This document shows positions 1 to 64,000 of a DNA stretch of 64,000 nucleotides, one piece after another. The notes under the pieces were generated by a model, which was not told the DNA's origin, did not search any database, and was given only the letters and a program-made list of their open reading frames with translations. Made by a program: the position numbers and the translations under genes. Positions within the stretch are counted from its first letter, which is position 1. Every line of letters starts with the position of its first letter. Location: positions 291,996 through 355,995 of the forward strand of contig AP026679.1 of assembly GCA_025999155.1 (NCBI GenBank), written 5' to 3'. The DNA comes from Candidatus Dojkabacteria bacterium (GTDB taxonomy: Bacteria > Patescibacteriota > Dojkabacteria > JAOAGR01).

Positions 1-71
1 CTACCACATAATCACCTCCTTGTTAAAAAGATATGAGATTTTAAAACAAACTCACACAAAAAGTAAAGGGC

Positions 72-1535
72 TTAATCACCTGCATATGATAAATCACACA
101 CAAATGGGACCTCTCTTGATTCATTACAAAAAATTTTCCGTAAGGAAGTAAAGCGAATGATATCCAAATAGGTGATCACAATCATTAAGAAAAGCAATAG
201 AGCAAAACCAGCTAAAGTAAGGTAATTATACCATTTTGTATTTAGTCTTTTACGTGTGATTAACTCCACTAATGTAAAGAGTACATGCCCTCCATCCAGC
301 GCTGGGATAGGAAGCATGTTAATCACAGCTAAATTGATTGAGAACAAAATCATTAATTCTATAATTCCCCAAAAGCCGACTTCTTTTAGAACCCGATCCA
401 AAATTCCAAATAAACCGACAGCACCACTCACATTATCAGCCAGAGGTAGAGCAGATCCTACATTTACAGAGATTTGTAACAACTCACTTATAGCAAAACC
501 AAAATATTGAATATTATTCAACGCCTGTGCGAAACCTGCAAACCATACAGATAAGCCTTTGAATTCTATCAAACTGATAGGGCTAGTTGTGATACCAAAT
601 AAAAACGAGGGCGATAAAGTTGTTGTTAAAATTATACCTAGCGGCCTCTCTTGGTCTCGAACATATATTTCGATTTCTCTTTCATTATTACCACTAGAAT
701 CCAGTACGGTTAGCTTGATATTTTGCCCTCTAAAAGAACTGATGGTTTGTACAAAATTATCAGGCTCATAACTCTTGCCATTGATGTATTTGATAATAGC
801 GCCAGGTTGAACTTTACCCTCTAACACTGAATCTTCGGTAAAACCACTAATAACAATTAAAGGACCACCATTCTGTCCCAATAAGTTAGACGACAATTCG
901 GGGAATTGTATTACGACATTTTTTATATCATCGGAGGCATATCCTACAAAAGTTAAATTGATCTGTTGGCCAGAATATTTAATCGCTTTTTCTGACCAAT
1001 TAGATAAAGAATAATCTTCTCCATTGATTTTCGTCAAAATATCTAATTTATCAATTTTACCAGACAAGGGGGACGATGGTTTAACCTCTTGTACAACTAA
1101 TAAACTTTCACTCTTTTCGCCAAACCATGGCCGATATTCATTCTTAAAATATCCATCCGGTACTCTATATTCAAAACCTAAATTGAAACCCTGTACATAC
1201 AAAAGAATGATGGCAAGGAGCACGTTCATCATGACACCAGCTACTAGTACAAAAAGCCTCTGTAATGGACTTTTGCCCCCGTAACTATCCGAAGCTAGGT
1301 TATCGTAGTCCCCTTCGCCAAACATTTTTACAAATCCTCCAATAGGTAAAAGCCTAATATTGTATTCGGTATCATTCCGACTAAATCCACATACCTTTGG
1401 CCCCATACCTATGGCGAATTCTTCCACCCGAATGCCCACAAGACGTGCAGCCAAGAAATGTCCTAATTCGTGGACAAAAACTAAAACACCAATAACAAAA
1501 ACGAAAACAACTAGAGTTGATAAAAATTCTATCAT
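72..1535 (-). CDS. rseP: RIP (site-2) metalloprotease RseP with PDZ-like domains
   Basis: HELGH zinc motif, LLPIGGFVKM, NMLPIPALDGGH motif; next to frr/tsf/rpsB. Confidence 0.93.
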   Translation of the reverse strand: MIEFLSTLVVFVFVIGVLVFVHELGHFLAARLVGIRVEEFAIGMGPKVCGFSRNDTEYNIRLLPIGGFVKMFGEGDYDNLASDSYGGKSPLQRLFVLVAGVMMNVLLAIILLYVQGFNLGFEYRVPDGYFKNEYRPWFGEKSESLLVVQEVKPSSPLSGKIDKLDILTKINGEDYSLSNWSEKAIKYSGQQINLTFVGYASDDIKNVVIQFPELSSNLLGQNGGPLIVISGFTEDSVLEGKVQPGAIIKYINGKSYEPDNFVQTISSFRGQNIKLTVLDSSGNNEREIEIYVRDQERPLGIILTTTLSPSFLFGITTSPISLIEFKGLSVWFAGFAQALNNIQYFGFAISELLQISVNVGSALPLADNVSGAVGLFGILDRVLKEVGFWGIIELMILFSINLAVINMLPIPALDGGHVLFTLVELITRKRLNTKWYNYLTLAGFALLLFLMIVITYLDIIRFTSLRKIFCNESREVPFVCDLSYAGD

Positions 1536-1581
1536 ATCTGATAACTAGAAAGTATAGTTAAAAACGGTTGAAAAATAAAAT

Positions 1582-2130
1582 TCATATCGTCATGATTTCT
1601 TCTTCCTTGCGCTTTGCTATCGCATCTATCTGCTGATTATACGACTTTACTTCTTTTTCTACTACCTCTTCTGTCCTTCTTAATTGATCTTCGGACCATT
1701 TCTCATCACTAGCACGTTTTTTCAGTTCATTCAAGATATCTTTTCTCAGGTTTCGTATAATAACTTTTGCTTCTTCAGCTTTTTTCCAAACAATCTTTAC
1801 AAGTTCTTTACGCCTCTCCTCCGTCATTGGAGGAATGTACAAACGAATGACAGAACCCTCAACCTGAGGATTTAGCCCTAAATCACTCGTATTTAAAGCA
1901 TGTACTACAGCTTCAATCAAATCTTTATCCCACACAGATATAGTGATTAGTCTAGGTTCTGGAGTTGCTAGAGTAGCCAATTGAATCAAGGGAATCTTAG
2001 ACCCGTATGCCATCACAGGAATATTTTCCACTAGACTTATAGATGCTCTACCTACACGTAAAGTCCTCAAAAAATCTGCGTAGTACGTGATTGCTTTATT
2101 TGCATTGTCTTTTAAATCGTTAAGACTCAT
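1582..2130 (-). CDS. frr: Ribosome recycling factor (likely start 2130, MSLNDLK; the ORF track starts at 2148)
   Basis: LRVGRAS, PEPRLITISVWD, LGLNPQ, IPPMTEERRKELVK motifs. Confidence 0.96.
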   Translation of the reverse strand: MSLNDLKDNANKAITYYADFLRTLRVGRASISLVENIPVMAYGSKIPLIQLATLATPEPRLITISVWDKDLIEAVVHALNTSDLGLNPQVEGSVIRLYIPPMTEERRKELVKIVWKKAEEAKVIIRNLRKDILNELKKRASDEKWSEDQLRRTEEVVEKEVKSYNQQIDAIAKRKEEEIMTI

Positions 2131-2160
2131 AATCTCGAGTATGTACATGATGTGTTAGGA

Positions 2161-2751
2161 TTACTCCCCCACCTCGAATCTGACAAATCGTCTTATCCTG
2201 ATTGCTTCGCCCAATTTTCCACTAACAGATTTAAGCAAATCCTCGATTGTTTGCGTACCATCTTTAAAAAATACTTGTTTCAAAAGGCAGTACTGTGCCG
2301 CATAATTTTTCATCTTTGAATCGATAATATTTGTTTTTACCTGCTCAGGTTTATCTGCAAAATTAGGATCGTTCATGACCTCTCTTTCAAACTCCTGCCT
2401 AATCGATGCAGGAATATCAACTTCATCGATATACAGAGGCGACATAGCACAGACTTGCATGGCTATATCCTTCCCTAACTGATTAAATTCCTCAGTTTTT
2501 GCGACAAAGTCAGTCTCGCAATTTATCTCAACTAAAACGCCAATTTTATTATTTGAGTGTATATAACTCGCTATTATACCTTGTTTAGTCTCCTTATCTG
2601 ATCTCTTTTCTGCCTTTGCCATACCTTTTTTACGTAAGTAAGCTCTAGCTGCCTCTAAATCACTCTTAGCAATAACTAATGCCTCCTTTATATCAGCCAA
2701 ACTAGCACCGGTTTCAGATCTTAATTGTTTTATTAATTCTATATTTGACAT
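2161..2751 (-). CDS. tsf: Elongation factor Ts (short ~196-aa form)
   Basis: IKQLRSETGA, EINCETDFVAK, IRRFVRFEVGE. Confidence 0.97.
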   Translation of the reverse strand: MSNIELIKQLRSETGASLADIKEALVIAKSDLEAARAYLRKKGMAKAEKRSDKETKQGIIASYIHSNNKIGVLVEINCETDFVAKTEEFNQLGKDIAMQVCAMSPLYIDEVDIPASIRQEFEREVMNDPNFADKPEQVKTNIIDSKMKNYAAQYCLLKQVFFKDGTQTIEDLLKSVSGKLGEAIRIRRFVRFEVGE

Positions 2752-2782
2752 AGCTTCATGATAATACGGATTTAAATAAATT

Positions 2783-3682
2783 TTACCCCACTATCTTTTT
2801 GGCCTGCTCGCGAGATACACGAACAACTCTTGGTTGCCCTTTTCCTTGATCGGTACCAGCCGCAAGGTTTCTTAATTTCTTCTGCTCAAGCATCTTAGCC
2901 ATGTTTTGAATAGCTGCCTCTAATTCTGCCTGATCAATCTCCACATATTCTACACCTTTACCACCATTTCCAAGAAGTACTGTATCCCCCAACCTATTTA
3001 AAATCAAATCGATAGAACTAATAGAATCATCATTAGCAGGAATCACATGTGTGATCATATCTGTAGATGAATTCGTATCCACCACAGCAATAACAGGAAT
3101 ATTCATTTTATAAGCTTCACGAATAGCTATCCTAGATTTTTTAGCATCAACTACAATAAGACAGGCAGGCCTTTTATTGAAACTTTTTAACCCTCCATAT
3201 AAACTATCCAAACGTTTAAGCTCGGCAAACATTTTCAATAATTCTTTTTTCGTTCTATTTTCTATGCCCTCTTTAAATGCTCTAATATAATCATTGAGTT
3301 TCTTGATAGATTTTCTTGTCACCATGTAATTTGTGAGTAGTCCTCCAGGCCATCTGTTGATAACAAAGTGCGATTTGGTTCTAATAGCAACATTTTTCAC
3401 AATATCTTGTGCTTGAGGTTTCGTACCTACAAAAATAATTTCGCCTTTGGACGCATAATGATATGCCGCCTCAATAGCCTCATTGAGCTTTCGAATAGTT
3501 TTCACCAGATCTATGATATGGATCCCGTCCCGATGGGCATATATATATTCGCGCATGGAAGGGTGCCATCTTTGAGTTTTATGCCCAAAATGCACGCCAG
3601 CCTTTAACAATAATTCAATAGACTCATCACTCTCTTCGAGTAACGGTAATACCACTTTTTGTTTATTGTTTTCCTCGTTCAT
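2783..3682 (-). CDS. rpsB: 30S ribosomal protein S2 with N- and C-terminal extensions
   Basis: LLKAGVHFGH, RWPGGLLTN, VDTN, PANDDS. Confidence 0.97.
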   Translation of the reverse strand: MNEENNKQKVVLPLLEESDESIELLLKAGVHFGHKTQRWHPSMREYIYAHRDGIHIIDLVKTIRKLNEAIEAAYHYASKGEIIFVGTKPQAQDIVKNVAIRTKSHFVINRWPGGLLTNYMVTRKSIKKLNDYIRAFKEGIENRTKKELLKMFAELKRLDSLYGGLKSFNKRPACLIVVDAKKSRIAIREAYKMNIPVIAVVDTNSSTDMITHVIPANDDSISSIDLILNRLGDTVLLGNGGKGVEYVEIDQAELEAAIQNMAKMLEQKKLRNLAAGTDQGKGQPRVVRVSREQAKKIVG

Positions 3683-3748
3683 AAGTCCTAATTTACAGAC
3701 CTCCCCGGTAAACGCCGCAAAGCAACGCTTAGGACAAAACCGGGTGCT
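3683..3748 (-). promoter_or_regulatory. Putative rpsB (S2) leader RNA
   Basis: GC-rich 5' UTR; CCCGGU/ACCGGG stem followed by GAGG; internal GUCCUAA complementary to UUAGGAC just before the AUG. Confidence 0.5.
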
Positions 3749-3828
3749 AGGTTAGTATATATGCAAACTACATTTGCCTCCGCAATTTTATCACGAGTCT
3801 TATATTTCGCAAACGTTTTTAAAACACT

Positions 3829-4269
3829 CTACTTTTTTTCCCACCAGAAAATGGACAAAGTTGTATGAATCAAAGCTCCTACGGAAGACTGAATCAAAAT
3901 ACTACTCTCAATGTTAAAACCATTAAACGTTATTATAACGATAAAATTAAAAATGTAATTCACCAAATATAACACAAACTTATTGCCACGAAACCTTACA
4001 TACAACAAATAAAAAAAATACAATGAAATAACCAATACAAGGGACGATAATCCGAGTAAACCCTTATTATACCAATCATAGCAAAGACCTGCTAAAACAA
4101 AAATAACTAAAAAACTACTCTCCGATCTAATACTTAGTATGTAGTTCAGCAATAAAGCAGATAAAATTAATAAATTCTTCCAGAATGCCAATTCTCCCAG
4201 ACCCAAATCCAACAAAAATAATCCTATAAATAACGAAAAAATACCAACATGTATATATATTTTACTCAT
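3829..4269 (-). CDS. mreD: MreD-like integral membrane protein
   Basis: Hydrophobic multi-TM protein overlapping the 3' end of mreC; GLCYD motif resembles the MreD G.l.D motif. Confidence 0.6.
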   Translation of the reverse strand: MSKIYIHVGIFSLFIGLFLLDLGLGELAFWKNLLILSALLLNYILSIRSESSFLVIFVLAGLCYDWYNKGLLGLSSLVLVISLYFFYLLYVRFRGNKFVLYLVNYIFNFIVIITFNGFNIESSILIQSSVGALIHTTLSIFWWEKK

Positions 4270-5086
4270 ATCTTAAATAAACCATAGTTATAGATGTTAA
4301 ATCTAATGTTGGTACAATAACGAGCTCTTTAAACCCTGACTCTACATCATCCCGTACAGCCTTTACTTTACCTATTATGAGCCCTGGAGGCACCTCAACC
4401 ACATCATTTGTTGTTACCCAAATATCACCTTTTGGGATATCAACATCCTTTGGGACATTACGAATAAGAATATCACTTGTGTCTCTTTTACTGACAAATC
4501 CCTTGATGGAAGGATTTGAAATACTTTGCACAGGTATACTAAAAGGAATAGCTTTCGAATATAAAGGAGAAACCACAGCAGTGCTGCTTTCCACATCTGT
4601 GATAAAACCGAAAAGTGTCACCCTATCAAGATAAACAGGATCCCACTTCTCCACTATGAAATCGTGTGGTATCAGAATTTTTACCTTTGGGCTTAAGGAA
4701 TATAAATCTTGTATTCCAAAAACATCAACAGCCACCAATTTAGGAGCCGTTGGACTAATAATATTATATTTCTGTGAAATATGTTCGATTTGTTTTTTCA
4801 GTTTTTCGTTCTCAACAAGAATTTGTTCATACTCGGAGATCTGTCTTTTTAATTCTAAATTCTCCCTTGCTAGAAAAGGACGATTCATCAACTCATCCCA
4901 TACTAACTGCACATATATACCATTATTTCTAATCAGAATTACAAAAGGTATCAGGATCTGATCTAATTTAGAGTACAATACGCTATGTAAACCTAAAATA
5001 TCAATCCCAAAAATCATACCTATAACAACAAAAGCAGCTAAATATTTCCTAAAATCCGTTTTTGATTGTATAATTTCCGGATTCAT
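4262..5086 (-). CDS. mreC: Rod shape-determining protein MreC
   Basis: N-terminal TM, coiled coil with ENLELK/ENEKLK, GDIWVT...PPGLIIGKV; follows mreB. Confidence 0.88.
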   Translation of the reverse strand: MNPEIIQSKTDFRKYLAAFVVIGMIFGIDILGLHSVLYSKLDQILIPFVILIRNNGIYVQLVWDELMNRPFLARENLELKRQISEYEQILVENEKLKKQIEHISQKYNIISPTAPKLVAVDVFGIQDLYSLSPKVKILIPHDFIVEKWDPVYLDRVTLFGFITDVESSTAVVSPLYSKAIPFSIPVQSISNPSIKGFVSKRDTSDILIRNVPKDVDIPKGDIWVTTNDVVEVPPGLIIGKVKAVRDDVESGFKELVIVPTLDLTSITMVYLRYE

Positions 5087-5095
5087 CGATGCATT

Positions 5096-6148
5096 TTAGT
5101 AGTTACCATAATTCTGTTTTACTTTGGCAAGTAAATCAATATCTTCAAGCAACATCTGTGTACCTTTGACAACACATTCGATTGGGTTATCTCCTATTAT
5201 AAACTTCATTTTTAGTTTATCCTCAAAAAGATCTTTAATACCTCTAATCAAAGCTCCACCACCAGCAACAACAATCCCATTTACACTCAAGTCGGCAAGT
5301 ATTTCCGGAGGAGCTTCTTCCAATGCATCCGAAATTGCAGAAATAATTTTACTTAAAGAAGGCATGATTGCTTCCCGAACCTCAATCGAAGATATTGATA
5401 AAGTTTTTGGCACACCTTGAATAAGATCACGTCCACTGACTTCCATATTAATTTCCTTTTTGAGCGGGTACGCAGAACCAATTTGTATCTTGATTTCTTC
5501 TGCAGTTCTTTCTCCAATCAGTAAATTATATTTATGACGTATATAGTGTACTATGTCTTGATCCATTTGATCGCCAGCAACAGGAATAGTCTTATCAACA
5601 ACAATACCACCTAAAGAAATAATGGCTATATCTGTAGTACCGCCGCCTATATCTATAATCATCGAACCTTCAGCTTCATTGACTGGTAAACCAGACCCAA
5701 TTGCTGCAGCCATAGGTTCTTCAATCACGAAAACTTCTCTTGCGCCTGCACTTCTAGCAGCATCGTATACAGCTTTGCGTCCAATTTCAGAGGCTGATGA
5801 TGGTACACCAATCACAGTTCGCGGAATCGGAATTTTTATAAATTTATCGGATTTTTGGTAAGCAAGGTTGATAAAGTATTGAATCATATCTCGTGTTGCT
5901 TCAAAATCGGAAATTACTCCGTCTCTCAAAGGTCTTACAGCGACAATATTTGCAGGAGTACGGCCTAACATTTTTTTTGCAGGAGTACCTACAGCAAGAA
6001 TTTCCTTTGTATTTTTATTAATTGCAACAACAGATGGTTCGGTAGCAATTAGACCTACACCAGCAATAGCCACCTTTGTATTAGCAGTGCCAAGATCAAT
6101 ACCAATATCATCAGTCACTAACCGCCACAAATCATTTATTATATTCAT
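5096..6148 (-). CDS. mreB: Rod shape-determining protein MreB
   Basis: DIGIDLGTANT, EEPMAAAIG, DIGGGTTD, AGGGALI. Confidence 0.97.
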   Translation of the reverse strand: MNIINDLWRLVTDDIGIDLGTANTKVAIAGVGLIATEPSVVAINKNTKEILAVGTPAKKMLGRTPANIVAVRPLRDGVISDFEATRDMIQYFINLAYQKSDKFIKIPIPRTVIGVPSSASEIGRKAVYDAARSAGAREVFVIEEPMAAAIGSGLPVNEAEGSMIIDIGGGTTDIAIISLGGIVVDKTIPVAGDQMDQDIVHYIRHKYNLLIGERTAEEIKIQIGSAYPLKKEINMEVSGRDLIQGVPKTLSISSIEVREAIMPSLSKIISAISDALEEAPPEILADLSVNGIVVAGGGALIRGIKDLFEDKLKMKFIIGDNPIECVVKGTQMLLEDIDLLAKVKQNYGNY

Positions 6149-6230
6149 ATCTAGAAGTATAACACTTTAGATGATCTATAGAATCAGAGATGGTGAAAAC
6201 AGATTGACCAAAAGTACGGCTCGCCAAACT

Positions 6231-6503
6231 TTATTCAACTGGTATGGGCCTCACGAGTTCGATTTTACCCATATTATTTCTAAAGTAAGTTTTATACTCT
6301 TTCATCGTCATTTTAATCTTACCAAAAGGAGTCTTTACTGTACGAAGATTTAACCTCTGTACTTTGAGCTTTTTTACTCCATGTAATCCATGTGGACCTC
6401 TAGGAGCAAAAGCACGTGTCCCGGATCGCGACTTACCCGACTTATGTCGACCCGACCTCTGAATATTAGATTTTTTACCACTTATATCACTAACTCTAGC
6501 CAT
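6231..6503 (-). CDS. rpmB: 50S ribosomal protein bL28 (Cys-free form)
   Basis: MARVSDISGKK start, very basic, K.QRLNLR motif. Confidence 0.75.
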   Translation of the reverse strand: MARVSDISGKKSNIQRSGRHKSGKSRSGTRAFAPRGPHGLHGVKKLKVQRLNLRTVKTPFGKIKMTMKEYKTYFRNNMGKIELVRPIPVE

Positions 6504-6617
6504 AAAAGTACAACAAAATGTTAAACGCTACCAATGATAATACAAAATTACAATTTGTGCAAAAACTTTATAATTTTGAGTTGATTACAAATTTTAAAAA
6601 ATATAACCTTTAGACGT

Positions 6618-7850
6618 ATGAAGATATATTTAGACACCGTAAATGAATTTAAATCTCTGCATATACAAAAAGATACTCCACTTGCATTGGTTTTGTTTCT
6701 TGTGAAAGTTGGTACTCGTTACGAAACTTCTGATGTATCTGGGATTGCACATTTTATAGAGCACATGATGTTTAAACAAACTCAGAAACGTTCTACATCC
6801 GATATAGCAATTGAAATTGAATCTTTAGGCAGCCAAACAAACGCATTTACATCCCATCAATATACCGGTTTTTTTATAAAAATGCTTGGTACAAAATTTG
6901 ACGAATCTTTTGAGATTCTAGCGGATATCTTTCAAAACGGTAAGTTCGATAAGAATGATTTAGATATAGAACGTGGTAATATAATCGAAGAAATCAAACT
7001 CACACAAGATACCCCATCAGATCTAGTATGGGATTATGCGCAATCTAATATTTTCCCTAATAATACATTAGGGTGGCCTATTTTAGGTACTGAAGACTCT
7101 GTAAACAAGATTAATCAAGGTGATATTTTAAAATTTTTAGAACAGAAATATCTACAAGATGATATTCTGATAGTGTCTGTTGGTGATTTTGATCATGATA
7201 GAGTAAAAGACAACATCACAAAACACCTACGTCCTCGTAAACCAGGCCGATTAGAATTTGAGCCAGCCGAATTCAAACCAAAATCTAAGATTAATTTTCA
7301 TCACAAAGAATCATGTAATCAGGCGCATGTAGTGATTTCTTTTCCAGGAGTGAAAGATACCGATGAGGATTTTTTTAAATATGAAATTTTAGCCGAAATT
7401 CTTGGTGGTGGTATGGGATCGATTTTATTTTTATTGCTAAGAGAACAACTAGGAGTAGCTTATTATGTAGGTGCATTGCATCCAAGTTATCAAGATGTTG
7501 GAACTTTGCAAATTTATTTCGGAACAAATACAGATAAAACCTCCATGGTAATACAGGAAGTCTTCAAAACTTTAGAAGATATTAAAACCAAAGGAGTATC
7601 TAAACGAGATTTAGAACGCGCCCAAAATTATTATTTCTCGCAAATTACCATGGCCCAAGAGAACATTTTATTCTTAGGACGCCACTACGGTCTAGATTAT
7701 CTACTACATGGCAAAATAGATACTATCGAAGACATAAAGCGGAAAATTTATTCAATTACCGAAGACGATATCAAAAATTTAGCTAAAAAGGTGTTTAGTG
7801 ATCATTTCAACATCACATATATTGCGAATTCAGATTTAATCAAGATTTAA
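6618..7850 (+). CDS. M16 family zinc peptidase (pitrilysin-like)
   Basis: GIAHFIEHMMFK (HxxEH), NAFTS, ILGGGMGS. Confidence 0.93.
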   Translation: MKIYLDTVNEFKSLHIQKDTPLALVLFLVKVGTRYETSDVSGIAHFIEHMMFKQTQKRSTSDIAIEIESLGSQTNAFTSHQYTGFFIKMLGTKFDESFEILADIFQNGKFDKNDLDIERGNIIEEIKLTQDTPSDLVWDYAQSNIFPNNTLGWPILGTEDSVNKINQGDILKFLEQKYLQDDILIVSVGDFDHDRVKDNITKHLRPRKPGRLEFEPAEFKPKSKINFHHKESCNQAHVVISFPGVKDTDEDFFKYEILAEILGGGMGSILFLLLREQLGVAYYVGALHPSYQDVGTLQIYFGTNTDKTSMVIQEVFKTLEDIKTKGVSKRDLERAQNYYFSQITMAQENILFLGRHYGLDYLLHGKIDTIEDIKRKIYSITEDDIKNLAKKVFSDHFNITYIANSDLIKI

Positions 7851-7885
7851 GATAAGATATGAGAATTTTATAACGTATTTACGTT

Positions 7886-8395
7886 TTACTGGAAACTAAA
7901 AAACAAATCTTGATTGAATATTTCTCTGGGTAGAAAGCCAGCTTGAGTCTCTAAAACATACTGAACTGGTACATCAGCCGAATAAGTAGGACAAACAGCG
8001 TCTATCTCTCCACAAGGTTGCGCGTTTGCTGCAACATGGACAAATTTTTTATTTGCATCAAAAAATATAATGTCGAGTGGAATGTACGTGTTTTTCATCC
8101 AAAAACTTTGATTAGCCTCGTACGGAAATACAAATAGCATTCCATCAATATTTTCTAAATTACGCCTAAACATAAGACCTTGAGATCTTTCATGTACTTC
8201 GTCTGCTATTTCTACATTAAGAATACGAATAAAATTAGTATTCTGATGCTGAATAATTATTTTAGTACTACTAGAATAGTTAGTAGAAGAATTAAAACCT
8301 ACAGACTCGTTTATCAAATAAATCACACTCAAACACACAAAAATTGATATAATCAGAAAAAGGTGAATTATTTTGAAAATTAGTTTATTATTCAT
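7886..8395 (-). CDS. DUF192 family protein with N-terminal TM anchor
   Basis: VEIAD...RSQGLMFR...GMLFVF...FWMKNTYIPLDIIF...YVLE. Confidence 0.92.
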   Translation of the reverse strand: MNNKLIFKIIHLFLIISIFVCLSVIYLINESVGFNSSTNYSSSTKIIIQHQNTNFIRILNVEIADEVHERSQGLMFRRNLENIDGMLFVFPYEANQSFWMKNTYIPLDIIFFDANKKFVHVAANAQPCGEIDAVCPTYSADVPVQYVLETQAGFLPREIFNQDLFFSFQ

Positions 8396-8524
8396 ATGTT
8401 CAAATTATTCATATGTTCAAATTTTACTTCATTATTTAAACAATTAAAAAACTCTTAAAGACAGGAATTATCAATCAGTGTGAAATATTGACTTTTAAAT
8501 CGATATTTTATATAACGAATTGTT

Positions 8525-9043
8525 ATGGGTTTATTTAGAAACAATCCTGGAGATCAAAATCCTATTGAAATAAGGTTTCATGATGCTGTAAAAGAAATAA
8601 TGGGCAAACCGTCTCCTGGTTTTGAATGGGGACGATTTGATATACCGGTTCCAGGCGCCAAATTTTCTATACACGCTCACTTACTAGTACCAGTAACCAA
8701 TAAAACCCTTGAGCTAGTAACAGCAGGGTCTACTCTGATGGCTCTGCTAACGAACGAAGATATATCAAACATTGTGGAAACAAAAACAAACCTTCTGATC
8801 CCATCACGCAAATGTATAAAAGTACGATTGGGGGATGCAAATGGGATAATAGTCAACCTTCCATCAAAGTTATGGGTAAAATATCTTCCAGGATATGCTT
8901 TGTTTGCTGAAATAAACCCTACGCCTGGTAACCAAAACCTGATAGCCCCTCTTATTGTAAGGCCTATGAATGAAAATAAGCCGTTTATGGGTATGTATCC
9001 TTATACTTGGAGCAAGGGGTTTCCGAGACTTTTCCGTCGTTAA
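8525..9043 (+). CDS. Hypothetical protein
   Basis: 172-aa ORF with ATG preceded by TTGACT...TATAAC; no recognisable motif. Confidence 0.65.
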   Translation: MGLFRNNPGDQNPIEIRFHDAVKEIMGKPSPGFEWGRFDIPVPGAKFSIHAHLLVPVTNKTLELVTAGSTLMALLTNEDISNIVETKTNLLIPSRKCIKVRLGDANGIIVNLPSKLWVKYLPGYALFAEINPTPGNQNLIAPLIVRPMNENKPFMGMYPYTWSKGFPRLFRR

Positions 9044-9163
9044 AATTGATCCGGAGGAGACCGAACGATGTGCCTGATATCGTGTGAATTCTAATTATCT
9101 CTAACACCAAATAACTCCCGATCTGCGTCATCAGTGCCCGGTGTACTTTTTTAATCTACATGC

Positions 9164-9465
9164 TTATCGGTATACCATCTCTGCTACAACAAATCGAAAT
9201 ACAAACAGCATACCATCGGTATTTACTAGATCTTGTCAGAACATAAGACCTTGAGATTTTTCGTGTGCCTCATCAGCTGTTTCGAAATTTAAATCCACAG
9301 AATAGTTATTATTTTTGTGAAGACTTTTCGCATCATGTGACTCATTTTTATCAGAAGAAAAATCAAATTTTAGCGACTTATATGAAATACCAACACGGTA
9401 AAACATACAATAACTACAAGGATCAATAGTATATACAAAGAGTTTATAAAGATTTTAGTCTTCAT
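9164..9465 (-). pseudogene. Degenerate second copy of the DUF192 gene
   Basis: Translates to MKTKIFINSLYILLILVVIVCFTVLVFHISR* then, after a frameshift, ETADEAHEKSQGLMF*QDLVNTDGMLFVF, matching 7886-8395 (EIADEVHERSQGLMFRRNLENIDGMLFVF). Confidence 0.85.
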
Positions 9466-9564
9466 GTACATTGTATTTTATAGAAATATTAGTTTCAAAA
9501 CATAGTCCTAAATGAAGCCCACATATATTTCTAATTCAAAAAAATGATATAATACCGCACACGT

Positions 9565-10021
9565 ATGATAAGAACCGACACACCGGTAGGTTGCGAGGAC
9601 CCAGATGACGTAAAAAAAAATAGGTAAAATACAAAGTTTGTTTGCTAAAGTCGTGGAAATGACGAAACAAGACTATAGAGGTCGTCTATCATGGTTTTGT
9701 CGTCAGTATGAGAACGGCAGTTCTTTATACATACCGATAAAAACGGACCTTAATAATATCACTCTTGGATCAAGTTCATTAGGGTATATTTTAGTAGGCG
9801 TCAATTACAAAATGCCTACAACATTTAGGCAAATAAAATCTGAATATGTCGACGACGAATCTCTCTTTACACATTTGAATCATTCTTCTATTCAAGTTAA
9901 AACAGGCGAAAGTTTATATTTAGAATTCAAACAGGGAAAGTATCAGTCCCTTCTAGCTTCACTGTCTATCGAACACCTTCAAAAGGAGGTGAAAAGGAGT
10001 ATATTTATACAAGTAATCTAG
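9565..10021 (+). pseudogene. Hypothetical protein frameshifted at an A9 tract
   Basis: ATG 9565 (MIRTDTPVGCEDPDDVKK) joins ORF 9638-10021 in frame if the A9 run at 9612-9620 were A8. Confidence 0.55.
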
Positions 10022-10439
10022 AAGTACTAAAGGTACCTATTTTTAGAAGAATTGAACCTAGATTTAATTGGCTCATGAGAGATCCTAAAGATCCTTTAGC
10101 CTATGGTTTAGGCACGGTTGTGTACACTCTCCAAGGAAAGTAGAAAAATTTAAGTTTTGACTCTGACAGCTAAAGTACTGCTAAAAACAAAGATAACAAA
10201 GTGTCAACTACTGTTGCGAATACCTCCAATGATAAGTCGCATGTAAATAGAAGAAACACAGACAAGACACAATGCTCACAATATACATCTGTTGATCCTC
10301 TCTACAGCTCTACATACAACACTATATTTACAAGCCTTTCTACTTATTCAATAAACGTTTAATAAACTCAGCTGATGTTATATTTCACTATTCTTTCGTC
10401 TTGATACAATTCAATTAAATCGTACAGGTACGATTATTG

Positions 10440-12044
10440 TTACTCTGATCTTAAAGCATTTACTACATTGTTTCTAGAGGAAATTAGCACTGGAAATAAT
10501 CCTGCTAAAAATCCCATAGACATCAATATAATAAAGAATACTGTTACTTCTACAATCGGGAACCCTACAAAAACAAATAAAGGTTTACTTACTGAAACCT
10601 GAGACGAACCAGCTGCAAGCAAATAATAAATAGTATCACCAAAAAGTAAAGATAAAACTATATTAATTGCAACTGCTAGCACCAGCCCAGCAATAAAACC
10701 CCCTGCCAAAACGATAAATATATAAGACATAAATATTTTTACAATGTCAATTTTTTGAGCACCTATAGCTCGAAAAATTCCTATTTCTTTTTTACTATCT
10801 GCTAGTATCTTGAAGACATTCATATTTACAAAAGCTATTGCAACTATTAGCAGTAATGAGGTTACACATATAACTAAATATTGTATGGAATTCAATATAT
10901 CTTCAAAGTACTCTTTTACACTTTTTAAAGGATAAACATAATAGTGAAAACTCAAGTTATCTATAGTTTCATTCGAGAAACCGTTATCTGAAGCTGTAAA
11001 AGATTCCTCATTTGAAGCAGGCGGAGCAAAACATCTCACACCATCACTGTCACACCTTCCGTTAGGGCTCAATACATTTTTGTTTTGTAAATTTGTCATA
11101 TCATCAACAAAAACATCTCGTTTTTTTGCACTATCAAACTCAACAATGTAAACAATATCTTGTTTTTTAGCTTGACTAAATAAGGTACCTATTTGTGTAT
11201 TCACTGATAGAGCCCATTCTGGGATAATAGCACCTACCGTACCCCACGTACTATAATTAAGTCCAAAAAGATCATTACCAATTTGAAATGGTTGTATGCT
11301 GCCAGCATAACCAACAATTAAACCCTGAAAAGATAAAACTTCAGAACCATTTAAACCGACAGAAACTGTAACTTCCTGCCCTATATATTTATAAAGCTTT
11401 TTATGTATATCACCCAACTTTTCACTGAACCTTGTATCAAATGATTCGAAACTTCTATCTTGCATGAAAAAATTTTGCAGCTCATTATTCAACAACATAG
11501 CATCAGCGTATGCTGGATTAAGAAGAATGGGAACTCTACCATTATATAGATTCTCAAACGAATAACCTCCCAAAACCGACTCTTTACTCAAATAAGGGTC
11601 AATAGATACGATACTATAATTATTTTCCACTGACGATTGTCTATTGTTATTTAAATCACCTTTCCCTTCAAAATCTTTCAGCATAACGGTTGGACCAACA
11701 AGTACAGTCTTTTTGTATATACCCTTAATTTTATACTTATCACCATACATAGACTTAAATTCTGGTACACTTGGAATAGATAACGGTATATGAATGTTTT
11801 CAGCAAGATCTGTACTTTTTATCTCCCCTACTACCGACATAGACCAATTAATTGCTGCAAAATACGTCTGATATCGATCAGGGTATGCTTCCCACAGTAT
11901 ACTGCGAATTGAACTAACTCCTATTAGAAATATCAAAATCGATACAACACCAAATGCAAACATAACCATAGAAAGAACACTGCGCACCTTGCGAGCTTTA
12001 AACTTAATCAAACCCAGCCTTAATGAGTCTTGTATCGTTATCAT
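10440..12044 (-). CDS. ABC transporter permease, MacB/FtsX family
   Basis: RKVRSVLS N-terminal TM, large extracytoplasmic domain, KKEIGIFRAIGA, C-terminal VVNALRSE. Confidence 0.9.
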   Translation of the reverse strand: MITIQDSLRLGLIKFKARKVRSVLSMVMFAFGVVSILIFLIGVSSIRSILWEAYPDRYQTYFAAINWSMSVVGEIKSTDLAENIHIPLSIPSVPEFKSMYGDKYKIKGIYKKTVLVGPTVMLKDFEGKGDLNNNRQSSVENNYSIVSIDPYLSKESVLGGYSFENLYNGRVPILLNPAYADAMLLNNELQNFFMQDRSFESFDTRFSEKLGDIHKKLYKYIGQEVTVSVGLNGSEVLSFQGLIVGYAGSIQPFQIGNDLFGLNYSTWGTVGAIIPEWALSVNTQIGTLFSQAKKQDIVYIVEFDSAKKRDVFVDDMTNLQNKNVLSPNGRCDSDGVRCFAPPASNEESFTASDNGFSNETIDNLSFHYYVYPLKSVKEYFEDILNSIQYLVICVTSLLLIVAIAFVNMNVFKILADSKKEIGIFRAIGAQKIDIVKIFMSYIFIVLAGGFIAGLVLAVAINIVLSLLFGDTIYYLLAAGSSQVSVSKPLFVFVGFPIVEVTVFFIILMSMGFLAGLFPVLISSRNNVVNALRSE

Positions 12045-12082
12045 AATATTAGTCCAATCTTTCTTAACACTTTTATTCTTAA

Positions 12083-12886
12083 CTATACGATTTTTCCATC
12101 TGATATTTCAATAACCCTATGAGCGTGTTTTGCTACATTCAAATCATGGGTAACAATAACCATAGTGGTATGCAAATTCGCATTGATTTGTTTAAGCAAA
12201 TTAATAATCTCAGTACCAGTATTCATATCGAGATTTCCAGTTGGTTCATCAGCTAAAATGATTTTTGGGCTGTTTACAAGGGCCCTCGCTATAGCAACTC
12301 TCTGCACTTGTCCCCCACTTAATTGGTTAGGTAAGTACGAAATACGAGCAGACAAACCAACTTGCTCTAATACTCGACGAGCTTTCTGCGAGCGTACAGC
12401 ACGAGATTCACCTCTAAATACTAAAGGAATTTCCACATTTTCTTGTGCTGTTAAATAAGGTTGCAGATAGAAAAATTGAAAAACAAAACCAATGGTCTGG
12501 TTCCTAAACACTGATAATTCGTTATCATTGAGACCACCTAAATTACGACCATCTACAATCACATCTCCCGAATCTGGTTGATCTAAACCCCCTATCAGAT
12601 TGAGCAGTGTACTTTTCCCACTACCGCTTGGTCCTACCAAAGCAACAATTTCACCAGTATAAATATTTAGATTTATGTTTTGTAGCACGACGACTTCCTG
12701 CTTGATCTTGCCATATTTTTTGTAAACAGATCTCAACTCTATGATCTTGGAAACATTATTTTGCTCCTGATCAACTGTATCAGAAAATTTTGGTTCTACT
12801 ACATGATTGGAATTACACCGACCGAGTTGGTCTGAATCAGACGAGAACATATATCCGATTTTAGTATAGTCATATGGGTATATCAA
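12083..12886 (-). CDS. ABC transporter ATP-binding protein, MacB/LolD family (true start may be later)
   Basis: Walker A GPSGSGKS, LSGGQVQRVAIARAL, LADEPTGNLD, VTHD. Confidence 0.95.
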   Translation of the reverse strand: MIYPYDYTKIGYMFSSDSDQLGRCNSNHVVEPKFSDTVDQEQNNVSKIIELRSVYKKYGKIKQEVVVLQNINLNIYTGEIVALVGPSGSGKSTLLNLIGGLDQPDSGDVIVDGRNLGGLNDNELSVFRNQTIGFVFQFFYLQPYLTAQENVEIPLVFRGESRAVRSQKARRVLEQVGLSARISYLPNQLSGGQVQRVAIARALVNSPKIILADEPTGNLDMNTGTEIINLLKQINANLHTTMVIVTHDLNVAKHAHRVIEISDGKIV

Positions 12887-13010
12887 TATTCAAGAGTTCT
12901 GACTTTCCTATTAGTTACATAGCCAAAGAACACATTCGATAATTTTTTATTTTCTGTACATTTTTGATGAGTTTCGGAAGACCTGAAAAAGATCTATTTT
13001 AAAGTACTTT

Positions 13011-13084
13011 TGGCTTCTCCGCTAGGATTCGAACCTAGACCTGGTGATTAACAGTCACCCACGCTACCATTACGCCACAGAGAA
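13011..13084 (-). tRNA. tRNA-Asn(GTT), 74 nt, CCA encoded
   Basis: TTCTCTG/CGGAGAA acceptor, GGTGA-CTGTTAA-TCACC anticodon arm, CTAGG-TTCGAAT-CCTAG T arm, G73-CCA. Confidence 0.92.
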
Positions 13085-13086
13085 AT

Positions 13087-13118
13087 AAAAAATCTCCCTC
13101 GATTACGAGGGAGATTTT
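13087..13118 (-). terminator. Intrinsic terminator (attenuator 3:4 helix) ending 2 nt before tRNA-Asn
   Basis: Minus strand AAAAUCUCCCUCG-UAAU-CGAGGGAGA-UUUUUU; perfect 9-bp GC-rich stem plus U6. Confidence 0.85.
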
Positions 13119-13143
13119 CTTTAAACCCAAATAACAATCCCCC

Positions 13144-13194
13144 TCAGACCGAGGAATTAAGATTATTATTTGAGTTTAGATTGAATAACACCAT
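13144..13194 (-). CDS. Asn-rich leader peptide MVLFNLNSNNNLNSSV (putative attenuator peptide)
   Basis: ATG GTG TTA TTC AAT CTA AAC TCA AAT AAT AAT CTT AAT TCC TCG GTC TGA; 6 of 16 codons are Asn; lies between a promoter and the terminator upstream of tRNA-Asn. Confidence 0.75.
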   Translation of the reverse strand: MVLFNLNSNNNLNSSV

Positions 13195-13230
13195 TTTTTG
13201 ATTTATGAATTTATTTATATTTACACCAAC

Positions 13231-13259
13231 AGTTTATATCATCCTTACAACATAGTCAA
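13231..13259 (-). promoter_or_regulatory. Sigma70-type promoter for the leader peptide/tRNA-Asn unit
   Basis: TTGACT-N17-TAAACT on the minus strand. Confidence 0.65.
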
Positions 13260-13378
13260 GTATTGAATTAGGAAAAAAGTAAAGCAATAACTAAAGGTAT
13301 TGGGATTGTCTGAGAAGAAATTAATTTTAGAATAAAAACAAATAAAGACAAAACAGACACATAATGTCATCTATTTAT

Positions 13379-13802
13379 TGGTGGAGATGGCGGGAATCGA
13401 ACCCGCGTCCGAAAAGTTCTTAAACAAACATCTACAAGCTTAGTAGGTTTCATATGTAGCTTTTGTCTTTAAAACCTACAAAATGACAAAGGCTTTTGGC
13501 CTTTAACTTGATCAAGACTGCCGGCCCGCAACCTTGACGGTCAACTTAGAAGTAAAGATCAATAGTAAGCTACGTTGACCTGCTCACTTACTACTCTACC
13601 CGAACAACTACTCTTCGTAGTGTCCGGAAGTTAGGCAGCTAATTGCACAACTTGTTGTGGGGTAATTGCACTAATTATAGATCTACCTAACTCGCTTAAT
13701 TTATTTTCTGCACTTTTTGATGAGCGATATTCTAGTACGTGTCATCGCCAAACACGACTTGCAGTTTGTTCAAGAACATCCCGTCAAGTCCAATACATCC
13801 CC
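13379..13802 (-). ncRNA. ssrA: tmRNA; tag reading frame 13631-13711 encodes AENKLSELGRSIISAITPQQVVQLAA*
   Basis: 5' GGGGATGTATTGGACTTGAC; 3' GACGCGGGTTCGATTCCCGCCATCTCCACCA; tag ends in LAA-TAA. Confidence 0.95.
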
Positions 13803-14148
13803 ATATAACGTCAAGTAACCATACTTAACGTAATTAAGTATACCATACCTGACCGAATCTGAGTCAAGTATACCGTAATTTGCTGAGTTCATTACAAATA
13901 TTTCTCTCCATCTAACATATTCAGATATCTAATTCATTCAAAGATCCAAAGATCACGCCCATATTCATAAGGCTTTTAATATTCGAAAGCTTAAAATAGT
14001 TATTAAAACAATTCAAAGATCACTCTCAACCTATAGAATTAAACAGACAAAGGATTATTTATAGTTTTCCACATCACAGAAGGAAGACCAACAAAGCGAG
14101 TTATATATTAATATATGAGGATTTTTGTTAATTAATGTTTTATAGGAC

Positions 14149-14176
14149 TTGACACGTATCGTATATGGGATATAAT
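14149..14176 (+). promoter_or_regulatory. Consensus sigma70 promoter with no convincing CDS downstream
   Basis: TTGACA-N16-TATAAT. Confidence 0.75.
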
Positions 14177-14182
14177 CATATC

Positions 14183-14362
14183 GCAATATAGGATTAGGGT
14201 ACCAACCGGACCCAAAACCCCCAAGTCTGGTTCGGTAAAAGAAGCCTACTGGACTTTGGGGTGTTGGGTTCGAGACTGACCTAGAATATCGATTCAAATG
14301 TTGGAATCTCATAAATGGGAATTCGGCATTGGGGTCGGTTGGGGCAGTACCGATCCCTTTTT
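14183..14362 (+). ncRNA. Candidate structured ncRNA of unknown class (~175 nt)
   Basis: GC-rich island after a consensus promoter; ends pair (GGAT/ATCC, GGTAC/GTACC, CAACC/GGTTG); long arm GGACCCAA..CCCCAAG.TCTGG / CTGGAC.TTTGGGG..TTGGGTTC with G-U pairs on this strand; ends in a T run. Confidence 0.7.
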
Positions 14363-14824
14363 GATTTTTTAATTGTCTCTATTTTAATCAGCTTATTACA
14401 CAAGCAGCAGGAATTAATCGAAAAATCTCAAATTACCATAACATACTTTGATCACTACCTTGCAGATACTGAAACAAATTACAGTAGCTTTAATGTTGAC
14501 TTTAGAGTGTACAAAGTCTCAACTAGCATAAAGCCAGATAAATAGAAAAAGTTTTTAAAATAATCGTACGCGAAACTTATCGACTATCGATAAAAAACTA
14601 TTAGCTTCGTAAGACACGGCCCAGACAACAAAGCATGTATTCAAGCATCTACCAGCAAAGGGTCGCTCCATCCAATCAGCAAAATGTTAAAGACAAAATA
14701 TTACAATATTTCAACTATTTGTTTGCGTGATTCTTTACGGTAATTCTGCATTCCTCATGGCAAAAGAGAAAATGTCGTCAGACATACGCAAATTACTGTA
14801 ATAGCAACTCAAGAATAAATAGAT

Positions 14825-16060
14825 CTATACCAAATACCTATATAGCATGTCATTACTATCAATTTTGAAGTATCTGAATCCTGATTTATTTAATCCTTCA
14901 ATAAAAGAATTATAATCTTCCTTATTATGTAATTCGATTCCTACAAGTGCTGGTCCAAATTCTTTATTTGTTTTTTTAAGATATTCAAATCTTACTATAT
15001 CAAAGTTGACACCTACAGTATCCAAAAACAATTTTAACTGGCCTGGTTTTTGAGCAAACTCAATGATGAAATAATGCTTTAAACCTTCGTAAATCAGACT
15101 TCTCTCCATGATTTCAGGATAGCGAGAGATATCATTATTTCCCCCACTGATTATACACACGACATTTTTACCCTGTGTATCACTTTCCACTGAATCTAAA
15201 GCAGCAACAGCCAATGCCCCAGCAGGCTCAGCAATTATCCCTTCTTCTTGGTACAACTCTATCATCGACGTACAGACCTTACCTTCAGGGACAACGAAAA
15301 CTTTGTCCACTTTTTCTTTTATAATATTAAATGTAATAGTACCTATTTTTTTTATGGCAGCACCATCAATAAATGTGTCAATATTAGTTAATTCTACCGG
15401 ATGACCCACATTAAGAGCTTCTACAGCTTTTGGAGCCCCCGCTGGATCGACTCCAAAAACCTTAATCCCCGAAATAACAGACTTAGCATAAGTAGAAATA
15501 CCAGAAATCAACCCTCCACCGCCTATTGGAACAATGATGATATCGGTATCAGGTAAATCCTCCAAAATTTCAATACCCACAGTCCCTTGGCCAGCAATAG
15601 TCCTTTCGTCATCGAATGGGTGTACATAAACTAGACCATCATCTTCAGCTCTTCTTTTTGAAGCTTGAAATGCCTCGTCAAAAGTTCTGCCAACTAATTC
15701 AATGTGTACAAATTGTCCTCCAAACTTTTTAACTTTATTAATCTTTTGGACAGGAGTAACCTCCGGCATGTAGACAATTCCTCGTATCCCCAAAGATGCA
15801 CATGCATAAGCAAAACCTTGAGCATGATTTCCGGCACTAGCACAAATAACTCCCCTACTTTTTTCTTCTTCTGAGAGTGAACTGATAAGATTATAAGCAC
15901 CACGAATTTTATACGAACGCACAGTTTGTAAATCCTCTCTTTTAAGATAAATTTTGGCTTTGTATTTATTTGATAACCTTGCTGAATATTGCAGCGGGGC
16001 ATGATTCACTACATTTTTTATGTTTTGATAGGCTTTTTGAATGGTCTCTGCGGTCAACAT
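14825..16060 (-). CDS. ilvA: Threonine ammonia-lyase IlvA, short (Bacillus-type) form
   Basis: KREDLQTVRSYKIRGAYN PLP-lysine motif, ASAGNHAQG, PIGGGGLISG, SGGNND, C-terminal regulatory domain. Confidence 0.95.
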   Translation of the reverse strand: MLTAETIQKAYQNIKNVVNHAPLQYSARLSNKYKAKIYLKREDLQTVRSYKIRGAYNLISSLSEEEKSRGVICASAGNHAQGFAYACASLGIRGIVYMPEVTPVQKINKVKKFGGQFVHIELVGRTFDEAFQASKRRAEDDGLVYVHPFDDERTIAGQGTVGIEILEDLPDTDIIIVPIGGGGLISGISTYAKSVISGIKVFGVDPAGAPKAVEALNVGHPVELTNIDTFIDGAAIKKIGTITFNIIKEKVDKVFVVPEGKVCTSMIELYQEEGIIAEPAGALAVAALDSVESDTQGKNVVCIISGGNNDISRYPEIMERSLIYEGLKHYFIIEFAQKPGQLKLFLDTVGVNFDIVRFEYLKKTNKEFGPALVGIELHNKEDYNSFIEGLNKSGFRYFKIDSNDMLYRYLV

Positions 16061-16066
16061 AAAAAT

Positions 16067-16447
16067 TTATTTATAAGCTATACATGCAATTTCTATTTTT
16101 GCATTTTTTGGTAGGCTCGACACTACCACGGTAAATCTTGCAGGTTTTACACCTGCATCAAAATATTGTGCATACACTTCATTAAACAAAACAAAATCAT
16201 CTAGATTAACTAGAAACACCTGCATTTGCAGAACTTTATCAAGTGCAGAACCGGCAGCCTCTAAAATATTTCGTATATTTGTAATGACTTGCTGAGTTTG
16301 TAATTGGATATCATCACTGATCAGATCACCCGTTTGGTAATTTATACCAATCTGCCCGGAACAGAAAATCAGATTTCCGTACTCTACAGCTTGTGAATAG
16401 GGCCCTATTGCTTGAGGCGCCAATTGAGTTTTAATTTCCTTTTTCAT
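16067..16447 (-). CDS. ridA: RidA/YjgF enamine deaminase
   Basis: APQAIGPYSQAV, SGQIG, FNEVYAQYF, PAR, LPKNAKIEI. Confidence 0.95.
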   Translation of the reverse strand: MKKEIKTQLAPQAIGPYSQAVEYGNLIFCSGQIGINYQTGDLISDDIQLQTQQVITNIRNILEAAGSALDKVLQMQVFLVNLDDFVLFNEVYAQYFDAGVKPARFTVVVSSLPKNAKIEIACIAYK

Positions 16448-16575
16448 GGATAGACTTTACTACTTTAGTCTTTGTTTGACAATTTTGTAAAATTTCACTC
16501 CCAAAAAAGTACTAAGATAGTTTGAATAAAAAGCTAGATTTTGGTACACTCACCTTAGTAATGTAATCAAAGTAA

Positions 16576-16651
16576 GCCAGAGTAGCTCAGTCGGTAGAGC
16601 AGCGGTTTTGTAAACCGCGGGTCGTGGGTTCAAGTCCCACCTTTGGCTCCA
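16576..16651 (+). tRNA. tRNA-Thr(TGT)
   Basis: GCCAGAG acceptor, GCGGT-TTTGTAA-ACCGC, GGTTCAAGTCC, CCA. Confidence 0.95.
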
Positions 16652-17694
16652 CTACAAAAATTTTTATGTTTTTCACTATTTATTTCTTTTGTGTATTAGA
16701 TTTAAGACACAATATATCACGAATATCAGACTAATCTGTAGTTTTTGAAATTTTGATGACATCCGTACAAAAATTTTATATCAATACTGCTCGCTGATAA
16801 ATCCAATTGAACAAGGGTATTTTCGGAAACATAGAATAATCACAGCTAAGGATAGAAAATGTTATATTAATAATCTTTATCCAGATACTGTACATTGAAT
16901 TTAAACATATCTCTTGATTCTGAGTAAATACGGAGGCTTACTTATTCTCTAATACATGAATAATATTGACGAATCAAAAATAAGGTATAGCCAATTGATG
17001 ATACTAGTAAAATTTTTATTCGGATACATAATTCCGATCGTTTTGATTAGCTGAATTCTCATAAGTGACCAATATTCTGTCGAATAGCCGGACATAAGTT
17101 TATTATTGATCCCTTAACAGGAGGATCATTTATGTTAAAAAAAAATTATTAGAAAAATTAAAAGTATGAATATGTTTATTTAAGCAAAATACTTACATTA
17201 TAGAAAATACCAACAAACATATGAATTTAAAGTACAAATAATAAAGCTTATATTCTTTAGTTTTGCCAGTCTTCCGGAAAAATGAGTATTAAAATGTAGA
17301 ATTTTATTCAGTTTATAACATAGATCAATGCTTAAAACATGTGACCACAGATCCCAAAATAAACAACGAAAAATCAGGACTTTAAAACATCAACACCAAA
17401 AACAGGCACAAGATATTTCTTACATTTTATAAAATACTATTAATAGGCTGCAGTTTATATTCTGCTTACATCTCTATATTTAATTTTTAGGAGAAAACTC
17501 GCTAATCGACTTACAGCCCTAAAAATTCTATATTAGAAATGTCCTAGTTCAGATAGACTTAAGCCATCCAAACGCTCCTAGATAATATTCAATGATACAA
17601 GATTATTATTATTTATATAATTATATCAACCCTAAACGTAACTAGGACGACCTTCTACAGACAAATAACCTAATTATAAGGATAAGCGGACTAC

Positions 17695-18912
17695 CTAATC
17701 AGCTTTATACACGAAAGTCAATGCCCTATTTAGAACCTCTTCACGTTTCGAGGGGTCACCGTACTCGTCTAGATCAGAAGGTTTATCAGTATATTTAAAC
17801 TCAATACGACCATCAGGGTAAACAACAGTATCACCTTCGAATATAAATATTTCCCTTCCGACCATGTCTTGACTTAATATGGTCTCTATACTTCCGTCAT
17901 CTAGATTAACTCTCAGAACCGATTGTGAATATGCTGGAGGTTCAAACGACTCACCATGAAGAATAACATAATTTTCCCCTCTATAAACGGCAGAACCAAA
18001 AGTCCTGACGAGTTCGACATTACTACCGTTAATCCTGTACAGACTAGGACCAATGAAACCTCTACCTAGGCCATTAGCATCTGAAGCTGTGATAAAATAA
18101 TTATCACCAAACTCAATAATACCCTCGAAGGAAGTAAGTTTACGGCCATCATATATTTTGTACGTTTTGCCATTGATCAAATGATAGCCGGTCACCTCAG
18201 CCCATGGATCATTCTCTTGACGCTGACAATCTATAGGATTCTTATCTAGTATTGTATAAGCTAAATCATTTTTCTTATTCACGGCAATATAAGCTATAAA
18301 ATTCTCGCGTTGTGGAGCAGTATATACAACACTAACATTCTTATTTGTGTCCATCATTTTTACTTTATTAGGTTCATCTGTATCAACAAAGTATAATCGC
18401 ATACCATCCATACTAACCACAGGATGTGCAGGCAACCTACGTGGACAGGTATCGGAATTATTTCCCCAATCAAGAAAATTGTACAAAGGATCCATGACTA
18501 ACTCACTACCTAACCTATACTCTAACTTAGAGGACTCTTTATTAAAACGAATATTAAATTTACCCGAAACTGGACTCACATCCTTAGACACAAGGTCTGA
18601 CATATATAAAAGGTAATATGGTGGCAGTACAGAATAATCCATACCTGCTGATAAACTAGAATTATTTGTATCGACGGTATTTTGATTAATACTGTTTGAA
18701 GGTACATCTGAAAGGTTTTTACCAGAACCAGAATATGCTAAATATACTAGTACAATAGCTACAACAAACAATACTCCTAATGTAATAGCTAGAAATTTCT
18801 TATTCTGAAGTATACTCGAGTAATCTGAATCAACAGTATTTAGATTAGTAGCTTCGCTATTACTGGATTGATTTAATTTACTGGATTGATTTAATTCTTT
18901 TTCATTTGACAT
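17695..18912 (-). CDS. Single-TM surface protein, family A copy 1 (possible beta-propeller)
   Basis: Low-complexity N-terminus, one TM, conserved LEYRLG.ELVMD / LPAHPVVSMDG / PNKVKMMDTNKNVSV blocks shared with 21476 and 24122. Confidence 0.85.
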   Translation of the reverse strand: MSNEKELNQSSKLNQSSNSEATNLNTVDSDYSSILQNKKFLAITLGVLFVVAIVLVYLAYSGSGKNLSDVPSNSINQNTVDTNNSSLSAGMDYSVLPPYYLLYMSDLVSKDVSPVSGKFNIRFNKESSKLEYRLGSELVMDPLYNFLDWGNNSDTCPRRLPAHPVVSMDGMRLYFVDTDEPNKVKMMDTNKNVSVVYTAPQRENFIAYIAVNKKNDLAYTILDKNPIDCQRQENDPWAEVTGYHLINGKTYKIYDGRKLTSFEGIIEFGDNYFITASDANGLGRGFIGPSLYRINGSNVELVRTFGSAVYRGENYVILHGESFEPPAYSQSVLRVNLDDGSIETILSQDMVGREIFIFEGDTVVYPDGRIEFKYTDKPSDLDEYGDPSKREEVLNRALTFVYKAD

Positions 18913-19287
18913 GTTTTATTGTATATTAATTGTAGGCATGCTGTAAACTGCTGTCAATGTAAAGACAGAAAACATCAAAAAATATAAGATTTCCATTTTT
19001 TGTTAACTATTGATTAGAAGTACTGCAATTTTTTATTTTATATGTAGTAAAATAAAATTTTTTATCTCACCCACCAGGACAACTGTGATAAGACTTATAC
19101 TCTAAATAGTTTAATCATCCACTAGGAAGATAAAATTGATATATCGATATATGTAATAACAGGTCATCGTGCTAGTAAGTTCAAAAGTGATGGATTAATC
19201 TAAATGCTTAGATGCAGAAATTTTTATATAAAGACATTATCTAATATAGTGTACTAGAAAATTACTCACAATAATCTACATCAAATA

Positions 19288-19992
19288 TTATTTTTGTTTT
19301 TGTAAGACAAACAAAATGTCCTCAAAGTTTCTTTCTCGGATTAGTCTTCGATGTAAATTAACTACAAAATCAAGTAGCTTTAGACTAAAAACATAATATG
19401 AAGGATCTGATAAAAATTTTAGATCAACAATATCAAAACCGTACTTGCTTGAATAGTTTCTGATTGATACACCATCATTTAATTTATAGTAGACAGGATA
19501 AGTATCTTGTTCATCTCTTCCCCATACCAGCTTTACTATTTTTTTATGAAATATATTTGGGATCAATCTGCTAATTGTTGTGACAATTGAATATTTATTT
19601 GGAGTAATAGAAATGAAATAACCTCCTTTTTTCAAAACCCTTACCAGGTGTCTAAACATAAAATCGGGATCATTGATGTGTTCCATCACCCAACTACTGA
19701 CTACTATGTCAACACTTTCTTCTTCTAACAACTCTAATTTATCAAAAGTCCCGATGATTTTTGTATTTACAACTTTATTTGCTTCTATTGCGGCAGCATC
19801 AGGATCAAGCCCAATGACTTCTCCAGCCTGAGTATAGGCATCTATCATAAACTCCGACCTACCACATCCGATTTCTAGGACACGCTCTCCACCCTTTATA
19901 TAGTTTATTACTGTAAATTTATATACATCGGCAGGAATAGAAAAGTCAGTATATCGACTTTTGATAATATGCTGAATATCGTGAATATACAT
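19288..19992 (-). CDS. Class I SAM-dependent methyltransferase
   Basis: VLEIGCG, GLDPD, VMEHINDP, RVLKKGG...TPN. Confidence 0.9.
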   Translation of the reverse strand: MYIHDIQHIIKSRYTDFSIPADVYKFTVINYIKGGERVLEIGCGRSEFMIDAYTQAGEVIGLDPDAAAIEANKVVNTKIIGTFDKLELLEEESVDIVVSSWVMEHINDPDFMFRHLVRVLKKGGYFISITPNKYSIVTTISRLIPNIFHKKIVKLVWGRDEQDTYPVYYKLNDGVSIRNYSSKYGFDIVDLKFLSDPSYYVFSLKLLDFVVNLHRRLIRERNFEDILFVLQKQK

Positions 19993-20061
19993 CTACTAGT
20001 CCTTATTAAAGAAACAAAGAAAAACTCAATTATGACAAAAACCACAAGAGAAATCGCACAA

Positions 20062-20229
20062 CTACTTCTTTTCAACAAACTCTACATGCTGTCGCACATT
20101 GGGATCATATTTTTTCAAAGTCAACTTACCCTCAGCTTTACGGCTCTTATAGGTATAATACACATAACCCGAAGCAGATACTAATTTAACTAAGTTTTTC
20201 TTCTTTTTTTTGCCTTTTTTACCAGCCAT
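20062..20229 (-). CDS. rpmG: 50S ribosomal protein bL33, zinc-free form (55 aa, below the ORF-track cutoff)
   Basis: MAGKKGKKKKKNLVKLVSASGYVYYTYKSRKAEGKLTLKKYDPNVRQHVEFVEKK; KL.LKKYDP..R.H..F.E motif. Confidence 0.92.
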   Translation of the reverse strand: MAGKKGKKKKKNLVKLVSASGYVYYTYKSRKAEGKLTLKKYDPNVRQHVEFVEKK

Positions 20230-20500
20230 CTGTGTAAACGATACAATTAGTATTATACATGAAAATAAAAGAATAACAAAACACGCTAATTACAACCGAA
20301 ATATATAACCAAAATTACCGCGAATATTCCGTATAAAGTCAATTTTTCAAATCAAGATCTTTTATTAGGTATACTATTATAAAAATATAAAAAAAAACAG
20401 ATTAAACAGATCCACCAAACCTGTGCTGCAAATCTTTTTACACTGACATAGTCAAAAGAACAAATATGTGAATTAGAATAGATTATAAATTACTCCAAAA

Positions 20501-20576
20501 TGGAGCTAGAAGCGGGACTTGAACCCGCGACCCCTTCCTTACCATGGAAGCGCTCTACCAACTGAGCTATTCCAGC
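20501..20576 (-). tRNA. tRNA-Thr(GGT) copy 1
   Basis: GCTGGAATAGCTCAGTTGGTAGAGC, CTTCC-ATGGTAA-GGAAG, GGTTCAAGTCC, CCA. Confidence 0.95.
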
Positions 20577-20699
20577 ACCACACTGCGCATAAGCTACACC
20601 ACAAACTTCGCATAGACTATCCTCAACAAAACGAAGGAATACAAGACACGTACACCATCTAAAACCCTCACAATGGAATCACCTACCACTAAAAAACCT

Positions 20700-21337
20700 T
20701 TACTCGACACTAAACTCCTCTATCGTAAAGCCCTCTTCTGTATTACCAACCATTGTAATAACCACTACATTATTACGATAATTGAACGCTATTAATTTCA
20801 TCGTGTTAACGCCAGTATTGTAAGGAGATTCCCCATCAATCTTAAATAACACAAACTGCAATAACAAATCAGCTGAAGACTTACTTTCTAAATAATCACA
20901 AAAATCACTTATCTTTTTTGCCTGTTCTATAAACTCTGCTTCTGTAGTATCCTGCCTAAACTTTTCAAGAGTCCTAGTTCGATAAGTATTCGATAATTCA
21001 GAATCAGATTTTTCGCAGACTGTCTTATCCAACTGCGATACAAAAACTTTTTTTGTTCATCCGCAAAGGCTAACTCATTAGCAACTAGCAAAAACGAACA
21101 AACAGTACATACACAACAAACTATGACCAAAACAATACAAGATATTAAAACAAAAGACTTCATCTTACTTCCAGATTTACTCTGAGGTACACCATACACA
21201 GCCTGGGGTGCCGAACCTGACACCGAGCCCACAGCAGGTGGTGCATTAACACGCATAGCCGGAGGATTGGTGGGAGAATATTGCGGTAGATTATGATTAA
21301 CAGAGACTACGTTTTGCGGATTTACTTGAGTGTTCAT
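20700..21337 (-). pseudogene. Family B membrane protein copy 1, split by a one-base frameshift in an A7 tract
   Basis: ORFs 20927-21343 and 20700-21032 together align to intact 23322-23981; A8 at 21048-21054 would give EQKKVFVSQLDKTVC. Confidence 0.8.
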
Positions 21338-21475
21338 AAACAACTATTCTTAAAAATTAAAAGACCCAAGCCATTCTAAAACTACATACCACATTCGTCA
21401 ACGTCTACAAGAAAAACCAAACACAACCCTCCCTTAATTTGAACTAACTATTTATTGCTAAGTTACAAATTTAAT

Positions 21476-22768
21476 TTATCTATTCACATAATACACAAAA
21501 GTAGAAGCCCTATTCATAACATCATTCTGTTTAGAAGAATCCTCAAAATCGTCTACATCAGAAAGTTTATCAATATACCTAAACTCAATACGACCATCAG
21601 GGTAAGCAACAGGACTAAAATCTCCAAAATTGAATATAAAAATTTCCTTTCCAACAGTGTCCTTGCCAAGTACGGTCTCTACACTGCCATCATCAAGATT
21701 AATCTTTAGAACCGACTTAAAAAAACCCAGTCGTACGAGAGATTCTCCATAAAGAATAACATAATTCCTCCCTCTATAAACAACCGAACCAAAGGTCATA
21801 ACAAGATTGGTATCATCGCCGTTAATCCGGTACAGACTAGGACCTACAGGACCAACACCCAAGCCGTTGAAATCTGGTGCAGCAATAAAATAATTATCAC
21901 CAAACTCAATAATACGCTGGAAAGATAAAGATCTCTGACCATCATTTATTTTATAAGTTTTTCCGTTTATCAAATGATAGCCGGCTACACTAACCCATGG
22001 ACCTTGATCCCCAAGTTGACAATCTAAAGGATTTTTCTCCAATATCGTATAAGCTAGGTCATTATTCTTATTGAGAGCGATGGAAGCTACAAAGTTCTCA
22101 GGTTCCGGAGCTGTATATATAACACTTACGTTCTTATTTGTATCCATCATCTTCACTTTATTTGGCTCATTAGTATCAACATAGTACAATCGCGTACCAT
22201 CCATACTGACCACAGGATGAGCAGGCAATCTACGCAGACAAGTATCATAATCGGAATAGTCCACAAAACCGTAAGGACGATCCATGACTAGTTCATTACC
22301 CAATCTGTACTCCAACTTAGAAGACTCACTATCGTAATGAACATTAAATTTATCCGAAGCAATAGGTACATTGGAATACAAAACTTTTGATACGTAATAA
22401 AAATAATATGAAGACATTACGAAATAATCCTTGCTTTCAGATGAATCAGATTTACTCGTACCAGACGAATCAGATGGACTTGTATTAGGCATACTTTGAC
22501 TAGAATTATTTGAAGAAAGCCCGAACGGAATCTTACTAGAATAAACCAAAGATACTAAAACAACAGAAACACACAGAACTCCCAGAGCAATTACTAAAAT
22601 ACTAATAACTAAAAATTGCTTGTTTTGAAGCATACCAGAGTCATTACTCACATTTAAGTGTGAAGTACTTGTACCTCTATCTGCTTGATTTTCCTCAGAG
22701 GTATTTAGTCCGCTTGAATTTAACATGATTGATTCTATCAAATTACATGACTCTAATCTAGACATCAA
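21476..22768 (-). CDS. Single-TM surface protein, family A copy 2
   Basis: Paralog of 17695 and 24122; Ser-rich linker after the TM. Confidence 0.85.
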   Translation of the reverse strand: MMSRLESCNLIESIMLNSSGLNTSEENQADRGTSTSHLNVSNDSGMLQNKQFLVISILVIALGVLCVSVVLVSLVYSSKIPFGLSSNNSSQSMPNTSPSDSSGTSKSDSSESKDYFVMSSYYFYYVSKVLYSNVPIASDKFNVHYDSESSKLEYRLGNELVMDRPYGFVDYSDYDTCLRRLPAHPVVSMDGTRLYYVDTNEPNKVKMMDTNKNVSVIYTAPEPENFVASIALNKNNDLAYTILEKNPLDCQLGDQGPWVSVAGYHLINGKTYKINDGQRSLSFQRIIEFGDNYFIAAPDFNGLGVGPVGPSLYRINGDDTNLVMTFGSVVYRGRNYVILYGESLVRLGFFKSVLKINLDDGSVETVLGKDTVGKEIFIFNFGDFSPVAYPDGRIEFRYIDKLSDVDDFEDSSKQNDVMNRASTFVYYVNR

Positions 22769-22856
22769 TTACATCAACAATAAAGAAAACACAAGATCTA
22801 CAGGCCCTATTATCGATACAGGATAATTATAAACCGACATCAAAAAACCAATATAA

Positions 22857-23017
22857 TTATTTCTTTTCAACAAAATCTACATGCTTACATACATTAGGGT
22901 CACATTTTCTTTCTCAGAGCTAACTTACATCGGCTTTAGGGCTTTTATAAGTATAATATACGTAACCAAAAGCAGATACTAACCTGATTAAGTTTTTTTA
23001 CCTTTATTACAAGACAT
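22857..23017 (-). pseudogene. rpmG pseudogene (copy 2)
   Basis: MSCNKGKKT* / NLIRLVSAFGYVYYTYKSPKADVS* / RKCDPNVCKHVDFVEKK*; frameshifts and stops relative to 20062-20229. Confidence 0.85.
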
Positions 23018-23149
23018 CTGTCGAAAGTAGGTATGACCTAAGCACGAAACATGAAAATAAAAGAATAAAAAACACAGATAACGCAATAAAAACAAACAAA
23101 CCTAGCGATCGAAAGAAAAATATGAAAAAGGATCATGCACTACCTAAAA

Positions 23150-23225
<76 letters not shown>

Positions 23226-23321
23226 ACCGTATTGCGCACAAATAACGTCACATAAACTATCCCCGACAAAACAACAAAATATAAACATAAGGACCTGTCC
23301 ACCATCCAAAACTCTTACAAC

Positions 23322-23975
23322 CTATTTTGATGCAACTTCTGCTATAACAAAATTCTTTATTTTAAAACCTTCTTGTGTATTACCAACCATTACAATACTC
23401 ACTCCATCACCATTGTAATTAGATACCACTAATGCCATTTTGTTCACACCAGTGTCATACGGACTCACCCCCTCAATTCCCAAAATTATACCTTGAGAAT
23501 ATAAATCAATCGCCGATTTACCTTCTAAATGATTACAAATACCACTGATCTTTTTAGCTTGTTTTACAAAATCTGCTTCTGTAGTACTTTGCCTAAACTC
23601 TTCCAGAGTCTTAGTTCTATAAACCCTCGATAGATCAGAGTCAGATTTTTCGCAGACTGTCTTATCCAACTCCGACACTATAATCTTTTTATGTTGTTCT
23701 ACAGCCGTAACATTACCATTAACCAGAACAGATAGAAAAACAGTACACACACAACAAACTACAAACAAAACAATACCAGATATTAAAAAACAGGACTTGT
23801 TTTTACTTCCAGCTTTATTCTGAGGTACACCATACACAGCCTGGGGTGCCGAACCTGACACCGACCCCACAGTAGGCTGTACATTGACACCCATAGCCGA
23901 AGGACCGGCGGGATAATGCTGTGGCAGATTATGATTAACAGAGACTACGTTTTGCGGATTTACTTGAGTGTTCAT
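23322..23975 (-). CDS. Family B membrane protein copy 2 (Pro/Gln-rich N-terminus, Cys-rich TM, extracytoplasmic domain)
   Basis: MNTQVNPQ...VVCCVCTV TM...LDKTVCEKSDSDL...GNTQEGFKI. Confidence 0.85.
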   Translation of the reverse strand: MNTQVNPQNVVSVNHNLPQHYPAGPSAMGVNVQPTVGSVSGSAPQAVYGVPQNKAGSKNKSCFLISGIVLFVVCCVCTVFLSVLVNGNVTAVEQHKKIIVSELDKTVCEKSDSDLSRVYRTKTLEEFRQSTTEADFVKQAKKISGICNHLEGKSAIDLYSQGIILGIEGVSPYDTGVNKMALVVSNYNGDGVSIVMVGNTQEGFKIKNFVIAEVASK

Positions 23976-24121
23976 AAACAACTATTCTTAAAAATTAAAA
24001 GACCCAAGCCATTCTAAAACTACATTCAATACTCGTCAATATGCATAAGAAAAATTACAAACAACGCGATCTCCATATAATTTTAACTAACTTATTGCAA
24101 AGTTAACAATTAAATAAACAT

Positions 24122-25384
24122 TTATCTATCAATATCATACACAAAAGTAGAAGCTGTATTCCGAGCCTCATCCAGTCTAGAAGGATCTTCAGAATCCTCA
24201 ACATCATCTATAGAAATTTTATCAGTATACTTAAACTCGATACGACCATCAGAGTAAACAACGGGACCAAAATCAATAAAATCAAATATGAGAATCTCCT
24301 TTCCAACAGTATCTGGACCTAGTAAGGTCTCTATACTACCGTCATCAAGATTCACCTTTAAAACAGACTTAGCAACACCCGAAAGAAAATATTGTCCGTA
24401 AAGAATAATATAATTACTTCCCCTATAAACCACTGGACCAAAAGTCATGACATGTTCGACATTAGCTTCGTTAATCCGGTATAAAATAGGGCCTACAGGA
24501 CTAAACTCTGCAGCAGCGATAAAGTAATTATCTCCGAAATCAATAATAACCTCATCAGACGCAGCAACAAACCTCTCACCATTATTTATTTTATACATGT
24601 TTCCATTTATTAAATGATAGCCAGTTACACCACCATCCGATTGACAAAATAATACAGGTCTTTTTTCAAATATTGTATAAGCTAAATCGTTATTCTTGTT
24701 GATAGCAATAGAAGCTATAAAATTCTCAGGTTCAGGGGTAGTATATATAACACTTACGTTCTTATTTGTATCCATCATTTTTACTTTATTAGGATCCTCA
24801 ATATCAACAAAGTATAACCGTGTACCATCCGTACTAGTCACAGGATAGGCAGGCAACCTCGGTCGACAACTATCATTTCCATTAAGTGTTAAATCATAAA
24901 AGCCGTAAGAACGATCCATGACTAGCTCACTACCCAACCTATATTCAAACTTAGAGGACCCACTATCATAATAAACATTAAACCTATCGGAATCTGGAAC
25001 ACCTCGAAGATAAAATAAAGAATTCGCATAATAAAAAGAATATGAAGGAGATAGGAAATAACCCCCACCTCCAGGTGAATCAGATGTACCATTACTAGAC
25101 ATCTCGTGATCATAATTGTTTGAAAAAACTCCTGGATGAATCTCACTAAAATAAGAATCGAAAACCCTCATAATAATATCTAAAGATACCAGAGTAATAT
25201 CACGACCATACATAAGTCCGACGGGACATAATACACTTAATAGAAAAACAACAGTTAAACAGTTACCTAAAAATTGCATCTTTTGAGGCAGACCATAGTC
25301 ACCATTCACATTTAAATGTGAAGTATTTGTACTTTTATCCTCTTGATTTTCCTTAGAAGTATTTTGATCCTCTGCAGTCAACAT
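24122..25384 (-). CDS. Single-TM surface protein, family A copy 3
   Basis: Paralog of 17695 and 21476. Confidence 0.85.
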   Translation of the reverse strand: MLTAEDQNTSKENQEDKSTNTSHLNVNGDYGLPQKMQFLGNCLTVVFLLSVLCPVGLMYGRDITLVSLDIIMRVFDSYFSEIHPGVFSNNYDHEMSSNGTSDSPGGGGYFLSPSYSFYYANSLFYLRGVPDSDRFNVYYDSGSSKFEYRLGSELVMDRSYGFYDLTLNGNDSCRPRLPAYPVTSTDGTRLYFVDIEDPNKVKMMDTNKNVSVIYTTPEPENFIASIAINKNNDLAYTIFEKRPVLFCQSDGGVTGYHLINGNMYKINNGERFVAASDEVIIDFGDNYFIAAAEFSPVGPILYRINEANVEHVMTFGPVVYRGSNYIILYGQYFLSGVAKSVLKVNLDDGSIETLLGPDTVGKEILIFDFIDFGPVVYSDGRIEFKYTDKISIDDVEDSEDPSRLDEARNTASTFVYDIDR

Positions 25385-25541
25385 AATTAATTTTATTCAA
25401 TTACGTAACTTTAATCCATAAATCAACTTACATAAAAATAAAGAAAACATTAGATCTACAACGTACTGTTATCGATGCAAGGTAGGAGAAAAAACTAATT
25501 TAATTAGAAACCTACATCAAAAAGCAAAAAGCTAATATAAA

Positions 25542-25700
25542 CTATTTCGTTACAACAAAATCCATATACTTACATACATTAGAGCCGTATTTTCTCAGAG
25601 AGAACGTACCATCAGCTTTACGGCTTTTATAAGTATAAACATACATAGCTAGAAGCAGATACCAATTTGATTAATTTTTATATCTTTTTAATCTTATCAC
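25542..25700 (-). pseudogene. rpmG pseudogene (copy 3)
   Basis: KLIKLVSASSYV (frameshift) YTYKSRKADGTFSLRKYGSNVCKYMDFVVTK*. Confidence 0.8.
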
Positions 25701-25819
25701 GTTTAATTTATCGAAAAGTAGTATGATCTAGTATTGTCATCAAAAATAAAGATCTTGTACCATCTAAATACGTCTATCATCCAAGATCGTTACAACCAAA
25801 GGATTTATTGTGTAAAAAT

Positions 25820-26380
25820 TTAATCACGACTTAATGCTTCTTCAACAACGCTATGTTCCGCTGCAAGAAACCTCTTTATTTTAAAACCTTCTTCTGTATT
25901 ACCATAGAATCGAATAAATACTAAATGACCATCATAATCAAATGACACTAATATCCTAGAGTGATTAGTACCTCTACTACTAACTGTACAAACAGATCCA
26001 ACGAATGTAAATTGCGAGTACAAAGTCAACGCCGAGTTATTTTCCAAATAATCACAAATCTTACGGACTTTTCTTGCCTGTTCTATAAACTCTGCTTCTG
26101 TCATATTTTGTCTAAGCTCTTCGAAAGTCCTAGTTCGATAAGTCTTAGATAGATCAGAATCTGATTTGTCACAGACTGTATCATATAACTCTGATACCAA
26201 ACTTCTTTTCTCTAATTCCGAACATCGAACAAACATGCCGCCAAAACATCCACCAAAAAGTAAAGCCAAGGTAAAAACTTTGGTAATCGCAAAAAAAGAC
26301 TGTAAAAAAAGATGGATTTTATCTCTAGATTTCTTCTTGGACATACCACACACGGCCTGCTGGAGTGATGGATCCGACAC
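25820..26380 (-). CDS. Family B membrane protein copy 3 (5'-truncated or diverged)
   Basis: VSELYDTVCDKSDSDLSKTYRTRT...TEAEFIEQA...GNTEEGFKI shared with B1/B2. Confidence 0.75.
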   Translation of the reverse strand: MSDPSLQQAVCGMSKKKSRDKIHLFLQSFFAITKVFTLALLFGGCFGGMFVRCSELEKRSLVSELYDTVCDKSDSDLSKTYRTRTFEELRQNMTEAEFIEQARKVRKICDYLENNSALTLYSQFTFVGSVCTVSSRGTNHSRILVSFDYDGHLVFIRFYGNTEEGFKIKRFLAAEHSVVEEALSRD

Positions 26381-26719
26381 CTGACCAGTAACAGACCGCT
26401 CATTAATTATAGCAGAAGCATAGGGAGAGAGTGATTATATCCCATATTCGTCAATGTGCATCAGAAAATTTATACAGGATCAACTTTATGGCTGATTTAC
26501 ACTAAATTATTGGAAAATCAATAGTCGGGAATTTATATACGTAATCTGAAAAATAACCTTTACATCAAAATAAAAAACGATTGACACACGAAATTCTAAA
26601 ACGTGTATTAATTCTCAATTTTAACCCGAGTTCACATCAGAAACCTTAAAACTCATTTAGCTGGGTAAACTATGAACAAAGAGATAGAAAAAGTAAGAAA
26701 AAAGAAAAACGTACGGCAG

Positions 26720-26806
26720 TGGTGCAAGCGGGTGGATTTGAACCACCGTAGACACAAGGTCGCCAGATTTACAGTCTGGTGCGTTTGACCACTCCGCCAC
26801 ACTTGC
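26720..26806 (-). tRNA. tRNA-Tyr(GTA), long variable arm
   Basis: CCAGA-CTGTAAA-TCTGG, GGTTCAAATCC, CCA. Confidence 0.93.
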
Positions 26807-26944
26807 ACGACACATCATTTTACATCGATAAAGTCAATTGTTCAATACAAAGGATTATCAAGCAATATAAATATAACCACGTATAGAACAAAACTAATGC
26901 TAAAAAGGTTTTTAATTAGCCGACTAAAATTAATAAGAAAAACT

Positions 26945-27328
26945 TCATTCTATAGATGTACTAGAATTATTGATACATTGTGTAAGTTCTTCATTTGGAG
27001 TCCACCCACATTTGCCATCACTTTGTAATTCACACTTAGCAAAAGGCTGTTTATAACAAGCAAATTCTTCTTTCCAAATGCACATTGAAGAGACATCCTC
27101 ACCAGCTTTCACACATAATTCACCACTACATCCAGCAACGACACATGCACTACTACCATCACTAGGTTGATTTAATTGATCTGGTTCTTCGATCTTAGAA
27201 ACATCCGACTTCATATCGTCATTCATCACATTATAGAAAATCACTCCCGCAAGCAAAGATACAGATAAAAATAGGACAACAATAGTGATTAATTTTTTTT
27301 GAGATATGTTATTTACAATATTTGACAT
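26945..27328 (-). CDS. Membrane-anchored protein with a cysteine-cluster domain
   Basis: TM followed by CVVAGCSGELC...C...CY...C...CGW...C (8 Cys). Confidence 0.8.
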   Translation of the reverse strand: MSNIVNNISQKKLITIVVLFLSVSLLAGVIFYNVMNDDMKSDVSKIEEPDQLNQPSDGSSACVVAGCSGELCVKAGEDVSSMCIWKEEFACYKQPFAKCELQSDGKCGWTPNEELTQCINNSSTSIE

Positions 27329-27468
27329 GTAAATAGTAAATCAAGATATTGACGTTTTGTAAAGTAGTGACATTCTAAAACAAAATTCGAGGAAAAATGA
27401 TGACGTGAACCTATTCAAGATTATTTAATTAAAAAATGTAGAGCTAAGTCCGAATTTATAAAGGAAAA

Positions 27469-27543
27469 TGGTGACTCTACGGGGAATCGAACCCCGGTTT
27501 CATGGCTGAAAACCATGCGTACTAACCGCTGTACGATAGAGTC
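27469..27543 (-). tRNA. tRNA-Glu(TTC)
   Basis: GACTCTA/TAGAGTC acceptor, CATGG-TTTTCAG-CCATG, GGTTCGATTCC, CCA. Confidence 0.93.
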
Positions 27544-27687
27544 AAGCAGTTTATCTTAACATAAGAATTCAATTTTGAGAATAAATAATCAAGGTACTGT
27601 ATCGGATAAAAGAGGGTATTCAAATTAATACTAAAGAGGCAGACTACCAATCCGAGAGTGTTTAAAATCATCGGCGGAATACTTATT

Positions 27688-27993
27688 TCAATGCTTATCA
27701 AACTTCGAAATACGACCCGAAATCTGAGATTCAATCTTATCAATTAAGCTATATAATTCTTCTCCTGAAGAAGTAAAAAATAATGACTTATTGTGATAAA
27801 CAATACTTACCGAAATAGAAAAAGCCTCCCGCCCGCTATCATGCAGTTTCTTTAGATGGACCTCCTTCAAGACAATATTTCTGTTTACAAATTTTGGCTT
27901 ACTAAATTTCTGTCGAATATATTCTGTAATTGCGTCTGTATGTGTTACATTCTCAAAATTTATAACGAAATTTGTTGTATTTTCCATATTCAT
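27688..27993 (-). CDS. Ribosome hibernation factor HPF/RaiA-like
   Basis: NVTHTDAITEYIRQKFSK...ELYSLIDKIESQI pattern, ~100 aa. Confidence 0.7.
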   Translation of the reverse strand: MNMENTTNFVINFENVTHTDAITEYIRQKFSKPKFVNRNIVLKEVHLKKLHDSGREAFSISVSIVYHNKSLFFTSSGEELYSLIDKIESQISGRISKFDKH

Positions 27994-28100
27994 TATTTAA
28001 GTTAACAAAGGGTACAGTTCATGATAAACGTATATTAGTAAAAAAACAAACTCACTTCTAGCAAATCACCATCGATGAAATATTTCTGTAACCCTATTTT

Positions 28101-28174
28101 TGGCAGGGGCGGAGAGACTCGAACTCCCGTTGGCGGTTTTGGAGACCGCAGTCCTACCACTGAACGACACCCCC
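28101..28174 (-). tRNA. tRNA-Trp(CCA)
   Basis: GCGGT-CTCCAAA-ACCGC, GTTCGAGTC, G73-CCA. Confidence 0.93.
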
Positions 28175-28309
28175 AGTATGCCTATGCTGACTATCTATAC
28201 TGATTATAACGGAAAAATATTGATTAACAAATGGATCCTAATAATCGCGATTTTTTTATATCTTGAAATACTTATCATCACTCAAAAATTTGTTTTTCAA
28301 TAACATCAA

Positions 28310-28855
28310 TTAATGAATTGGCGAGCTGGATTGAGACCAAATTATATCCCCTACTCCATGATCAGCATTCAATCTACGTGCCAAAATAAAGAAATAATCA
28401 GAGAGTCTATTAAGTAATACACCAAAAGTTTTATTGAAACACTTTCTCCTAGTGGAAAACCGAACAAAAATTCTTTCAGTAGTGCGAGTTTTAGTACGAC
28501 AAATGTGACAAATTGCAGCAGAATCGTGCCCCCAGGTAATATAAAATTACGCAAATCTTCAAGAATTTATCATATGCATAAATCTTAGACTCTAAATGCT
28601 TAGTCAAACTACCAAAATCTACAAAACTTACACATTTTGGATTTGCAATTTCTGATCCTGCCACAAAAAGCGTTTCTTGTATAAGTCGTAACTCCAAATG
28701 ATATTTATCCGATACCTTACTAATTAATAAACCAATAAAAGAATTTAGCTCATCAATTTGTCCTAACAATTTATCCGTTGACTACATTTCATGACCCGAG
28801 AACCATCAAATAAAGATGTTTCTCCTTCATCTCCCAATTTTGTGTAAATCTTCAT
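28310..28855 (-). pseudogene. PduO-type cob(I)alamin adenosyltransferase, at least 3 frameshifts
   Basis: Successive frames give MKIYTKLGDEGETSLFDGSRV / LGQIDELNSFIG / LRNFILPGG / CHICRTKTRTTER...LNRLSDYFFILARRLN. Confidence 0.88.
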
Positions 28856-28856
28856 T

Positions 28857-30107
28857 TTACTCTTCTAAATAAGGTAATTCAATATCGTTGATTTTAGGTA
28901 AAGCGTTACCCATAATACCCTGCATATCTCCGAGTATAGATAATGTTCCTTCAGTCATTCTCTTAATCTGCATTTCGCGCTCCGCCCAAATCTTCATGTA
29001 TGCTTTTTTTTCCTTATCCAACTGTAATTGCATGGACTTATAACTTTCTAAAACGGAAATGATCTTATTTCGAAAAAGATCAGAAGACAAATAATGATAA
29101 ATCTGAGACATTTTTGCTTCTTTCCCTTCTAATAATCTTTCTATACGTTTTATTTCGAATAAGTTCATCCGTAATACATTGGCTAGTTGTAAACAATTAT
29201 CGAAGTTTGTTATCCATACACCATCTTTCAAATCAAAACTCTGAATTTCATCAGGTAATGTATAAGTGACAAGAATACCGAAGTTTCCTTGTGCCTTGAT
29301 CACATCATCCTTTAACTTACTAATCCAATCATAATTAAATGTTTTTGTGCGTTTACTTTCCCAAACTATCTTGCCATACACACGACCGGTTTTATCTTTT
29401 ACAATCTGAATTATGTCTGCACCCATAGTACCTTTGGGAACTTCTTGGATTTCATCGTAAGGGAAAAATTCTCTCATCCTTTGTTCGAGATCTATTTCTT
29501 GTAATTCACCAACAAATCTCTCAGATTTCGTAGTGGCCTTACGTTGGGCTTCCTCTAGAGCTTTTTGCATATCTGAAAGTTTTTTTTCATATTCTAAAGA
29601 CTGAAGCCTTATGCGTTCCTGAAATTCTTTTTGTACTGAAGCTATAAGCTTCTCTCTTTCTTCATCTAATCTACGAGCAAGAGCTAATTCGATATTACGT
29701 TTTTCTTCTTCGATTTTACGGCGCTCTGATCTCAATTCTAATTCCACTTTTTGAGCAGCCTGCAGTTGCTCTAGATATTCCTGATTCTGTCTCTTTAAAT
29801 CCTCTAGCTCAAGTTCGATATTAGCTCTCGCTTGCTTTTCTAATTCTGATTTTAATTTTTTTTGGATATCAAGTAATTCTTGATCAAATTTTTCTCTTAA
29901 TTCTTTTTCTTTTCTTTGTAGAATCTCATTTAGAGACTTTTCTTTTTCTTCTAATTTGACCGATAATTCTGCCTTCTGCCGGTTTAAATCTTCAAGTTTT
30001 TTCTGTAATTCATTTTCAAACTGTTGACGAATCTGTTGAGTTAAAGCTTCGCTTATAGGGATTTTTGTCCCACATTCAGGACAGACAATAAACTGTATTT
30101 CGGACAT
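28857..30107 (-). CDS. DUF2130 family coiled-coil protein with N-terminal Zn ribbon
   Basis: CPECG, coiled coil, FPYDEIQEVPKG..GADIIQ...WESKRTK...WISKLKDD. Confidence 0.85.
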   Translation of the reverse strand: MSEIQFIVCPECGTKIPISEALTQQIRQQFENELQKKLEDLNRQKAELSVKLEEKEKSLNEILQRKEKELREKFDQELLDIQKKLKSELEKQARANIELELEDLKRQNQEYLEQLQAAQKVELELRSERRKIEEEKRNIELALARRLDEEREKLIASVQKEFQERIRLQSLEYEKKLSDMQKALEEAQRKATTKSERFVGELQEIDLEQRMREFFPYDEIQEVPKGTMGADIIQIVKDKTGRVYGKIVWESKRTKTFNYDWISKLKDDVIKAQGNFGILVTYTLPDEIQSFDLKDGVWITNFDNCLQLANVLRMNLFEIKRIERLLEGKEAKMSQIYHYLSSDLFRNKIISVLESYKSMQLQLDKEKKAYMKIWAEREMQIKRMTEGTLSILGDMQGIMGNALPKINDIELPYLEE

Positions 30108-30199
30108 AATCGATTATAGATTATTTTGTGATCGATACATGATATGTAAATACTAAAAAATATCATATAAATTGAGAAATAAAATTAGTAGAATCTCCT

Positions 30200-30715
30200 A
30201 TGAAAAAGTTAAGCAAAAAAGAGATCAAAAAATTTTTTAAGGAGGAACGATATCGTAAACAAAACATTGTAATCATACTTGATAATCTACAATATACAAG
30301 AAATGTAGCATCTATTTTTAGAACTGCAGAAGCAGCGGGTGTCAAAAAAATCTATCTTACAGGTATTACCCCTCAACCCCAATTCGATCAAGAATTTCAG
30401 CACGTATCACGTAAAAAAGAAAAACTCGTTGATTGGGAATATGAACAAAATGCTTATTGGGTCTTAGAACAATTAAAGAAACAAGGATTTATACGTATTG
30501 CAGTTGAACTGACCAATACCGCTATACCCTTATATAAATTAAAAGATATAGTTAATGCCAACGATAAAATATGCTTTGTATTTGGTAGTGAAATACATGG
30601 ATTATCAAAAACAACACTCAAAAACTGTGATGAGTCAGTGTTTATTCCAATGTACGGTAAAGGGGCCAGCTTAAATGTCGCTGTTTGTGCAGGTATAATA
30701 TTGTATAGTTTCTAA
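30200..30715 (+). CDS. SpoU/TrmH family RNA methyltransferase
   Basis: LDN...[32 protein letters not shown]. Confidence 0.92.
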
Positions 30716-31329
30716 TTTTCAAACATTAACTCCTCAACCCTTTTCCAATCAACTACATTCCAAAAAGCATCAATATAGTCTGCTCTGCGATTTTGATATC
30801 TTAAATAATATGCATGTTCCCAAACATCCAGACCTAATACGGGTTTGCCAGATTCCTCTGCAATATCCATAAGAGGATTATCTTGATTTGGTGTAGACAC
30901 AAGCTTTAATTTGTTTTCCGAATCTTTGATCAACCAGGCCCACCCAGAACCAAATCTGTCAAGAGCAACTTTTTTAAACTCAGTTTTGAAATTATCAAAA
31001 TTACCGAAAAATTCCTTGATTTTATCCAGTAATTGTTCTGAAGGATTTGACAACTCGGGCGTCAAAATATCCCAGAAAAAAGAGTGATTCCAGTGTCCTC
31101 CTCCATTGTTTCTCACCTTCATACGGATATCTGCCGGTAAATCTCCTATACGTTGTAATAATTGTTCTAAAGAGAGACCAAGCAAGTTCGGATACTGCTC
31201 CAATGCTTTATTAAGATTATCAACATAAGCTTGATGATGTTTGGAGTGATGTATTTCCATAGTCATTGGATCTATACTTCGCTCCAATGTATTGTATTGA
31301 TATTTTAACTTTGGTAATTGGAATGCCAT
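30712..31329 (-). CDS. sodA: Superoxide dismutase (Mn/Fe)
   Basis: [41 protein letters not shown]. Confidence 0.96.
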
Positions 31330-31456
31330 GATTTAATCTACCATAAACTCATATCTATGTCACCATTCAAAAATTCATGAAGTGTACCTAGTGAATTGAG
31401 ATATGTAAGTAAAATCACTAAAATATTTAAGATTTTTAATCATAAAATACACGACT

Positions 31457-31861
31457 ATGAACAAATCAGTTTTTGCAAAAATTATTGACCGAGAAATTCC
31501 AGCTGAAATAGTCTGGGAAAATGATAAATTCATAATGATTTTGGATATTAACCCGATAGCAAGAGGACATGCCTTATTAATACCCAAAGTCCAAGTTGAT
31601 AAATTCTATGATTTAGATGATGAAACGTACAGTGAACTATTCAGGCTAACTAAATTATTTGCAAAAAAAATGGAAAAAACTTTTAAATGTGTGCGCACAG
31701 GTATAATAATAGAAGGATTTGGTGTACCACATGTACATGTGCATCTCATACCACTTGATCATGGTGGTATCATAGAAACAGGACACAAATACCAACCTAA
31801 AGAAGGGGAATTTAAAGAAGTAGGAGATTTAATGAGAAAATCCTTTGTAAATATTTACTAA
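31457..31861 (+). CDS. HIT family hydrolase
   Basis: FAKIIDREIP, GHALLIPK, VPHVHVHLIP. Confidence 0.93.
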   Translation: MNKSVFAKIIDREIPAEIVWENDKFIMILDINPIARGHALLIPKVQVDKFYDLDDETYSELFRLTKLFAKKMEKTFKCVRTGIIIEGFGVPHVHVHLIPLDHGGIIETGHKYQPKEGEFKEVGDLMRKSFVNIY

Positions 31862-31988
31862 AAACAAATTAGACAGCACACACCAGATAATCAAATCTAG
31901 AGGAAGAATTTGATAGTTTATTTTATTTTTTCGTATATAAAAATTATTGTATAATCCTACGAATTTATTTGTGTTATACTTACATTAC

Positions 31989-32291
31989 ATGAATTGGGCA
32001 ACTGAACTAGTCAAAACTATATCCGGTCTCGAACTGACACCTAACTACGCGTATCTGTATTTAGGCTTCATCGCTGTAACAATAGGATTCGTAGCTTGGA
32101 TGATATATTACGCATTATTCAAAGGAGCAGTCAAAGAACTAGATCATGTAGAATGGTTATCTTTTAAAAATACAGTAAAATATACCGTAATCACTCTGGT
32201 AGCTATAGTATTCTTTAGTTCTCTTTTATTTGGCTACGACTTTCTTTTAGATCAATTAGTTAGTACAATAATACAGTATGCAAACAAATAG
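31989..32291 (+). CDS. secE: Preprotein translocase SecE (likely start 31989)
   Basis: KELDHVEW motif plus TMs, immediately upstream of nusG. Confidence 0.85.
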   Translation: MNWATELVKTISGLELTPNYAYLYLGFIAVTIGFVAWMIYYALFKGAVKELDHVEWLSFKNTVKYTVITLVAIVFFSSLLFGYDFLLDQLVSTIIQYANK

Positions 32292-32820
32292 CGATAAAAA
32301 AGCGAAATGGTACGTAGTTTACTGTAATAGCGGGCAAGAAGATACGGTGTCCGGTCTTATCAAAATAAGGGCACAAAATGCCGGTTTATCAGATCAAATA
32401 CAGGATTTTCTAGTCCCTACTGTGGAAAAGATTACCATACGTAAAGGGGAGAAAAAAACAGTAAAAGAAAAAGTTTACAAAGGCTATATTTTCATAAAAA
32501 TGGTGTTGAATGATCAGACATGGCCTTTGGTTAAAGATACTCCAGGAGTCATTAGATTTGCTGGTACAGGTAAAGAACCTACCCCCATACCAGAATCAGA
32601 AATCAAGGCGATTCAAGAAATTTCGGGCCAACAAATTTCCTCTTATAAACTTAATATTTCAGAAGGAGATAAAGTCAAAATCACATCAGGAGATTTCAAA
32701 GACTTTACTGGTACAGTTACAAAAATAGATTACGAAAATGGTAAAGTTACTGTCAATGTGATATTTCTAAACCGTGAAGTTCCAGTCGAACTGGATGTCA
32801 CACACATAGTACATCAATAA
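32278..32820 (+). CDS. nusG: Transcription factor NusG
   Basis: KWYVV..SGQE, YKGYIFIKM, TPGV..F, KOW motif GDKVKITSGDF. Confidence 0.96.
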   Translation: MQTNSDKKAKWYVVYCNSGQEDTVSGLIKIRAQNAGLSDQIQDFLVPTVEKITIRKGEKKTVKEKVYKGYIFIKMVLNDQTWPLVKDTPGVIRFAGTGKEPTPIPESEIKAIQEISGQQISSYKLNISEGDKVKITSGDFKDFTGTVTKIDYENGKVTVNVIFLNREVPVELDVTHIVHQ

Positions 32821-32966
32821 AAATTTTATTAATGATTTATAGACCGAAGACTTTAGTCTATAAATATAATTATAACGTATAATTGTCTTTATCAAGTGTT
32901 ATATTCATTCTATAATAATTAATAATAAAGAGAATGATTTATAATTTATATTAAAATAAAAAAAGA

Positions 32967-33716
32967 ATGGCAGAAGCTAATACAAACAATCAAAACAATC
33001 AAAACAATCAAAACGATCAAAACAATCAGAAATCCAAGAAAAAATGGTTCACAATACCTGAAAGTTTTAAATATAAGCTTGTTATCTTTTTCTTAGTATT
33101 GTTATTAATTGGAGTAATTGGTGGAGGTGGTTATTTAGGCTATGTTGGTTATAAGACGCTGGGAGATAAAGATAGTGAAATACAAAATTTAAGAAAAGAG
33201 CTTGATAAATTGAACGCTGAGAGAGATTTGGGCATTGTAGATTTGCAGAAAAAATTAGATGAGAAAAATGCTAAGGTTGCAGAACTAGAAAACGAAGTTA
33301 ATTCACTAAAGACCGAGCTTAATGCAGCTCGAGCGAGAATAGATGAGTTAACGCCAAAAGACATACGTAATGTGGACTACAAAAAATTAATAAGAAATAA
33401 TGAGCTTAACGGTGATGTTTGGCTAAATCCGAGCTATGTTGACGTAAATGGTGATGGTAGGTTAGATGGTATATTCGCATATCGTACTGGAGGACCAGGT
33501 GAATTTCTTAATGTCTATGTTTACAGCTATTTTAACAACAATAATCTAACTCAAATTCTTAAAGCTGAAGGTTATTTATACGGAAAATATACTTTCGATA
33601 CAAATGAAAATGTTTTAGAAATACATTCACAAGCGGGAACTCCAGATGATCCAAGAATAGCAGTAAGTAGATTTAAATGGGACCCTGCACAAAGTAAAAT
33701 GGTGAAAGTATCGTAA
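32967..33716 (+). CDS. Single-TM coiled-coil protein with a DxNGDGxxD (Ca-binding-like) motif
   Basis: NNQ repeats, TM, coiled coil, DVNGDGRLD. Confidence 0.8.
   Translation: MAEANTNNQNNQNNQNDQNNQKSKKKWFTIPESFKYKLVIFFLVLLLIGVIGGGGYLGYVGYKTLGDKDSEIQNLRKELDKLNAERDLGIVDLQKKLDEKNAKVAELENEVNSLKTELNAARARIDELTPKDIRNVDYKKLIRNNELNGDVWLNPSYVDVNGDGRLDGIFAYRTGGPGEFLNVYVYSYFNNNNLTQILKAEGYLYGKYTFDTNENVLEIHSQAGTPDDPRIAVSRFKWDPAQSKMVKVS
32985..33029 (+). repeat. 9-bp tandem repeat AACAATCAA x5 (encodes NNQ)
   Basis: Five units, two with single-base variants. Confidence 0.9.
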
Positions 33717-33860
33717 TTACTGGATTAGATTTTAAACATTTTCATGTCTAATAATTATTTGATTTAGAATTATTCATGAGTTTTTATTGGATTTTAATGT
33801 GTTCACCTATATCTTCTATATTTCAGTGTTTTTATATATAATCTTCAAGTCTATTTATTT

Positions 33861-34289
33861 ATGGCAAAAAAAATAAAGGCGGTAATCAAGATACAAGCCC
33901 CGGCTGGAAAGGCTACGCCTGCCCCTCCGATAGGACCAGCTTTAGGAGCAACTGGTATCGCGATCGGTGAGTTTGTCAAACAGTTCAATGATAGAACGGC
34001 TAATATGGGTGATTTGATAGTGCCTGCTGTCATCACAGTTTATGAAGACCGTTCGTTTACATTTGTGTTAAAAACTCCCCCTGCTTCTGAATTACTCAAA
34101 AAAGCAGCACAAATTCCAAAGGGATCTGGTAAACCAAATCGTGATAAAGTTGGCAAAATCACCAAAGCCCAAATCCGTGAAATAGCAGAAAAAAAGCTTC
34201 CGGATTTGAATACTACTGACATTGAAAAAGCTATGAAAATCATAGAAGGTACAGCAAAAAATATGGGATTGGAGGTGGTCGAGTCATGA
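33861..34289 (+). CDS. rplK: 50S ribosomal protein uL11
   Basis: [26 protein letters not shown]. Confidence 0.98.
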
Positions 34290-34969
34290 AAAGGGCAAAA
34301 AATTACAAAAAGATTTTAAACTCAATGAAAAAAGCTTCGGATCTGCGAAGCTATTTAGAAATAGCTTGTCAAACAAATCCCTATAAGTTTGACCAATCGA
34401 TAGAATTAAAGATAGCGATTAAAAGATCAGCAAAAAATGTTACACCTTATAAGGTATCGGTAACTTATCCTCATAATTTTGGTAAAAATGTAAAAATTCT
34501 GGTATTTGCCGAACAAGACGATGCAAAAAAAGCTATTGAGGCAGGGGCGGATTATGCAGGATTAGATGAATATATAAATAAGATAGCAAATGAGAGCTGG
34601 TTTGACTTTGACGTAGTAATTGCTACTCCGGCAGTAATGCCACAAATAGCCCGATTAGGAAGATTCTTAGGAGCAAAAGGACTAATGCCTAACCCAAAAA
34701 CAGGTACTGTAGTCAGCGATGTAGAAACTGCGGTAAAAGAATTTAAATCTGGTCGCAAGAACTACAAAGAAGATAAAACAGGAGTAATCAACACGGTCGT
34801 GGCAAAAGTATCGCAAGGACCAGAAAAAGCTATCGAGAATATAAAGACTTTAATTGATTCGCTAAAAGAAGTTAATCCAAATATAGCAAGAGAAATAAAA
34901 TCTATCCATATCAAAACGACAATGGGGCCAAGTATGAAATTGTCTACATTGGATGTAATGAATTTATAA
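34286..34969 (+). CDS. rplA: 50S ribosomal protein uL1
   Basis: [26 protein letters not shown]. Confidence 0.96.
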
Positions 34970-34998
34970 TAATTTAATTTAACAATCGTTTTGAAGTA

Positions 34999-35026
34999 TA
35001 AAAAGCCTGGTTGTCCAGGCTTTTTA
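34999..35026 (+). terminator. Intrinsic terminator after rplA
   Basis: AAAAAGCCTGG-TTGT-CCAGGCTTTTT. Confidence 0.85.
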
Positions 35027-35129
35027 TGTTACAAGTTTAAATTATTTAGACTGTAATCCTTTCTGTAGTATGAAAGAAACTTTAATTTAGATCGTTAGTC
35101 TGATACAATTCCTAAGGGTAAGGATAATT

Positions 35130-35999
35130 ATGGCACTTTCTATCAAAGCAGAAGAGTTATTTCACATTGGAGAATTGACGGTTACAAATTCTATGTTGTC
35201 AGCTTTTATTATCGTTATTGTATTAATAACTTTTTATGCTATTTATACTAAAAAATTAAATTTAATCCCGTCATCCTTCCAGCTATTTTTAGAGTGGATT
35301 ATTGAATCCATATACTCACTTGTACATAATGTTTTAGGACAACACAAGGCAAAACGTGTTTTCCCTATAATATTCAGTCTTTTTAGTTTGATAATAATAT
35401 CAAACTGGTTTGGACTACTCCCTACTACCGGTTCCATAGGTATAGCGGAAAAGAGTTATAAAGAAGGTGGCAGTCTTGGACAATTAATAGTATTTAACAT
35501 AGGTCAATCAAAGGAAGAAATTCACGAGTCTGATATCGCAGAAGAAAATAAAAAATTTCATTATGAGTTAATCCCCTTCTTCCGATCGCCATCCGCAGAT
35601 CTAAACTTCACAATTGCCTTAGCAATAATAGCGTTCGTATTAATACAATATAACGCTATAAAAGAAGGCGGATTACATTATTTAGGGAAATTTTTCGATT
35701 ACAGAGTGTCCATACCCACAGGTTGGAAAGTTGCTTTAGTACCATTCGCATTTTTAATCAATTTTCTATGGAAAACTCTAGAGCTAGTTTTAGAATTTTC
35801 CAAAATTTTGTCATTCTCATTCCGTTTGTTTGGAAATATATTTGCCGGTGAGGTTTTGCTTGTCGTTATAACAAGCTTATCGTTAGGAATCATAACTTTA
35901 CCCTTCCTAGGATTTGAGCTTTTTGTCGGATTTATACAATCAATAGTGTTTATATTCTTGACTATGGTGTTTATCCGAGTATCTCTTGATACTCATTAA
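35130..35999 (+). CDS. atpB: ATP synthase F0 subunit a
   Basis: SNWFGLLP, RSPSADLN, SFSFRLFGNIFAGE, FIQ. Confidence 0.96.
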   Translation: MALSIKAEELFHIGELTVTNSMLSAFIIVIVLITFYAIYTKKLNLIPSSFQLFLEWIIESIYSLVHNVLGQHKAKRVFPIIFSLFSLIIISNWFGLLPTTGSIGIAEKSYKEGGSLGQLIVFNIGQSKEEIHESDIAEENKKFHYELIPFFRSPSADLNFTIALAIIAFVLIQYNAIKEGGLHYLGKFFDYRVSIPTGWKVALVPFAFLINFLWKTLELVLEFSKILSFSFRLFGNIFAGEVLLVVITSLSLGIITLPFLGFELFVGFIQSIVFIFLTMVFIRVSLDTH

Positions 36000-36049
36000 A
36001 ATTAAGTAGAAGAACTTGGCAATTTGTTAAATTTGAAAGATTAGGTTAG

Positions 36050-36307
<258 letters not shown>

Positions 36308-36310
36308 AAA

Positions 36311-36799
36311 ATGGAAGAATTAGGAATAAATCTAGTGCAGATAATATCCTATGTTGTTATATTCCTATTGCTTTATTATTTTACGAGAAGATTTGTAAAA
36401 CGTGTCCTAGACAATATTGAAAAAAGAAAAAATATTATTGAGGAAGGCATACACAACGCGGCTAAAGCTCAAGAATTAAAAGAAGAAAAACTCAAAGAAG
36501 CAGAAGAAGAAAAGAAAGAAATCTTACGTAAAGCATTTATCGAGTCTGAAGATATTTTAGCAAAAGCAAAATCACAAGCAGAAAGTATCCTCGAAAAAGC
36601 AAAAACAGAAAAAGAAATAGTATTATCGAATGCAAAGAAGGAAATCGAAAATCTAAAGAATCAAGCAACTTTAGAAGGTTTGAACCGTGCTAATGAAATC
36701 ATTGCATTAGCAATGCAAAAGGCATTTGAAGGTGTTCAGCTAAGTGATGCAGATCACGCTCGCATCATTCAACAAGCTCTGGAAAAAATACGCAAATGA
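36311..36799 (+). CDS. atpF: ATP synthase F0 subunit b
   Basis: LGIN, N-terminal TM, R...IEEG, coiled coil; operon position. Confidence 0.92.
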   Translation: MEELGINLVQIISYVVIFLLLYYFTRRFVKRVLDNIEKRKNIIEEGIHNAAKAQELKEEKLKEAEEEKKEILRKAFIESEDILAKAKSQAESILEKAKTEKEIVLSNAKKEIENLKNQATLEGLNRANEIIALAMQKAFEGVQLSDADHARIIQQALEKIRK

Positions 36800-37017
36800 T
36801 AACCGTTTTTACAAAAATTGAACTTAACGAAAATCTTAAGAAAATTGTGGTTCAAGCGTTAGGCAGTTATCTTGGCCATGCAATAAATATTGATGACGTG
36901 GTGTTCAATGTAGATAAATCCATAATTGCAGGACTCAAGATAAATATAGATTCGGAAATTATAGATCTGACCATTAATTACAAATTGCAAGAAATTATTA
37001 ATATATTGAAGTCATAA
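36796..37017 (+). CDS. atpH: ATP synthase delta, C-terminal domain only
   Basis: VDKSIIAGLKINIDSEIIDLTI motif; 73 aa; between atpF and atpA. Confidence 0.8.
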   Translation: MITVFTKIELNENLKKIVVQALGSYLGHAINIDDVVFNVDKSIIAGLKINIDSEIIDLTINYKLQEIINILKS

Positions 37018-38564
37018 TGGTCGAAAGCATAAAAAATAAAATAAATCAAATAGATTTTAGTAAGCCAGGTATATACTCAGAGGGAGAGGTAATATCTTAC
37101 GGCGATGGTATAGCTACAATTAATGGTCTTAAGAATGTAGCTATGGGTGAAGTGGTGCATATTTATGAATATGGCAGCCATGGAAAGTACGCACCAGCTC
37201 TCGCATTTAACCTAAGCTATGATACAGTCGGAGTCATATTACTGGATGAAACTTTGAATATTCAAACAGGTTGTATAGCAAAAACGACGGGAGAAACTCT
37301 AAATATTGAAGTAAGTGATGCTTTTTTAGGTAGAGTTATCGATATATTTGGTCGTCCAATTGATGGAAAAGGTAATATATTTCACCCGAATCCTAAAAAA
37401 CAACCAGTCGAGCGTAAGGCGTATGGTGTTATAGATAGAGAAAGTGTTAATGTACCACTTCAAACAGGCATTATTGCTATAGATGCACTTATACCTATAG
37501 GACGAGGACAAAGAGAGTTAATTATTGGAGATCGTCAAACAGGCAAAACTGCTCTTGCATTAGATATCATTATTAATCAAGGTAGAATCAACCAGAGAAT
37601 TGAAAATGGTGAAATTGAAGGTAAACCAGTATATTCAATTTATGTTGCAATAGGGCAAAAACAATCAAAAGTTGCCCAAATAATACGTAAACTTGAAGAA
37701 TTAAATGTATTAAAGTATACGATAGTACTTTCGGCTAGTAGTTCTGATTCTGCAAGTGTCCAATATCTAGCACCTTATGTGGGTACAGCAATAGGTGAAT
37801 ACTTTATGGAAATAGGTGATGACGCTCTAATAGTATATGATGACTTATCTAAACATGCACGGGCCTACAGGCAAATATCATTATTACTACACAGACCCCC
37901 TGGACGGGAAGCCTACCCTGGTGATATTTTTTATTTACACTCAAGGCTACTTGAGCGTAGTGCCAGACTAAATAAGTCTTTGGGAGGAGGATCTCTTACT
38001 TCCCTACCAATAATAGAAACTCTTGCAGGAGATATATCTGCTTACATTCCTACCAATGTAATATCTATTACTGACGGACAAATTTATCTCAAATCTGAAC
38101 TATTTAATAGTGGAATAAAACCTGCCATTGATATAGGAAACTCGGTATCACGTGTAGGAGGAAGTGCACAAATTAAGGCTATGAAGCAAGTGGCTGGACC
38201 TCTAAAACTAAATTTAGCACAGTTTAGAGAATTGCAGACTTTTGTTCAATTTGGCGTGGAAGTAGATCCAACAACACAAAAGAAAATAGATTTAGGGCTT
38301 AGATTAGTCGAAATATTAAAACAAGATCAATATTCGAGCATGCCAGTTGAAGAGGAAGTTGTGTTATTATGGGCAGTAACGCAAGGCTATGCTAACGATA
38401 TAGATTTAGAAAAGGTCCAGCCTTGGAGTAAAAGCTTATTACAATTTTTCCGTGATTATTATGCTGATACTCTACTCCATATCAACAAAGAAAAGGTTCT
38501 CAGTTCAGAAATAGAAATTAAACTTAGACAAGCAATTGACGAATTTAAAACCAAGGGAGAGTAA
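37017..38564 (+). CDS. atpA: ATP synthase F1 alpha
   Basis: GRGQRELIIGDRQTGKT, PPGREAYPGD. Confidence 0.98.
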   Translation: MVESIKNKINQIDFSKPGIYSEGEVISYGDGIATINGLKNVAMGEVVHIYEYGSHGKYAPALAFNLSYDTVGVILLDETLNIQTGCIAKTTGETLNIEVSDAFLGRVIDIFGRPIDGKGNIFHPNPKKQPVERKAYGVIDRESVNVPLQTGIIAIDALIPIGRGQRELIIGDRQTGKTALALDIIINQGRINQRIENGEIEGKPVYSIYVAIGQKQSKVAQIIRKLEELNVLKYTIVLSASSSDSASVQYLAPYVGTAIGEYFMEIGDDALIVYDDLSKHARAYRQISLLLHRPPGREAYPGDIFYLHSRLLERSARLNKSLGGGSLTSLPIIETLAGDISAYIPTNVISITDGQIYLKSELFNSGIKPAIDIGNSVSRVGGSAQIKAMKQVAGPLKLNLAQFRELQTFVQFGVEVDPTTQKKIDLGLRLVEILKQDQYSSMPVEEEVVLLWAVTQGYANDIDLEKVQPWSKSLLQFFRDYYADTLLHINKEKVLSSEIEIKLRQAIDEFKTKGE

Positions 38565-39448
38565 TGTCTAGTTTTTATGAATTAAAAAACCGTATAAATA
38601 CAGTTAAAAACACAGGACAGGTAACTAAGGCTCTAAAAATAGTTGCAGCGGCAAAACAAAAAAAATCCCAAACGAATTTAAAAAACTCTAGATACATACG
38701 TGATGCCTTACAAAAAATTATAGCTCAAATTCGCAAAGAATTAGGTAATGCTATCGAAAAAAACTACTTGCCGCTATTGTTTATTCCAAATCTTGAATCC
38801 AATAAGGTATTGATGGTCACGGTGATGTCAAAAAGAGGACTATGTGGCCCCCTAAACTCTAAATTGTTTTACAAAATTCTACTTAAAAAATCTGAATTAG
38901 AAGGCAAAGGCTATCATGTTCATTTTATCTCAGTCAATAAATTAGCCCAAAAATTCTTACGTAATTTTAACGAAGATGTTATCGCGTTTTTTTCTGATAT
39001 ATCAGAAAACCCTAGTCTGGACGATGTCAGCCCAATTATTAATCTAGTCAAAGAATCATATACTAAATATAGATATGTATTTTTGTGCTATTCTGACTTT
39101 GTGAAAAGCGGAATATATGAGCAAAAGATAAACCAATTACTGCCAATTGATTTACCTGAAAACAGTAATGATAATCATGATAAAAACCGTAATCTTCTGT
39201 ATTCTCAATATATAATCGAGCCAGATCCAGTCTATGTACTAGATCAAATGTCAAATTTATATGTTGATTTAGAGATTTACGAAGCTATATTGTCAAGTAT
39301 AGCATCAGAAAATACGGCCCGAATGATATCCATGAGTAAAGCTACTGATAATATCCAAAAACTTGTATACCAGCTAACTTTGAAGCTCAATAAGGAAAGA
39401 CAGGCAAGAATAACCAAACAAGTCGCAGAAATTAGTGCAAACTTATAA
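38564..39448 (+). CDS. atpG: ATP synthase F1 gamma
   Basis: RI..VKNT.Q.TKA, RGLCG, SE..ARM..M..ATDN, RQARIT. Confidence 0.96.
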   Translation: MSSFYELKNRINTVKNTGQVTKALKIVAAAKQKKSQTNLKNSRYIRDALQKIIAQIRKELGNAIEKNYLPLLFIPNLESNKVLMVTVMSKRGLCGPLNSKLFYKILLKKSELEGKGYHVHFISVNKLAQKFLRNFNEDVIAFFSDISENPSLDDVSPIINLVKESYTKYRYVFLCYSDFVKSGIYEQKINQLLPIDLPENSNDNHDKNRNLLYSQYIIEPDPVYVLDQMSNLYVDLEIYEAILSSIASENTARMISMSKATDNIQKLVYQLTLKLNKERQARITKQVAEISANL

Positions 39449-39486
39449 ATGATGTATATATTTAGGATATTTTAATAAGGCTTTAA

Positions 39487-40950
<1,464 letters not shown>

Positions 40951-40972
40951 AATATTTTTTGTATCAAGATAA

Positions 40973-41347
40973 ATGAAAGTCTATATCAGTACAGAGAAAA
41001 ATATATTATTAGATGGATTAGAATGTGAATCAGTCACCCTCCCTACTCTAAGTGGTGAAATTACCATTTTAGATGATCATAATCCTATAATAGGAGTCTT
41101 ATCAAAAGGTAAAATTCGCATACTGATAGAAAATACCAATGTCATACCCGAAATTGATGTAGATAGTGGCTACTTTGAACTAAATAATAATAATCTAACA
41201 ATATTAGTGACTAAGACTGGGCTTTCATTGGATGAAATTTCTGATATTAAACAAAAGGCCATACAGGCACGAACAAAAACTATTGGTCAAGAAGATAAAA
41301 TCAGTGAAAAAGAGTTTATAGAACGTCAAACAAGTGAAGGTTTTTGA
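40973..41347 (+). CDS. atpC: ATP synthase F1 epsilon
   Basis: VTLPTLSGEITILDDH.P...GYFE; operon end. Confidence 0.9.
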   Translation: MKVYISTEKNILLDGLECESVTLPTLSGEITILDDHNPIIGVLSKGKIRILIENTNVIPEIDVDSGYFELNNNNLTILVTKTGLSLDEISDIKQKAIQARTKTIGQEDKISEKEFIERQTSEGF

Positions 41348-41422
41348 TCACTGATACGTTTTGTCTAAATATACTTTGAAATATATCTTTGAAAATATCT
41401 GCAAATTCGTTATAATTCGTTA

Positions 41423-41490
41423 GCGGTCTAAGAAATCAGGCATAGTTAGATAAATGCTTTTTTGTCTAACTAATAAGACCTGACGAGACT
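41423..41490 (+). promoter_or_regulatory. Ribosomal protein L10 leader RNA (downstream of TATAAT at 41411)
   Basis: GTCT-AAGAAAT-CAGG ... TAGTTAGATA/TGTCTAACTA stem ... CCTG-ACG-AGAC; resembles the kink-turn L10 leader. Confidence 0.7.
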
Positions 41491-41589
41491 ATACAAATGC
41501 CAATTAAGTCATTATATTTTCCGGTCTCGTATTTCTTAGTGCTGCGCACCTTTCGGGGGAGGTGTAATATTTATTTTGTAAAAAAATCG

Positions 41590-42096
41590 ATGGCAAAGAC
41601 AAAAGCTCAAAAAAGCCAATTACTAGCTCAATACGAACAGTATCTCAGAGAAGCTAAAGCTGTTTATTTAGCTTCGATGAATTTGACTGCTAATGAGACC
41701 GTTGAGTTAAAGCGTCGTTTAAAAAATCATGATGCTGTTTATACTGTGATTAAAAACACTTTATTTCGTATTGCTGTTCAAAATACGCTGAACAAAGAAA
41801 TTGATTTGAAAGGTCCCATTAGCGCAGTAACTGTCAAAGGAGATATTGTAGAGGTCGCAAAAGAGTTAGCTAAGTTAAAAAAAGAAGACAAAGCTCATTT
41901 TATTTCGATGATTTTAGATGGTAATATTGATGATGGTACGAAGATAGATCAAATATCGAAGCTTGAATCAAAAGAACAGTTACTAGGTAAGTTGATGTAC
42001 TTACTCAATTATCCAACGGCAGGGCTTGCTAGAGCTCTTGCTAACAATATTCAAAAATTATTATATGCACTTAATGCAGTAAAAAATTTAAAATAA
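41590..42096 (+). CDS. rplJ: 50S ribosomal protein uL10 (likely start 41590)
   Basis: MAKTKAQK, VIKNTLFRIA, LKGP, SKLESKEQLL. Confidence 0.94.
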   Translation: MAKTKAQKSQLLAQYEQYLREAKAVYLASMNLTANETVELKRRLKNHDAVYTVIKNTLFRIAVQNTLNKEIDLKGPISAVTVKGDIVEVAKELAKLKKEDKAHFISMILDGNIDDGTKIDQISKLESKEQLLGKLMYLLNYPTAGLARALANNIQKLLYALNAVKNLK

Positions 42097-42102
42097 ACGA
42101 CT

Positions 42103-42492
42103 ATGGCAGATAAAAAATTAACTATACAAGAAATAGTAGATGCAGTTGCTGAGCTCAATGTACTTGAGCTTTCAGAACTTGTTAAAGCAATTGAAGATAA
42201 ATTTGGGGTTACTGCAGCTGCTCCTGTTGCAGTAGCTGCGGCTGCTCCTGTAGCTGCTGAAGCTCCAGCAGAAGAGAAATCAGAATTTGATGTAGAAATC
42301 ACGGAAGCTGGGGCAAATAAGATTGCAGTAATCAAAGCTCTTCGAGAATTAGACCAGACTCTAGGTCTCGCTGAGGCAAAAGCAAAAGTAGATGCTGCAC
42401 CAACAGTTGTTGCAAGTGAGGTTGCAAAAGACAAGGCTGAAGCTATGAAAAAGAAACTCGAAGAAGCAGGTGCAAAAGTAACATTGAAGTAA
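42103..42492 (+). CDS. rplL: 50S ribosomal protein bL12
   Basis: [34 protein letters not shown]. Confidence 0.98.
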
Positions 42493-42517
42493 AAGATACA
42501 TTATTACATATCAAGTT

Positions 42518-42546
42518 AAAACCGCCATGTAAACATGGCGGTTTTT
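42518..42546 (+). terminator. Intrinsic terminator after rplL
   Basis: AAAACCGCCATGT-AA-ACATGGCGGTTTTT. Confidence 0.9.
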
Positions 42547-42736
42547 CATTACACTATTAGTAGTGTAAATTTAATTTTGTGTACACATTTAAATCATATA
42601 CGAATTCAAACAGTAAAATTTCGAGTAGAGCACAATATTATTAAATTGAGGAAAAATTACGAACATACCTACTATACATAGCTATGTATTAGCATCAATA
42701 CGTTGACAATTCTATTCCAATTTATTATCGTGTCGT

Positions 42737-45700
42737 ATGCCGAATGTACCATATAACTCCACACAAGCGAGTCTGTATAACCAAGATACTTATAATGGAA
42801 GTAATTATGAGATACCTAAATCTCGGTATCTAACAGATGAAGAAAGAAGCCTGAAGCGTTGGGTATTGCCTACCATACTTGTATTATTAATTGTCATAAT
42901 CTTGTTGTTATGTAACAGTAGTGGTCTTATAGCTGAGGTATTACCATTTTTAAACCGTAATGTTTCTAATGGAAGTACGAGTAAAAGCCTTACTCCTGGA
43001 ATCAATTCCGATGATATATCAAATTGGAATAAAGCATTCTCGTGGGGGGATCATCGAGAAGCTGGATATCTGACAAAAGAATCTGATCCCTTGTATTCTT
43101 CAAGTCCTGCTGCCAAAATCACAGAAGATGACTTGAAAAAAATACAGGATGCCTACTCCTGGGGCAATCACACCACAGCCGGATATCTGAAGTCATATAA
43201 TGAGACTGATCCAAAATATTCATCAAGTCCTGCAAGTAGTATCACATCAAGCGATATTGCTAAATGGAACTCGAATGTTCTACCTACAGGAAATGCTTCA
43301 CAATACTTAAGGGGTGATAAAACCTGGCAAACTTTTCCTACATGTACTCCTTCACAAGCTTTAGCATGGAATGGGACAAATCTAGTTTGTGTAAACTTCC
43401 CCACCTATACAGAAACTGATCCAATTTTTACAGCAAGCCCGGCAAACTCTATTACAAACACTATGATATCTAACTGGAATACTGCTTTCTCCTGGGGGAA
43501 TCACACTACCGCCGGATATCTTACATCAGAATCTGATCCTGTGTTCTCTGCTAGTGTTGCTGCTTCAATTACTGCTGCTGATATAACTAACTGGAATAAT
43601 AAAGAGAATGCCATCTCTCTTGGCACTACATCACAATTCCTCCGTGGAGATAAAACTTGGCAAACCATTCCTACTTGTGCCGGTAATGATCGACTAATAT
43701 GGAATGGAACTAGTTTTGTTTGTTCACCTACTGGGACTTTAACTACAGAGAATGACCCTATATTTACTGGTAGCCCTGCTGCAGCTATTACCTCTGCTGA
43801 CATCACTAACTGGAACACTGCTTTCTCATGGGGAAATCATGCTACCGCTGGGTATTTAACATCAGAATCTGATCCTGTATTTGCTGCCAGTGTTGCTGCT
43901 GGTATTACATCTGCAAATATCACCAGTTGGAACAATAAAGAAAATGCTATCGCTCCCGGAACGACTTCACAATTCTTCCGTGGTGATAAAACTTGGCAAA
44001 CTATTCCTACTTGTACCGGGAATGATCGACTAATATGGAATGGAACTAGTTTTGTTTGTTCACCTACTGGGACTTTAACTACAGAGAATGACCCTATATT
44101 TACTGGTAGCCCTGCTGCAGCTATTACCTCTGCTGACATCACTAACTGGAACACTGCTTTCTCATGGGGAAATCATGCTACCGCTGGGTATTTAACATCA
44201 GAATCTGATCCTGTATTTGCTGCCAGTGTTGCTGCTGGTATTACATCTGCAAATATCACCAGTTGGAACAATAAAGAAAATGCTATCGCTCCCGGAACGA
44301 CTTCACAATTCTTCCGTGGTGATAAAACTTGGCAAACTATTCCTACTTGCCCCATCAATAACGCATTGTTATGGAATGGTAGTAATTTTATGTGCCAAAG
44401 CTTTGTATCCTCCAATAGTACGCTAAGATTGGGTACTAATGCCGGTCTGAATCTCACATCAGGTGTAAATAACACATTTCTCGGACACTGGAGCGGATAT
44501 TCAAATACAACAGCACATGCAAACACATTTGTTGGTGCACTTAGCGGTCAAGCAACCACAACGGGAGGCTGGAATACTTTTATTGGTGAATGGAGTGGTC
44601 TGTCGAACGCAACAGGAGGAGCAAACGTTTATATTGGGCATGCTAGTGGGTACTGGGCAAACGGCAGCTATAATGTTTTTTTAGGCGTGTCTGCTGGTAG
44701 GCATTTCGGCACCGGCAGCAATGCTAATACAAATCCTCTAAACTCTATTATGATCGGTTACGACACCAGACCTCAAGCGAACAATCAGGCCAATCAGATC
44801 GTCATAGGGGATTCAGCCATAGGTGCTGGTTCTAATACCACAACTATTGGAAATACTAGTGTTACTGCTACTTATTTACGAGGAAGCCTAGTAGCAAGTG
44901 ATAATATTGCAAATGGCACAACAAGAGTTGATATTACTGGTACTGGTACAGGTTGGGCAGTCTGTCACTCTGGATCAAATACGGATACAAATGATGTCTT
45001 CTTGGTCGATTGTGCGGGTACTCCCTCTGCCGACTACATGGAGATGTACCCTGTAGAATTAAATGCTCAAATAGGTGATATTCTTATGGCTTCTAATGAT
45101 TATGTTATGACACAAGATAATGAAAGAATTGTAAGACTTGTGAAAAGTGATGGAATTCATAATACCCGTGTCATTGGTGTAATGTCTGATATTAATAAAG
45201 CTGGTGATTTTAATAGCATCGGACATAATATCAGTGCATCTGATAATCCTCAACCTGTAGCACTATCTGGACGTGTCTATGTGAACATAGATCCTAGCTC
45301 TCCTGATATCGAACCTGGGGATATGATTACCATATCTAATATTCCCGGTAAAGGTAAAAAGCTTACTGGTAGTGGTTTTGTAGTTGGTAAAGCTCTAGAA
45401 GCATGGACTAGCTCATCAGGCCAGACTAAAGTCATGGTTTACATCATGAATTTTTATTACAATTCATTAGGAATAAATGATTACTTTACACTTAGTGGTA
45501 CTACACTGACTACGGATTATTTACTTGTTGTAAATGGTAGTATTACAGCAAATAACCTAGCTATAGCATCGGGCAAGTTTACAGTTGCAACCAATGGTGA
45601 CACAGTCATCGACGCTGTATTGCAAGCTAATCAAGCAGTGATAAGAAATTTAACTGTAGACAAACTAACAATCAATACAACTCCTCTCGTTGGTGATCCG

Positions 45701-45913
45701 GTTGTTGGATCAGGGACAATTACTGCAGGACAGACACGTGTTGTGATAAACAATTCCAATGTACAATCAACAAGTAAAATATTCATTACTTTGACGAGTT
45801 CAAGTACGCAAGTAATTTCTGTGATCAATAAAACCCCTGGAGTAAGTTTTGAAGTATCTATTCTAACACAACAAACAGAAGATATTACTTTTGACTATTG
45901 GATAATAAATTAA
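42737..45913 (+). CDS. Large membrane-anchored repeat (fibre/adhesin-like) protein
   Basis: N-terminal TM; ESDP..S.A..IT..DI..WN.AFSWGNH and LRGDKTWQT.P.C repeats; NTF.G..SG repeats; ADYMEMYP/PVALSGRVYV/IEPGDMIT chaperone-like domain. Confidence 0.85.
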   Translation: MPNVPYNSTQASLYNQDTYNGSNYEIPKSRYLTDEERSLKRWVLPTILVLLIVIILLLCNSSGLIAEVLPFLNRNVSNGSTSKSLTPGINSDDISNWNKAFSWGDHREAGYLTKESDPLYSSSPAAKITEDDLKKIQDAYSWGNHTTAGYLKSYNETDPKYSSSPASSITSSDIAKWNSNVLPTGNASQYLRGDKTWQTFPTCTPSQALAWNGTNLVCVNFPTYTETDPIFTASPANSITNTMISNWNTAFSWGNHTTAGYLTSESDPVFSASVAASITAADITNWNNKENAISLGTTSQFLRGDKTWQTIPTCAGNDRLIWNGTSFVCSPTGTLTTENDPIFTGSPAAAITSADITNWNTAFSWGNHATAGYLTSESDPVFAASVAAGITSANITSWNNKENAIAPGTTSQFFRGDKTWQTIPTCTGNDRLIWNGTSFVCSPTGTLTTENDPIFTGSPAAAITSADITNWNTAFSWGNHATAGYLTSESDPVFAASVAAGITSANITSWNNKENAIAPGTTSQFFRGDKTWQTIPTCPINNALLWNGSNFMCQSFVSSNSTLRLGTNAGLNLTSGVNNTFLGHWSGYSNTTAHANTFVGALSGQATTTGGWNTFIGEWSGLSNATGGANVYIGHASGYWANGSYNVFLGVSAGRHFGTGSNANTNPLNSIMIGYDTRPQANNQANQIVIGDSAIGAGSNTTTIGNTSVTATYLRGSLVASDNIANGTTRVDITGTGTGWAVCHSGSNTDTNDVFLVDCAGTPSADYMEMYPVELNAQIGDILMASNDYVMTQDNERIVRLVKSDGIHNTRVIGVMSDINKAGDFNSIGHNISASDNPQPVALSGRVYVNIDPSSPDIEPGDMITISNIPGKGKKLTGSGFVVGKALEAWTSSSGQTKVMVYIMNFYYNSLGINDYFTLSGTTLTTDYLLVVNGSITANNLAIASGKFTVATNGDTVIDAVLQANQAVIRNLTVDKLTINTTPLVGDPVVGSGTITAGQTRVVINNSNVQSTSKIFITLTSSSTQVISVINKTPGVSFEVSILTQQTEDITFDYWIIN
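43685..44349 (+). repeat. Intragenic tandem duplication, 336-bp period (43685-44013 = 44021-44349)
   Basis: Two apparently identical 329-bp copies, preceded by more diverged units. Confidence 0.9.
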
Positions 45914-46055
45914 ATGAATTCTTGATTGCTAATAAGAAGTATTAGCTAAACGCTGCTTATGTACACTAGATTTCTGTCTTACAGTAATGCTTTTAAAAAT
46001 GGCTACTTTACTCTAGAATATCAATACTCGTTATTTGAGTCTTTACTATATAACG

Positions 46056-47531
46056 ATGCTCAAAATTTACAATACAGCTAGTCGTAAACAAGAAGTTTTT
46101 GCCCCCCTCGATCCAAATAAGGTCACTATGTATAATTGCGGTCTTACGGTGTATGATCGAGCTCATATAGGCAACCTTAGGTCATTCACAATGGCCGATA
46201 TTATTCGACGCACGTTAGAATACTTAGGGTATAAAATCATACAAGTACAAAATTTTACAGATGTAGGACATGAAACTTTCACTGACGAACAAAAAGCTAA
46301 ATTATCTCAGGCTACACAATCGTCAATAGAAATTACAGATACAGATGTAGGTATAGATCGCCTTGAAAAAACATCAAAACGTACTGGCATGACACCCTGG
46401 GAAGTGGCCGAACTTTACATTCGTTTAGCAATACAAGACTATCAAGCTATGAATTTTCTTGAGCCAGCACATCGTCCTAGAGCTACAGAACATATCAAAG
46501 AACAACAAGATCTAATTTTAAAATTATTAGCAAAAGGTTATGCATATATTACAAACTCAGCGATCTATTATGATACAAACAAATTTGAAAAATACTGGAA
46601 CTTTGCAGGACAAAAAGCAGAGGACAAAAAAGTCGGCGTAAGAACAGAAATAGAAGTCGATCCTGAAAAACGTAATCCTAGCGATTTTCGTCTTTGGCAG
46701 TTTAATAGGCCTGATCACACAATGCAATGGGATTTTATTATAGACGGGGTGAATTATAGAGGGTACCCTGGTTGGCATATTGAATGCTCAGCCATGGCAC
46801 ATACATATTTAGGTCACCCAATAGATATACATACCGGCGGTGCTGATCATATTGCGGTACATCATCCCAATGAAATAGCACAAAGTGAACCTATATACGG
46901 CGAACCATATGTGAGATACTGGTACCACAATGCCTTTCTTACCGTAGACAATAAAAAAATGGGCAAGTCTTTAGGTAATGCATACAATCTCGATGACATA
47001 CGCGCTAAAGGTTTTGACCCTCTTGATTTAAGATACTTTTATCTGACAGCAGATTTTCGTACTCCTCAGAACTTTACTTGGCAATCTCTTAAAGCCTCTC
47101 AAGTTGCACGAAACAAAATCATTCGTACTATGAAAGAATTAAAGCAATCCTTATCAGAAAAGGATAATAATCAAGATCACGTTACATATCAATATGAAGA
47201 GAAATTTAAAGAAGCAATAGAAGATAGCTTCAATATGCCAAAAGCTCTATCTGTTCTTTGGGAGGTCATAAATAGCGAAATAAGTGTAAAACAAAAGCTA
47301 CATCTTATTTATGACTTTGATAGAGTATTTGGTCTAAAATTATCAGAGACAGAACCAGATACAATTGATCCGGATATACATAAAAAATTGCTTACGATTA
47401 TAGCGCAGCGTGATAAAGCCAAAAGTAAAAAAGATTTTCAACAAGCAGATGAATTAAGAGAAAAAGCAAGGAAATTAGGTTTTGAACTAATCGACACTCC
47501 AAAAGGCACTAAATATCAACAGATTATATAA
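46056..47531 (+). CDS. cysS: Cysteine--tRNA ligase (likely start 46056)
   Basis: YNCGLTVYDRAHIGN, GYPGWHIECSAM, HHPNEIAQ, KMGKS. Confidence 0.97.
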   Translation: MLKIYNTASRKQEVFAPLDPNKVTMYNCGLTVYDRAHIGNLRSFTMADIIRRTLEYLGYKIIQVQNFTDVGHETFTDEQKAKLSQATQSSIEITDTDVGIDRLEKTSKRTGMTPWEVAELYIRLAIQDYQAMNFLEPAHRPRATEHIKEQQDLILKLLAKGYAYITNSAIYYDTNKFEKYWNFAGQKAEDKKVGVRTEIEVDPEKRNPSDFRLWQFNRPDHTMQWDFIIDGVNYRGYPGWHIECSAMAHTYLGHPIDIHTGGADHIAVHHPNEIAQSEPIYGEPYVRYWYHNAFLTVDNKKMGKSLGNAYNLDDIRAKGFDPLDLRYFYLTADFRTPQNFTWQSLKASQVARNKIIRTMKELKQSLSEKDNNQDHVTYQYEEKFKEAIEDSFNMPKALSVLWEVINSEISVKQKLHLIYDFDRVFGLKLSETEPDTIDPDIHKKLLTIIAQRDKAKSKKDFQQADELREKARKLGFELIDTPKGTKYQQII

Positions 47532-47546
47532 AATTGTATAAATTCG

Positions 47547-48323
47547 ATGTTCGAAACAATTGTTTTAGGATTAATACAAGGATTGGCAGAATTTCTTCCT
47601 ATATCTAGCTCAGGCCATGTGTTAATAGTAGAATATTTATTGAATATTCAAAACAATAAAGGCTTCGATGCGGCAATACATTTAGCAACATGTCTTGCCG
47701 CTATAATTTACTTTAACAGAGATATGATAGCCATATTCAAGAGTTTTATTCATTGGGGCGATAAAAGTCTTAATACGGATAAACAGCTTGGGCTGTATGT
47801 TGTTGCAGCGACTATACCAGCTATAATACTTGGATTTATCGCTAAGACACTTAACATTGATGAGTTATTTGATTCACCAGTGTCTATAGGTCTTTCATCC
47901 ATTTTCTTTGCGACACTTCTCTACTTTACCTACACACACACACAAGGACATGGAAAACTGAATTTGTTCAGCTCAGTCTTAATAGGTGCAAGCCAAATCA
48001 TAGCTGCTATTTTTCCTGGAGCTTCACGCTCGGGTATTACAATAACTACAGCATTAGCTTTTAATATAGAACGAGAAGCTGCAGCTAAATTTGTATTTTT
48101 GATTTCTATACCGGTTACTGCACTCGCTGCATTAAATGAACTGGTATTAGAAAAAACTGTTGCAATAAATTTACAATTCTTAATTGCCTTTATAACGGCA
48201 TTTATATCAGGTTTGTTTGCCATTCATTTTCTTTTATATTTTATTAAAAACAGATCTTTAGAATGGATAATCGGTTACCGAATTTTATTCGGTATATTTG
48301 CAATAATTATATCTATGATTTGA
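47547..48323 (+). CDS. uppP: Undecaprenyl-diphosphate phosphatase
   Basis: QGLAEFLPISSSGH, PGASRSGITI. Confidence 0.96.
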   Translation: MFETIVLGLIQGLAEFLPISSSGHVLIVEYLLNIQNNKGFDAAIHLATCLAAIIYFNRDMIAIFKSFIHWGDKSLNTDKQLGLYVVAATIPAIILGFIAKTLNIDELFDSPVSIGLSSIFFATLLYFTYTHTQGHGKLNLFSSVLIGASQIIAAIFPGASRSGITITTALAFNIEREAAAKFVFLISIPVTALAALNELVLEKTVAINLQFLIAFITAFISGLFAIHFLLYFIKNRSLEWIIGYRILFGIFAIIISMI

Positions 48324-48332
48324 AATCCCAAC

Positions 48333-49337
48333 TTATAGTTTTACTTTGCTAGCATACTTATCGAAGTTCTCGATAACTTCCTGTATTCCATATGCTGTAG
48401 CAAGTTCCGGATTCTCTGCAATAACGACAGGTATTCCCAAAGCTTTTGTCATGAGATTTAAAAGATTATCAAGATAAATACCTGCACCGGTAGCCATTAT
48501 ACCGTTATCTACTATATCTGATGAAAGTTCTGGAGGTGTCATTTCTAAGACTTTACGTACGGACAATATTATCTCTGTAACTGTGGGTCTAATAGCATCA
48601 ACTAAATCATTGGTTTGTACAGTGAAAGATTTTGGCATACCACTACTAGCATCACGACCTCTAACTTCTATACTTTTCTGATTTTCTACAGGGATAACAC
48701 TACAAATTCTCAATTTAATAATTTCGCTCATGTTTTCACCTATAATCACGCCATATACCTTTTTAAAATAATTCACTAAGGCTTCATTAATAGCGGAAGA
48801 TCCAATTTTTATTGAATTTGATACAACTATTCCATTAAAAGATAAAACAGCACTTTCTGTGCTACCTGCTCCTAAATTCACTACCATATTACCAATAGGT
48901 TTATGTATTTCGAGGTTTGCACCTAAAGCACTCAAGTAGCTAACAGGAAATAAAAAAACATCACTAGCGCCAGCATTGATAGTTGCCTCTTCTAAAGCTC
49001 TTTTTTCTACTGATGTAATCGATGAAGGAACCGCAAGTACTACAAATGGTTTTACAAAAGTAAAACGCCCAAAGGATTCCTGTATCAAATACTTAATAAA
49101 AGACTCCGTGCCCTTATAGTTGGCAATTACGCCATTTTTTATTGGTTTTATGATACTAATATTGCTTGGAGCCTTCCCAGACATTTCTTCTGCTTCAATA
49201 CCTACAGTAATTAACTTCTGTGTCTGGTTATCAACAGCGATAATAGTCGGTTGTTCTAAAACAATACCTTTCTGAGGAATCACGACCCTCGACTTATGCG
49301 AACCTAGATCTATACCAATAACCTTTTTGAAAAACAT
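48333..49337 (-). CDS. Second, divergent MreB/Mbl-family actin-like protein
   Basis: IGIDLGS, PIKNGVIA, GRD..SGMPK, PPELSSDI; catalytic motifs altered. Confidence 0.88.
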   Translation of the reverse strand: MFFKKVIGIDLGSHKSRVVIPQKGIVLEQPTIIAVDNQTQKLITVGIEAEEMSGKAPSNISIIKPIKNGVIANYKGTESFIKYLIQESFGRFTFVKPFVVLAVPSSITSVEKRALEEATINAGASDVFLFPVSYLSALGANLEIHKPIGNMVVNLGAGSTESAVLSFNGIVVSNSIKIGSSAINEALVNYFKKVYGVIIGENMSEIIKLRICSVIPVENQKSIEVRGRDASSGMPKSFTVQTNDLVDAIRPTVTEIILSVRKVLEMTPPELSSDIVDNGIMATGAGIYLDNLLNLMTKALGIPVVIAENPELATAYGIQEVIENFDKYASKVKL

Positions 49338-49452
49338 ATAAGAAATTATAAGAATTACTAGATCTCAGTTAAAGACAGAAATCCGGAGAAAGCAACCGAA
49401 AAATTAGTTCATAGCTCTACATAACCCCACTAACAATGTTAGCTGGGATTGT

Positions 49453-49845
49453 TTATTGATATAGCACAGGAAGCCTGTCAAAAAATGGCAAAGGCTCCAT
49501 CTTTCCCTGCCAAGCATTTATTAGACCAAGCACCATATACACCAGACTAGCAATAATAAGTACTGGCAAAATAACACAATTAACAAACGGGATCATAGCT
49601 ATAATATAGCCTGACACCTGAAACAAAATAAACACCCACAAAGACTGATTCACGTGAAATTTAATATAAGGTGAATTCTCCGCAAGCAATGCACTGAGTA
49701 TGAACAACAGCCATATATAAGATATAAAAGCAAGCCACTTTTCTCTATCTGTCATATTATAAACCGAAACTGATGGTTGTTGTGAGTCTGAAGCAGGGTT
49801 TTGCCCACTCACTTGTTGCTCGTTGTTCTGTGTTTCTGTGCTCAT
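49453..49845 (-). CDS. DUF4870-like small membrane protein
   Basis: LAFISYI...YIKFHVNQSL...GLINAWQGK..PLP. Confidence 0.8.
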   Translation of the reverse strand: MSTETQNNEQQVSGQNPASDSQQPSVSVYNMTDREKWLAFISYIWLLFILSALLAENSPYIKFHVNQSLWVFILFQVSGYIIAMIPFVNCVILPVLIIASLVYMVLGLINAWQGKMEPLPFFDRLPVLYQ

Positions 49846-49939
49846 AATTTTACTTAGGGATTATAATAACATAGCTATATCTAGAAAACAATAGCATTGA
49901 TTATTTAGATTGACCAATCAGCACAAATACTGTGCGACA

Positions 49940-50272
49940 TTATTTTTTATTGTGTTCAAAAAATTCGCTTATTATCTGGAAATTTTTATAGTGACTCCTA
50001 TAAATAATATCATAAAAATCACCTACCACTGGAATCAAACCCACAATAGCATCAACTAACATATTTATGCACATATGAAATATGCGACTTTTAGGTATTT
50101 TAAGCTTTATACCAATCCATATAAAATACAAAGACACCATAATTGGTATTACATCACCAATCAAAGGCACTGATCCAATCAGAGGATCCAAACCAAATTT
50201 GACACCTAAAAATTCAAATTTATTATCAAGTAAATCAGATATATTCTTTGCGAACTTTATATGCCTATCCAC
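49940..50272 (-). CDS. DUF4112 family membrane protein
   Basis: LLD..F...FGLDPLIG.VP.IGD...GLIPVVGDFYD. Confidence 0.85.
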   Translation of the reverse strand: MDRHIKFAKNISDLLDNKFEFLGVKFGLDPLIGSVPLIGDVIPIMVSLYFIWIGIKLKIPKSRIFHMCINMLVDAIVGLIPVVGDFYDIIYRSHYKNFQIISEFFEHNKK

Positions 50273-50342
50273 GACAATCTTTAATTCATTTTGTTATAAT
50301 AATACACATTTTATACGTAATAAATTTTATTAAAATCGAAGT

Positions 50343-50933
50343 ATGGGACAAAATTTCCAAAAAATAGTTGGAATTATTATCATTATTTTCTCTATCACTG
50401 GACTTCTGGCTTCTTTGATATTAAGCATCGAAAAAGTTAATCGTCTAAAAGACCCGCAAATCCATCTATCCTGCTCAATTAATTCAGCATTTAATTGTGT
50501 TAGCGTAATGGATTCACCACAAGCTGAGTTATTTGGTTTTCCAAATTCTTTTTTAGGCTTAATGGGGTTTAGTTTTACACTCATATATGGTGTAAATCTG
50601 TTACTGCTCAAAGAAAGATCTAAATTACTCGATCTAGGTTTTTTTGCTGGCATTACGCTTGCTTTTATTTTCTCGTATTGGCTACTTTTTCAAAGTGCTT
50701 ATGTTATTAAATCATTATGCATTTATTGCTTATTATCCTGCTTATCATCCACTAATATATACTTTTCCTTATTCATACTTTTACTTAAAGATGGTACCAT
50801 CCGACTAGAAAAAAAATTCAATAACATAATTCAAATGTTTATCGAGAAACAATACTACTACTACTTAATTGGACTATGGTACTTTGTTGTAATTCTACTA
50901 ATTTTACACGAAATGAAAGACATGTTCATATAA
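50343..50933 (+). CDS. Vitamin K epoxide reductase (VKOR) family protein
   Basis: C.IN...NC..V..S, FGFPNS..G, LCIYC (CxxC). Confidence 0.93.
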   Translation: MGQNFQKIVGIIIIIFSITGLLASLILSIEKVNRLKDPQIHLSCSINSAFNCVSVMDSPQAELFGFPNSFLGLMGFSFTLIYGVNLLLLKERSKLLDLGFFAGITLAFIFSYWLLFQSAYVIKSLCIYCLLSCLSSTNIYFSLFILLLKDGTIRLEKKFNNIIQMFIEKQYYYYLIGLWYFVVILLILHEMKDMFI

Positions 50934-51022
50934 AAATGCGTTTTTGTCAAAAGTGTGGTAGAATATTCAGTAAATGCCATTTTATGGACTTACACCTAAG
51001 ATTTATCAAATAAAAACTAATA

Positions 51023-51457
51023 ATGGATCCCAGACTATTCAAGAGATTAACTCCGTTTTCAGGATACACGCCTCTTGGATCGGTAATACCTTATGATTTG
51101 CCTTACAATGCAACGATAGTAACCGGAGAAGGATATGAGGTTACTTCTATACCTATGAATCTCAGTGAGGATGAAACTGGATATTACGCAGAATTTCAGA
51201 TTAACGGAGTAGATCCTGAACAAGTAGATATTCGAATAGATGATACTTATATTACTGTATCCTACGAACGAATTGAGAGAAATAACGGAAAAACATACTT
51301 AAATAAAGAGATATATGGCGGATTGTTTATAAGGTCGTTTTTATTACCGTCACAAGTCAATACTGAAAGAATCGAAGCGTTTTATAATAACGGGATTCTC
51401 ACTTTAATACTTCCGAAAAACATAAATAAAAAATCCAAAAAAATTAATATTAGCTGA
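51023..51457 (+). CDS. Hsp20/alpha-crystallin small heat-shock protein
   Basis: E..YG.F.RSF.LP, A.YNNGILTL.LPK. Confidence 0.9.
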   Translation: MDPRLFKRLTPFSGYTPLGSVIPYDLPYNATIVTGEGYEVTSIPMNLSEDETGYYAEFQINGVDPEQVDIRIDDTYITVSYERIERNNGKTYLNKEIYGGLFIRSFLLPSQVNTERIEAFYNNGILTLILPKNINKKSKKINIS

Positions 51458-52166
51458 TCAATTTAGTTACCACAATAGACTTTCGCTCACTTCTCTACTC
51501 TATTATGTGCTTTAGATTTACTATAACTAAACATATTAATTCTTATAGTCAAATATATACTCAGTATTTGTGAATATTTCCTTTCTCTTAATATTTATTA
51601 TTATAAGATATAAAATTCTTGACTTAATTTTAATATATACTTTAATAGTACAAATATTTTTATATAGTTATTTTTAAGGTACGAACAATCCGTAAATTAA
51701 TTTTGAATACTTAGCAATTCTCACCAAAAATCTTCATAGAAAAAGTAATAAAACTGCCTAAATTGATACATATTAACATAATCATAAAATTGGATCTTTA
51801 TATATCAATATAGTATAAAAATATTGGAGTATAAATAGCCTCATTTAATATTTAGACTAATACATAACTACATAAATAACAAAGATTTAAATAACGTCGT
51901 TTATAATAATTTAATTACAAAATTTGCTTCTATGGTCGGCTATAGAACTAAAACTACTTATAATGTAGTAAAACAAGATAATATTTTGTTGTATGAAACA
52001 ATTACAAGTACCCAAGCAAATGGCACACAAAATACACAAAACAAACTAATGAATTAATGAAAAGAAATAAGAATATCAAGATAAAAATAAAACTTTTTCT
52101 GATATAACTCTCATCTAAATATTTTTTCTACTTCTTTAATACTTAGGCAAAACTTTAAATCAAGAT

Positions 52167-54518
52167 CTATAAATGCTCAGAATACATCATTGGTATCTCA
52201 TACTTCCCATCTTCTACAAGATTTTGCCAGATTTCCTCCGTTATAAACGGAATAAACGGATGAAGCATTTTCAGATATGACTTCAAACTATAAAACAAAA
52301 CTATTTGGGCGGCTTTGCGAGATTCATGATCAGAAGCATTCTCAGCATTTACTTTAACTCTGGATTTGACACTCTCAAGATACACATCACAAAATGTATG
52401 CCAGAAACTAGCATATAATTTTTCTGTAATCTTACCAAACCTAAAATTATCAAAACTGCTATGAAATTCGTGATCAAGTTTATCTAAATGATCTAACATA
52501 TCCAAATCTTCCTGACTAAATTCAATTGTCCCTTCGAATCTATTACGCAGCTCAGTAACGGACTTTATGCTGTTAATACTAGATATATCCAGATCCCCAA
52601 TATTCATCATTACAAATTTTGAAGCATTCCATATTTTATTATTGAAATTACGAAAAGTCTTCAAAGTAGCTTCTGTAATAGCATAATCGCGTCCTGCTCG
52701 GTTTTGATAGTAACAATTCATTCGAAACGCATCCACCCCATAATTTTCTATAATCTTGTCAATAGGTACAAAATTTCCTCGTGACTTACTCATTTTTTGA
52801 CCGTCGGTACCCTTTACTAAACCAGTCAAATATAAGTTTTTAAACGGAGGTTTATTAGTCTTATAAATACCAAACAAAATCATAAATAAGTCCCATTTTA
52901 TCAATAAATCGTATCCTGAAACCAACACATCAGTAGGATATGCAACATCCATCAACCCATGAGTACTTAGACAAATTAATGGCCATTGACCCGAACTAAA
53001 CCATGTATCCAAAATATTTTCGTCCTGTATCCAACCATCTCCCGGAGATTCTATTTGGACTCTCATTTGATCCGGATTATTAGGATCTAAGTCCTCCCAA
53101 TCTCCTGCTATATTGATACGTACTCTCACCTTTCCACTGTCATCGATAAACTCCTCTACTACACCTCGATACCATACTGGAAGACGATAACCCCACCATA
53201 AATTACGAGATATAGCCCAATCCCTTAGATTAGTCACCCACGATATATATTTATTTGCGGCATATTTTGGATATATCCTAAGTTCGCCTGTCTTTATTAT
53301 ATCTAGCATCCTTTGCTTGAATCTAGAGACACTGATAAACCATTGCGAAGCCATCAATGGTTCGATGACAGCTCCAGTCCTTTCACTTACCAATATGTTT
53401 TGTGTTATCTCTTCCTCTTTAACCAGTAAGCCTAAGTGTCTTAAATCCTCAACTATCACCTCACGTGCTTCTTTTGTTGTAAGACCCTTGTATTTATCTG
53501 GTATGGGGCCACAAAGTCTTGCATTATGATCAATGATATTAACATAATCTATAATAACCTTATCGGCATTTAGCAAATCTTCCTGGCTCTTATTCCATTC
53601 AAGCATGATTTCATAATCCTCGGAGGAATGAGCAGGCGTTAATTTTAAAACTCCAGTACCAAAATCCTTCTCTACTCGACCGCTAGTGATAATAGGAATT
53701 TCTCGATTGACTATTGGTAGTATAGCTTTCCGACCTACTAAAGACTTATATCTATCATCCGTTGGATTGACTACCACTCCTGTATCTCCTAGCATCGTTT
53801 CTGGGCGAGTTGTAGCTATCACCAAATGATCAATACCCAACGAGTTAGAAACTAAAGGATATTTGATGTAATACAGTTTACCTTGTACTTTTTTTCTCTC
53901 GCACTGTGAATCTGATATTGCGCTTTGAGATTTCGTATCCCAATTGACTATTCTCACACCTCTATAAATTAGTCCATCCTTATACATCTGTACAAAAGTA
54001 GATAAAACTTCATTTATTACTTTCGGATCCATGGTGTACAGGTCCCTATCAAAATCTGCCGATAGACCTACTCTTTGTTCATCGTCTCGAATCAACTGAA
54101 TAAAATGCTGCTGATTTTGATACACTTGGTTAAAGAATTCCTCTCTAGTAAAGTCGAACTTTGATTTACCTTGAGGCTCTAAAAAGTACTTTATATAAGA
54201 TACTTCCCCTTCTATTCCTGCGTGATCTTTACCTGGAATGAGTAATACTCGGTTTCCCAACATACGCTGGAACCTTCCCATAGCATCCATATACTGATAC
54301 CCCGATAAATTACCCATATGAGGCCTATCATAAGCATTCGGCGGAGGACATACCAACGTCCATTTTGGAGTTGAATCTCGTGTATATTCTTCAAAATTAT
54401 CTACTTTGCGTGTTTTCGGATTAAACTCAGGCTTAAAAAAAGGTCCACTATACCAAAACTTTAAAATTTTGTTCTCTGTATCCTTGAAGTTATACTGTCC
54501 TTGAGGTAATTGTTTCAT
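52167..54518 (-). CDS. valS: Valine--tRNA ligase lacking the C-terminal coiled-coil arm (likely start 54518)
   Basis: PPPN...HMGN, PG.DHAGI, ATTRPETMLGD, DTWFSS, KMSKS, LHPFIPFITEEIW. Confidence 0.93.
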   Translation of the reverse strand: MKQLPQGQYNFKDTENKILKFWYSGPFFKPEFNPKTRKVDNFEEYTRDSTPKWTLVCPPPNAYDRPHMGNLSGYQYMDAMGRFQRMLGNRVLLIPGKDHAGIEGEVSYIKYFLEPQGKSKFDFTREEFFNQVYQNQQHFIQLIRDDEQRVGLSADFDRDLYTMDPKVINEVLSTFVQMYKDGLIYRGVRIVNWDTKSQSAISDSQCERKKVQGKLYYIKYPLVSNSLGIDHLVIATTRPETMLGDTGVVVNPTDDRYKSLVGRKAILPIVNREIPIITSGRVEKDFGTGVLKLTPAHSSEDYEIMLEWNKSQEDLLNADKVIIDYVNIIDHNARLCGPIPDKYKGLTTKEAREVIVEDLRHLGLLVKEEEITQNILVSERTGAVIEPLMASQWFISVSRFKQRMLDIIKTGELRIYPKYAANKYISWVTNLRDWAISRNLWWGYRLPVWYRGVVEEFIDDSGKVRVRINIAGDWEDLDPNNPDQMRVQIESPGDGWIQDENILDTWFSSGQWPLICLSTHGLMDVAYPTDVLVSGYDLLIKWDLFMILFGIYKTNKPPFKNLYLTGLVKGTDGQKMSKSRGNFVPIDKIIENYGVDAFRMNCYYQNRAGRDYAITEATLKTFRNFNNKIWNASKFVMMNIGDLDISSINSIKSVTELRNRFEGTIEFSQEDLDMLDHLDKLDHEFHSSFDNFRFGKITEKLYASFWHTFCDVYLESVKSRVKVNAENASDHESRKAAQIVLFYSLKSYLKMLHPFIPFITEEIWQNLVEDGKYEIPMMYSEHL

Positions 54519-54715
54519 ACTTGTAATTATCAAACTTTTATGACAAAAGTTAAAAATACAACCTACACTTATCGCATCAAATTCAACAAATATGCTATCC
54601 TAACGGCACCACTACCTACCAACATCATGACAGCCCAAATATGTAATATTGCTTTAAAGCGCATTTTACCATAAAAATCTGTACATACAAACGAAAGAGA
54701 TACAATACACTTCAT

Positions 54716-55447
54716 CTAATCTAACAAACTTTCCAATTCCATCAATTGTTCCGGAGTATTAACTCCCAAGACTTCACGAGAGTGTGTCGCAGTGAACGCG
54801 CATACCTTATAACCTTTATTTACAAGAATCTCAATAGCGTCTGTCAAATAATATTCTCCTTTGGCATTATTATTTTTAATCTGATCTAATACATCAAATA
54901 AATAACGTCCATCAAATACCATTATACCTGAATTGATTTCTTTGATGAGTTTTTCATCATCTGTAGCATCCTTTTCCTCGACAATTTTTCGAATACTGCC
55001 GTCATGATATCGTACAATTCTTCCGTAATTGAAAGGAACATCTAATACGGCAGTCAGGACGGTACAGGCAGCTTTTTTGTCGGCGTGAAAACGCAATAAA
55101 TTTGTTAAGGTCTCTAATGATATGAGAGGCACATCCCCTAATAAAATTAAAATATTCCCCTCGAAGTCTTTCAATAAAGGCTGTGTCGCTTTGACAGCAT
55201 GCCCGGTGCCTAATTGTTCTGTTTGTATAGCATATTCTAAATTATGAAATTTACTAGTTGCTTGTATCACGTCATCTTTTTTATAACCCACTACAAGAAT
55301 AAGCTTTCTTGGATTAAGTTGAGATGCCGCTTCAATCGTGTACTCAATCATAGGTTTACCCTTGAGAGCGTGTAGTACTTTCGGTAACTCTGAACGCATC
55401 CTCGTACCCTTGCCAGCAGCTAATATTACAATACCGATATTCTCCAT
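54716..55447 (-). CDS. Stand-alone GlmU N-terminal (uridyltransferase) domain (likely start 55447)
   Basis: ILAAGKGTRMRS..PKVLH, EQLGTGHAV, GDVPLI, YGRIVR, EYYLTD, GVN; no hexapeptide acetyltransferase domain. Confidence 0.9.
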   Translation of the reverse strand: MENIGIVILAAGKGTRMRSELPKVLHALKGKPMIEYTIEAASQLNPRKLILVVGYKKDDVIQATSKFHNLEYAIQTEQLGTGHAVKATQPLLKDFEGNILILLGDVPLISLETLTNLLRFHADKKAACTVLTAVLDVPFNYGRIVRYHDGSIRKIVEEKDATDDEKLIKEINSGIMVFDGRYLFDVLDQIKNNNAKGEYYLTDAIEILVNKGYKVCAFTATHSREVLGVNTPEQLMELESLLD

Positions 55448-55610
55448 TATTCCATTGTATGCGAAAACCCATAAAGCTACAAACTTCAAAGACAACTATA
55501 ATCTAATCCTAAAATCTTTTGTTTAATGATTTACTACTATAAAAATCATAATTTCCGTATAGAGTATAAATTAATATTTTACGAATAGCTATAAATTCCT
55601 ATAATATAAC

Positions 55611-56285
55611 ATGTCTATCTTAGATCTACTCCACACTCATATATGTACGGCCTTTGATAAACAAGTTGCTCTGTCAGAATTCTTAGGTCAGAATTATTTA
55701 TGGGAAATAGATTTGAATAAATGCGTTATAAAATTTTCAGAAACAGCCTATAAGAAAAGAGTTTCACCATCTATACAAGTACTAGGCACAGAGTCCAAAA
55801 TTGATAATTCCTGGTTATGGGCATGGGCAAATCCTGAATTACAAAATCTTCCGAAACTTATCGAGAAATCCCATCAATTAAACACTGTAGGCATAGAAAA
55901 TTCCATCCCGTTGTTGACTAACAGCATAATCGCACTCGATAAATTTCCTTACATCGGACATTTGGTTAGTTTGATAGCGGTATCTTATTTTAACATGTCA
56001 GGTTATTTCCGCGCTGAAATCAAAGATGGCTTCGCCTATGTACTACTAGAAAATTTGCCTTTAGAATTGAAAATAACACCTCAAAAAATCATTAACAACT
56101 TCAACAAACTGACAAAGATTTTTGACTTCGACCATAAACTAGCATTGAGAGTATATCTACCTCATCATGGGTACATCATCGAAGAAGAAACAAACCAACA
56201 ATGAATAGCCAAACATCAATTGAATCCAAGACTAATAATAATTTTTGATGCTGATAACAAAGTCAAAGAAATAAAATTAGCTTGA
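55611..56285 (+). CDS. DUF6882-like protein with an internal TGA at 56202-56204 (probably truncated)
   Basis: QVLGTES...SWLWAWAN motif; frame stays open after the TGA (IAKHQLNPRLIIIFDADNKVKEIKLA*). Confidence 0.7.
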
Positions 56286-56383
56286 TATATTCGACCACAA
56301 CAACACACAAATCCCCAACCATATTATTTAGAATCACGCAGCTATGCAAGACAATATAGACTAATGGTATAATCTAATGACAA

Positions 56384-56457
56384 TGCCAGATCGTCTAATG
56401 GTAGGACAAGGGACTCTGGATCCCTGTATCTAGGTTCGAATCCTAGTCTGGCAGCCA
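56384..56457 (+). tRNA. tRNA-Gln(CTG)
   Basis: TGCCAGA/TCTGGCA acceptor, AGGGA-CTCTGGA-TCCCT, CTAGG-TTCGAAT-CCTAG, CCA. Confidence 0.94.
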
Positions 56458-56569
56458 GTAATAAGAAATAGGTCGAGATTTAGCGACTGTCTCACAGGCC
56501 TCTGCAACAAGTGTATAAAGTCCGCTTTCTTCTAATTTGCAGTCATCCACCGATTGATTTAAAAATTGA

Positions 56570-57106
56570 TTAATATTCCTGCTTTAGTGTGAATGTGTGT
56601 GTTGCATAGAATTGAGGAATTTTCAAAGGCTGTTTTACCATCTTCATGCTAAAGGATAATATGGTTGGGCTCCGTTTTTCAATGTCCCTTTTCTGTTTTC
56701 TTTTTCGCTTTTTAACGTTGATTATCCTTGACCAATCTAGCCGCTCTTTTTCTGTGCCTTCCAAAAAATAACTCATCAATTCATAGCCTAAAATTTGATT
56801 TTGTTCTTATTTTGTCAATTTATGGACATATTTTTCGTTTAGAAGCAATCACCTTTAATATATTCACTGATGCTGATAGTACGCTGTTGACCATACAGTA
56901 ATGCAGAGCAGCCATCTTCGTGCACCATCCAAATACATCACATTGAGCGGAAAGTTATTTTTGATAGTTTCTATCACGGCATTACGTTGCTTTTCTTTGT
57001 AAAGAAACTCACACTGGTATTTTGATTTTGGTCGAATATCCTGCTTCCTGCCGTAGGCCTCATCATCTTCTTCTGCGTTAGCCTTATAGTTAGCAATTAC
57101 TTCTTT
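56570..57106 (-). pseudogene. Degraded gene fragment, possibly a transposase C-terminus
   Basis: Start-less frame ...LYKEKQRNAVIETIKNNFPLNVMYLDGARRWLLCITVWSTAYYQ*; weak resemblance to IS4/IS1634-type C-termini; next to a tRNA 3' end. Confidence 0.25.
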
Positions 57107-57144
57107 TTAATTACTTTCTCTTCGCACGAGAAAAACTTAATAGC

Positions 57145-57690
57145 TTGATGAAGCAAAACCCTCAAACTACGGGACAGATTGAGCAAATTCTCAGGAAATA
57201 TTATCCCATTTCTTTTGACACCGTATGTAATTATTTGTCTCAAAAATCACAAAAATATCCACAGGACTCTATTGTATCTGTAGCGGAGATTAAAAAGTTG
57301 AATCTAGATTTGTTTAATAATTTGCATAGAGATTCGAATAATACCTATTTGTATAATTATCTAAAATCAGATGAAGACATACATGCATTAGACCGCGAAT
57401 TACATCTTCCTCTACCGTATTTTGAAGTACGTTATCCTGGTGTATTAGTAGCGTCATCCTATACATACTCTGCCTGTATACTTGAATTATTATTCACACA
57501 TACTGACCTTAAACTAGACACAATGCTACAATTAAGAACATTAGAAAATCCGATAGAGGCACGAAAAGAAATACGTCAGATAATTGGAGCAAAATTATTC
57601 AAGAGATTGTACCGACTAGACCTGCAATCCCGCGAGCAATGCAAACAAGCTCTACTCGATGTACAAAATCACTTCGGAGTTAGGTTATGA
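57145..57690 (+). CDS. Hypothetical protein, paralog of 57687
   Basis: Shares Y...ILE..F...IR..IG.KL...AL with the next gene. Confidence 0.7.
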   Translation: MMKQNPQTTGQIEQILRKYYPISFDTVCNYLSQKSQKYPQDSIVSVAEIKKLNLDLFNNLHRDSNNTYLYNYLKSDEDIHALDRELHLPLPYFEVRYPGVLVASSYTYSACILELLFTHTDLKLDTMLQLRTLENPIEARKEIRQIIGAKLFKRLYRLDLQSREQCKQALLDVQNHFGVRL

Positions 57691-58364
57691 TTGGGGAAAT
57701 ACTGATTGCTCTAAAAAGTGAAAATATGCTCCCATACAGCACTGATGATAAATGGAAAAATATATGGGACAAATTACAGAATTTACCAGCCGAAACTCTT
57801 CGGTCTAGCTGTTCAAAACAGGGAATTATTGATTGGTTATTGAGGTTAATACCTACACGTTCACTAGCTACGAATCGTAAGTTAGGCAGTTCAAATACAT
57901 CGACTTACTCTAACATCCCTATAGCATACTTATATCCAGAAGAAATGGCTAAAAATCTACAGCAGCTCATTATCGAACAATTTACCGATCTCCCACTAAG
58001 GGAATATCTTTTACAAACGTTCACATTTGTTAAGGATAGATTATTCAGAGATGATATTCGTGATCCGGGAGATCCAACAAAAACACTCCCACCTCTGATA
58101 TACTGGACTATAAACAGTCGTGGTTTCTCTTTGGTCATTCCAACGTATGCAGCATATGCCGTGAGAATATTAGAAGCAAAATTCCCTGGAGTCCTGACAG
58201 ACTTGCTGGAAGGACTAAACAGCAATAACAAAAAAGAAGTATTAGACCGGATAAGAGACAGAATTGGTCATAAATTGTACGAAGGTTTAGCTGCTCAGGA
58301 TTATTCTAAACAAGGTTTCAATACAGCACTTAGCATGATACGAAAACACACTCGACAAAAGTAG
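57687..58364 (+). CDS. Hypothetical protein, paralog of 57145
   Basis: ATGA overlap with the upstream gene; shared C-terminal motif. Confidence 0.7.
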   Translation: MIGEILIALKSENMLPYSTDDKWKNIWDKLQNLPAETLRSSCSKQGIIDWLLRLIPTRSLATNRKLGSSNTSTYSNIPIAYLYPEEMAKNLQQLIIEQFTDLPLREYLLQTFTFVKDRLFRDDIRDPGDPTKTLPPLIYWTINSRGFSLVIPTYAAYAVRILEAKFPGVLTDLLEGLNSNNKKEVLDRIRDRIGHKLYEGLAAQDYSKQGFNTALSMIRKHTRQK

Positions 58365-58396
58365 TGACAGTCAAACATAATCTTACATTAATCCCC

Positions 58397-59068
58397 CTAT
58401 ACTTCTCTCCCCTTCCCTATCTTATATCTTCTCCAATACAGATAACCTAAAAGTACGACTAGTATACTAGCTATCACTTTAGACACTATACTTGTAATAC
58501 TTTCTAAAGAATCTGCTCCCTGTAAATAGGCAGAGCCCATCTGCCAACCAATAATCAGAAAAATTATATTCCTGACAATTCCTCCACAAAAAAAACTAAC
58601 AAAATAAGAAAGAGGATTTATTCTTAATACACCACAAGACACAGCAATAACCACACTCGGCATGACAGGCACAGATCGCAAAAACATTATTGTCAACTCA
58701 TCTTTTTTAGTACCATCTAATCTTGACTGCAAGTTTTGAATTTCATCCCAACTAACTCCAGTAAACTTCTTAGTTTTGTCAATAACAGGCTTACTTCCGA
58801 AATAACCTACAGCATACATGACATAAGATCCTAAAGTCGCACCAAAGCTCCCGACAATAGCCACTAAAAACATATTAGTGACAAGTCCTACAGAAATATC
58901 ATTATAATGTCCTAATAAAGCCGCTCCTGACGACATCATAACAAGAGGAGAAGGAATAGGTGCGATAATTTCTTCTACAGCCGACCCAATAAATACACCT
59001 AGTAAACCGTACTTAGCGATAATCTCCAAAACCCAATCTATAATATTTTTCACGATCTCCATGGTCAA
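58397..59068 (-). CDS. DedA/VTT family membrane protein
   Basis: EEIIAPIPS, GS.GA.LGS...Y.VG..G, LRSVP. Confidence 0.9.
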   Translation of the reverse strand: MTMEIVKNIIDWVLEIIAKYGLLGVFIGSAVEEIIAPIPSPLVMMSSGAALLGHYNDISVGLVTNMFLVAIVGSFGATLGSYVMYAVGYFGSKPVIDKTKKFTGVSWDEIQNLQSRLDGTKKDELTIMFLRSVPVMPSVVIAVSCGVLRINPLSYFVSFFCGGIVRNIIFLIIGWQMGSAYLQGADSLESITSIVSKVIASILVVLLGYLYWRRYKIGKGREV

Positions 59069-59104
59069 AATGATACACGATATTATGTTTTTGCAAAATT
59101 ATTC

Positions 59105-59797
59105 TCACTTGACTGAGAATGATGCATCCCATTTTCGAAATAATGCTGCAGTTGCTAGTACATCTCCATAACAATATCGAGCAACCTCAAGACCCTTGCC
59201 TTCTTTTATCATTGTCGTAACATCATATCCACACATCGTTTCTTTTGGACTTTTTATACCAAAAGCCTTGCAATAGAAATCTAAATTAAACCTTTTAATT
59301 GTGCCGTTAAATGTCAACTCTTCAAGAAGATCTATATGTGGATTAAATCCATTTGAAGTACGAAATCTAGGTGTCATAAGTTCAATCGAACATTTAACCC
59401 CTAAAATTGCTGATCGAATCCGAATAAACGGAATATCAAACGCTCTACCATTAAATGTAATATATCTGTCGTACTTTACTATAGTCTCCCAAAAATGTTC
59501 TAATATTTCCTTTTCATCACAAGCATAGTATTTCACATTTTCTTCCTCAAATTCGCTTGTTTCAAACTCTCCTAGACTCGGAGTATAAAAAACTGCCCCT
59601 CTATCTGAATCAACGTTATACATAGCAACGGTGACTATTTTACCCGTAAGTGGATATAGTCCCAATCCCTCCTTTATTAAACGTATTTCTTCATCATCTT
59701 TTGCGTACTTGATTAAATACTCTTGCTGTACCTGATCTAGATCTTTATCGAAATCCAGCCCTACTGTTTCTATATCAAAAACTACTCTGCTTAACAT
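59105..59797 (-). CDS. DEDD 3'-5' exonuclease (PolB-like/RNase H fold)
   Basis: FDIET, TFNGRAFDIPF, HIDL, YC.GDV. Confidence 0.9.
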   Translation of the reverse strand: MLSRVVFDIETVGLDFDKDLDQVQQEYLIKYAKDDEEIRLIKEGLGLYPLTGKIVTVAMYNVDSDRGAVFYTPSLGEFETSEFEEENVKYYACDEKEILEHFWETIVKYDRYITFNGRAFDIPFIRIRSAILGVKCSIELMTPRFRTSNGFNPHIDLLEELTFNGTIKRFNLDFYCKAFGIKSPKETMCGYDVTTMIKEGKGLEVARYCYGDVLATAALFRKWDASFSVK

Positions 59798-59912
59798 AAG
59801 TCAATTATATTTATATCACCATAATCAAACAAAATTTTAATTAACAAACAAAAATATATCTACAATCGTAAAAATGCAAATTTAAAACGACTTTGTAAGT
59901 AAATGATTCTAC

Positions 59913-60392
59913 TTACTCACTAAATAATAGCATGAACCAAGTTTGCCAATTTGATCTGGCTGTATTTTCTTTATCATATTGACCACTAGCGGGAGTAGGC
60001 AATACTGTAGGATTAGGTTTTTCGATCAAATAAATTGCCTCACCAGGTTTTTTATAACCTAACGACCGATATAAAGATTCTGTCTCAGATTCACTAGCAA
60101 TAGCTTCATTTTCTTTTCTTAATATCCTGTTCTCATTTTCAAGCTCATTTACTTGTTGATACAAAAGCTGCAATCTATTCTCTGCCTGATAACCCTCCTC
60201 AAGAGAATTCAATAATCTCATCCCAAAGAAACTTATGATGAAAAAGAACACAAGAAACCAACCTAAAAGTTTTAATGGTTCGATCTCATTTGTCCCAATT
60301 TTTGCCCTGAGACGCTTCCACAGAAGATTGTGTCTATACACTATCATGAATATGCTAAATATATTACTTTTTACATGATATTTAAATGCCAA
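59913..60392 (-). CDS. Septum formation initiator (FtsB/DivIC-like); start uncertain
   Basis: Single TM, coiled coil, E..R.LGYKKPGE motif. Confidence 0.7.
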   Translation of the reverse strand: MAFKYHVKSNIFSIFMIVYRHNLLWKRLRAKIGTNEIEPLKLLGWFLVFFFIISFFGMRLLNSLEEGYQAENRLQLLYQQVNELENENRILRKENEAIASESETESLYRSLGYKKPGEAIYLIEKPNPTVLPTPASGQYDKENTARSNWQTWFMLLFSE

Positions 60393-60394
60393 AT

Positions 60395-60439
60395 AAAAAA
60401 TCCTCTCTGTATCAGAGAGGATTTCGGTAAAAGAAGCCT
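60395..60439 (-). ncRNA. Candidate ~45-nt small RNA: 17-nt single-stranded 5' segment plus intrinsic terminator
   Basis: 5'-AGGCUUCUUUUACCGAAAUCCUCUCUG-AUA-CAGAGAGGAUUUUUU; the 5' 17 nt are complementary to 14231-14247. Confidence 0.6.
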
Positions 60440-60444
60440 GTATG

Positions 60445-60472
60445 ATGATACCACAACACGCACATAATGCAA
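60445..60472 (-). promoter_or_regulatory. Sigma70 promoter for the candidate sRNA
   Basis: TTGCAT-N16-TATCAT with extended -10 TG; predicted start 60439/60438. Confidence 0.6.
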
Positions 60473-60512
60473 TTAACCTATATCCTTACTATACAGCAGC
60501 GTGAACACGAGT

Positions 60513-60878
60513 TTATTTCCGGTAATTTCGTGAAACCAGTAGCTCAAAAAAACTAAATACGACGAATAAAGCGGCGAAAACTTGTATATCCAAAATCCCA
60601 TATATTTTGAGCATCACCAAAACAAAACTAAATATGCCAAAAACAAAAGCTCGCTTCACATAGACTTTTGTAATAATATCTTCATATAAATGTAGGTACC
60701 AATAAGCTAAAACCTGCAGGACCGCAAACAACGACCCTAACAAAACGCTTGTATTCAATGCAAAAATAAAAACATGTACATTATTCAAAAGACCACTATG
60801 ATTAATCGGATTCAACAAAAAAATAATTAATATTTCAACAATCAATGAAACAATAAACACAACTAACGTGATAAACAT
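60513..60878 (-). CDS. Hypothetical 4-TM membrane protein
   Basis: Four hydrophobic segments; L.P and R..L-like patterns. Confidence 0.75.
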   Translation of the reverse strand: MFITLVVFIVSLIVEILIIFLLNPINHSGLLNNVHVFIFALNTSVLLGSLFAVLQVLAYWYLHLYEDIITKVYVKRAFVFGIFSFVLVMLKIYGILDIQVFAALFVVFSFFELLVSRNYRK

Positions 60879-61043
60879 ACTCTCTTTTCCTGATATTTAT
60901 TAGCTTAGTAGAATATTATTAACAATCCCGAATAAATCCAAGTCCTTTTGTTATAAAAGACAGTTTCGAAAAGTCAATACCCCAAAACGTACAGAATTTT
61001 TAGTCCTTCGATATATTGCCCACAGCCATAAAACTTCTTTAAA

Positions 61044-61439
61044 TTAATCACGAATCAGCAGCGGAACAAGATCATCAGGAACAGCCATCACCGACAGCCG
61101 AGGATTTCTGACCAGCAGAAAATCGCGAAATAAAATATTAGATTTAATCTCTTTTAGAAAAACAGGAGTTTTAAATTTTCTCTCGAACATTATCTCTACT
61201 GCATATGAGGGACGAGGAGCGTTCAAATCTTGAAAAGGCTCGCTACATACACTGCACATACCCACAATAGCTTTATCTTTTTGAGAATGATAAATCAACA
61301 CCTTATCACCAGTCTTCATTGATTTGATAAAATTAATAGCCTGAAAATTATATACCCCATCCCAAATAGTTTTTAACTCTCGAGCTAAATCGTCTATTGA
61401 GTAACAGTCTGGATCTGTTTTAAACAAAAAATATCTCAT
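61044..61439 (-). CDS. EVE domain protein (PUA-like)
   Basis: YFLFKTDP..YSIDDL...WDGV.NFQA...MK.GD..LIYHS...RLSV. Confidence 0.93.
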   Translation of the reverse strand: MRYFLFKTDPDCYSIDDLARELKTIWDGVYNFQAINFIKSMKTGDKVLIYHSQKDKAIVGMCSVCSEPFQDLNAPRPSYAVEIMFERKFKTPVFLKEIKSNILFRDFLLVRNPRLSVMAVPDDLVPLLIRD

Positions 61440-61487
61440 ACATGCTATTCATTTGTATCATTAATACTTTACCGTATAATTGTGAGA

Positions 61488-62960
61488 ATGAAAAGTGAAT
61501 TTCCTGAAACTAAACTTACAAGATTGGGCAAGAAGCTAGGATGGCTTTTTTCACCTCTTCTATTTATCTCCTTACTCACATTTACCATTTTTTCTGTGAA
61601 TAATATAAGAATCGATTTTAATTCTGCAAAAATCGAGGAAATGGATTATATACATCTTCGTGATGTATCTAACTTTGATGTCTATCTAGACGACAAAAAA
61701 ATAGGTACGACTTCTCAAGTATTAGCTTTGCCACGAAAAGAAAACAGTAGTCATCCATTTAAGATCTATATAAAAACAAACGATAATCGATTCTGGGAAA
61801 AGACGATCAAATTTCAAAAAGGCTTCGTTTCAGTATACTACCCAATTCTCTACCCTCAGACTCTAGATTTTAAAGATCAGAGTATCGAAGCTAAGGCAGT
61901 TTATCCTACATCAAACCCGAACGTTTTTTTTTACGAGAAAATAGAAAATAACAGATTAATGCTTTATCGCTATTCTATCTCAAGATTAATTTTTAGACTC
62001 AATATCAAAAACGAGCAATTTATAGATTTAACCAGTATACTTAAACCAGATAATGTACTCAGACCAAAAAAAATACTTCCTAGTCATCTAGGCACACACG
62101 TTGCTATCATCATACCAAAAGAGAAAATATACATTATCCAAGAAGATGCAAGAGTATCAGAATTACCTGGTTACATCCCGCACGAAGATGACGAATATTA
62201 TTGGTCTCCAGACAACTCCTACTTTGTAATCCAAAATAATAGAGAAATACTTTCACGTAATATATCAACCAACACAACTCACTCCATATATAAACAAACA
62301 ACTCCTGAGGAAAGAGCCTCCATACACTTTTGTGCTGATGATTTTATTGTATACTCAGTCATACGACCAGAAAATATCGATCTAGTACAAAATACATATT
62401 TTGGTAATAACCCACAACAAATTGACATTCCCAATTTTGATAATATCAGGCGAAATAACCTATTAAAAGCATACAATTTTCTTAAAAAACAAAATATTAT
62501 CCTCATCCAAACTGAAACAAATATTTATACATTTAATCTTGCAAACTACGAACTTAGGAAATTCAATCTATATCCCAACGAAAAAATCGTTTATTTAGAC
62601 AGTGATAATCAAGTCATACTGACAAATAATACTTTGTCTCCCAATCAGTTTCGTTATTATAACTTAGATAGAAACGAGAACACCTCATTGTCTATCAATG
62701 GTATAAATCATGATGAGACACCCGCACGAATCATAGGATATAATTACAGTCAAAATCTTTTTATAGAGTATTCTGACAAACTCATCTTATCTGACATCAA
62801 TGGAGAAAATCAAAAGGAAATCGCAAAATCAACAAAACTAGATTCCATACTCACAGCAATCAAAGAAAATCGTGAGGTATTGCTAGGAATGATTGTGTTA
62901 AACCAACAAACTGAATCCCCAAACAAATTGCTGATTAATATTGAAATATTTGATATTTAG
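61488..62960 (+). CDS. Single-TM extracytoplasmic protein (PEGA-like segment plus WSPD propeller-like repeat)
   Basis: TM, VYLDDKKIGTT, WEKTI, YYWSPD; ATG 61488 lies 7 nt after TATAAT. Confidence 0.7.
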   Translation: MKSEFPETKLTRLGKKLGWLFSPLLFISLLTFTIFSVNNIRIDFNSAKIEEMDYIHLRDVSNFDVYLDDKKIGTTSQVLALPRKENSSHPFKIYIKTNDNRFWEKTIKFQKGFVSVYYPILYPQTLDFKDQSIEAKAVYPTSNPNVFFYEKIENNRLMLYRYSISRLIFRLNIKNEQFIDLTSILKPDNVLRPKKILPSHLGTHVAIIIPKEKIYIIQEDARVSELPGYIPHEDDEYYWSPDNSYFVIQNNREILSRNISTNTTHSIYKQTTPEERASIHFCADDFIVYSVIRPENIDLVQNTYFGNNPQQIDIPNFDNIRRNNLLKAYNFLKKQNIILIQTETNIYTFNLANYELRKFNLYPNEKIVYLDSDNQVILTNNTLSPNQFRYYNLDRNENTSLSINGINHDETPARIIGYNYSQNLFIEYSDKLILSDINGENQKEIAKSTKLDSILTAIKENREVLLGMIVLNQQTESPNKLLINIEIFDI

Positions 62961-63688
62961 AAAGTCTGCATTGCGATTAATCTTCCTCTTACAATAAGTC
63001 GTTGTTTGTTAGAACCCGGCGGATGACAAGTCTGTAGTGTCACTATCCTACCATCTGCAGCTCCTGTCACATAACTAACATCGTCAGGATCGACAATAGT
63101 CTTTTCAAAGACTATAAAATCATACTGCCGGCCTTGATATACAACGGTAAAAAGATCATCAAACTCCAGTTTATTGAGTAATGTGAATTCTGCATTATAT
63201 CTCGGTATATCCCAAACATTACGTGATGAATGTGAAAATAACAAAGAATTACCATACTGACCAGGCTCCACAGTACCTCTAGCCCAGCCAATACCTTGCT
63301 TTAAAGCTTCTTGAACAGCTACTTCATCTGTAATGTCTACATCCTTAATGACTTTCTTATTTACATTAATTTTTGGAATGATTACAGAAAAATCACGATC
63401 CACAGGTTCAGGAATAGGATTGACCGGTTCTAAGAGTATTTCGGATTCTTTCAAAAGCTTTGGTACATCATTTGCTACTATTAATCTTTTCTTATAATCT
63501 TCATTAAATACATTATCGTAAGCATATAAGATCTCGTGCCACATTATAGGACCATATAATACAAGAATCACCAATAAAGAGATTATCATCAAAAAATTCA
63601 AAATCATCAACGCAAATAATTTGCTTGCAGATCTCTTTTTGCGGCGATGTACATGAGCATATGAATATGTTGGTAGTCTTGTATTCAT
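62957..63688 (-). CDS. Sortase
   Basis: IPKINV, PGQYGN...SHS, TLQTC, RLIVRG (His/Cys/Arg triad). Confidence 0.92.
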   Translation of the reverse strand: MNTRLPTYSYAHVHRRKKRSASKLFALMILNFLMIISLLVILVLYGPIMWHEILYAYDNVFNEDYKKRLIVANDVPKLLKESEILLEPVNPIPEPVDRDFSVIIPKINVNKKVIKDVDITDEVAVQEALKQGIGWARGTVEPGQYGNSLLFSHSSRNVWDIPRYNAEFTLLNKLEFDDLFTVVYQGRQYDFIVFEKTIVDPDDVSYVTGAADGRIVTLQTCHPPGSNKQRLIVRGRLIAMQTF

Positions 63689-63782
63689 ATCAATATTATA
63701 TCATATTATAGGCTAATTATCGAGTTTATTATAATTCTCCTGTATAATTCATATAATTATATACTTTAATAAGTGCAAGCAT

Positions 63783-63859
63783 GCGAGTGTAGCTCAGTAG
63801 GATAGAGCAAGGCACTCCTAACGCCTAGGTCACAGGTTCGAATCCTGTCACTCGCGCCA
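63783..63859 (+). tRNA. tRNA-Arg(CCT)
   Basis: GCGAGTG/CACTCGC acceptor, anticodon loop CTCCTAA, GGTTCGAATCC, CCA. Confidence 0.93.
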
Positions 63860-64000
63860 TAATGATTCACGAGACTGGTTTTCGCAGTCAATATAGCAAA
63901 GTATGCTTCTGTGTTATCGGGTTAATATTTATCTTATCTTAAATCACACGAAACACGAATCTAAGAAGATGCTACTCTATTTTATCGACAGAGCTAGCCA

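Follow-up and report, generated by a model that had tools for sequence, protein, structure and literature searches.

Why should a tRNA-Asn gene of a Dojkabacteria genome begin two nucleotides after an intrinsic transcription terminator, and behind a short open reading frame crowded with asparagine codons? The locus lies on the minus strand of a 64,000-nucleotide stretch (hereafter the window), part of a genome that consists of one 738-kb contig, on which 46 tRNAs and a tmRNA are encoded. An earlier note on this DNA had read the arrangement as an attenuator gating the tRNA gene, and every feature it named was recovered on the minus strand, base for base, in sequence, tRNA and fold checks. Our comparative and in silico tests support that reading and refine it: the gated tRNA would be a spare isotype, and in relatives it often heads an operon of enzymes. 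We put at roughly 80% the probability that the element is a transcription attenuator with a leader peptide and trp/his geometry, which likely senses charged tRNA-Asn and gates the spare tRNA-Asn gene.

The leader transcript is predicted to start near 13224. The promoter proposed for it, TTGACT-N17-TAAACT (13259-13231, minus), is present with the boxes and spacing that the earlier note gave, and would be of the sigma70 type; on score alone (9/12) the match is not above chance, being one among seven such sites where 4.9 are expected. An A-rich 5' UTR of about 30 nt (13224-13195) leads into the 16-codon leader ORF, MVLFNLNSNNNLNSSV* (13194-13144), with its six Asn at codons 5, 7, 9, 10, 11 and 13 and a run of three (NNN) at codons 9-11, as previously read. 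Taking the genome-wide Asn frequency of 6.0%, the probability of at least six Asn in 15 codons is 1.4 × 10−4. Segment 1, the Asn-coding arm (13178-13161), can pair over 18 bp with the 3' part (13139-13122) of segment 2 (13146-13122), the 5' part of which (13146-13136, beginning at the stop codon) can pair with segment 3 (13116-13106) to form an antiterminator. Segment 3 is common to this antiterminator and to the predicted intrinsic terminator made by segments 3 and 4 (13116-13087), with the stem UCUCCCUCG/CGAGGGAGA (13114-13093) followed by U6. The tRNA-Asn(GUU) gene (13084-13011, minus; Rfam 65.4 bits) starts 2 nt beyond the U tract, has a U1-A72 pair and encodes its CCA.

The earlier note had missed two features: the tmRNA upstream of the leader, and a second, leaderless tRNA-Asn(GTT) gene elsewhere in the genome. 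The tmRNA (13802-13379, minus) is outside the switch, ends 120 nt before the leader promoter and is followed by an AU-rich hairpin of −10 kcal/mol. Downstream of the tRNA lies an ABC transporter (12886-10440, minus), consisting of a LolD/MacB-like ATPase and an FtsX-type permease with profile matches below curated cut-offs. Co-regulation of the transporter with the leader is unlikely, because it has a promoter-like site of its own (TTGATA-N17-TAAAAT, 12886-12858; ATG at 12850) that is conserved in the syntenic contig L122 described below. The ATPase gene itself (12886-12850, minus) looks leaderless, with the −10 box 7 nt before the ATG and this spacing kept in L122. Elsewhere in the window, a tandem duplication of about 2.6 kb (20501-25384, minus) holds two near-identical tRNA-Thr(GGT) genes, each after a paralogous ORF pair, and a threonine dehydratase with a C-terminal regulatory domain adjoins a RidA-family gene (14825-16447, minus), which is unexpected for such a genome.

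The second tRNA-Asn(GTT) gene (C1:696820-696895) has an ordinary sequence, and because this housekeeping copy is leaderless we regard the window copy as the spare one behind the leader. The window tRNA-Asn is divergent; compared with every other tRNA of the genome, it scores highest against tRNA-Gln(CTG), at 47, and then against tRNA-Asp and the other tRNA-Asn, at 42 each. Two tRNA-Gln(TTG) genes, in a viral and a metagenome contig (L087, L121), have an acceptor stem and D-arm of the same type as the window tRNA-Asn, hinting that the latter may have been recruited from a Gln-type body. The genome encodes a non-discriminating AspRS and GatB, both over cut-off, and an RNase P RNA; a gene search of the genome found no AsnA. 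The AsnRS gene is broken into frameshifted pieces (C1:603900-602598, minus; loci L320/L321). As asnS was intact in 5/5 family members tested, this break may be an assembly error, or a recent pseudogene.

Folded as naked RNA, the leader (13224-13085) adopts a minimum-energy structure composed of helices 1:2 and 3:4 (z = −8.96), and 0/200 shuffled sequences folded as well. Helix 1:2, in which the earlier note had read both imperfect pairs as G-U on this strand only, formed with 18/18 pairs at −18.3 kcal/mol, against −10.1 kcal/mol on the opposite strand. Helices 2:3 and 3:4 likewise formed as drawn, at −16.0 kcal/mol (10 pairs, a terminal U-G being left uncounted by duplexfold) and −15.9 kcal/mol, respectively.

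We modelled the switch by masking the RNA to 9, 12 or 15 nt beyond each A-site codon; in the main setting the terminator stem was complete and the U tract held in the polymerase. Under this setting the antiterminator of the window leader exceeded a probability of 0.9 only for A-site codons 7-11, 6-10 and 5-9 (at 9, 12 and 15 nt of cover), which is the Asn block, and the terminator had a probability of at least 0.96 with the ribosome absent or at the stop codon. When the 33 homologous leaders found in the survey below were folded to the terminator loop, segment 3 was captured upstream (antiterminator probability above 0.5) in 33/33 with a stalled ribosome and in 1/33 with the ribosome at the stop codon. 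If the U tract is left free to pair, the terminator wins at equilibrium despite the stall (0.85-1.0 in the window; above 0.5 in 18/33 leaders), so the modelled switch depends on the order of co-transcriptional folding. The trp and his attenuators are likewise held to need such an order. On this model the ribosome would stall on the Asn codons and termination would switch accordingly.

Among the closest relatives is a metagenome contig (L122) that is syntenic with the window at 76% identity over 1.4 kb. Its promoter, TTGAGT-N17-TAAAAT, keeps both boxes and the 17-nt spacing, and its 5' UTR has diverged. The two leader ORFs differ by four synonymous and two non-synonymous codon changes with all six Asn codons kept; helix 1:2 is kept, the terminator is kept through a compensatory G-C to A-U change, and the tRNA-Asn is identical to the window copy. 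A genome from another genus of the same family (G003) has a tRNA 92% identical to it, with a compensatory change in the T-stem, behind a leader with a GTG-start ORF (KSKVNNNFNPL*) and its own 2:3 and 3:4 helices. In two further genomes (G002 and G006) a related tRNA isotype lacks a leader and is immediately preceded by a promoter-like site. When the leader was used as a BLAST-type query against relatives, just tRNA or tmRNA parts were matched, because the leader is too diverged. The exact TGAGGG...CCCTC core shared by the window and G003 returned noise when used as a query in 401 genomes of the phylum and in viral contigs. A general leader pattern gave 26 viral matches, mostly gene-end terminators and none followed by tRNA-Asn.

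The class was surveyed through the tRNA: a tRNA-Asn pattern matched 193/221 class genomes, many with two matches among the matches listed. Two-copy genomes were deliberately over-represented in the survey set, which comprised 114 tRNA-Asn genes of 74 genomes; 112 of these genes had at least 200 nt of upstream sequence. The detector was fixed as an ORF of 8-25 codons with at least three Asn in six codons, then a U-tailed hairpin. It was positive for 33/63 spare-type (type B) and 0/49 housekeeping-type (type A, starting UCC, UCU or UCG) genes, the types having been defined after the first leaders were seen. The 33 leader loci span 32 genomes (the window genome and 31 others), 24 genera and seven families; most named records with a homologous leader carry the label Dojkabacteria, Saccharibacteria or Patescibacteria, and the class surveyed is likely Dojkabacteria. 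Where both types were fetched from a genome, a leader was present in 22/36 and always on type B, and in 20/22 of those genomes the leaderless copy was the nearer to a single-copy reference tRNA. For the other 30/63 spare-type tRNAs, among them the closest isotype of G002 and of G006, a leader was not found within 200-420 nt upstream. Family f7, the largest with 100 genomes, most of them single-copy, contributed very few genes to the sample, with a leader in 0/4.

Among 76 genes from other classes of the phylum there were two convincing leaders (L396, L399) and a third added by eye (L398), all on second tRNA-Asn copies, which makes 3/5 such copies looked at. Of the four detector matches outside the class, two were dropped by eye, L373 as the end of a protein gene and L440 for a helix 2:3 of only −2.9, and seven fetched loci outside the class had no callable tRNA-Asn. 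At six loci (L088, L098, L113, L166, L181 and L282) partial copies of the tRNA 5' end sit just upstream of the spare tRNA-Asn, between it and the terminator or promoter, suggesting insertion scars or repeated duplication.

The expectation that relatives would keep the ORF, the Asn run and the three helices was borne out at the 33 loci, each with changed sequence. Segments paired better with their own partners than with swapped ones (−11.2 v −8.0 kcal/mol for 1:2, −13.6 v −8.6 for 2:3 and −10.9 v −6.6 for 3:4; permutation p ≤ 1 × 10−4 for all three helices, kin not being independent), and the two sides of helix 2:3 comprised 33 and 31 distinct sequences among the 33 leaders. When 24 leaders were aligned with MAFFT, RNAalifold returned just four terminator pairs and neither 1:2 nor 2:3, because the helix registers slide; there is therefore no per-column covariation count for helices 1:2 and 2:3. 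At the level of sequence, these comparisons establish the anatomy of the element, its conservation and the identity of its target.

A start-codon-free pattern was also run across GTDB, giving 103 matches, followed by tRNA-Asn in 22 and by another tRNA in two. In the 21 tRNA-Asn matches with upstream sequence, many of which the class survey had also contained, an ATG occurred in the Asn frame in 19 and in the other two frames in none, compared with 19, 13 and 9 by frame in the 81 other matches. The 33 survey leaders have an ATG in the Asn frame in 30/33 and in neither other frame, a count that is partly circular. In 23/33 leaders just 5-9 nt separate a −10 box from the start codon, so leaderless translation is predicted for those 23; the window leader is an exception. 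Indirectly, the frame counts and the synonymous bias between the window and L122 ORFs suggest that the leader ORF may be translated.

The frame counts bear on another alternative, a plain constitutive terminator that ends run-on from the tmRNA or transcription from the leader promoter. The ORF would then be there by chance, and the tRNA would come from leaky termination or a promoter of its own. The terminator does dominate the naked RNA, and the tmRNA does lie upstream on the same strand; yet G003 and most homologues, where the tmRNA is not beside the leader, keep the ORF and helices. Together with the 19/0/0 frame result and a promoter scan that found no promoter-like site in the 2 nt between terminator and tRNA, this makes a plain terminator very improbable.

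We examined what the leaders precede. A tRNA-Asn was present in 33/33 loci, and in 20/33 the next gene on the same strand was asnS, non-discriminating aspS or gatC/gatA. Sixteen of these 20 were assigned by NCBIfam (15 over cut-off, and one gatA best match below) and four by Pfam, as class II D/K/N synthetases. The next genes were unrelated in 12/33 loci, on the opposite strand in four of these, and the leader was intact; one locus stops at a contig edge. As the tRNA heads such an operon in 20/33 loci, the ancestral target was, on this gene order, probably the tRNA plus Asn-tRNA enzymes. In the window the tRNA stands alone, without asnS, aspS or gatCA following, and in this lineage it is likely the only Asn-related target left.

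Two leaders have no tRNA between them and a protein gene. One (L263) directly precedes an Asp/Asn-type class II D/K/N synthetase, and the other, an Asn leader in a Bacteroidota record (L228, Flaviaesturariibacter), directly precedes a gene that we take to be asnB-like from its N-terminal motif. Because the targets across loci, these two included, are Asn-related, the element looks like a general Asn-tRNA sensor, most commonly in the order leader, spare tRNA, enzymes.

These gene orders could mean that the switch evolved for the enzyme operon, with the tRNA as a passenger and the window copy a relic of little effect. The 20 loci that run on into asnS, non-discriminating aspS or gatC/gatA would fit, as would the L263 leader before a synthetase without a tRNA and the leaderless isotypes of G002 and G006. 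However, the leader is intact at the 12 loci with unrelated next genes, and the window and L122 differ by a compensatory helix change with every Asn codon kept and the tRNA identical, and so we consider a relic unlikely.

Target identity also bears on what is sensed. A leader that responded to general ribosome loading or coupling, with its AAY repeats serving as an AU-rich arm for helix 1:2, would account for the Asn run doubling as a pairing arm, for a modelled switch that flips at any stall at codons 6-10, and for such repeats in a genome of 34.5% GC. The AAY run, however, stays in one frame and uses both Asn codons (AAT 153, AAC 57 across leaders), and the targets are Asn-specific: tRNA-Asn, asnS, non-discriminating aspS, gatCA and the asnB-like gene of L228. 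A comparable leader was not found at the genome's other tRNAs, with one weak exception: run on all 46 tRNAs, the detector found the window copy and, among the other 45, one weak match at a tRNA-Pro. We think general sensing quite unlikely. When the whole genome was scanned for leader attenuators, whatever the amino acid, six matches came up, and among these only the Asn leader has strong helices together with a codon run and an ATG start.

We rejected a T-box riboswitch as the identity of the leader, as the 64-kb window has no match to Rfam RF00230 (stem I with specifier loop, antiterminator bulge). The genome's only T-box-like match (L456; C1:476592-476778, minus) lies elsewhere, before a TyrRS-like gene, and scores 59.3 bits, below the gathering score, with an E-value of 6 × 10−13. 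A T-box and a leader-peptide attenuator thus appear to coexist in one small genome.

The target of the Clostridium NT-box, studied by Saad et al. in 2012 and 2013, is reportedly aspS2-gatCAB. In the accessible text of PMC4574755, this T-box riboswitch of Clostridium acetobutylicum acts by antitermination in tRNA-dependent Asn-tRNA synthesis, and within that partial account it is the nearest functional analogue of the window leader, alike in transcription antitermination, in serving Asn-tRNA synthesis and in responding to tRNA charging. Unlike the window leader, which has no T-box match, a T-box recognises the uncharged tRNA itself and works without a ribosome.

Besides trp and his, classical attenuators are found at pheST, thr, leu and ilv. 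The leader-peptide mechanism of the E. coli trpL and Salmonella hisL type is summarised in the accessible part of bioRxiv 10.1101/834739, by which the window leader would qualify on its sequence as an attenuator of this type. In common with trpL and hisL it has cognate codons in tandem within a short ORF, the three helices 1:2, 2:3 and 3:4, an intrinsic terminator and targets that restore charged tRNA. It differs in the amino acid, Asn, and in having a spare-isotype tRNA as the first or only regulated gene; Asn leaders as a group differ further in occurring in Patescibacteria and in being, for most homologues, predicted leaderless. The same part of that preprint describes leaderless polycysteine short ORFs of mycobacteria that attenuate translation by hiding a Shine-Dalgarno sequence. 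They resemble the Asn leaders in their leaderless short ORF, homopolymeric run and indirect sensing of charged tRNA, as far as that account goes, whereas the window element has a terminator/antiterminator as its output and a non-coding tRNA, not the Shine-Dalgarno of a protein gene, as its target. We rejected a mycobacterial-type translational attenuator on these grounds: the gene behind the leader encodes a tRNA, and the structure in competition is a terminator.

RNA data came from four runs of one microbial-mat metatranscriptome sample in which the locus is present. One 159-nt mismatch-free contig spans 13126-12968, covering the terminator, the tRNA and 43 nt of trailer; it is a single record of depth 3 from 1/4 runs, and DNA origin is possible. 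The same runs cover housekeeping genes in 582-7120 and none of 7507-12500, and this patchy gene coverage means that the spanning contig fits RNA more than DNA. It hints, weakly, at a read-through precursor. The RNA contigs leave 13127-13363 uncovered. The deepest RNA coverage was over the tmRNA (13379-13802), with strain variants that include a 3-nt insertion near 13651.

The attenuator that we favour would work as follows. When Asn-tRNA is plentiful, the ribosome would reach the stop codon and cover segment 2; with no ribosome, helix 1:2 would form. Either way segment 2 would be occupied, 3:4 would form and transcription would stop near 13087. When Asn-tRNA is scarce, a ribosome stalled at N7-N11 would mask segment 1, so that segment 2 could form 2:3, RNA polymerase would read on into the tRNA, and RNase P would cut the spare tRNA out of the read-through transcript. 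The basal supply would come from the housekeeping tRNA-Asn, and in most relatives asnS, non-discriminating aspS or gatCA would be induced through the same switch as well. More tRNA cannot alone relieve a shortage of asparagine, and the benefit of a tRNA-only target is therefore not obvious; there would be one if tRNA-Asn itself were limiting, or if the spare isotype fed the AspRS/GatCAB route better. More tentatively, and at less than even odds, Dojkabacteria might hold two isotypes of one anticodon, one constitutive and the other behind a ribosome-stalling attenuator whose leader reads the same codon as the tRNA. The latter would then be a dedicated part of an Asn-tRNA rescue module, possibly as the preferred substrate of non-discriminating AspRS/GatCAB, so that the tRNA body switches with the enzymes when Asn-tRNA becomes scarce.

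The earlier note knew of no described Asn leader peptide or tRNA-gene attenuator, and our search of the open literature found neither. What appears to be new here is a leader tied to the spare isotype in two-copy genomes and to asnS/aspS/gatCA operons. If the reading is right, an element of just 140 nt would add Asn to the amino acids sensed by the textbook attenuator, and to its targets a new class: a tRNA gene induced by shortage of its own charged form. It would also mean regulated, coupled transcription-translation in Patescibacteria, where few regulators are known, with most homologues acting from a leaderless message, and it offers a reason why many genomes of a streamlined class would hold two divergent tRNA-Asn genes.

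What the first reader, a model, noticed from the sequence alone, without database searches (positions are those of the whole stretch)
60395..60472. Tiny promoter-terminator RNA antisense to the loop of an orphan ncRNA 46 kb away
Seen: TTCGGTAAAAGAAGCCT occurs exactly at 14231-14247 and at 60423-60439. At 14231 it forms 17 of the 18 nt of the apical loop of the candidate ncRNA (+ strand, closed by GUCUGG/CUGGAC). At 60423 the promoter (TTGCAT-N16-TATCAT with extended TG) and the terminator U-tract are on the minus strand. The predicted ~45-nt RNA (AGGCUUCUUUUACCGAA-AUCCUCUCUG-AUA-CAGAGAGGAU-UUUUU) therefore starts at the first complementary base, and its whole single-stranded part is antisense to that loop. 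Rough uniform-base arithmetic: some 17-mer match anywhere in 64 kb is not rare (~0.2 expected), but a match to this particular loop is about 1e-5, and both ends coincide with functional boundaries. Inference: a trans-encoded two-RNA system (guide/scaffold, sponge/target or two-piece RNA). Alternatively the ncRNA could act in trans on this leader-terminator, which lies directly upstream of the ftsB/divIC-like gene.
Basis: partly seen in the sequence, partly recalled or inferred. Interest (0 to 1): 0.85.

Follow-up and report, generated by a model that had tools for sequence, protein, structure and literature searches.

The report
Tiny antisense RNA gene matching ncRNA tip
A conserved 80-base promoter-17mer-terminator unit in this small Dojkabacteria (WS6) genome is exactly complementary to the tip of a class-wide structured RNA gene 46 kb away, and the two sequences change together in 16 related genomes, so the two predicted RNAs likely pair, although neither transcript has been seen and the function is unknown.

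Summary

**The match.** The 17-mer is exact at 14231-14247 and 60423-60439. These are the only two copies in the 738-kb genome.

**The ncRNA.** It is not an orphan. It is a Dojkabacteria (WS6)-wide RNA gene with a consensus promoter, absent from Rfam. Its long hairpin shows strong covariation. The hairpin tip ("apex", 14-20 nt) varies between families.

**The tiny unit.**
- The same arrangement is found in 16 genomes of 4 families.
- The arrangement is a promoter (mostly TG-extended -10), then 17-18 nt complementary to that genome's own apex, then a hairpin plus U-run (one genome lacks a clear terminator).
- Three apex sequence classes, one of them unrelated to the other two, each have a matching partner.
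- Gene context differs: before a divIC-like gene, before rpsO-pnp, or stand-alone. This argues for an independent tiny gene.
- 11 genomes with other apex types show no partner.

**Most likely reading.** A dedicated trans-encoded antisense pair. Full pairing would have to open the conserved upper stem, so the tiny RNA would switch or block the ncRNA.

**Limits.** Transcription is not shown, because the public RNA contigs were uninformative. The biological role of both RNAs is unknown.

The parts
60467..60472 (-). -35-like hexamer TTGCAT of the tiny unit
   Evidence: Read. It matches the consensus at only 3 of 6 positions, so the scan does not call it. TTGC.. or TTGAC. stands at the same place in the relatives' units.
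60445..60453 (-). TG-extended -10 (TGgTATCAT), 16 nt after the -35
   Evidence: Read. A TAnnAT hexamer lies 5-10 nt before the complementary segment in the 13 units printed, read by eye. Most carry TG one base upstream.
60423..60439 (-). 17-nt segment AGGCUUCUUUUACCGAA. It is the predicted single-stranded 5' end of the tiny RNA and is complementary to the ncRNA apex.
   Evidence: Exact repeat. Predicted unpaired. Duplex with the apex -26.5 kcal/mol.
60391..60422 (-). Intrinsic terminator: 10-bp stem AUCCUCUCUG / CAGAGAGGAU, loop AUA, then U5AU3
   Evidence: Called by the scan, 1 found against 0.1 expected. Fold -17.8 kcal/mol, z -5.4. Relatives have hairpins of different sequence at the same place.
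14149..14176 (+). Consensus promoter of the ncRNA (TTGACA-16-TATAAT, 12 of 12)
   Evidence: A TTGACA-like -35 with at most 1 mismatch was found in 25 of 27 relatives' genes examined.
14183..14362 (+). Dojkabacteria-wide structured ncRNA, about 180 nt. The start is predicted.
   Evidence: Fold z -5.4. BLAST matches in 27 of 41 class genomes. More than 119 loci in public genomes. No Rfam family.
14210..14269 (+). Hairpin 1: stems 14210-14230 and 14249-14269, with a conserved tandem U.G/G.U and a conserved mismatch
   Evidence: Covariation in 47 sequences: 89.3% paired against 64.4% in shuffles. 15 of 22 pairs have changes on both sides.
14231..14248 (+). Apex of hairpin 1 (UUCGGUAAAAGAAGCCUA), the target of the tiny RNA
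   Evidence: The apex is the variable part of the hairpin across families.
14331..14362 (+). 3' hairpin GGGGUCGGU-UGGGGCAGU-ACCGAUCCC plus U5. It is conserved in sequence across the class.
59913..60347 (-). divIC/ftsB-like gene downstream of the tiny unit. It is a neighbour, not shown to be part of the system.
   Evidence: Pfam DivIC, 28.3 bits against a cut-off of 28.9, E 1.6e-6. The same neighbour is found in 6 family genomes. A promoter-like site of its own lies at 60386-60358.

Best explanation
Window 60391-60472 (minus strand) holds a conserved tiny gene (promoter, 17 nt, terminator). Its predicted RNA of about 45 nt is complementary to the entire apex of hairpin 1 of a Dojkabacteria-wide structured ncRNA (14183-14362). 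The two RNAs likely pair, and the tiny RNA would then act as a dedicated antisense switch or antagonist of the ncRNA.

Shown here:
- the exact match;
- its coincidence with the apex boundaries;
- the unit's architecture;
- its conservation and co-variation with the apex in 16 genomes.

Inferred:
- Both are transcribed as predicted from consensus promoters and terminators.
- The free 5' 17-18 nt of the tiny RNA anneal to the apex.
- A 17-bp helix cannot sit in an 18-nt loop closed by a stem (established RNA geometry, not computed here). Complete pairing would therefore have to melt the conserved U.G/G.U-containing upper stem. That would remodel the most conserved part of the hairpin, which presumably binds a protein or other partner.
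- The strongly promoted ncRNA would, in turn, soak up the tiny RNA.

What the ncRNA itself does is unknown.
For: (1) Rarity. Two exact copies in 738 kb and none at 1-2 mismatches. None of 100 shuffled 17-mers has an exact or 1-mismatch hit.

(2) Boundaries. The match spans the apex as delimited by a covariation-supported helix.

(3) Same architecture in relatives.
- Family f1: 6 of 7 genomes.
- Family f6: 7 of 9.
- Family f18: 1 of 2.
- Family f20: 2 of 6.
- In all 16 the promoter lies on the strand that makes the RNA antisense to the apex.

(4) Co-variation.
- Class A (UUCGGUAAAAGAAGCCUA), class B (UUAGUAAAAGAAGCUUUG) and the unrelated class C (UUGAAGAGUCCCUUCGUA) each have a cognate partner.
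- In the 13 loop/site pairs tabulated, 14-18 of 18 positions are Watson-Crick and 0-3 are G.U.
- Within f1, genus g3 changed AAGCC to AGGCC in both the apex and the partner.
- Several one-sided changes give G.U pairs: 2 in G003, 1 in G001, 3 in G002.

(5) Structure of the tiny RNA. In 6 of 6 f1 units the complementary segment is almost entirely predicted unpaired and is followed by a hairpin. The hairpin sequences differ between genomes.

(6) Context. It differs between lineages: divIC-like gene in f1, rpsO-pnp in f6 and f18, a convergent gene in G043. In f6 the upstream gene is divergent in 3 of the 4 loci examined, so a promoter of the unit's own is needed there.

(7) Energetics. Duplex -26.5 kcal/mol, against opening costs of +6.3 and +3.3.
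Against: - No transcript evidence. Four metatranscriptome runs, held as contigs, cover neither the tiny locus nor the ncRNA at depth. One 187-nt contig of depth 2.6 runs through the ncRNA's terminator, while the neighbouring tmRNA stands at depths of 130-990.
- The window's -35 is weak (3 of 6), and the scan tool does not call the promoter.
- One unit (G042) has no clear terminator, and some f6 hairpins are weak (L059: z -0.39).
- In f1 and f6 a co-directional gene starts 15-130 nt after the unit, so a leader role is not excluded.
- A partner was not found in 5 of 24 genomes of the four families that carry the same or a near-identical apex (G005, G041, G044, G120, G124).
- No partner was found in 11 genomes with other apex types. 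The pairing is therefore not essential to the ncRNA's core function.
- The switch/antagonist step is inference only.
- RNAcofold cannot model pairing inside a loop, so its output is not a test.
Confidence: 0.5

Rival explanations
1. Two-piece RNA. The tiny RNA would be a constitutive subunit that supplies in trans an apical helix. Other families carry such a helix in cis, as a hairpin inserted in the apex. The duplex, stacked on the tiny RNA's own hairpin, would be part of the working structure rather than a switch.
For: Some families have a hairpin of roughly 8-20 bp inserted in the apex: L017-L020 and L023 and L132, L133, L166, L177. In most f1 units the complementary segment abuts the terminator hairpin with no spacer, which would allow stacking. 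The complementarity covers the whole apex.
Against: Close relatives with the same or a near-identical apex lack a detectable partner (G005, G041, G044, G120, G124), though G005 is only 70% complete. In f6 a 12-15 nt spacer separates the complement from the hairpin. The geometry of a 17-bp helix inside an 18-nt closed loop argues for disruption rather than completion of the hairpin.
Confidence: 0.2
2. The unit would be the 5' end of a longer transcript: divIC-like in f1, rpsO-pnp in f6 and f18. The ncRNA would be a trans-acting regulator whose apex pairs with the extreme 5' end of that mRNA and changes its stability or read-through.
For: A co-directional gene follows in 14 of 16 units: all of f1, f6 and f18. 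In f6 the start codon lies within about 25 nt of the U-run, which leaves little room for another promoter. G042 has no clear terminator, so its 18-mer would head the rpsO-pnp mRNA.
Against: The downstream genes are unrelated between lineages, and in G043 the next gene is convergent. In the window a separate promoter-like site (TTTAAA-17-TATATT, 60386-60358) lies between the terminator and the divIC-like start. The f1 terminators are strong. A trans RNA could hardly bind a nascent 17-mer before the adjacent terminator forms (inference from kinetics).
Confidence: 0.17
3. DNA-level explanation. The two copies would be operators for one DNA-binding protein, or attachment-site or recombination repeats of a mobile island next to the tmRNA gene.
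For: In the window both copies lie in the same orientation, 46 kb apart. One is about 430 nt from the tmRNA gene.
Against: In G006, G002 and G029 the two copies on one contig are inverted and at other distances, so they are not island borders. There are only two copies per genome. The match ends exactly at the boundaries of an RNA helix. Three sequence classes would require the protein's specificity to change each time. The 17-mer is not palindromic.
Confidence: 0.05
4. 6S-RNA-like decoy with a gene-encoded 'product RNA'. RNA polymerase would bind the ncRNA, and the tiny RNA would mimic the short RNA that polymerase copies from 6S RNA to free itself.
For: The apex has the sequence of the template strand of the tiny unit's first 17 nt. 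The length, 17 nt, is in the range recalled for 6S product RNAs (14-20 nt). No 6S RNA was found in this genome.
Against: The ncRNA lacks 6S architecture. The 5' and 3' ends form no closing stem, and the single-stranded part is an apical loop rather than a central bubble. There is no Rfam 6S match even at E up to 10.
Confidence: 0.03

Closest known systems
Sponge / anti-sRNA pairs of enterobacteria, such as AgvB or SroC against GcvB and the 3'ETS-leuZ fragment against RyhB/RybB (recalled, not tested here)
   Same: One small RNA base-pairs with another non-coding RNA and would titrate or inactivate it. The partner is trans-encoded with extended complementarity. The layout is a 5' seed followed by a terminator hairpin.
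   Different: - The target here is the structured tip of a class-wide RNA of housekeeping type, not the seed of a regulator.
- The complementarity is 17-18 nt and co-evolves over four families.
- The organism is a CPR bacterium, and whether it has a chaperone such as Hfq was not tested here.
- No expression data exist.
Loop-to-linear antisense control of plasmids: RNA I/RNA II of ColE1, CopA/CopT of R1 (recalled)
   Same: An unstructured stretch or loop of one RNA meets a hairpin loop of another. Complete pairing requires refolding of the target hairpin.
   Different: Those pairs are cis-encoded on opposite strands of one locus, so their complementarity needs no co-evolution. Here the genes lie 46 kb apart and must co-vary.
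6S RNA and its product RNA (recalled)
   Same: A short RNA of 14-20 nt, complementary to a single-stranded part of an abundant structured RNA, refolds that RNA.
   Different: Product RNAs are copied from 6S RNA and have no gene of their own. The ncRNA here fails the structural definition of 6S RNA.
Two-piece structural RNAs: two-piece tmRNA, tracrRNA:crRNA (recalled)
   Same: Two separately transcribed RNAs joined by a co-evolving helix.
   Different: There is no CRISPR array or cas gene context at the loci read, though no dedicated search was made. The tmRNA of this genome is one-piece and lies elsewhere. The partner is missing in most families that have the ncRNA.

Membership tests
Trans-encoded base-pairing sRNA pair (sRNA with sponge or anti-sRNA) | Separate transcription units, each with its own promoter and terminator | tested here: met
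   By prediction only. ncRNA: 12-of-12 promoter and a terminator. Tiny unit: terminator called, TG-extended -10 conserved in relatives.
Trans-encoded base-pairing sRNA pair (sRNA with sponge or anti-sRNA) | Complementarity kept by co-variation between unlinked loci | tested here: met
   16 genomes, 4 families, 3 sequence classes.
Trans-encoded base-pairing sRNA pair (sRNA with sponge or anti-sRNA) | Both RNAs detected, on the predicted strands | tested here: inconclusive
   The RNA-run contigs give no cover of the tiny locus and one low-depth contig over half of the ncRNA. Contigs carry no strand or end information.
Trans-encoded base-pairing sRNA pair (sRNA with sponge or anti-sRNA) | Physical pairing and a regulatory effect | not testable with these tools
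   Only energies were computed: duplex -26.5, opening +6.3 and +3.3 kcal/mol.
6S RNA (Rfam RF00013) | Rod with closing stem, central bubble and terminal stem; match to the family model | tested here: not met
   No match in the genome, and none at E up to 10 on the ncRNA. The folds show a 5' tail, a hairpin and a 3' hairpin.
SRP RNA (RF00169, RF01854) | Conserved domain IV motif, and an Ffh protein to bind it | tested here: not met
   - No model match in the own genome, and none in 0 of 41 class genomes.
- The recalled core motif is absent.
- In 0 of 41 genomes does an SRP54 match cover more than 110 of the 196 profile positions. Two partial matches reach the cut-off. All 14 control genomes match over the cut-off.
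Cis-acting leader / attenuator of one gene | Constant association with the regulated gene | tested here: not met
   Three different contexts: divIC-like gene, rpsO-pnp, convergent gene.
Attachment-site repeats of an integrated island | Direct repeats that flank the island in every carrier | tested here: not met
   The copies are inverted on one contig in G006, G002 and G029.
Any Rfam 15 family | Score at or above the gathering threshold | tested here: not met
   - Window: only tmRNA and tRNAs.
- The two loci at E up to 10: chance-level hits only.
- 15 relatives' ncRNA loci: only a tmRNA.
- 8 relatives' tiny loci: none.

The most novel reading that the evidence does not exclude
The ncRNA is the RNA core of an unknown ribonucleoprotein of Dojkabacteria, a class in which neither SRP RNA nor a full SRP54-type GTPase was found. 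Its variable apex is a programmable recognition module. The tiny RNA is its trans-encoded second piece, or its dedicated 5'-end target. That would make this a two-piece, co-evolving, RNA-guided machine new to bacteria.
Probability: 0.15. Interest if true: 0.88.

Novelty: new variant of a known kind. Interest (0 to 1): 0.68.

Why it matters
CPR bacteria have tiny genomes and few known regulators, and I know of no regulatory RNA described for them. Four full-text searches found none for this class.

This locus offers two things:
- a class-wide structured RNA with a consensus promoter, unknown to Rfam;
- in four families, a minimal gene of about 45 nt whose only evident property is to match that RNA's tip.

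The match is kept by co-variation between unlinked loci. That is about the strongest evidence for an RNA-RNA contact that sequence alone can give, and it yields a directly testable pair for gel shift, probing and compensatory mutants. If the tiny RNA switches or completes the large one, it gives a handle on the function of an abundant RNA in an uncultured lineage.

Tried and rejected
- **RNA evidence.** One run search gave four metatranscriptome runs held as contigs. Laid on 13000-16000 and 59000-62000, they give no cover of 60313-60514 and one contig of depth 2.6 at 14279-14465. This proves nothing either way.
- **RNAcofold of both RNAs.** The method forbids pairing inside a hairpin loop. Its ddG of -2.2 against a shuffled mean of -3.5 is therefore not a test.
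- **Synteny route to partners in other families.** Using the neighbouring exonuclease, only 5 of 41 genomes have it. The one extra locus (G007, family f2) shows no apex match within the 3.7 kb held. G007 was not searched genome-wide.
- **ncRNA as SRP RNA.** Rejected.
- **ncRNA as 6S RNA.** Rejected.
- **ncRNA as leader of rho.** Rho follows it in many families, but with its own TTGACA / TATACT-type promoter after the ncRNA's terminator.
- **Island att sites.** Rejected on orientation.
- **Partners for other apex types.** None found.
  - Families f5 and f4, 5 genomes: counts are like the control. The two 1-mismatch hits in G028 are a second hairpin module and a site inside a 657-codon frame. 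The G009 hit lies inside a 977-codon frame.
  - Family f7, 4 genomes.
  - G047 and G048.
  - G045 and G046 were searched only with a pattern 3 mismatches from their own apex. This is inconclusive.
- **Earlier notes of this scan.** Nothing.
- **Papers.** Four full-text searches. I saw listings only and read no paper. None of the listed papers concerns these RNAs.

Full report
**1. The observation**

TTCGGTAAAAGAAGCCT stands exactly at 14231-14247 and 60423-60439, both on the + strand. There is no further match with up to 2 mismatches in the window, and none of 100 shuffles gave two matches.

The window lies in a single-contig genome of 738,054 bases. Over both strands that genome has 2 exact copies, none at 1-2 mismatches and one at 3. 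One hundred shuffled versions of the 17-mer gave mean counts of 0, 0 and 0.15 at 0, 1 and 2 mismatches.

**2. The ncRNA**

*In the window*
- 14149-14176 is a 12-of-12 sigma-70 promoter, and 14331-14362 is a hairpin plus U5.
- The RNA between them folds with z = -5.4.
- Rfam 15 has no family for it, at gathering thresholds or at E up to 10.

*Distribution*
- It is not an orphan. BLAST finds it in 27 of 41 genomes of the same class.
- A pattern for its 3' hairpin hits at least 119 stretches in public genomes. Most of the 80 fetched records are titled Dojkabacteria or candidate division WS6; some carry other labels such as Saccharibacteria.
- A TTGACA-like -35 with at most one mismatch was found in 25 of 27 relatives' genes examined.

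*Common plan*
- a 5' tail;
- a long hairpin 1;
- a variable middle;
- the sequence-conserved 3' hairpin GGGGUCGGU-UGGGGCAGU-ACCGAUCCC.

*Covariation of hairpin 1.* In 47 distinct hairpin-1 sequences, 89.3% of cells pair against 64.4% in shuffles. The covariation score is 0.625 against 0.175, reached by 0 of 500 shuffles. Slid controls give 35-54% paired. Fifteen of the 22 main-stem pairs change on both sides.

*Conserved features of hairpin 1*
- Below the tip lies a nearly invariant tandem U.G/G.U (45-46 of 47).
- Nine pairs lower lies a conserved non-pair (42 of 47).
- The tip itself ("apex", 14-20 nt) is the variable part. It is usually a mini stem-loop of a few base pairs and sometimes carries an inserted hairpin.
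- In the window the apex is 14231-14248.

*Independence.* In many families the RNA lies between radA and rho. Rho has its own promoter after the ncRNA's terminator, so the RNA is an independent gene.

**3. The tiny unit**

On the minus strand of the window the order is:
- TTGCAT (60472-60467), 16 nt, then TGgTATCAT (60453-60445);
- 5 nt, then AGGCUUCUUUUACCGAA (60439-60423);
- a 10-bp hairpin (60422-60400);
- U5AU3.

The scan tool calls the terminator, 1 found against 0.1 expected. It does not call the promoter, whose -35 matches 3 of 6. The 17 nt are predicted single-stranded.

**4. Relatives**

| Family | Genomes with the unit | Apex class | Context |
|---|---|---|---|
| f1 (the window's own) | 6 of 7 | A, UUCGGUAAAAGAAGCCUA | between a small membrane-protein gene and a divIC-like gene |
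| f6 | 7 of 9 | B, UUAGUAAAAGAAGCUUUG | before rpsO-pnp where read (4 loci) |
| f18 | 1 of 2 | B | about 225 nt before rpsO-pnp |
| f20 | 2 of 6 | C, UUGAAGAGUCCCUUCGUA | G043: convergent gene downstream |

Details by family:
- **f1.** The seventh genome, G005, is 70% complete and has no convincing second site.
- **f6.** The unit is TTGACT-N17-TAnnAT, 5-10 nt, the complement of that family's own apex, a spacer (12-15 nt in most), then a hairpin plus U-run.
- **f18.** G042 has the promoter and the 18-mer but no clear terminator. G041 has no second site at up to 2 mismatches.
- **f20.** The apex is unrelated in sequence to classes A and B. G043 has a promoter-like stretch, an 18-mer with 16 of 18 complementary positions, and a terminator. 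G121 has 14 contiguous complementary bases (15 of 18) followed by a hairpin plus U-run.

In all 16 units the promoter is on the strand that makes the RNA antisense to the apex.

The 13 loop/site pairs tabulated have 14-18 Watson-Crick and 0-3 G.U pairs out of 18. Mismatches lie at or near the ends. Within f1, genus g3 carries AGGCC instead of AAGCC in both the apex and the partner. Several one-sided differences give G.U pairs (G003 2, G001 1, G002 3).

The hairpins after the complement differ in sequence between genomes but keep their place.

**5. Results against, or of no help**
- A partner was not found in G005, G041, G044, G120 and G124, although they have the same or a near-identical apex.
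- No partner was found in 11 genomes with other apex types: 5 of f5 and f4, 4 of f7, G047 and G048.
- G045 and G046 were not searched with their own apex.
- G007 (f2) was looked at in one locus only.
- The RNA-run contigs do not cover the tiny locus and barely cover the ncRNA, while the neighbouring tmRNA stands at depths of 130-990. This is no evidence either way, but it means that transcription is not shown.
- No Rfam family matches the tiny loci.

**6. Mechanism**

What the sequence shows is two unlinked loci kept complementary over exactly the apex. The simplest reading is RNA-RNA pairing between the free 5' end of a minimal "seed plus terminator" RNA and the tip of hairpin 1.

The computed duplex energy is -26.5 kcal/mol, against opening costs of 6.3 and 3.3.

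From established RNA geometry (inference, not computed), a helix of about 17 bp cannot form inside an 18-nt loop held shut by its stem. Complete pairing must therefore melt the upper stem, which carries the conserved U.G/G.U pairs. I therefore take the tiny RNA to be a dedicated switch or antagonist of the ncRNA. The ncRNA, with its consensus promoter, would in turn be its sink.

My odds:

| Claim | Odds |
|---|---|
| The two RNAs pair in the cell | about 0.85 |
| The consequence is antagonism or switching | about 0.5 |
| Tiny RNA is a constitutive second piece | 0.2 |
| The 17-mer heads a longer mRNA on which the ncRNA acts | 0.17 |
| DNA-level explanations | 0.05 |
| A 6S/product-RNA-like relation | 0.03 |

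**7. Rivals in brief**
- *Leader reading.* It gains from the co-directional genes in f1, f6 and f18. It loses from the unrelated identity of those genes, the convergent gene in G043, the strong f1 terminators, and a separate promoter-like site before the divIC-like start (60386-60358).
- *Att-site reading.* It fails because the copies are inverted in G006, G002 and G029.
- *SRP RNA.* Excluded:
  - no model match in 0 of 41 genomes;
  - no core motif;
  - in 0 of 41 genomes does an SRP54 match cover more than 110 of 196 profile positions, two partial matches reach the cut-off, and all 14 controls match over the cut-off.
- *6S RNA.* Excluded by architecture and by the model.

**8. Comparison with known systems (recalled, not tested)**

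The closest kind is the sRNA-sponge or anti-sRNA pair. The loop-to-linear antisense RNAs of plasmids share the refolding step but are cis-encoded. Differences are listed under Closest known systems.

Four full-text searches found no paper on these RNAs. I saw listings only.

**9. Verdict**

This is a real, conserved, co-evolving pair of loci. Expression, pairing and function remain to be shown. I rate it a new variant of a known kind, with interest 0.68.

Noticed in passing
whole genome G000 and 40 class relatives: No SRP system was found. SRP RNA models match 0 of 41 Dojkabacteria genomes. In 0 of 41 does an SRP54-type GTPase (PF00448) match cover more than 110 of the 196 profile positions, at up to 24.6 bits; two partial matches reach the cut-off. 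All 14 control genomes match over the cut-off. The own genome, 94% complete and in one contig, also lacks the recalled G-domain motif pair. If real, a whole bacterial class without Ffh, FtsY and SRP RNA would be remarkable. The M-domain family was not searched.
   Followed up: partly
L009/L035 (G001), L007/L039 (G004), L008 (G005), L253 (G045), L263 (G047), L093 (G028), G225:C24:5547-5739: The hairpin-1 module is duplicated in several genomes. Some duplicates are tandem second hairpins inside the ncRNA, 64-66 nt apart. Some form a mini-gene right after the ncRNA's terminator. One lies on another contig. In G001 the tiny unit matches the second module's apex exactly.
   Followed up: partly
L006, L010, L012-L014, L017, L019, L021, L022, L029: Conserved order radA (or a Clp ATPase) - ncRNA - rho in many families. 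In f6 the ncRNA lies before rplJ-rplL-like genes, named by eye without a Pfam search. In f1 it lies next to the tmRNA gene.
   Followed up: partly
window 60358-60386 (minus strand): A promoter-like site, TTTAAA-17-TATATT, ends 11 nt before the ATG of the divIC-like gene (60347). That would give a nearly leaderless mRNA.
   Followed up: no
window 13379-13802 (minus strand): The tmRNA is 424 nt against a model of 374 positions, with a long low-confidence insert in the middle of the alignment. In the RNA runs a close variant is abundant, with a 3-base insertion and 4 substitutions.
   Followed up: no
L011 and L016 (G006, G002), ncRNA 3' part: A second hairpin with the same loop motif, UUGGGGCAGUG, precedes the conserved 3' hairpin. 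The loop motif, not only the terminator, therefore seems to be the selected element.
   Followed up: no
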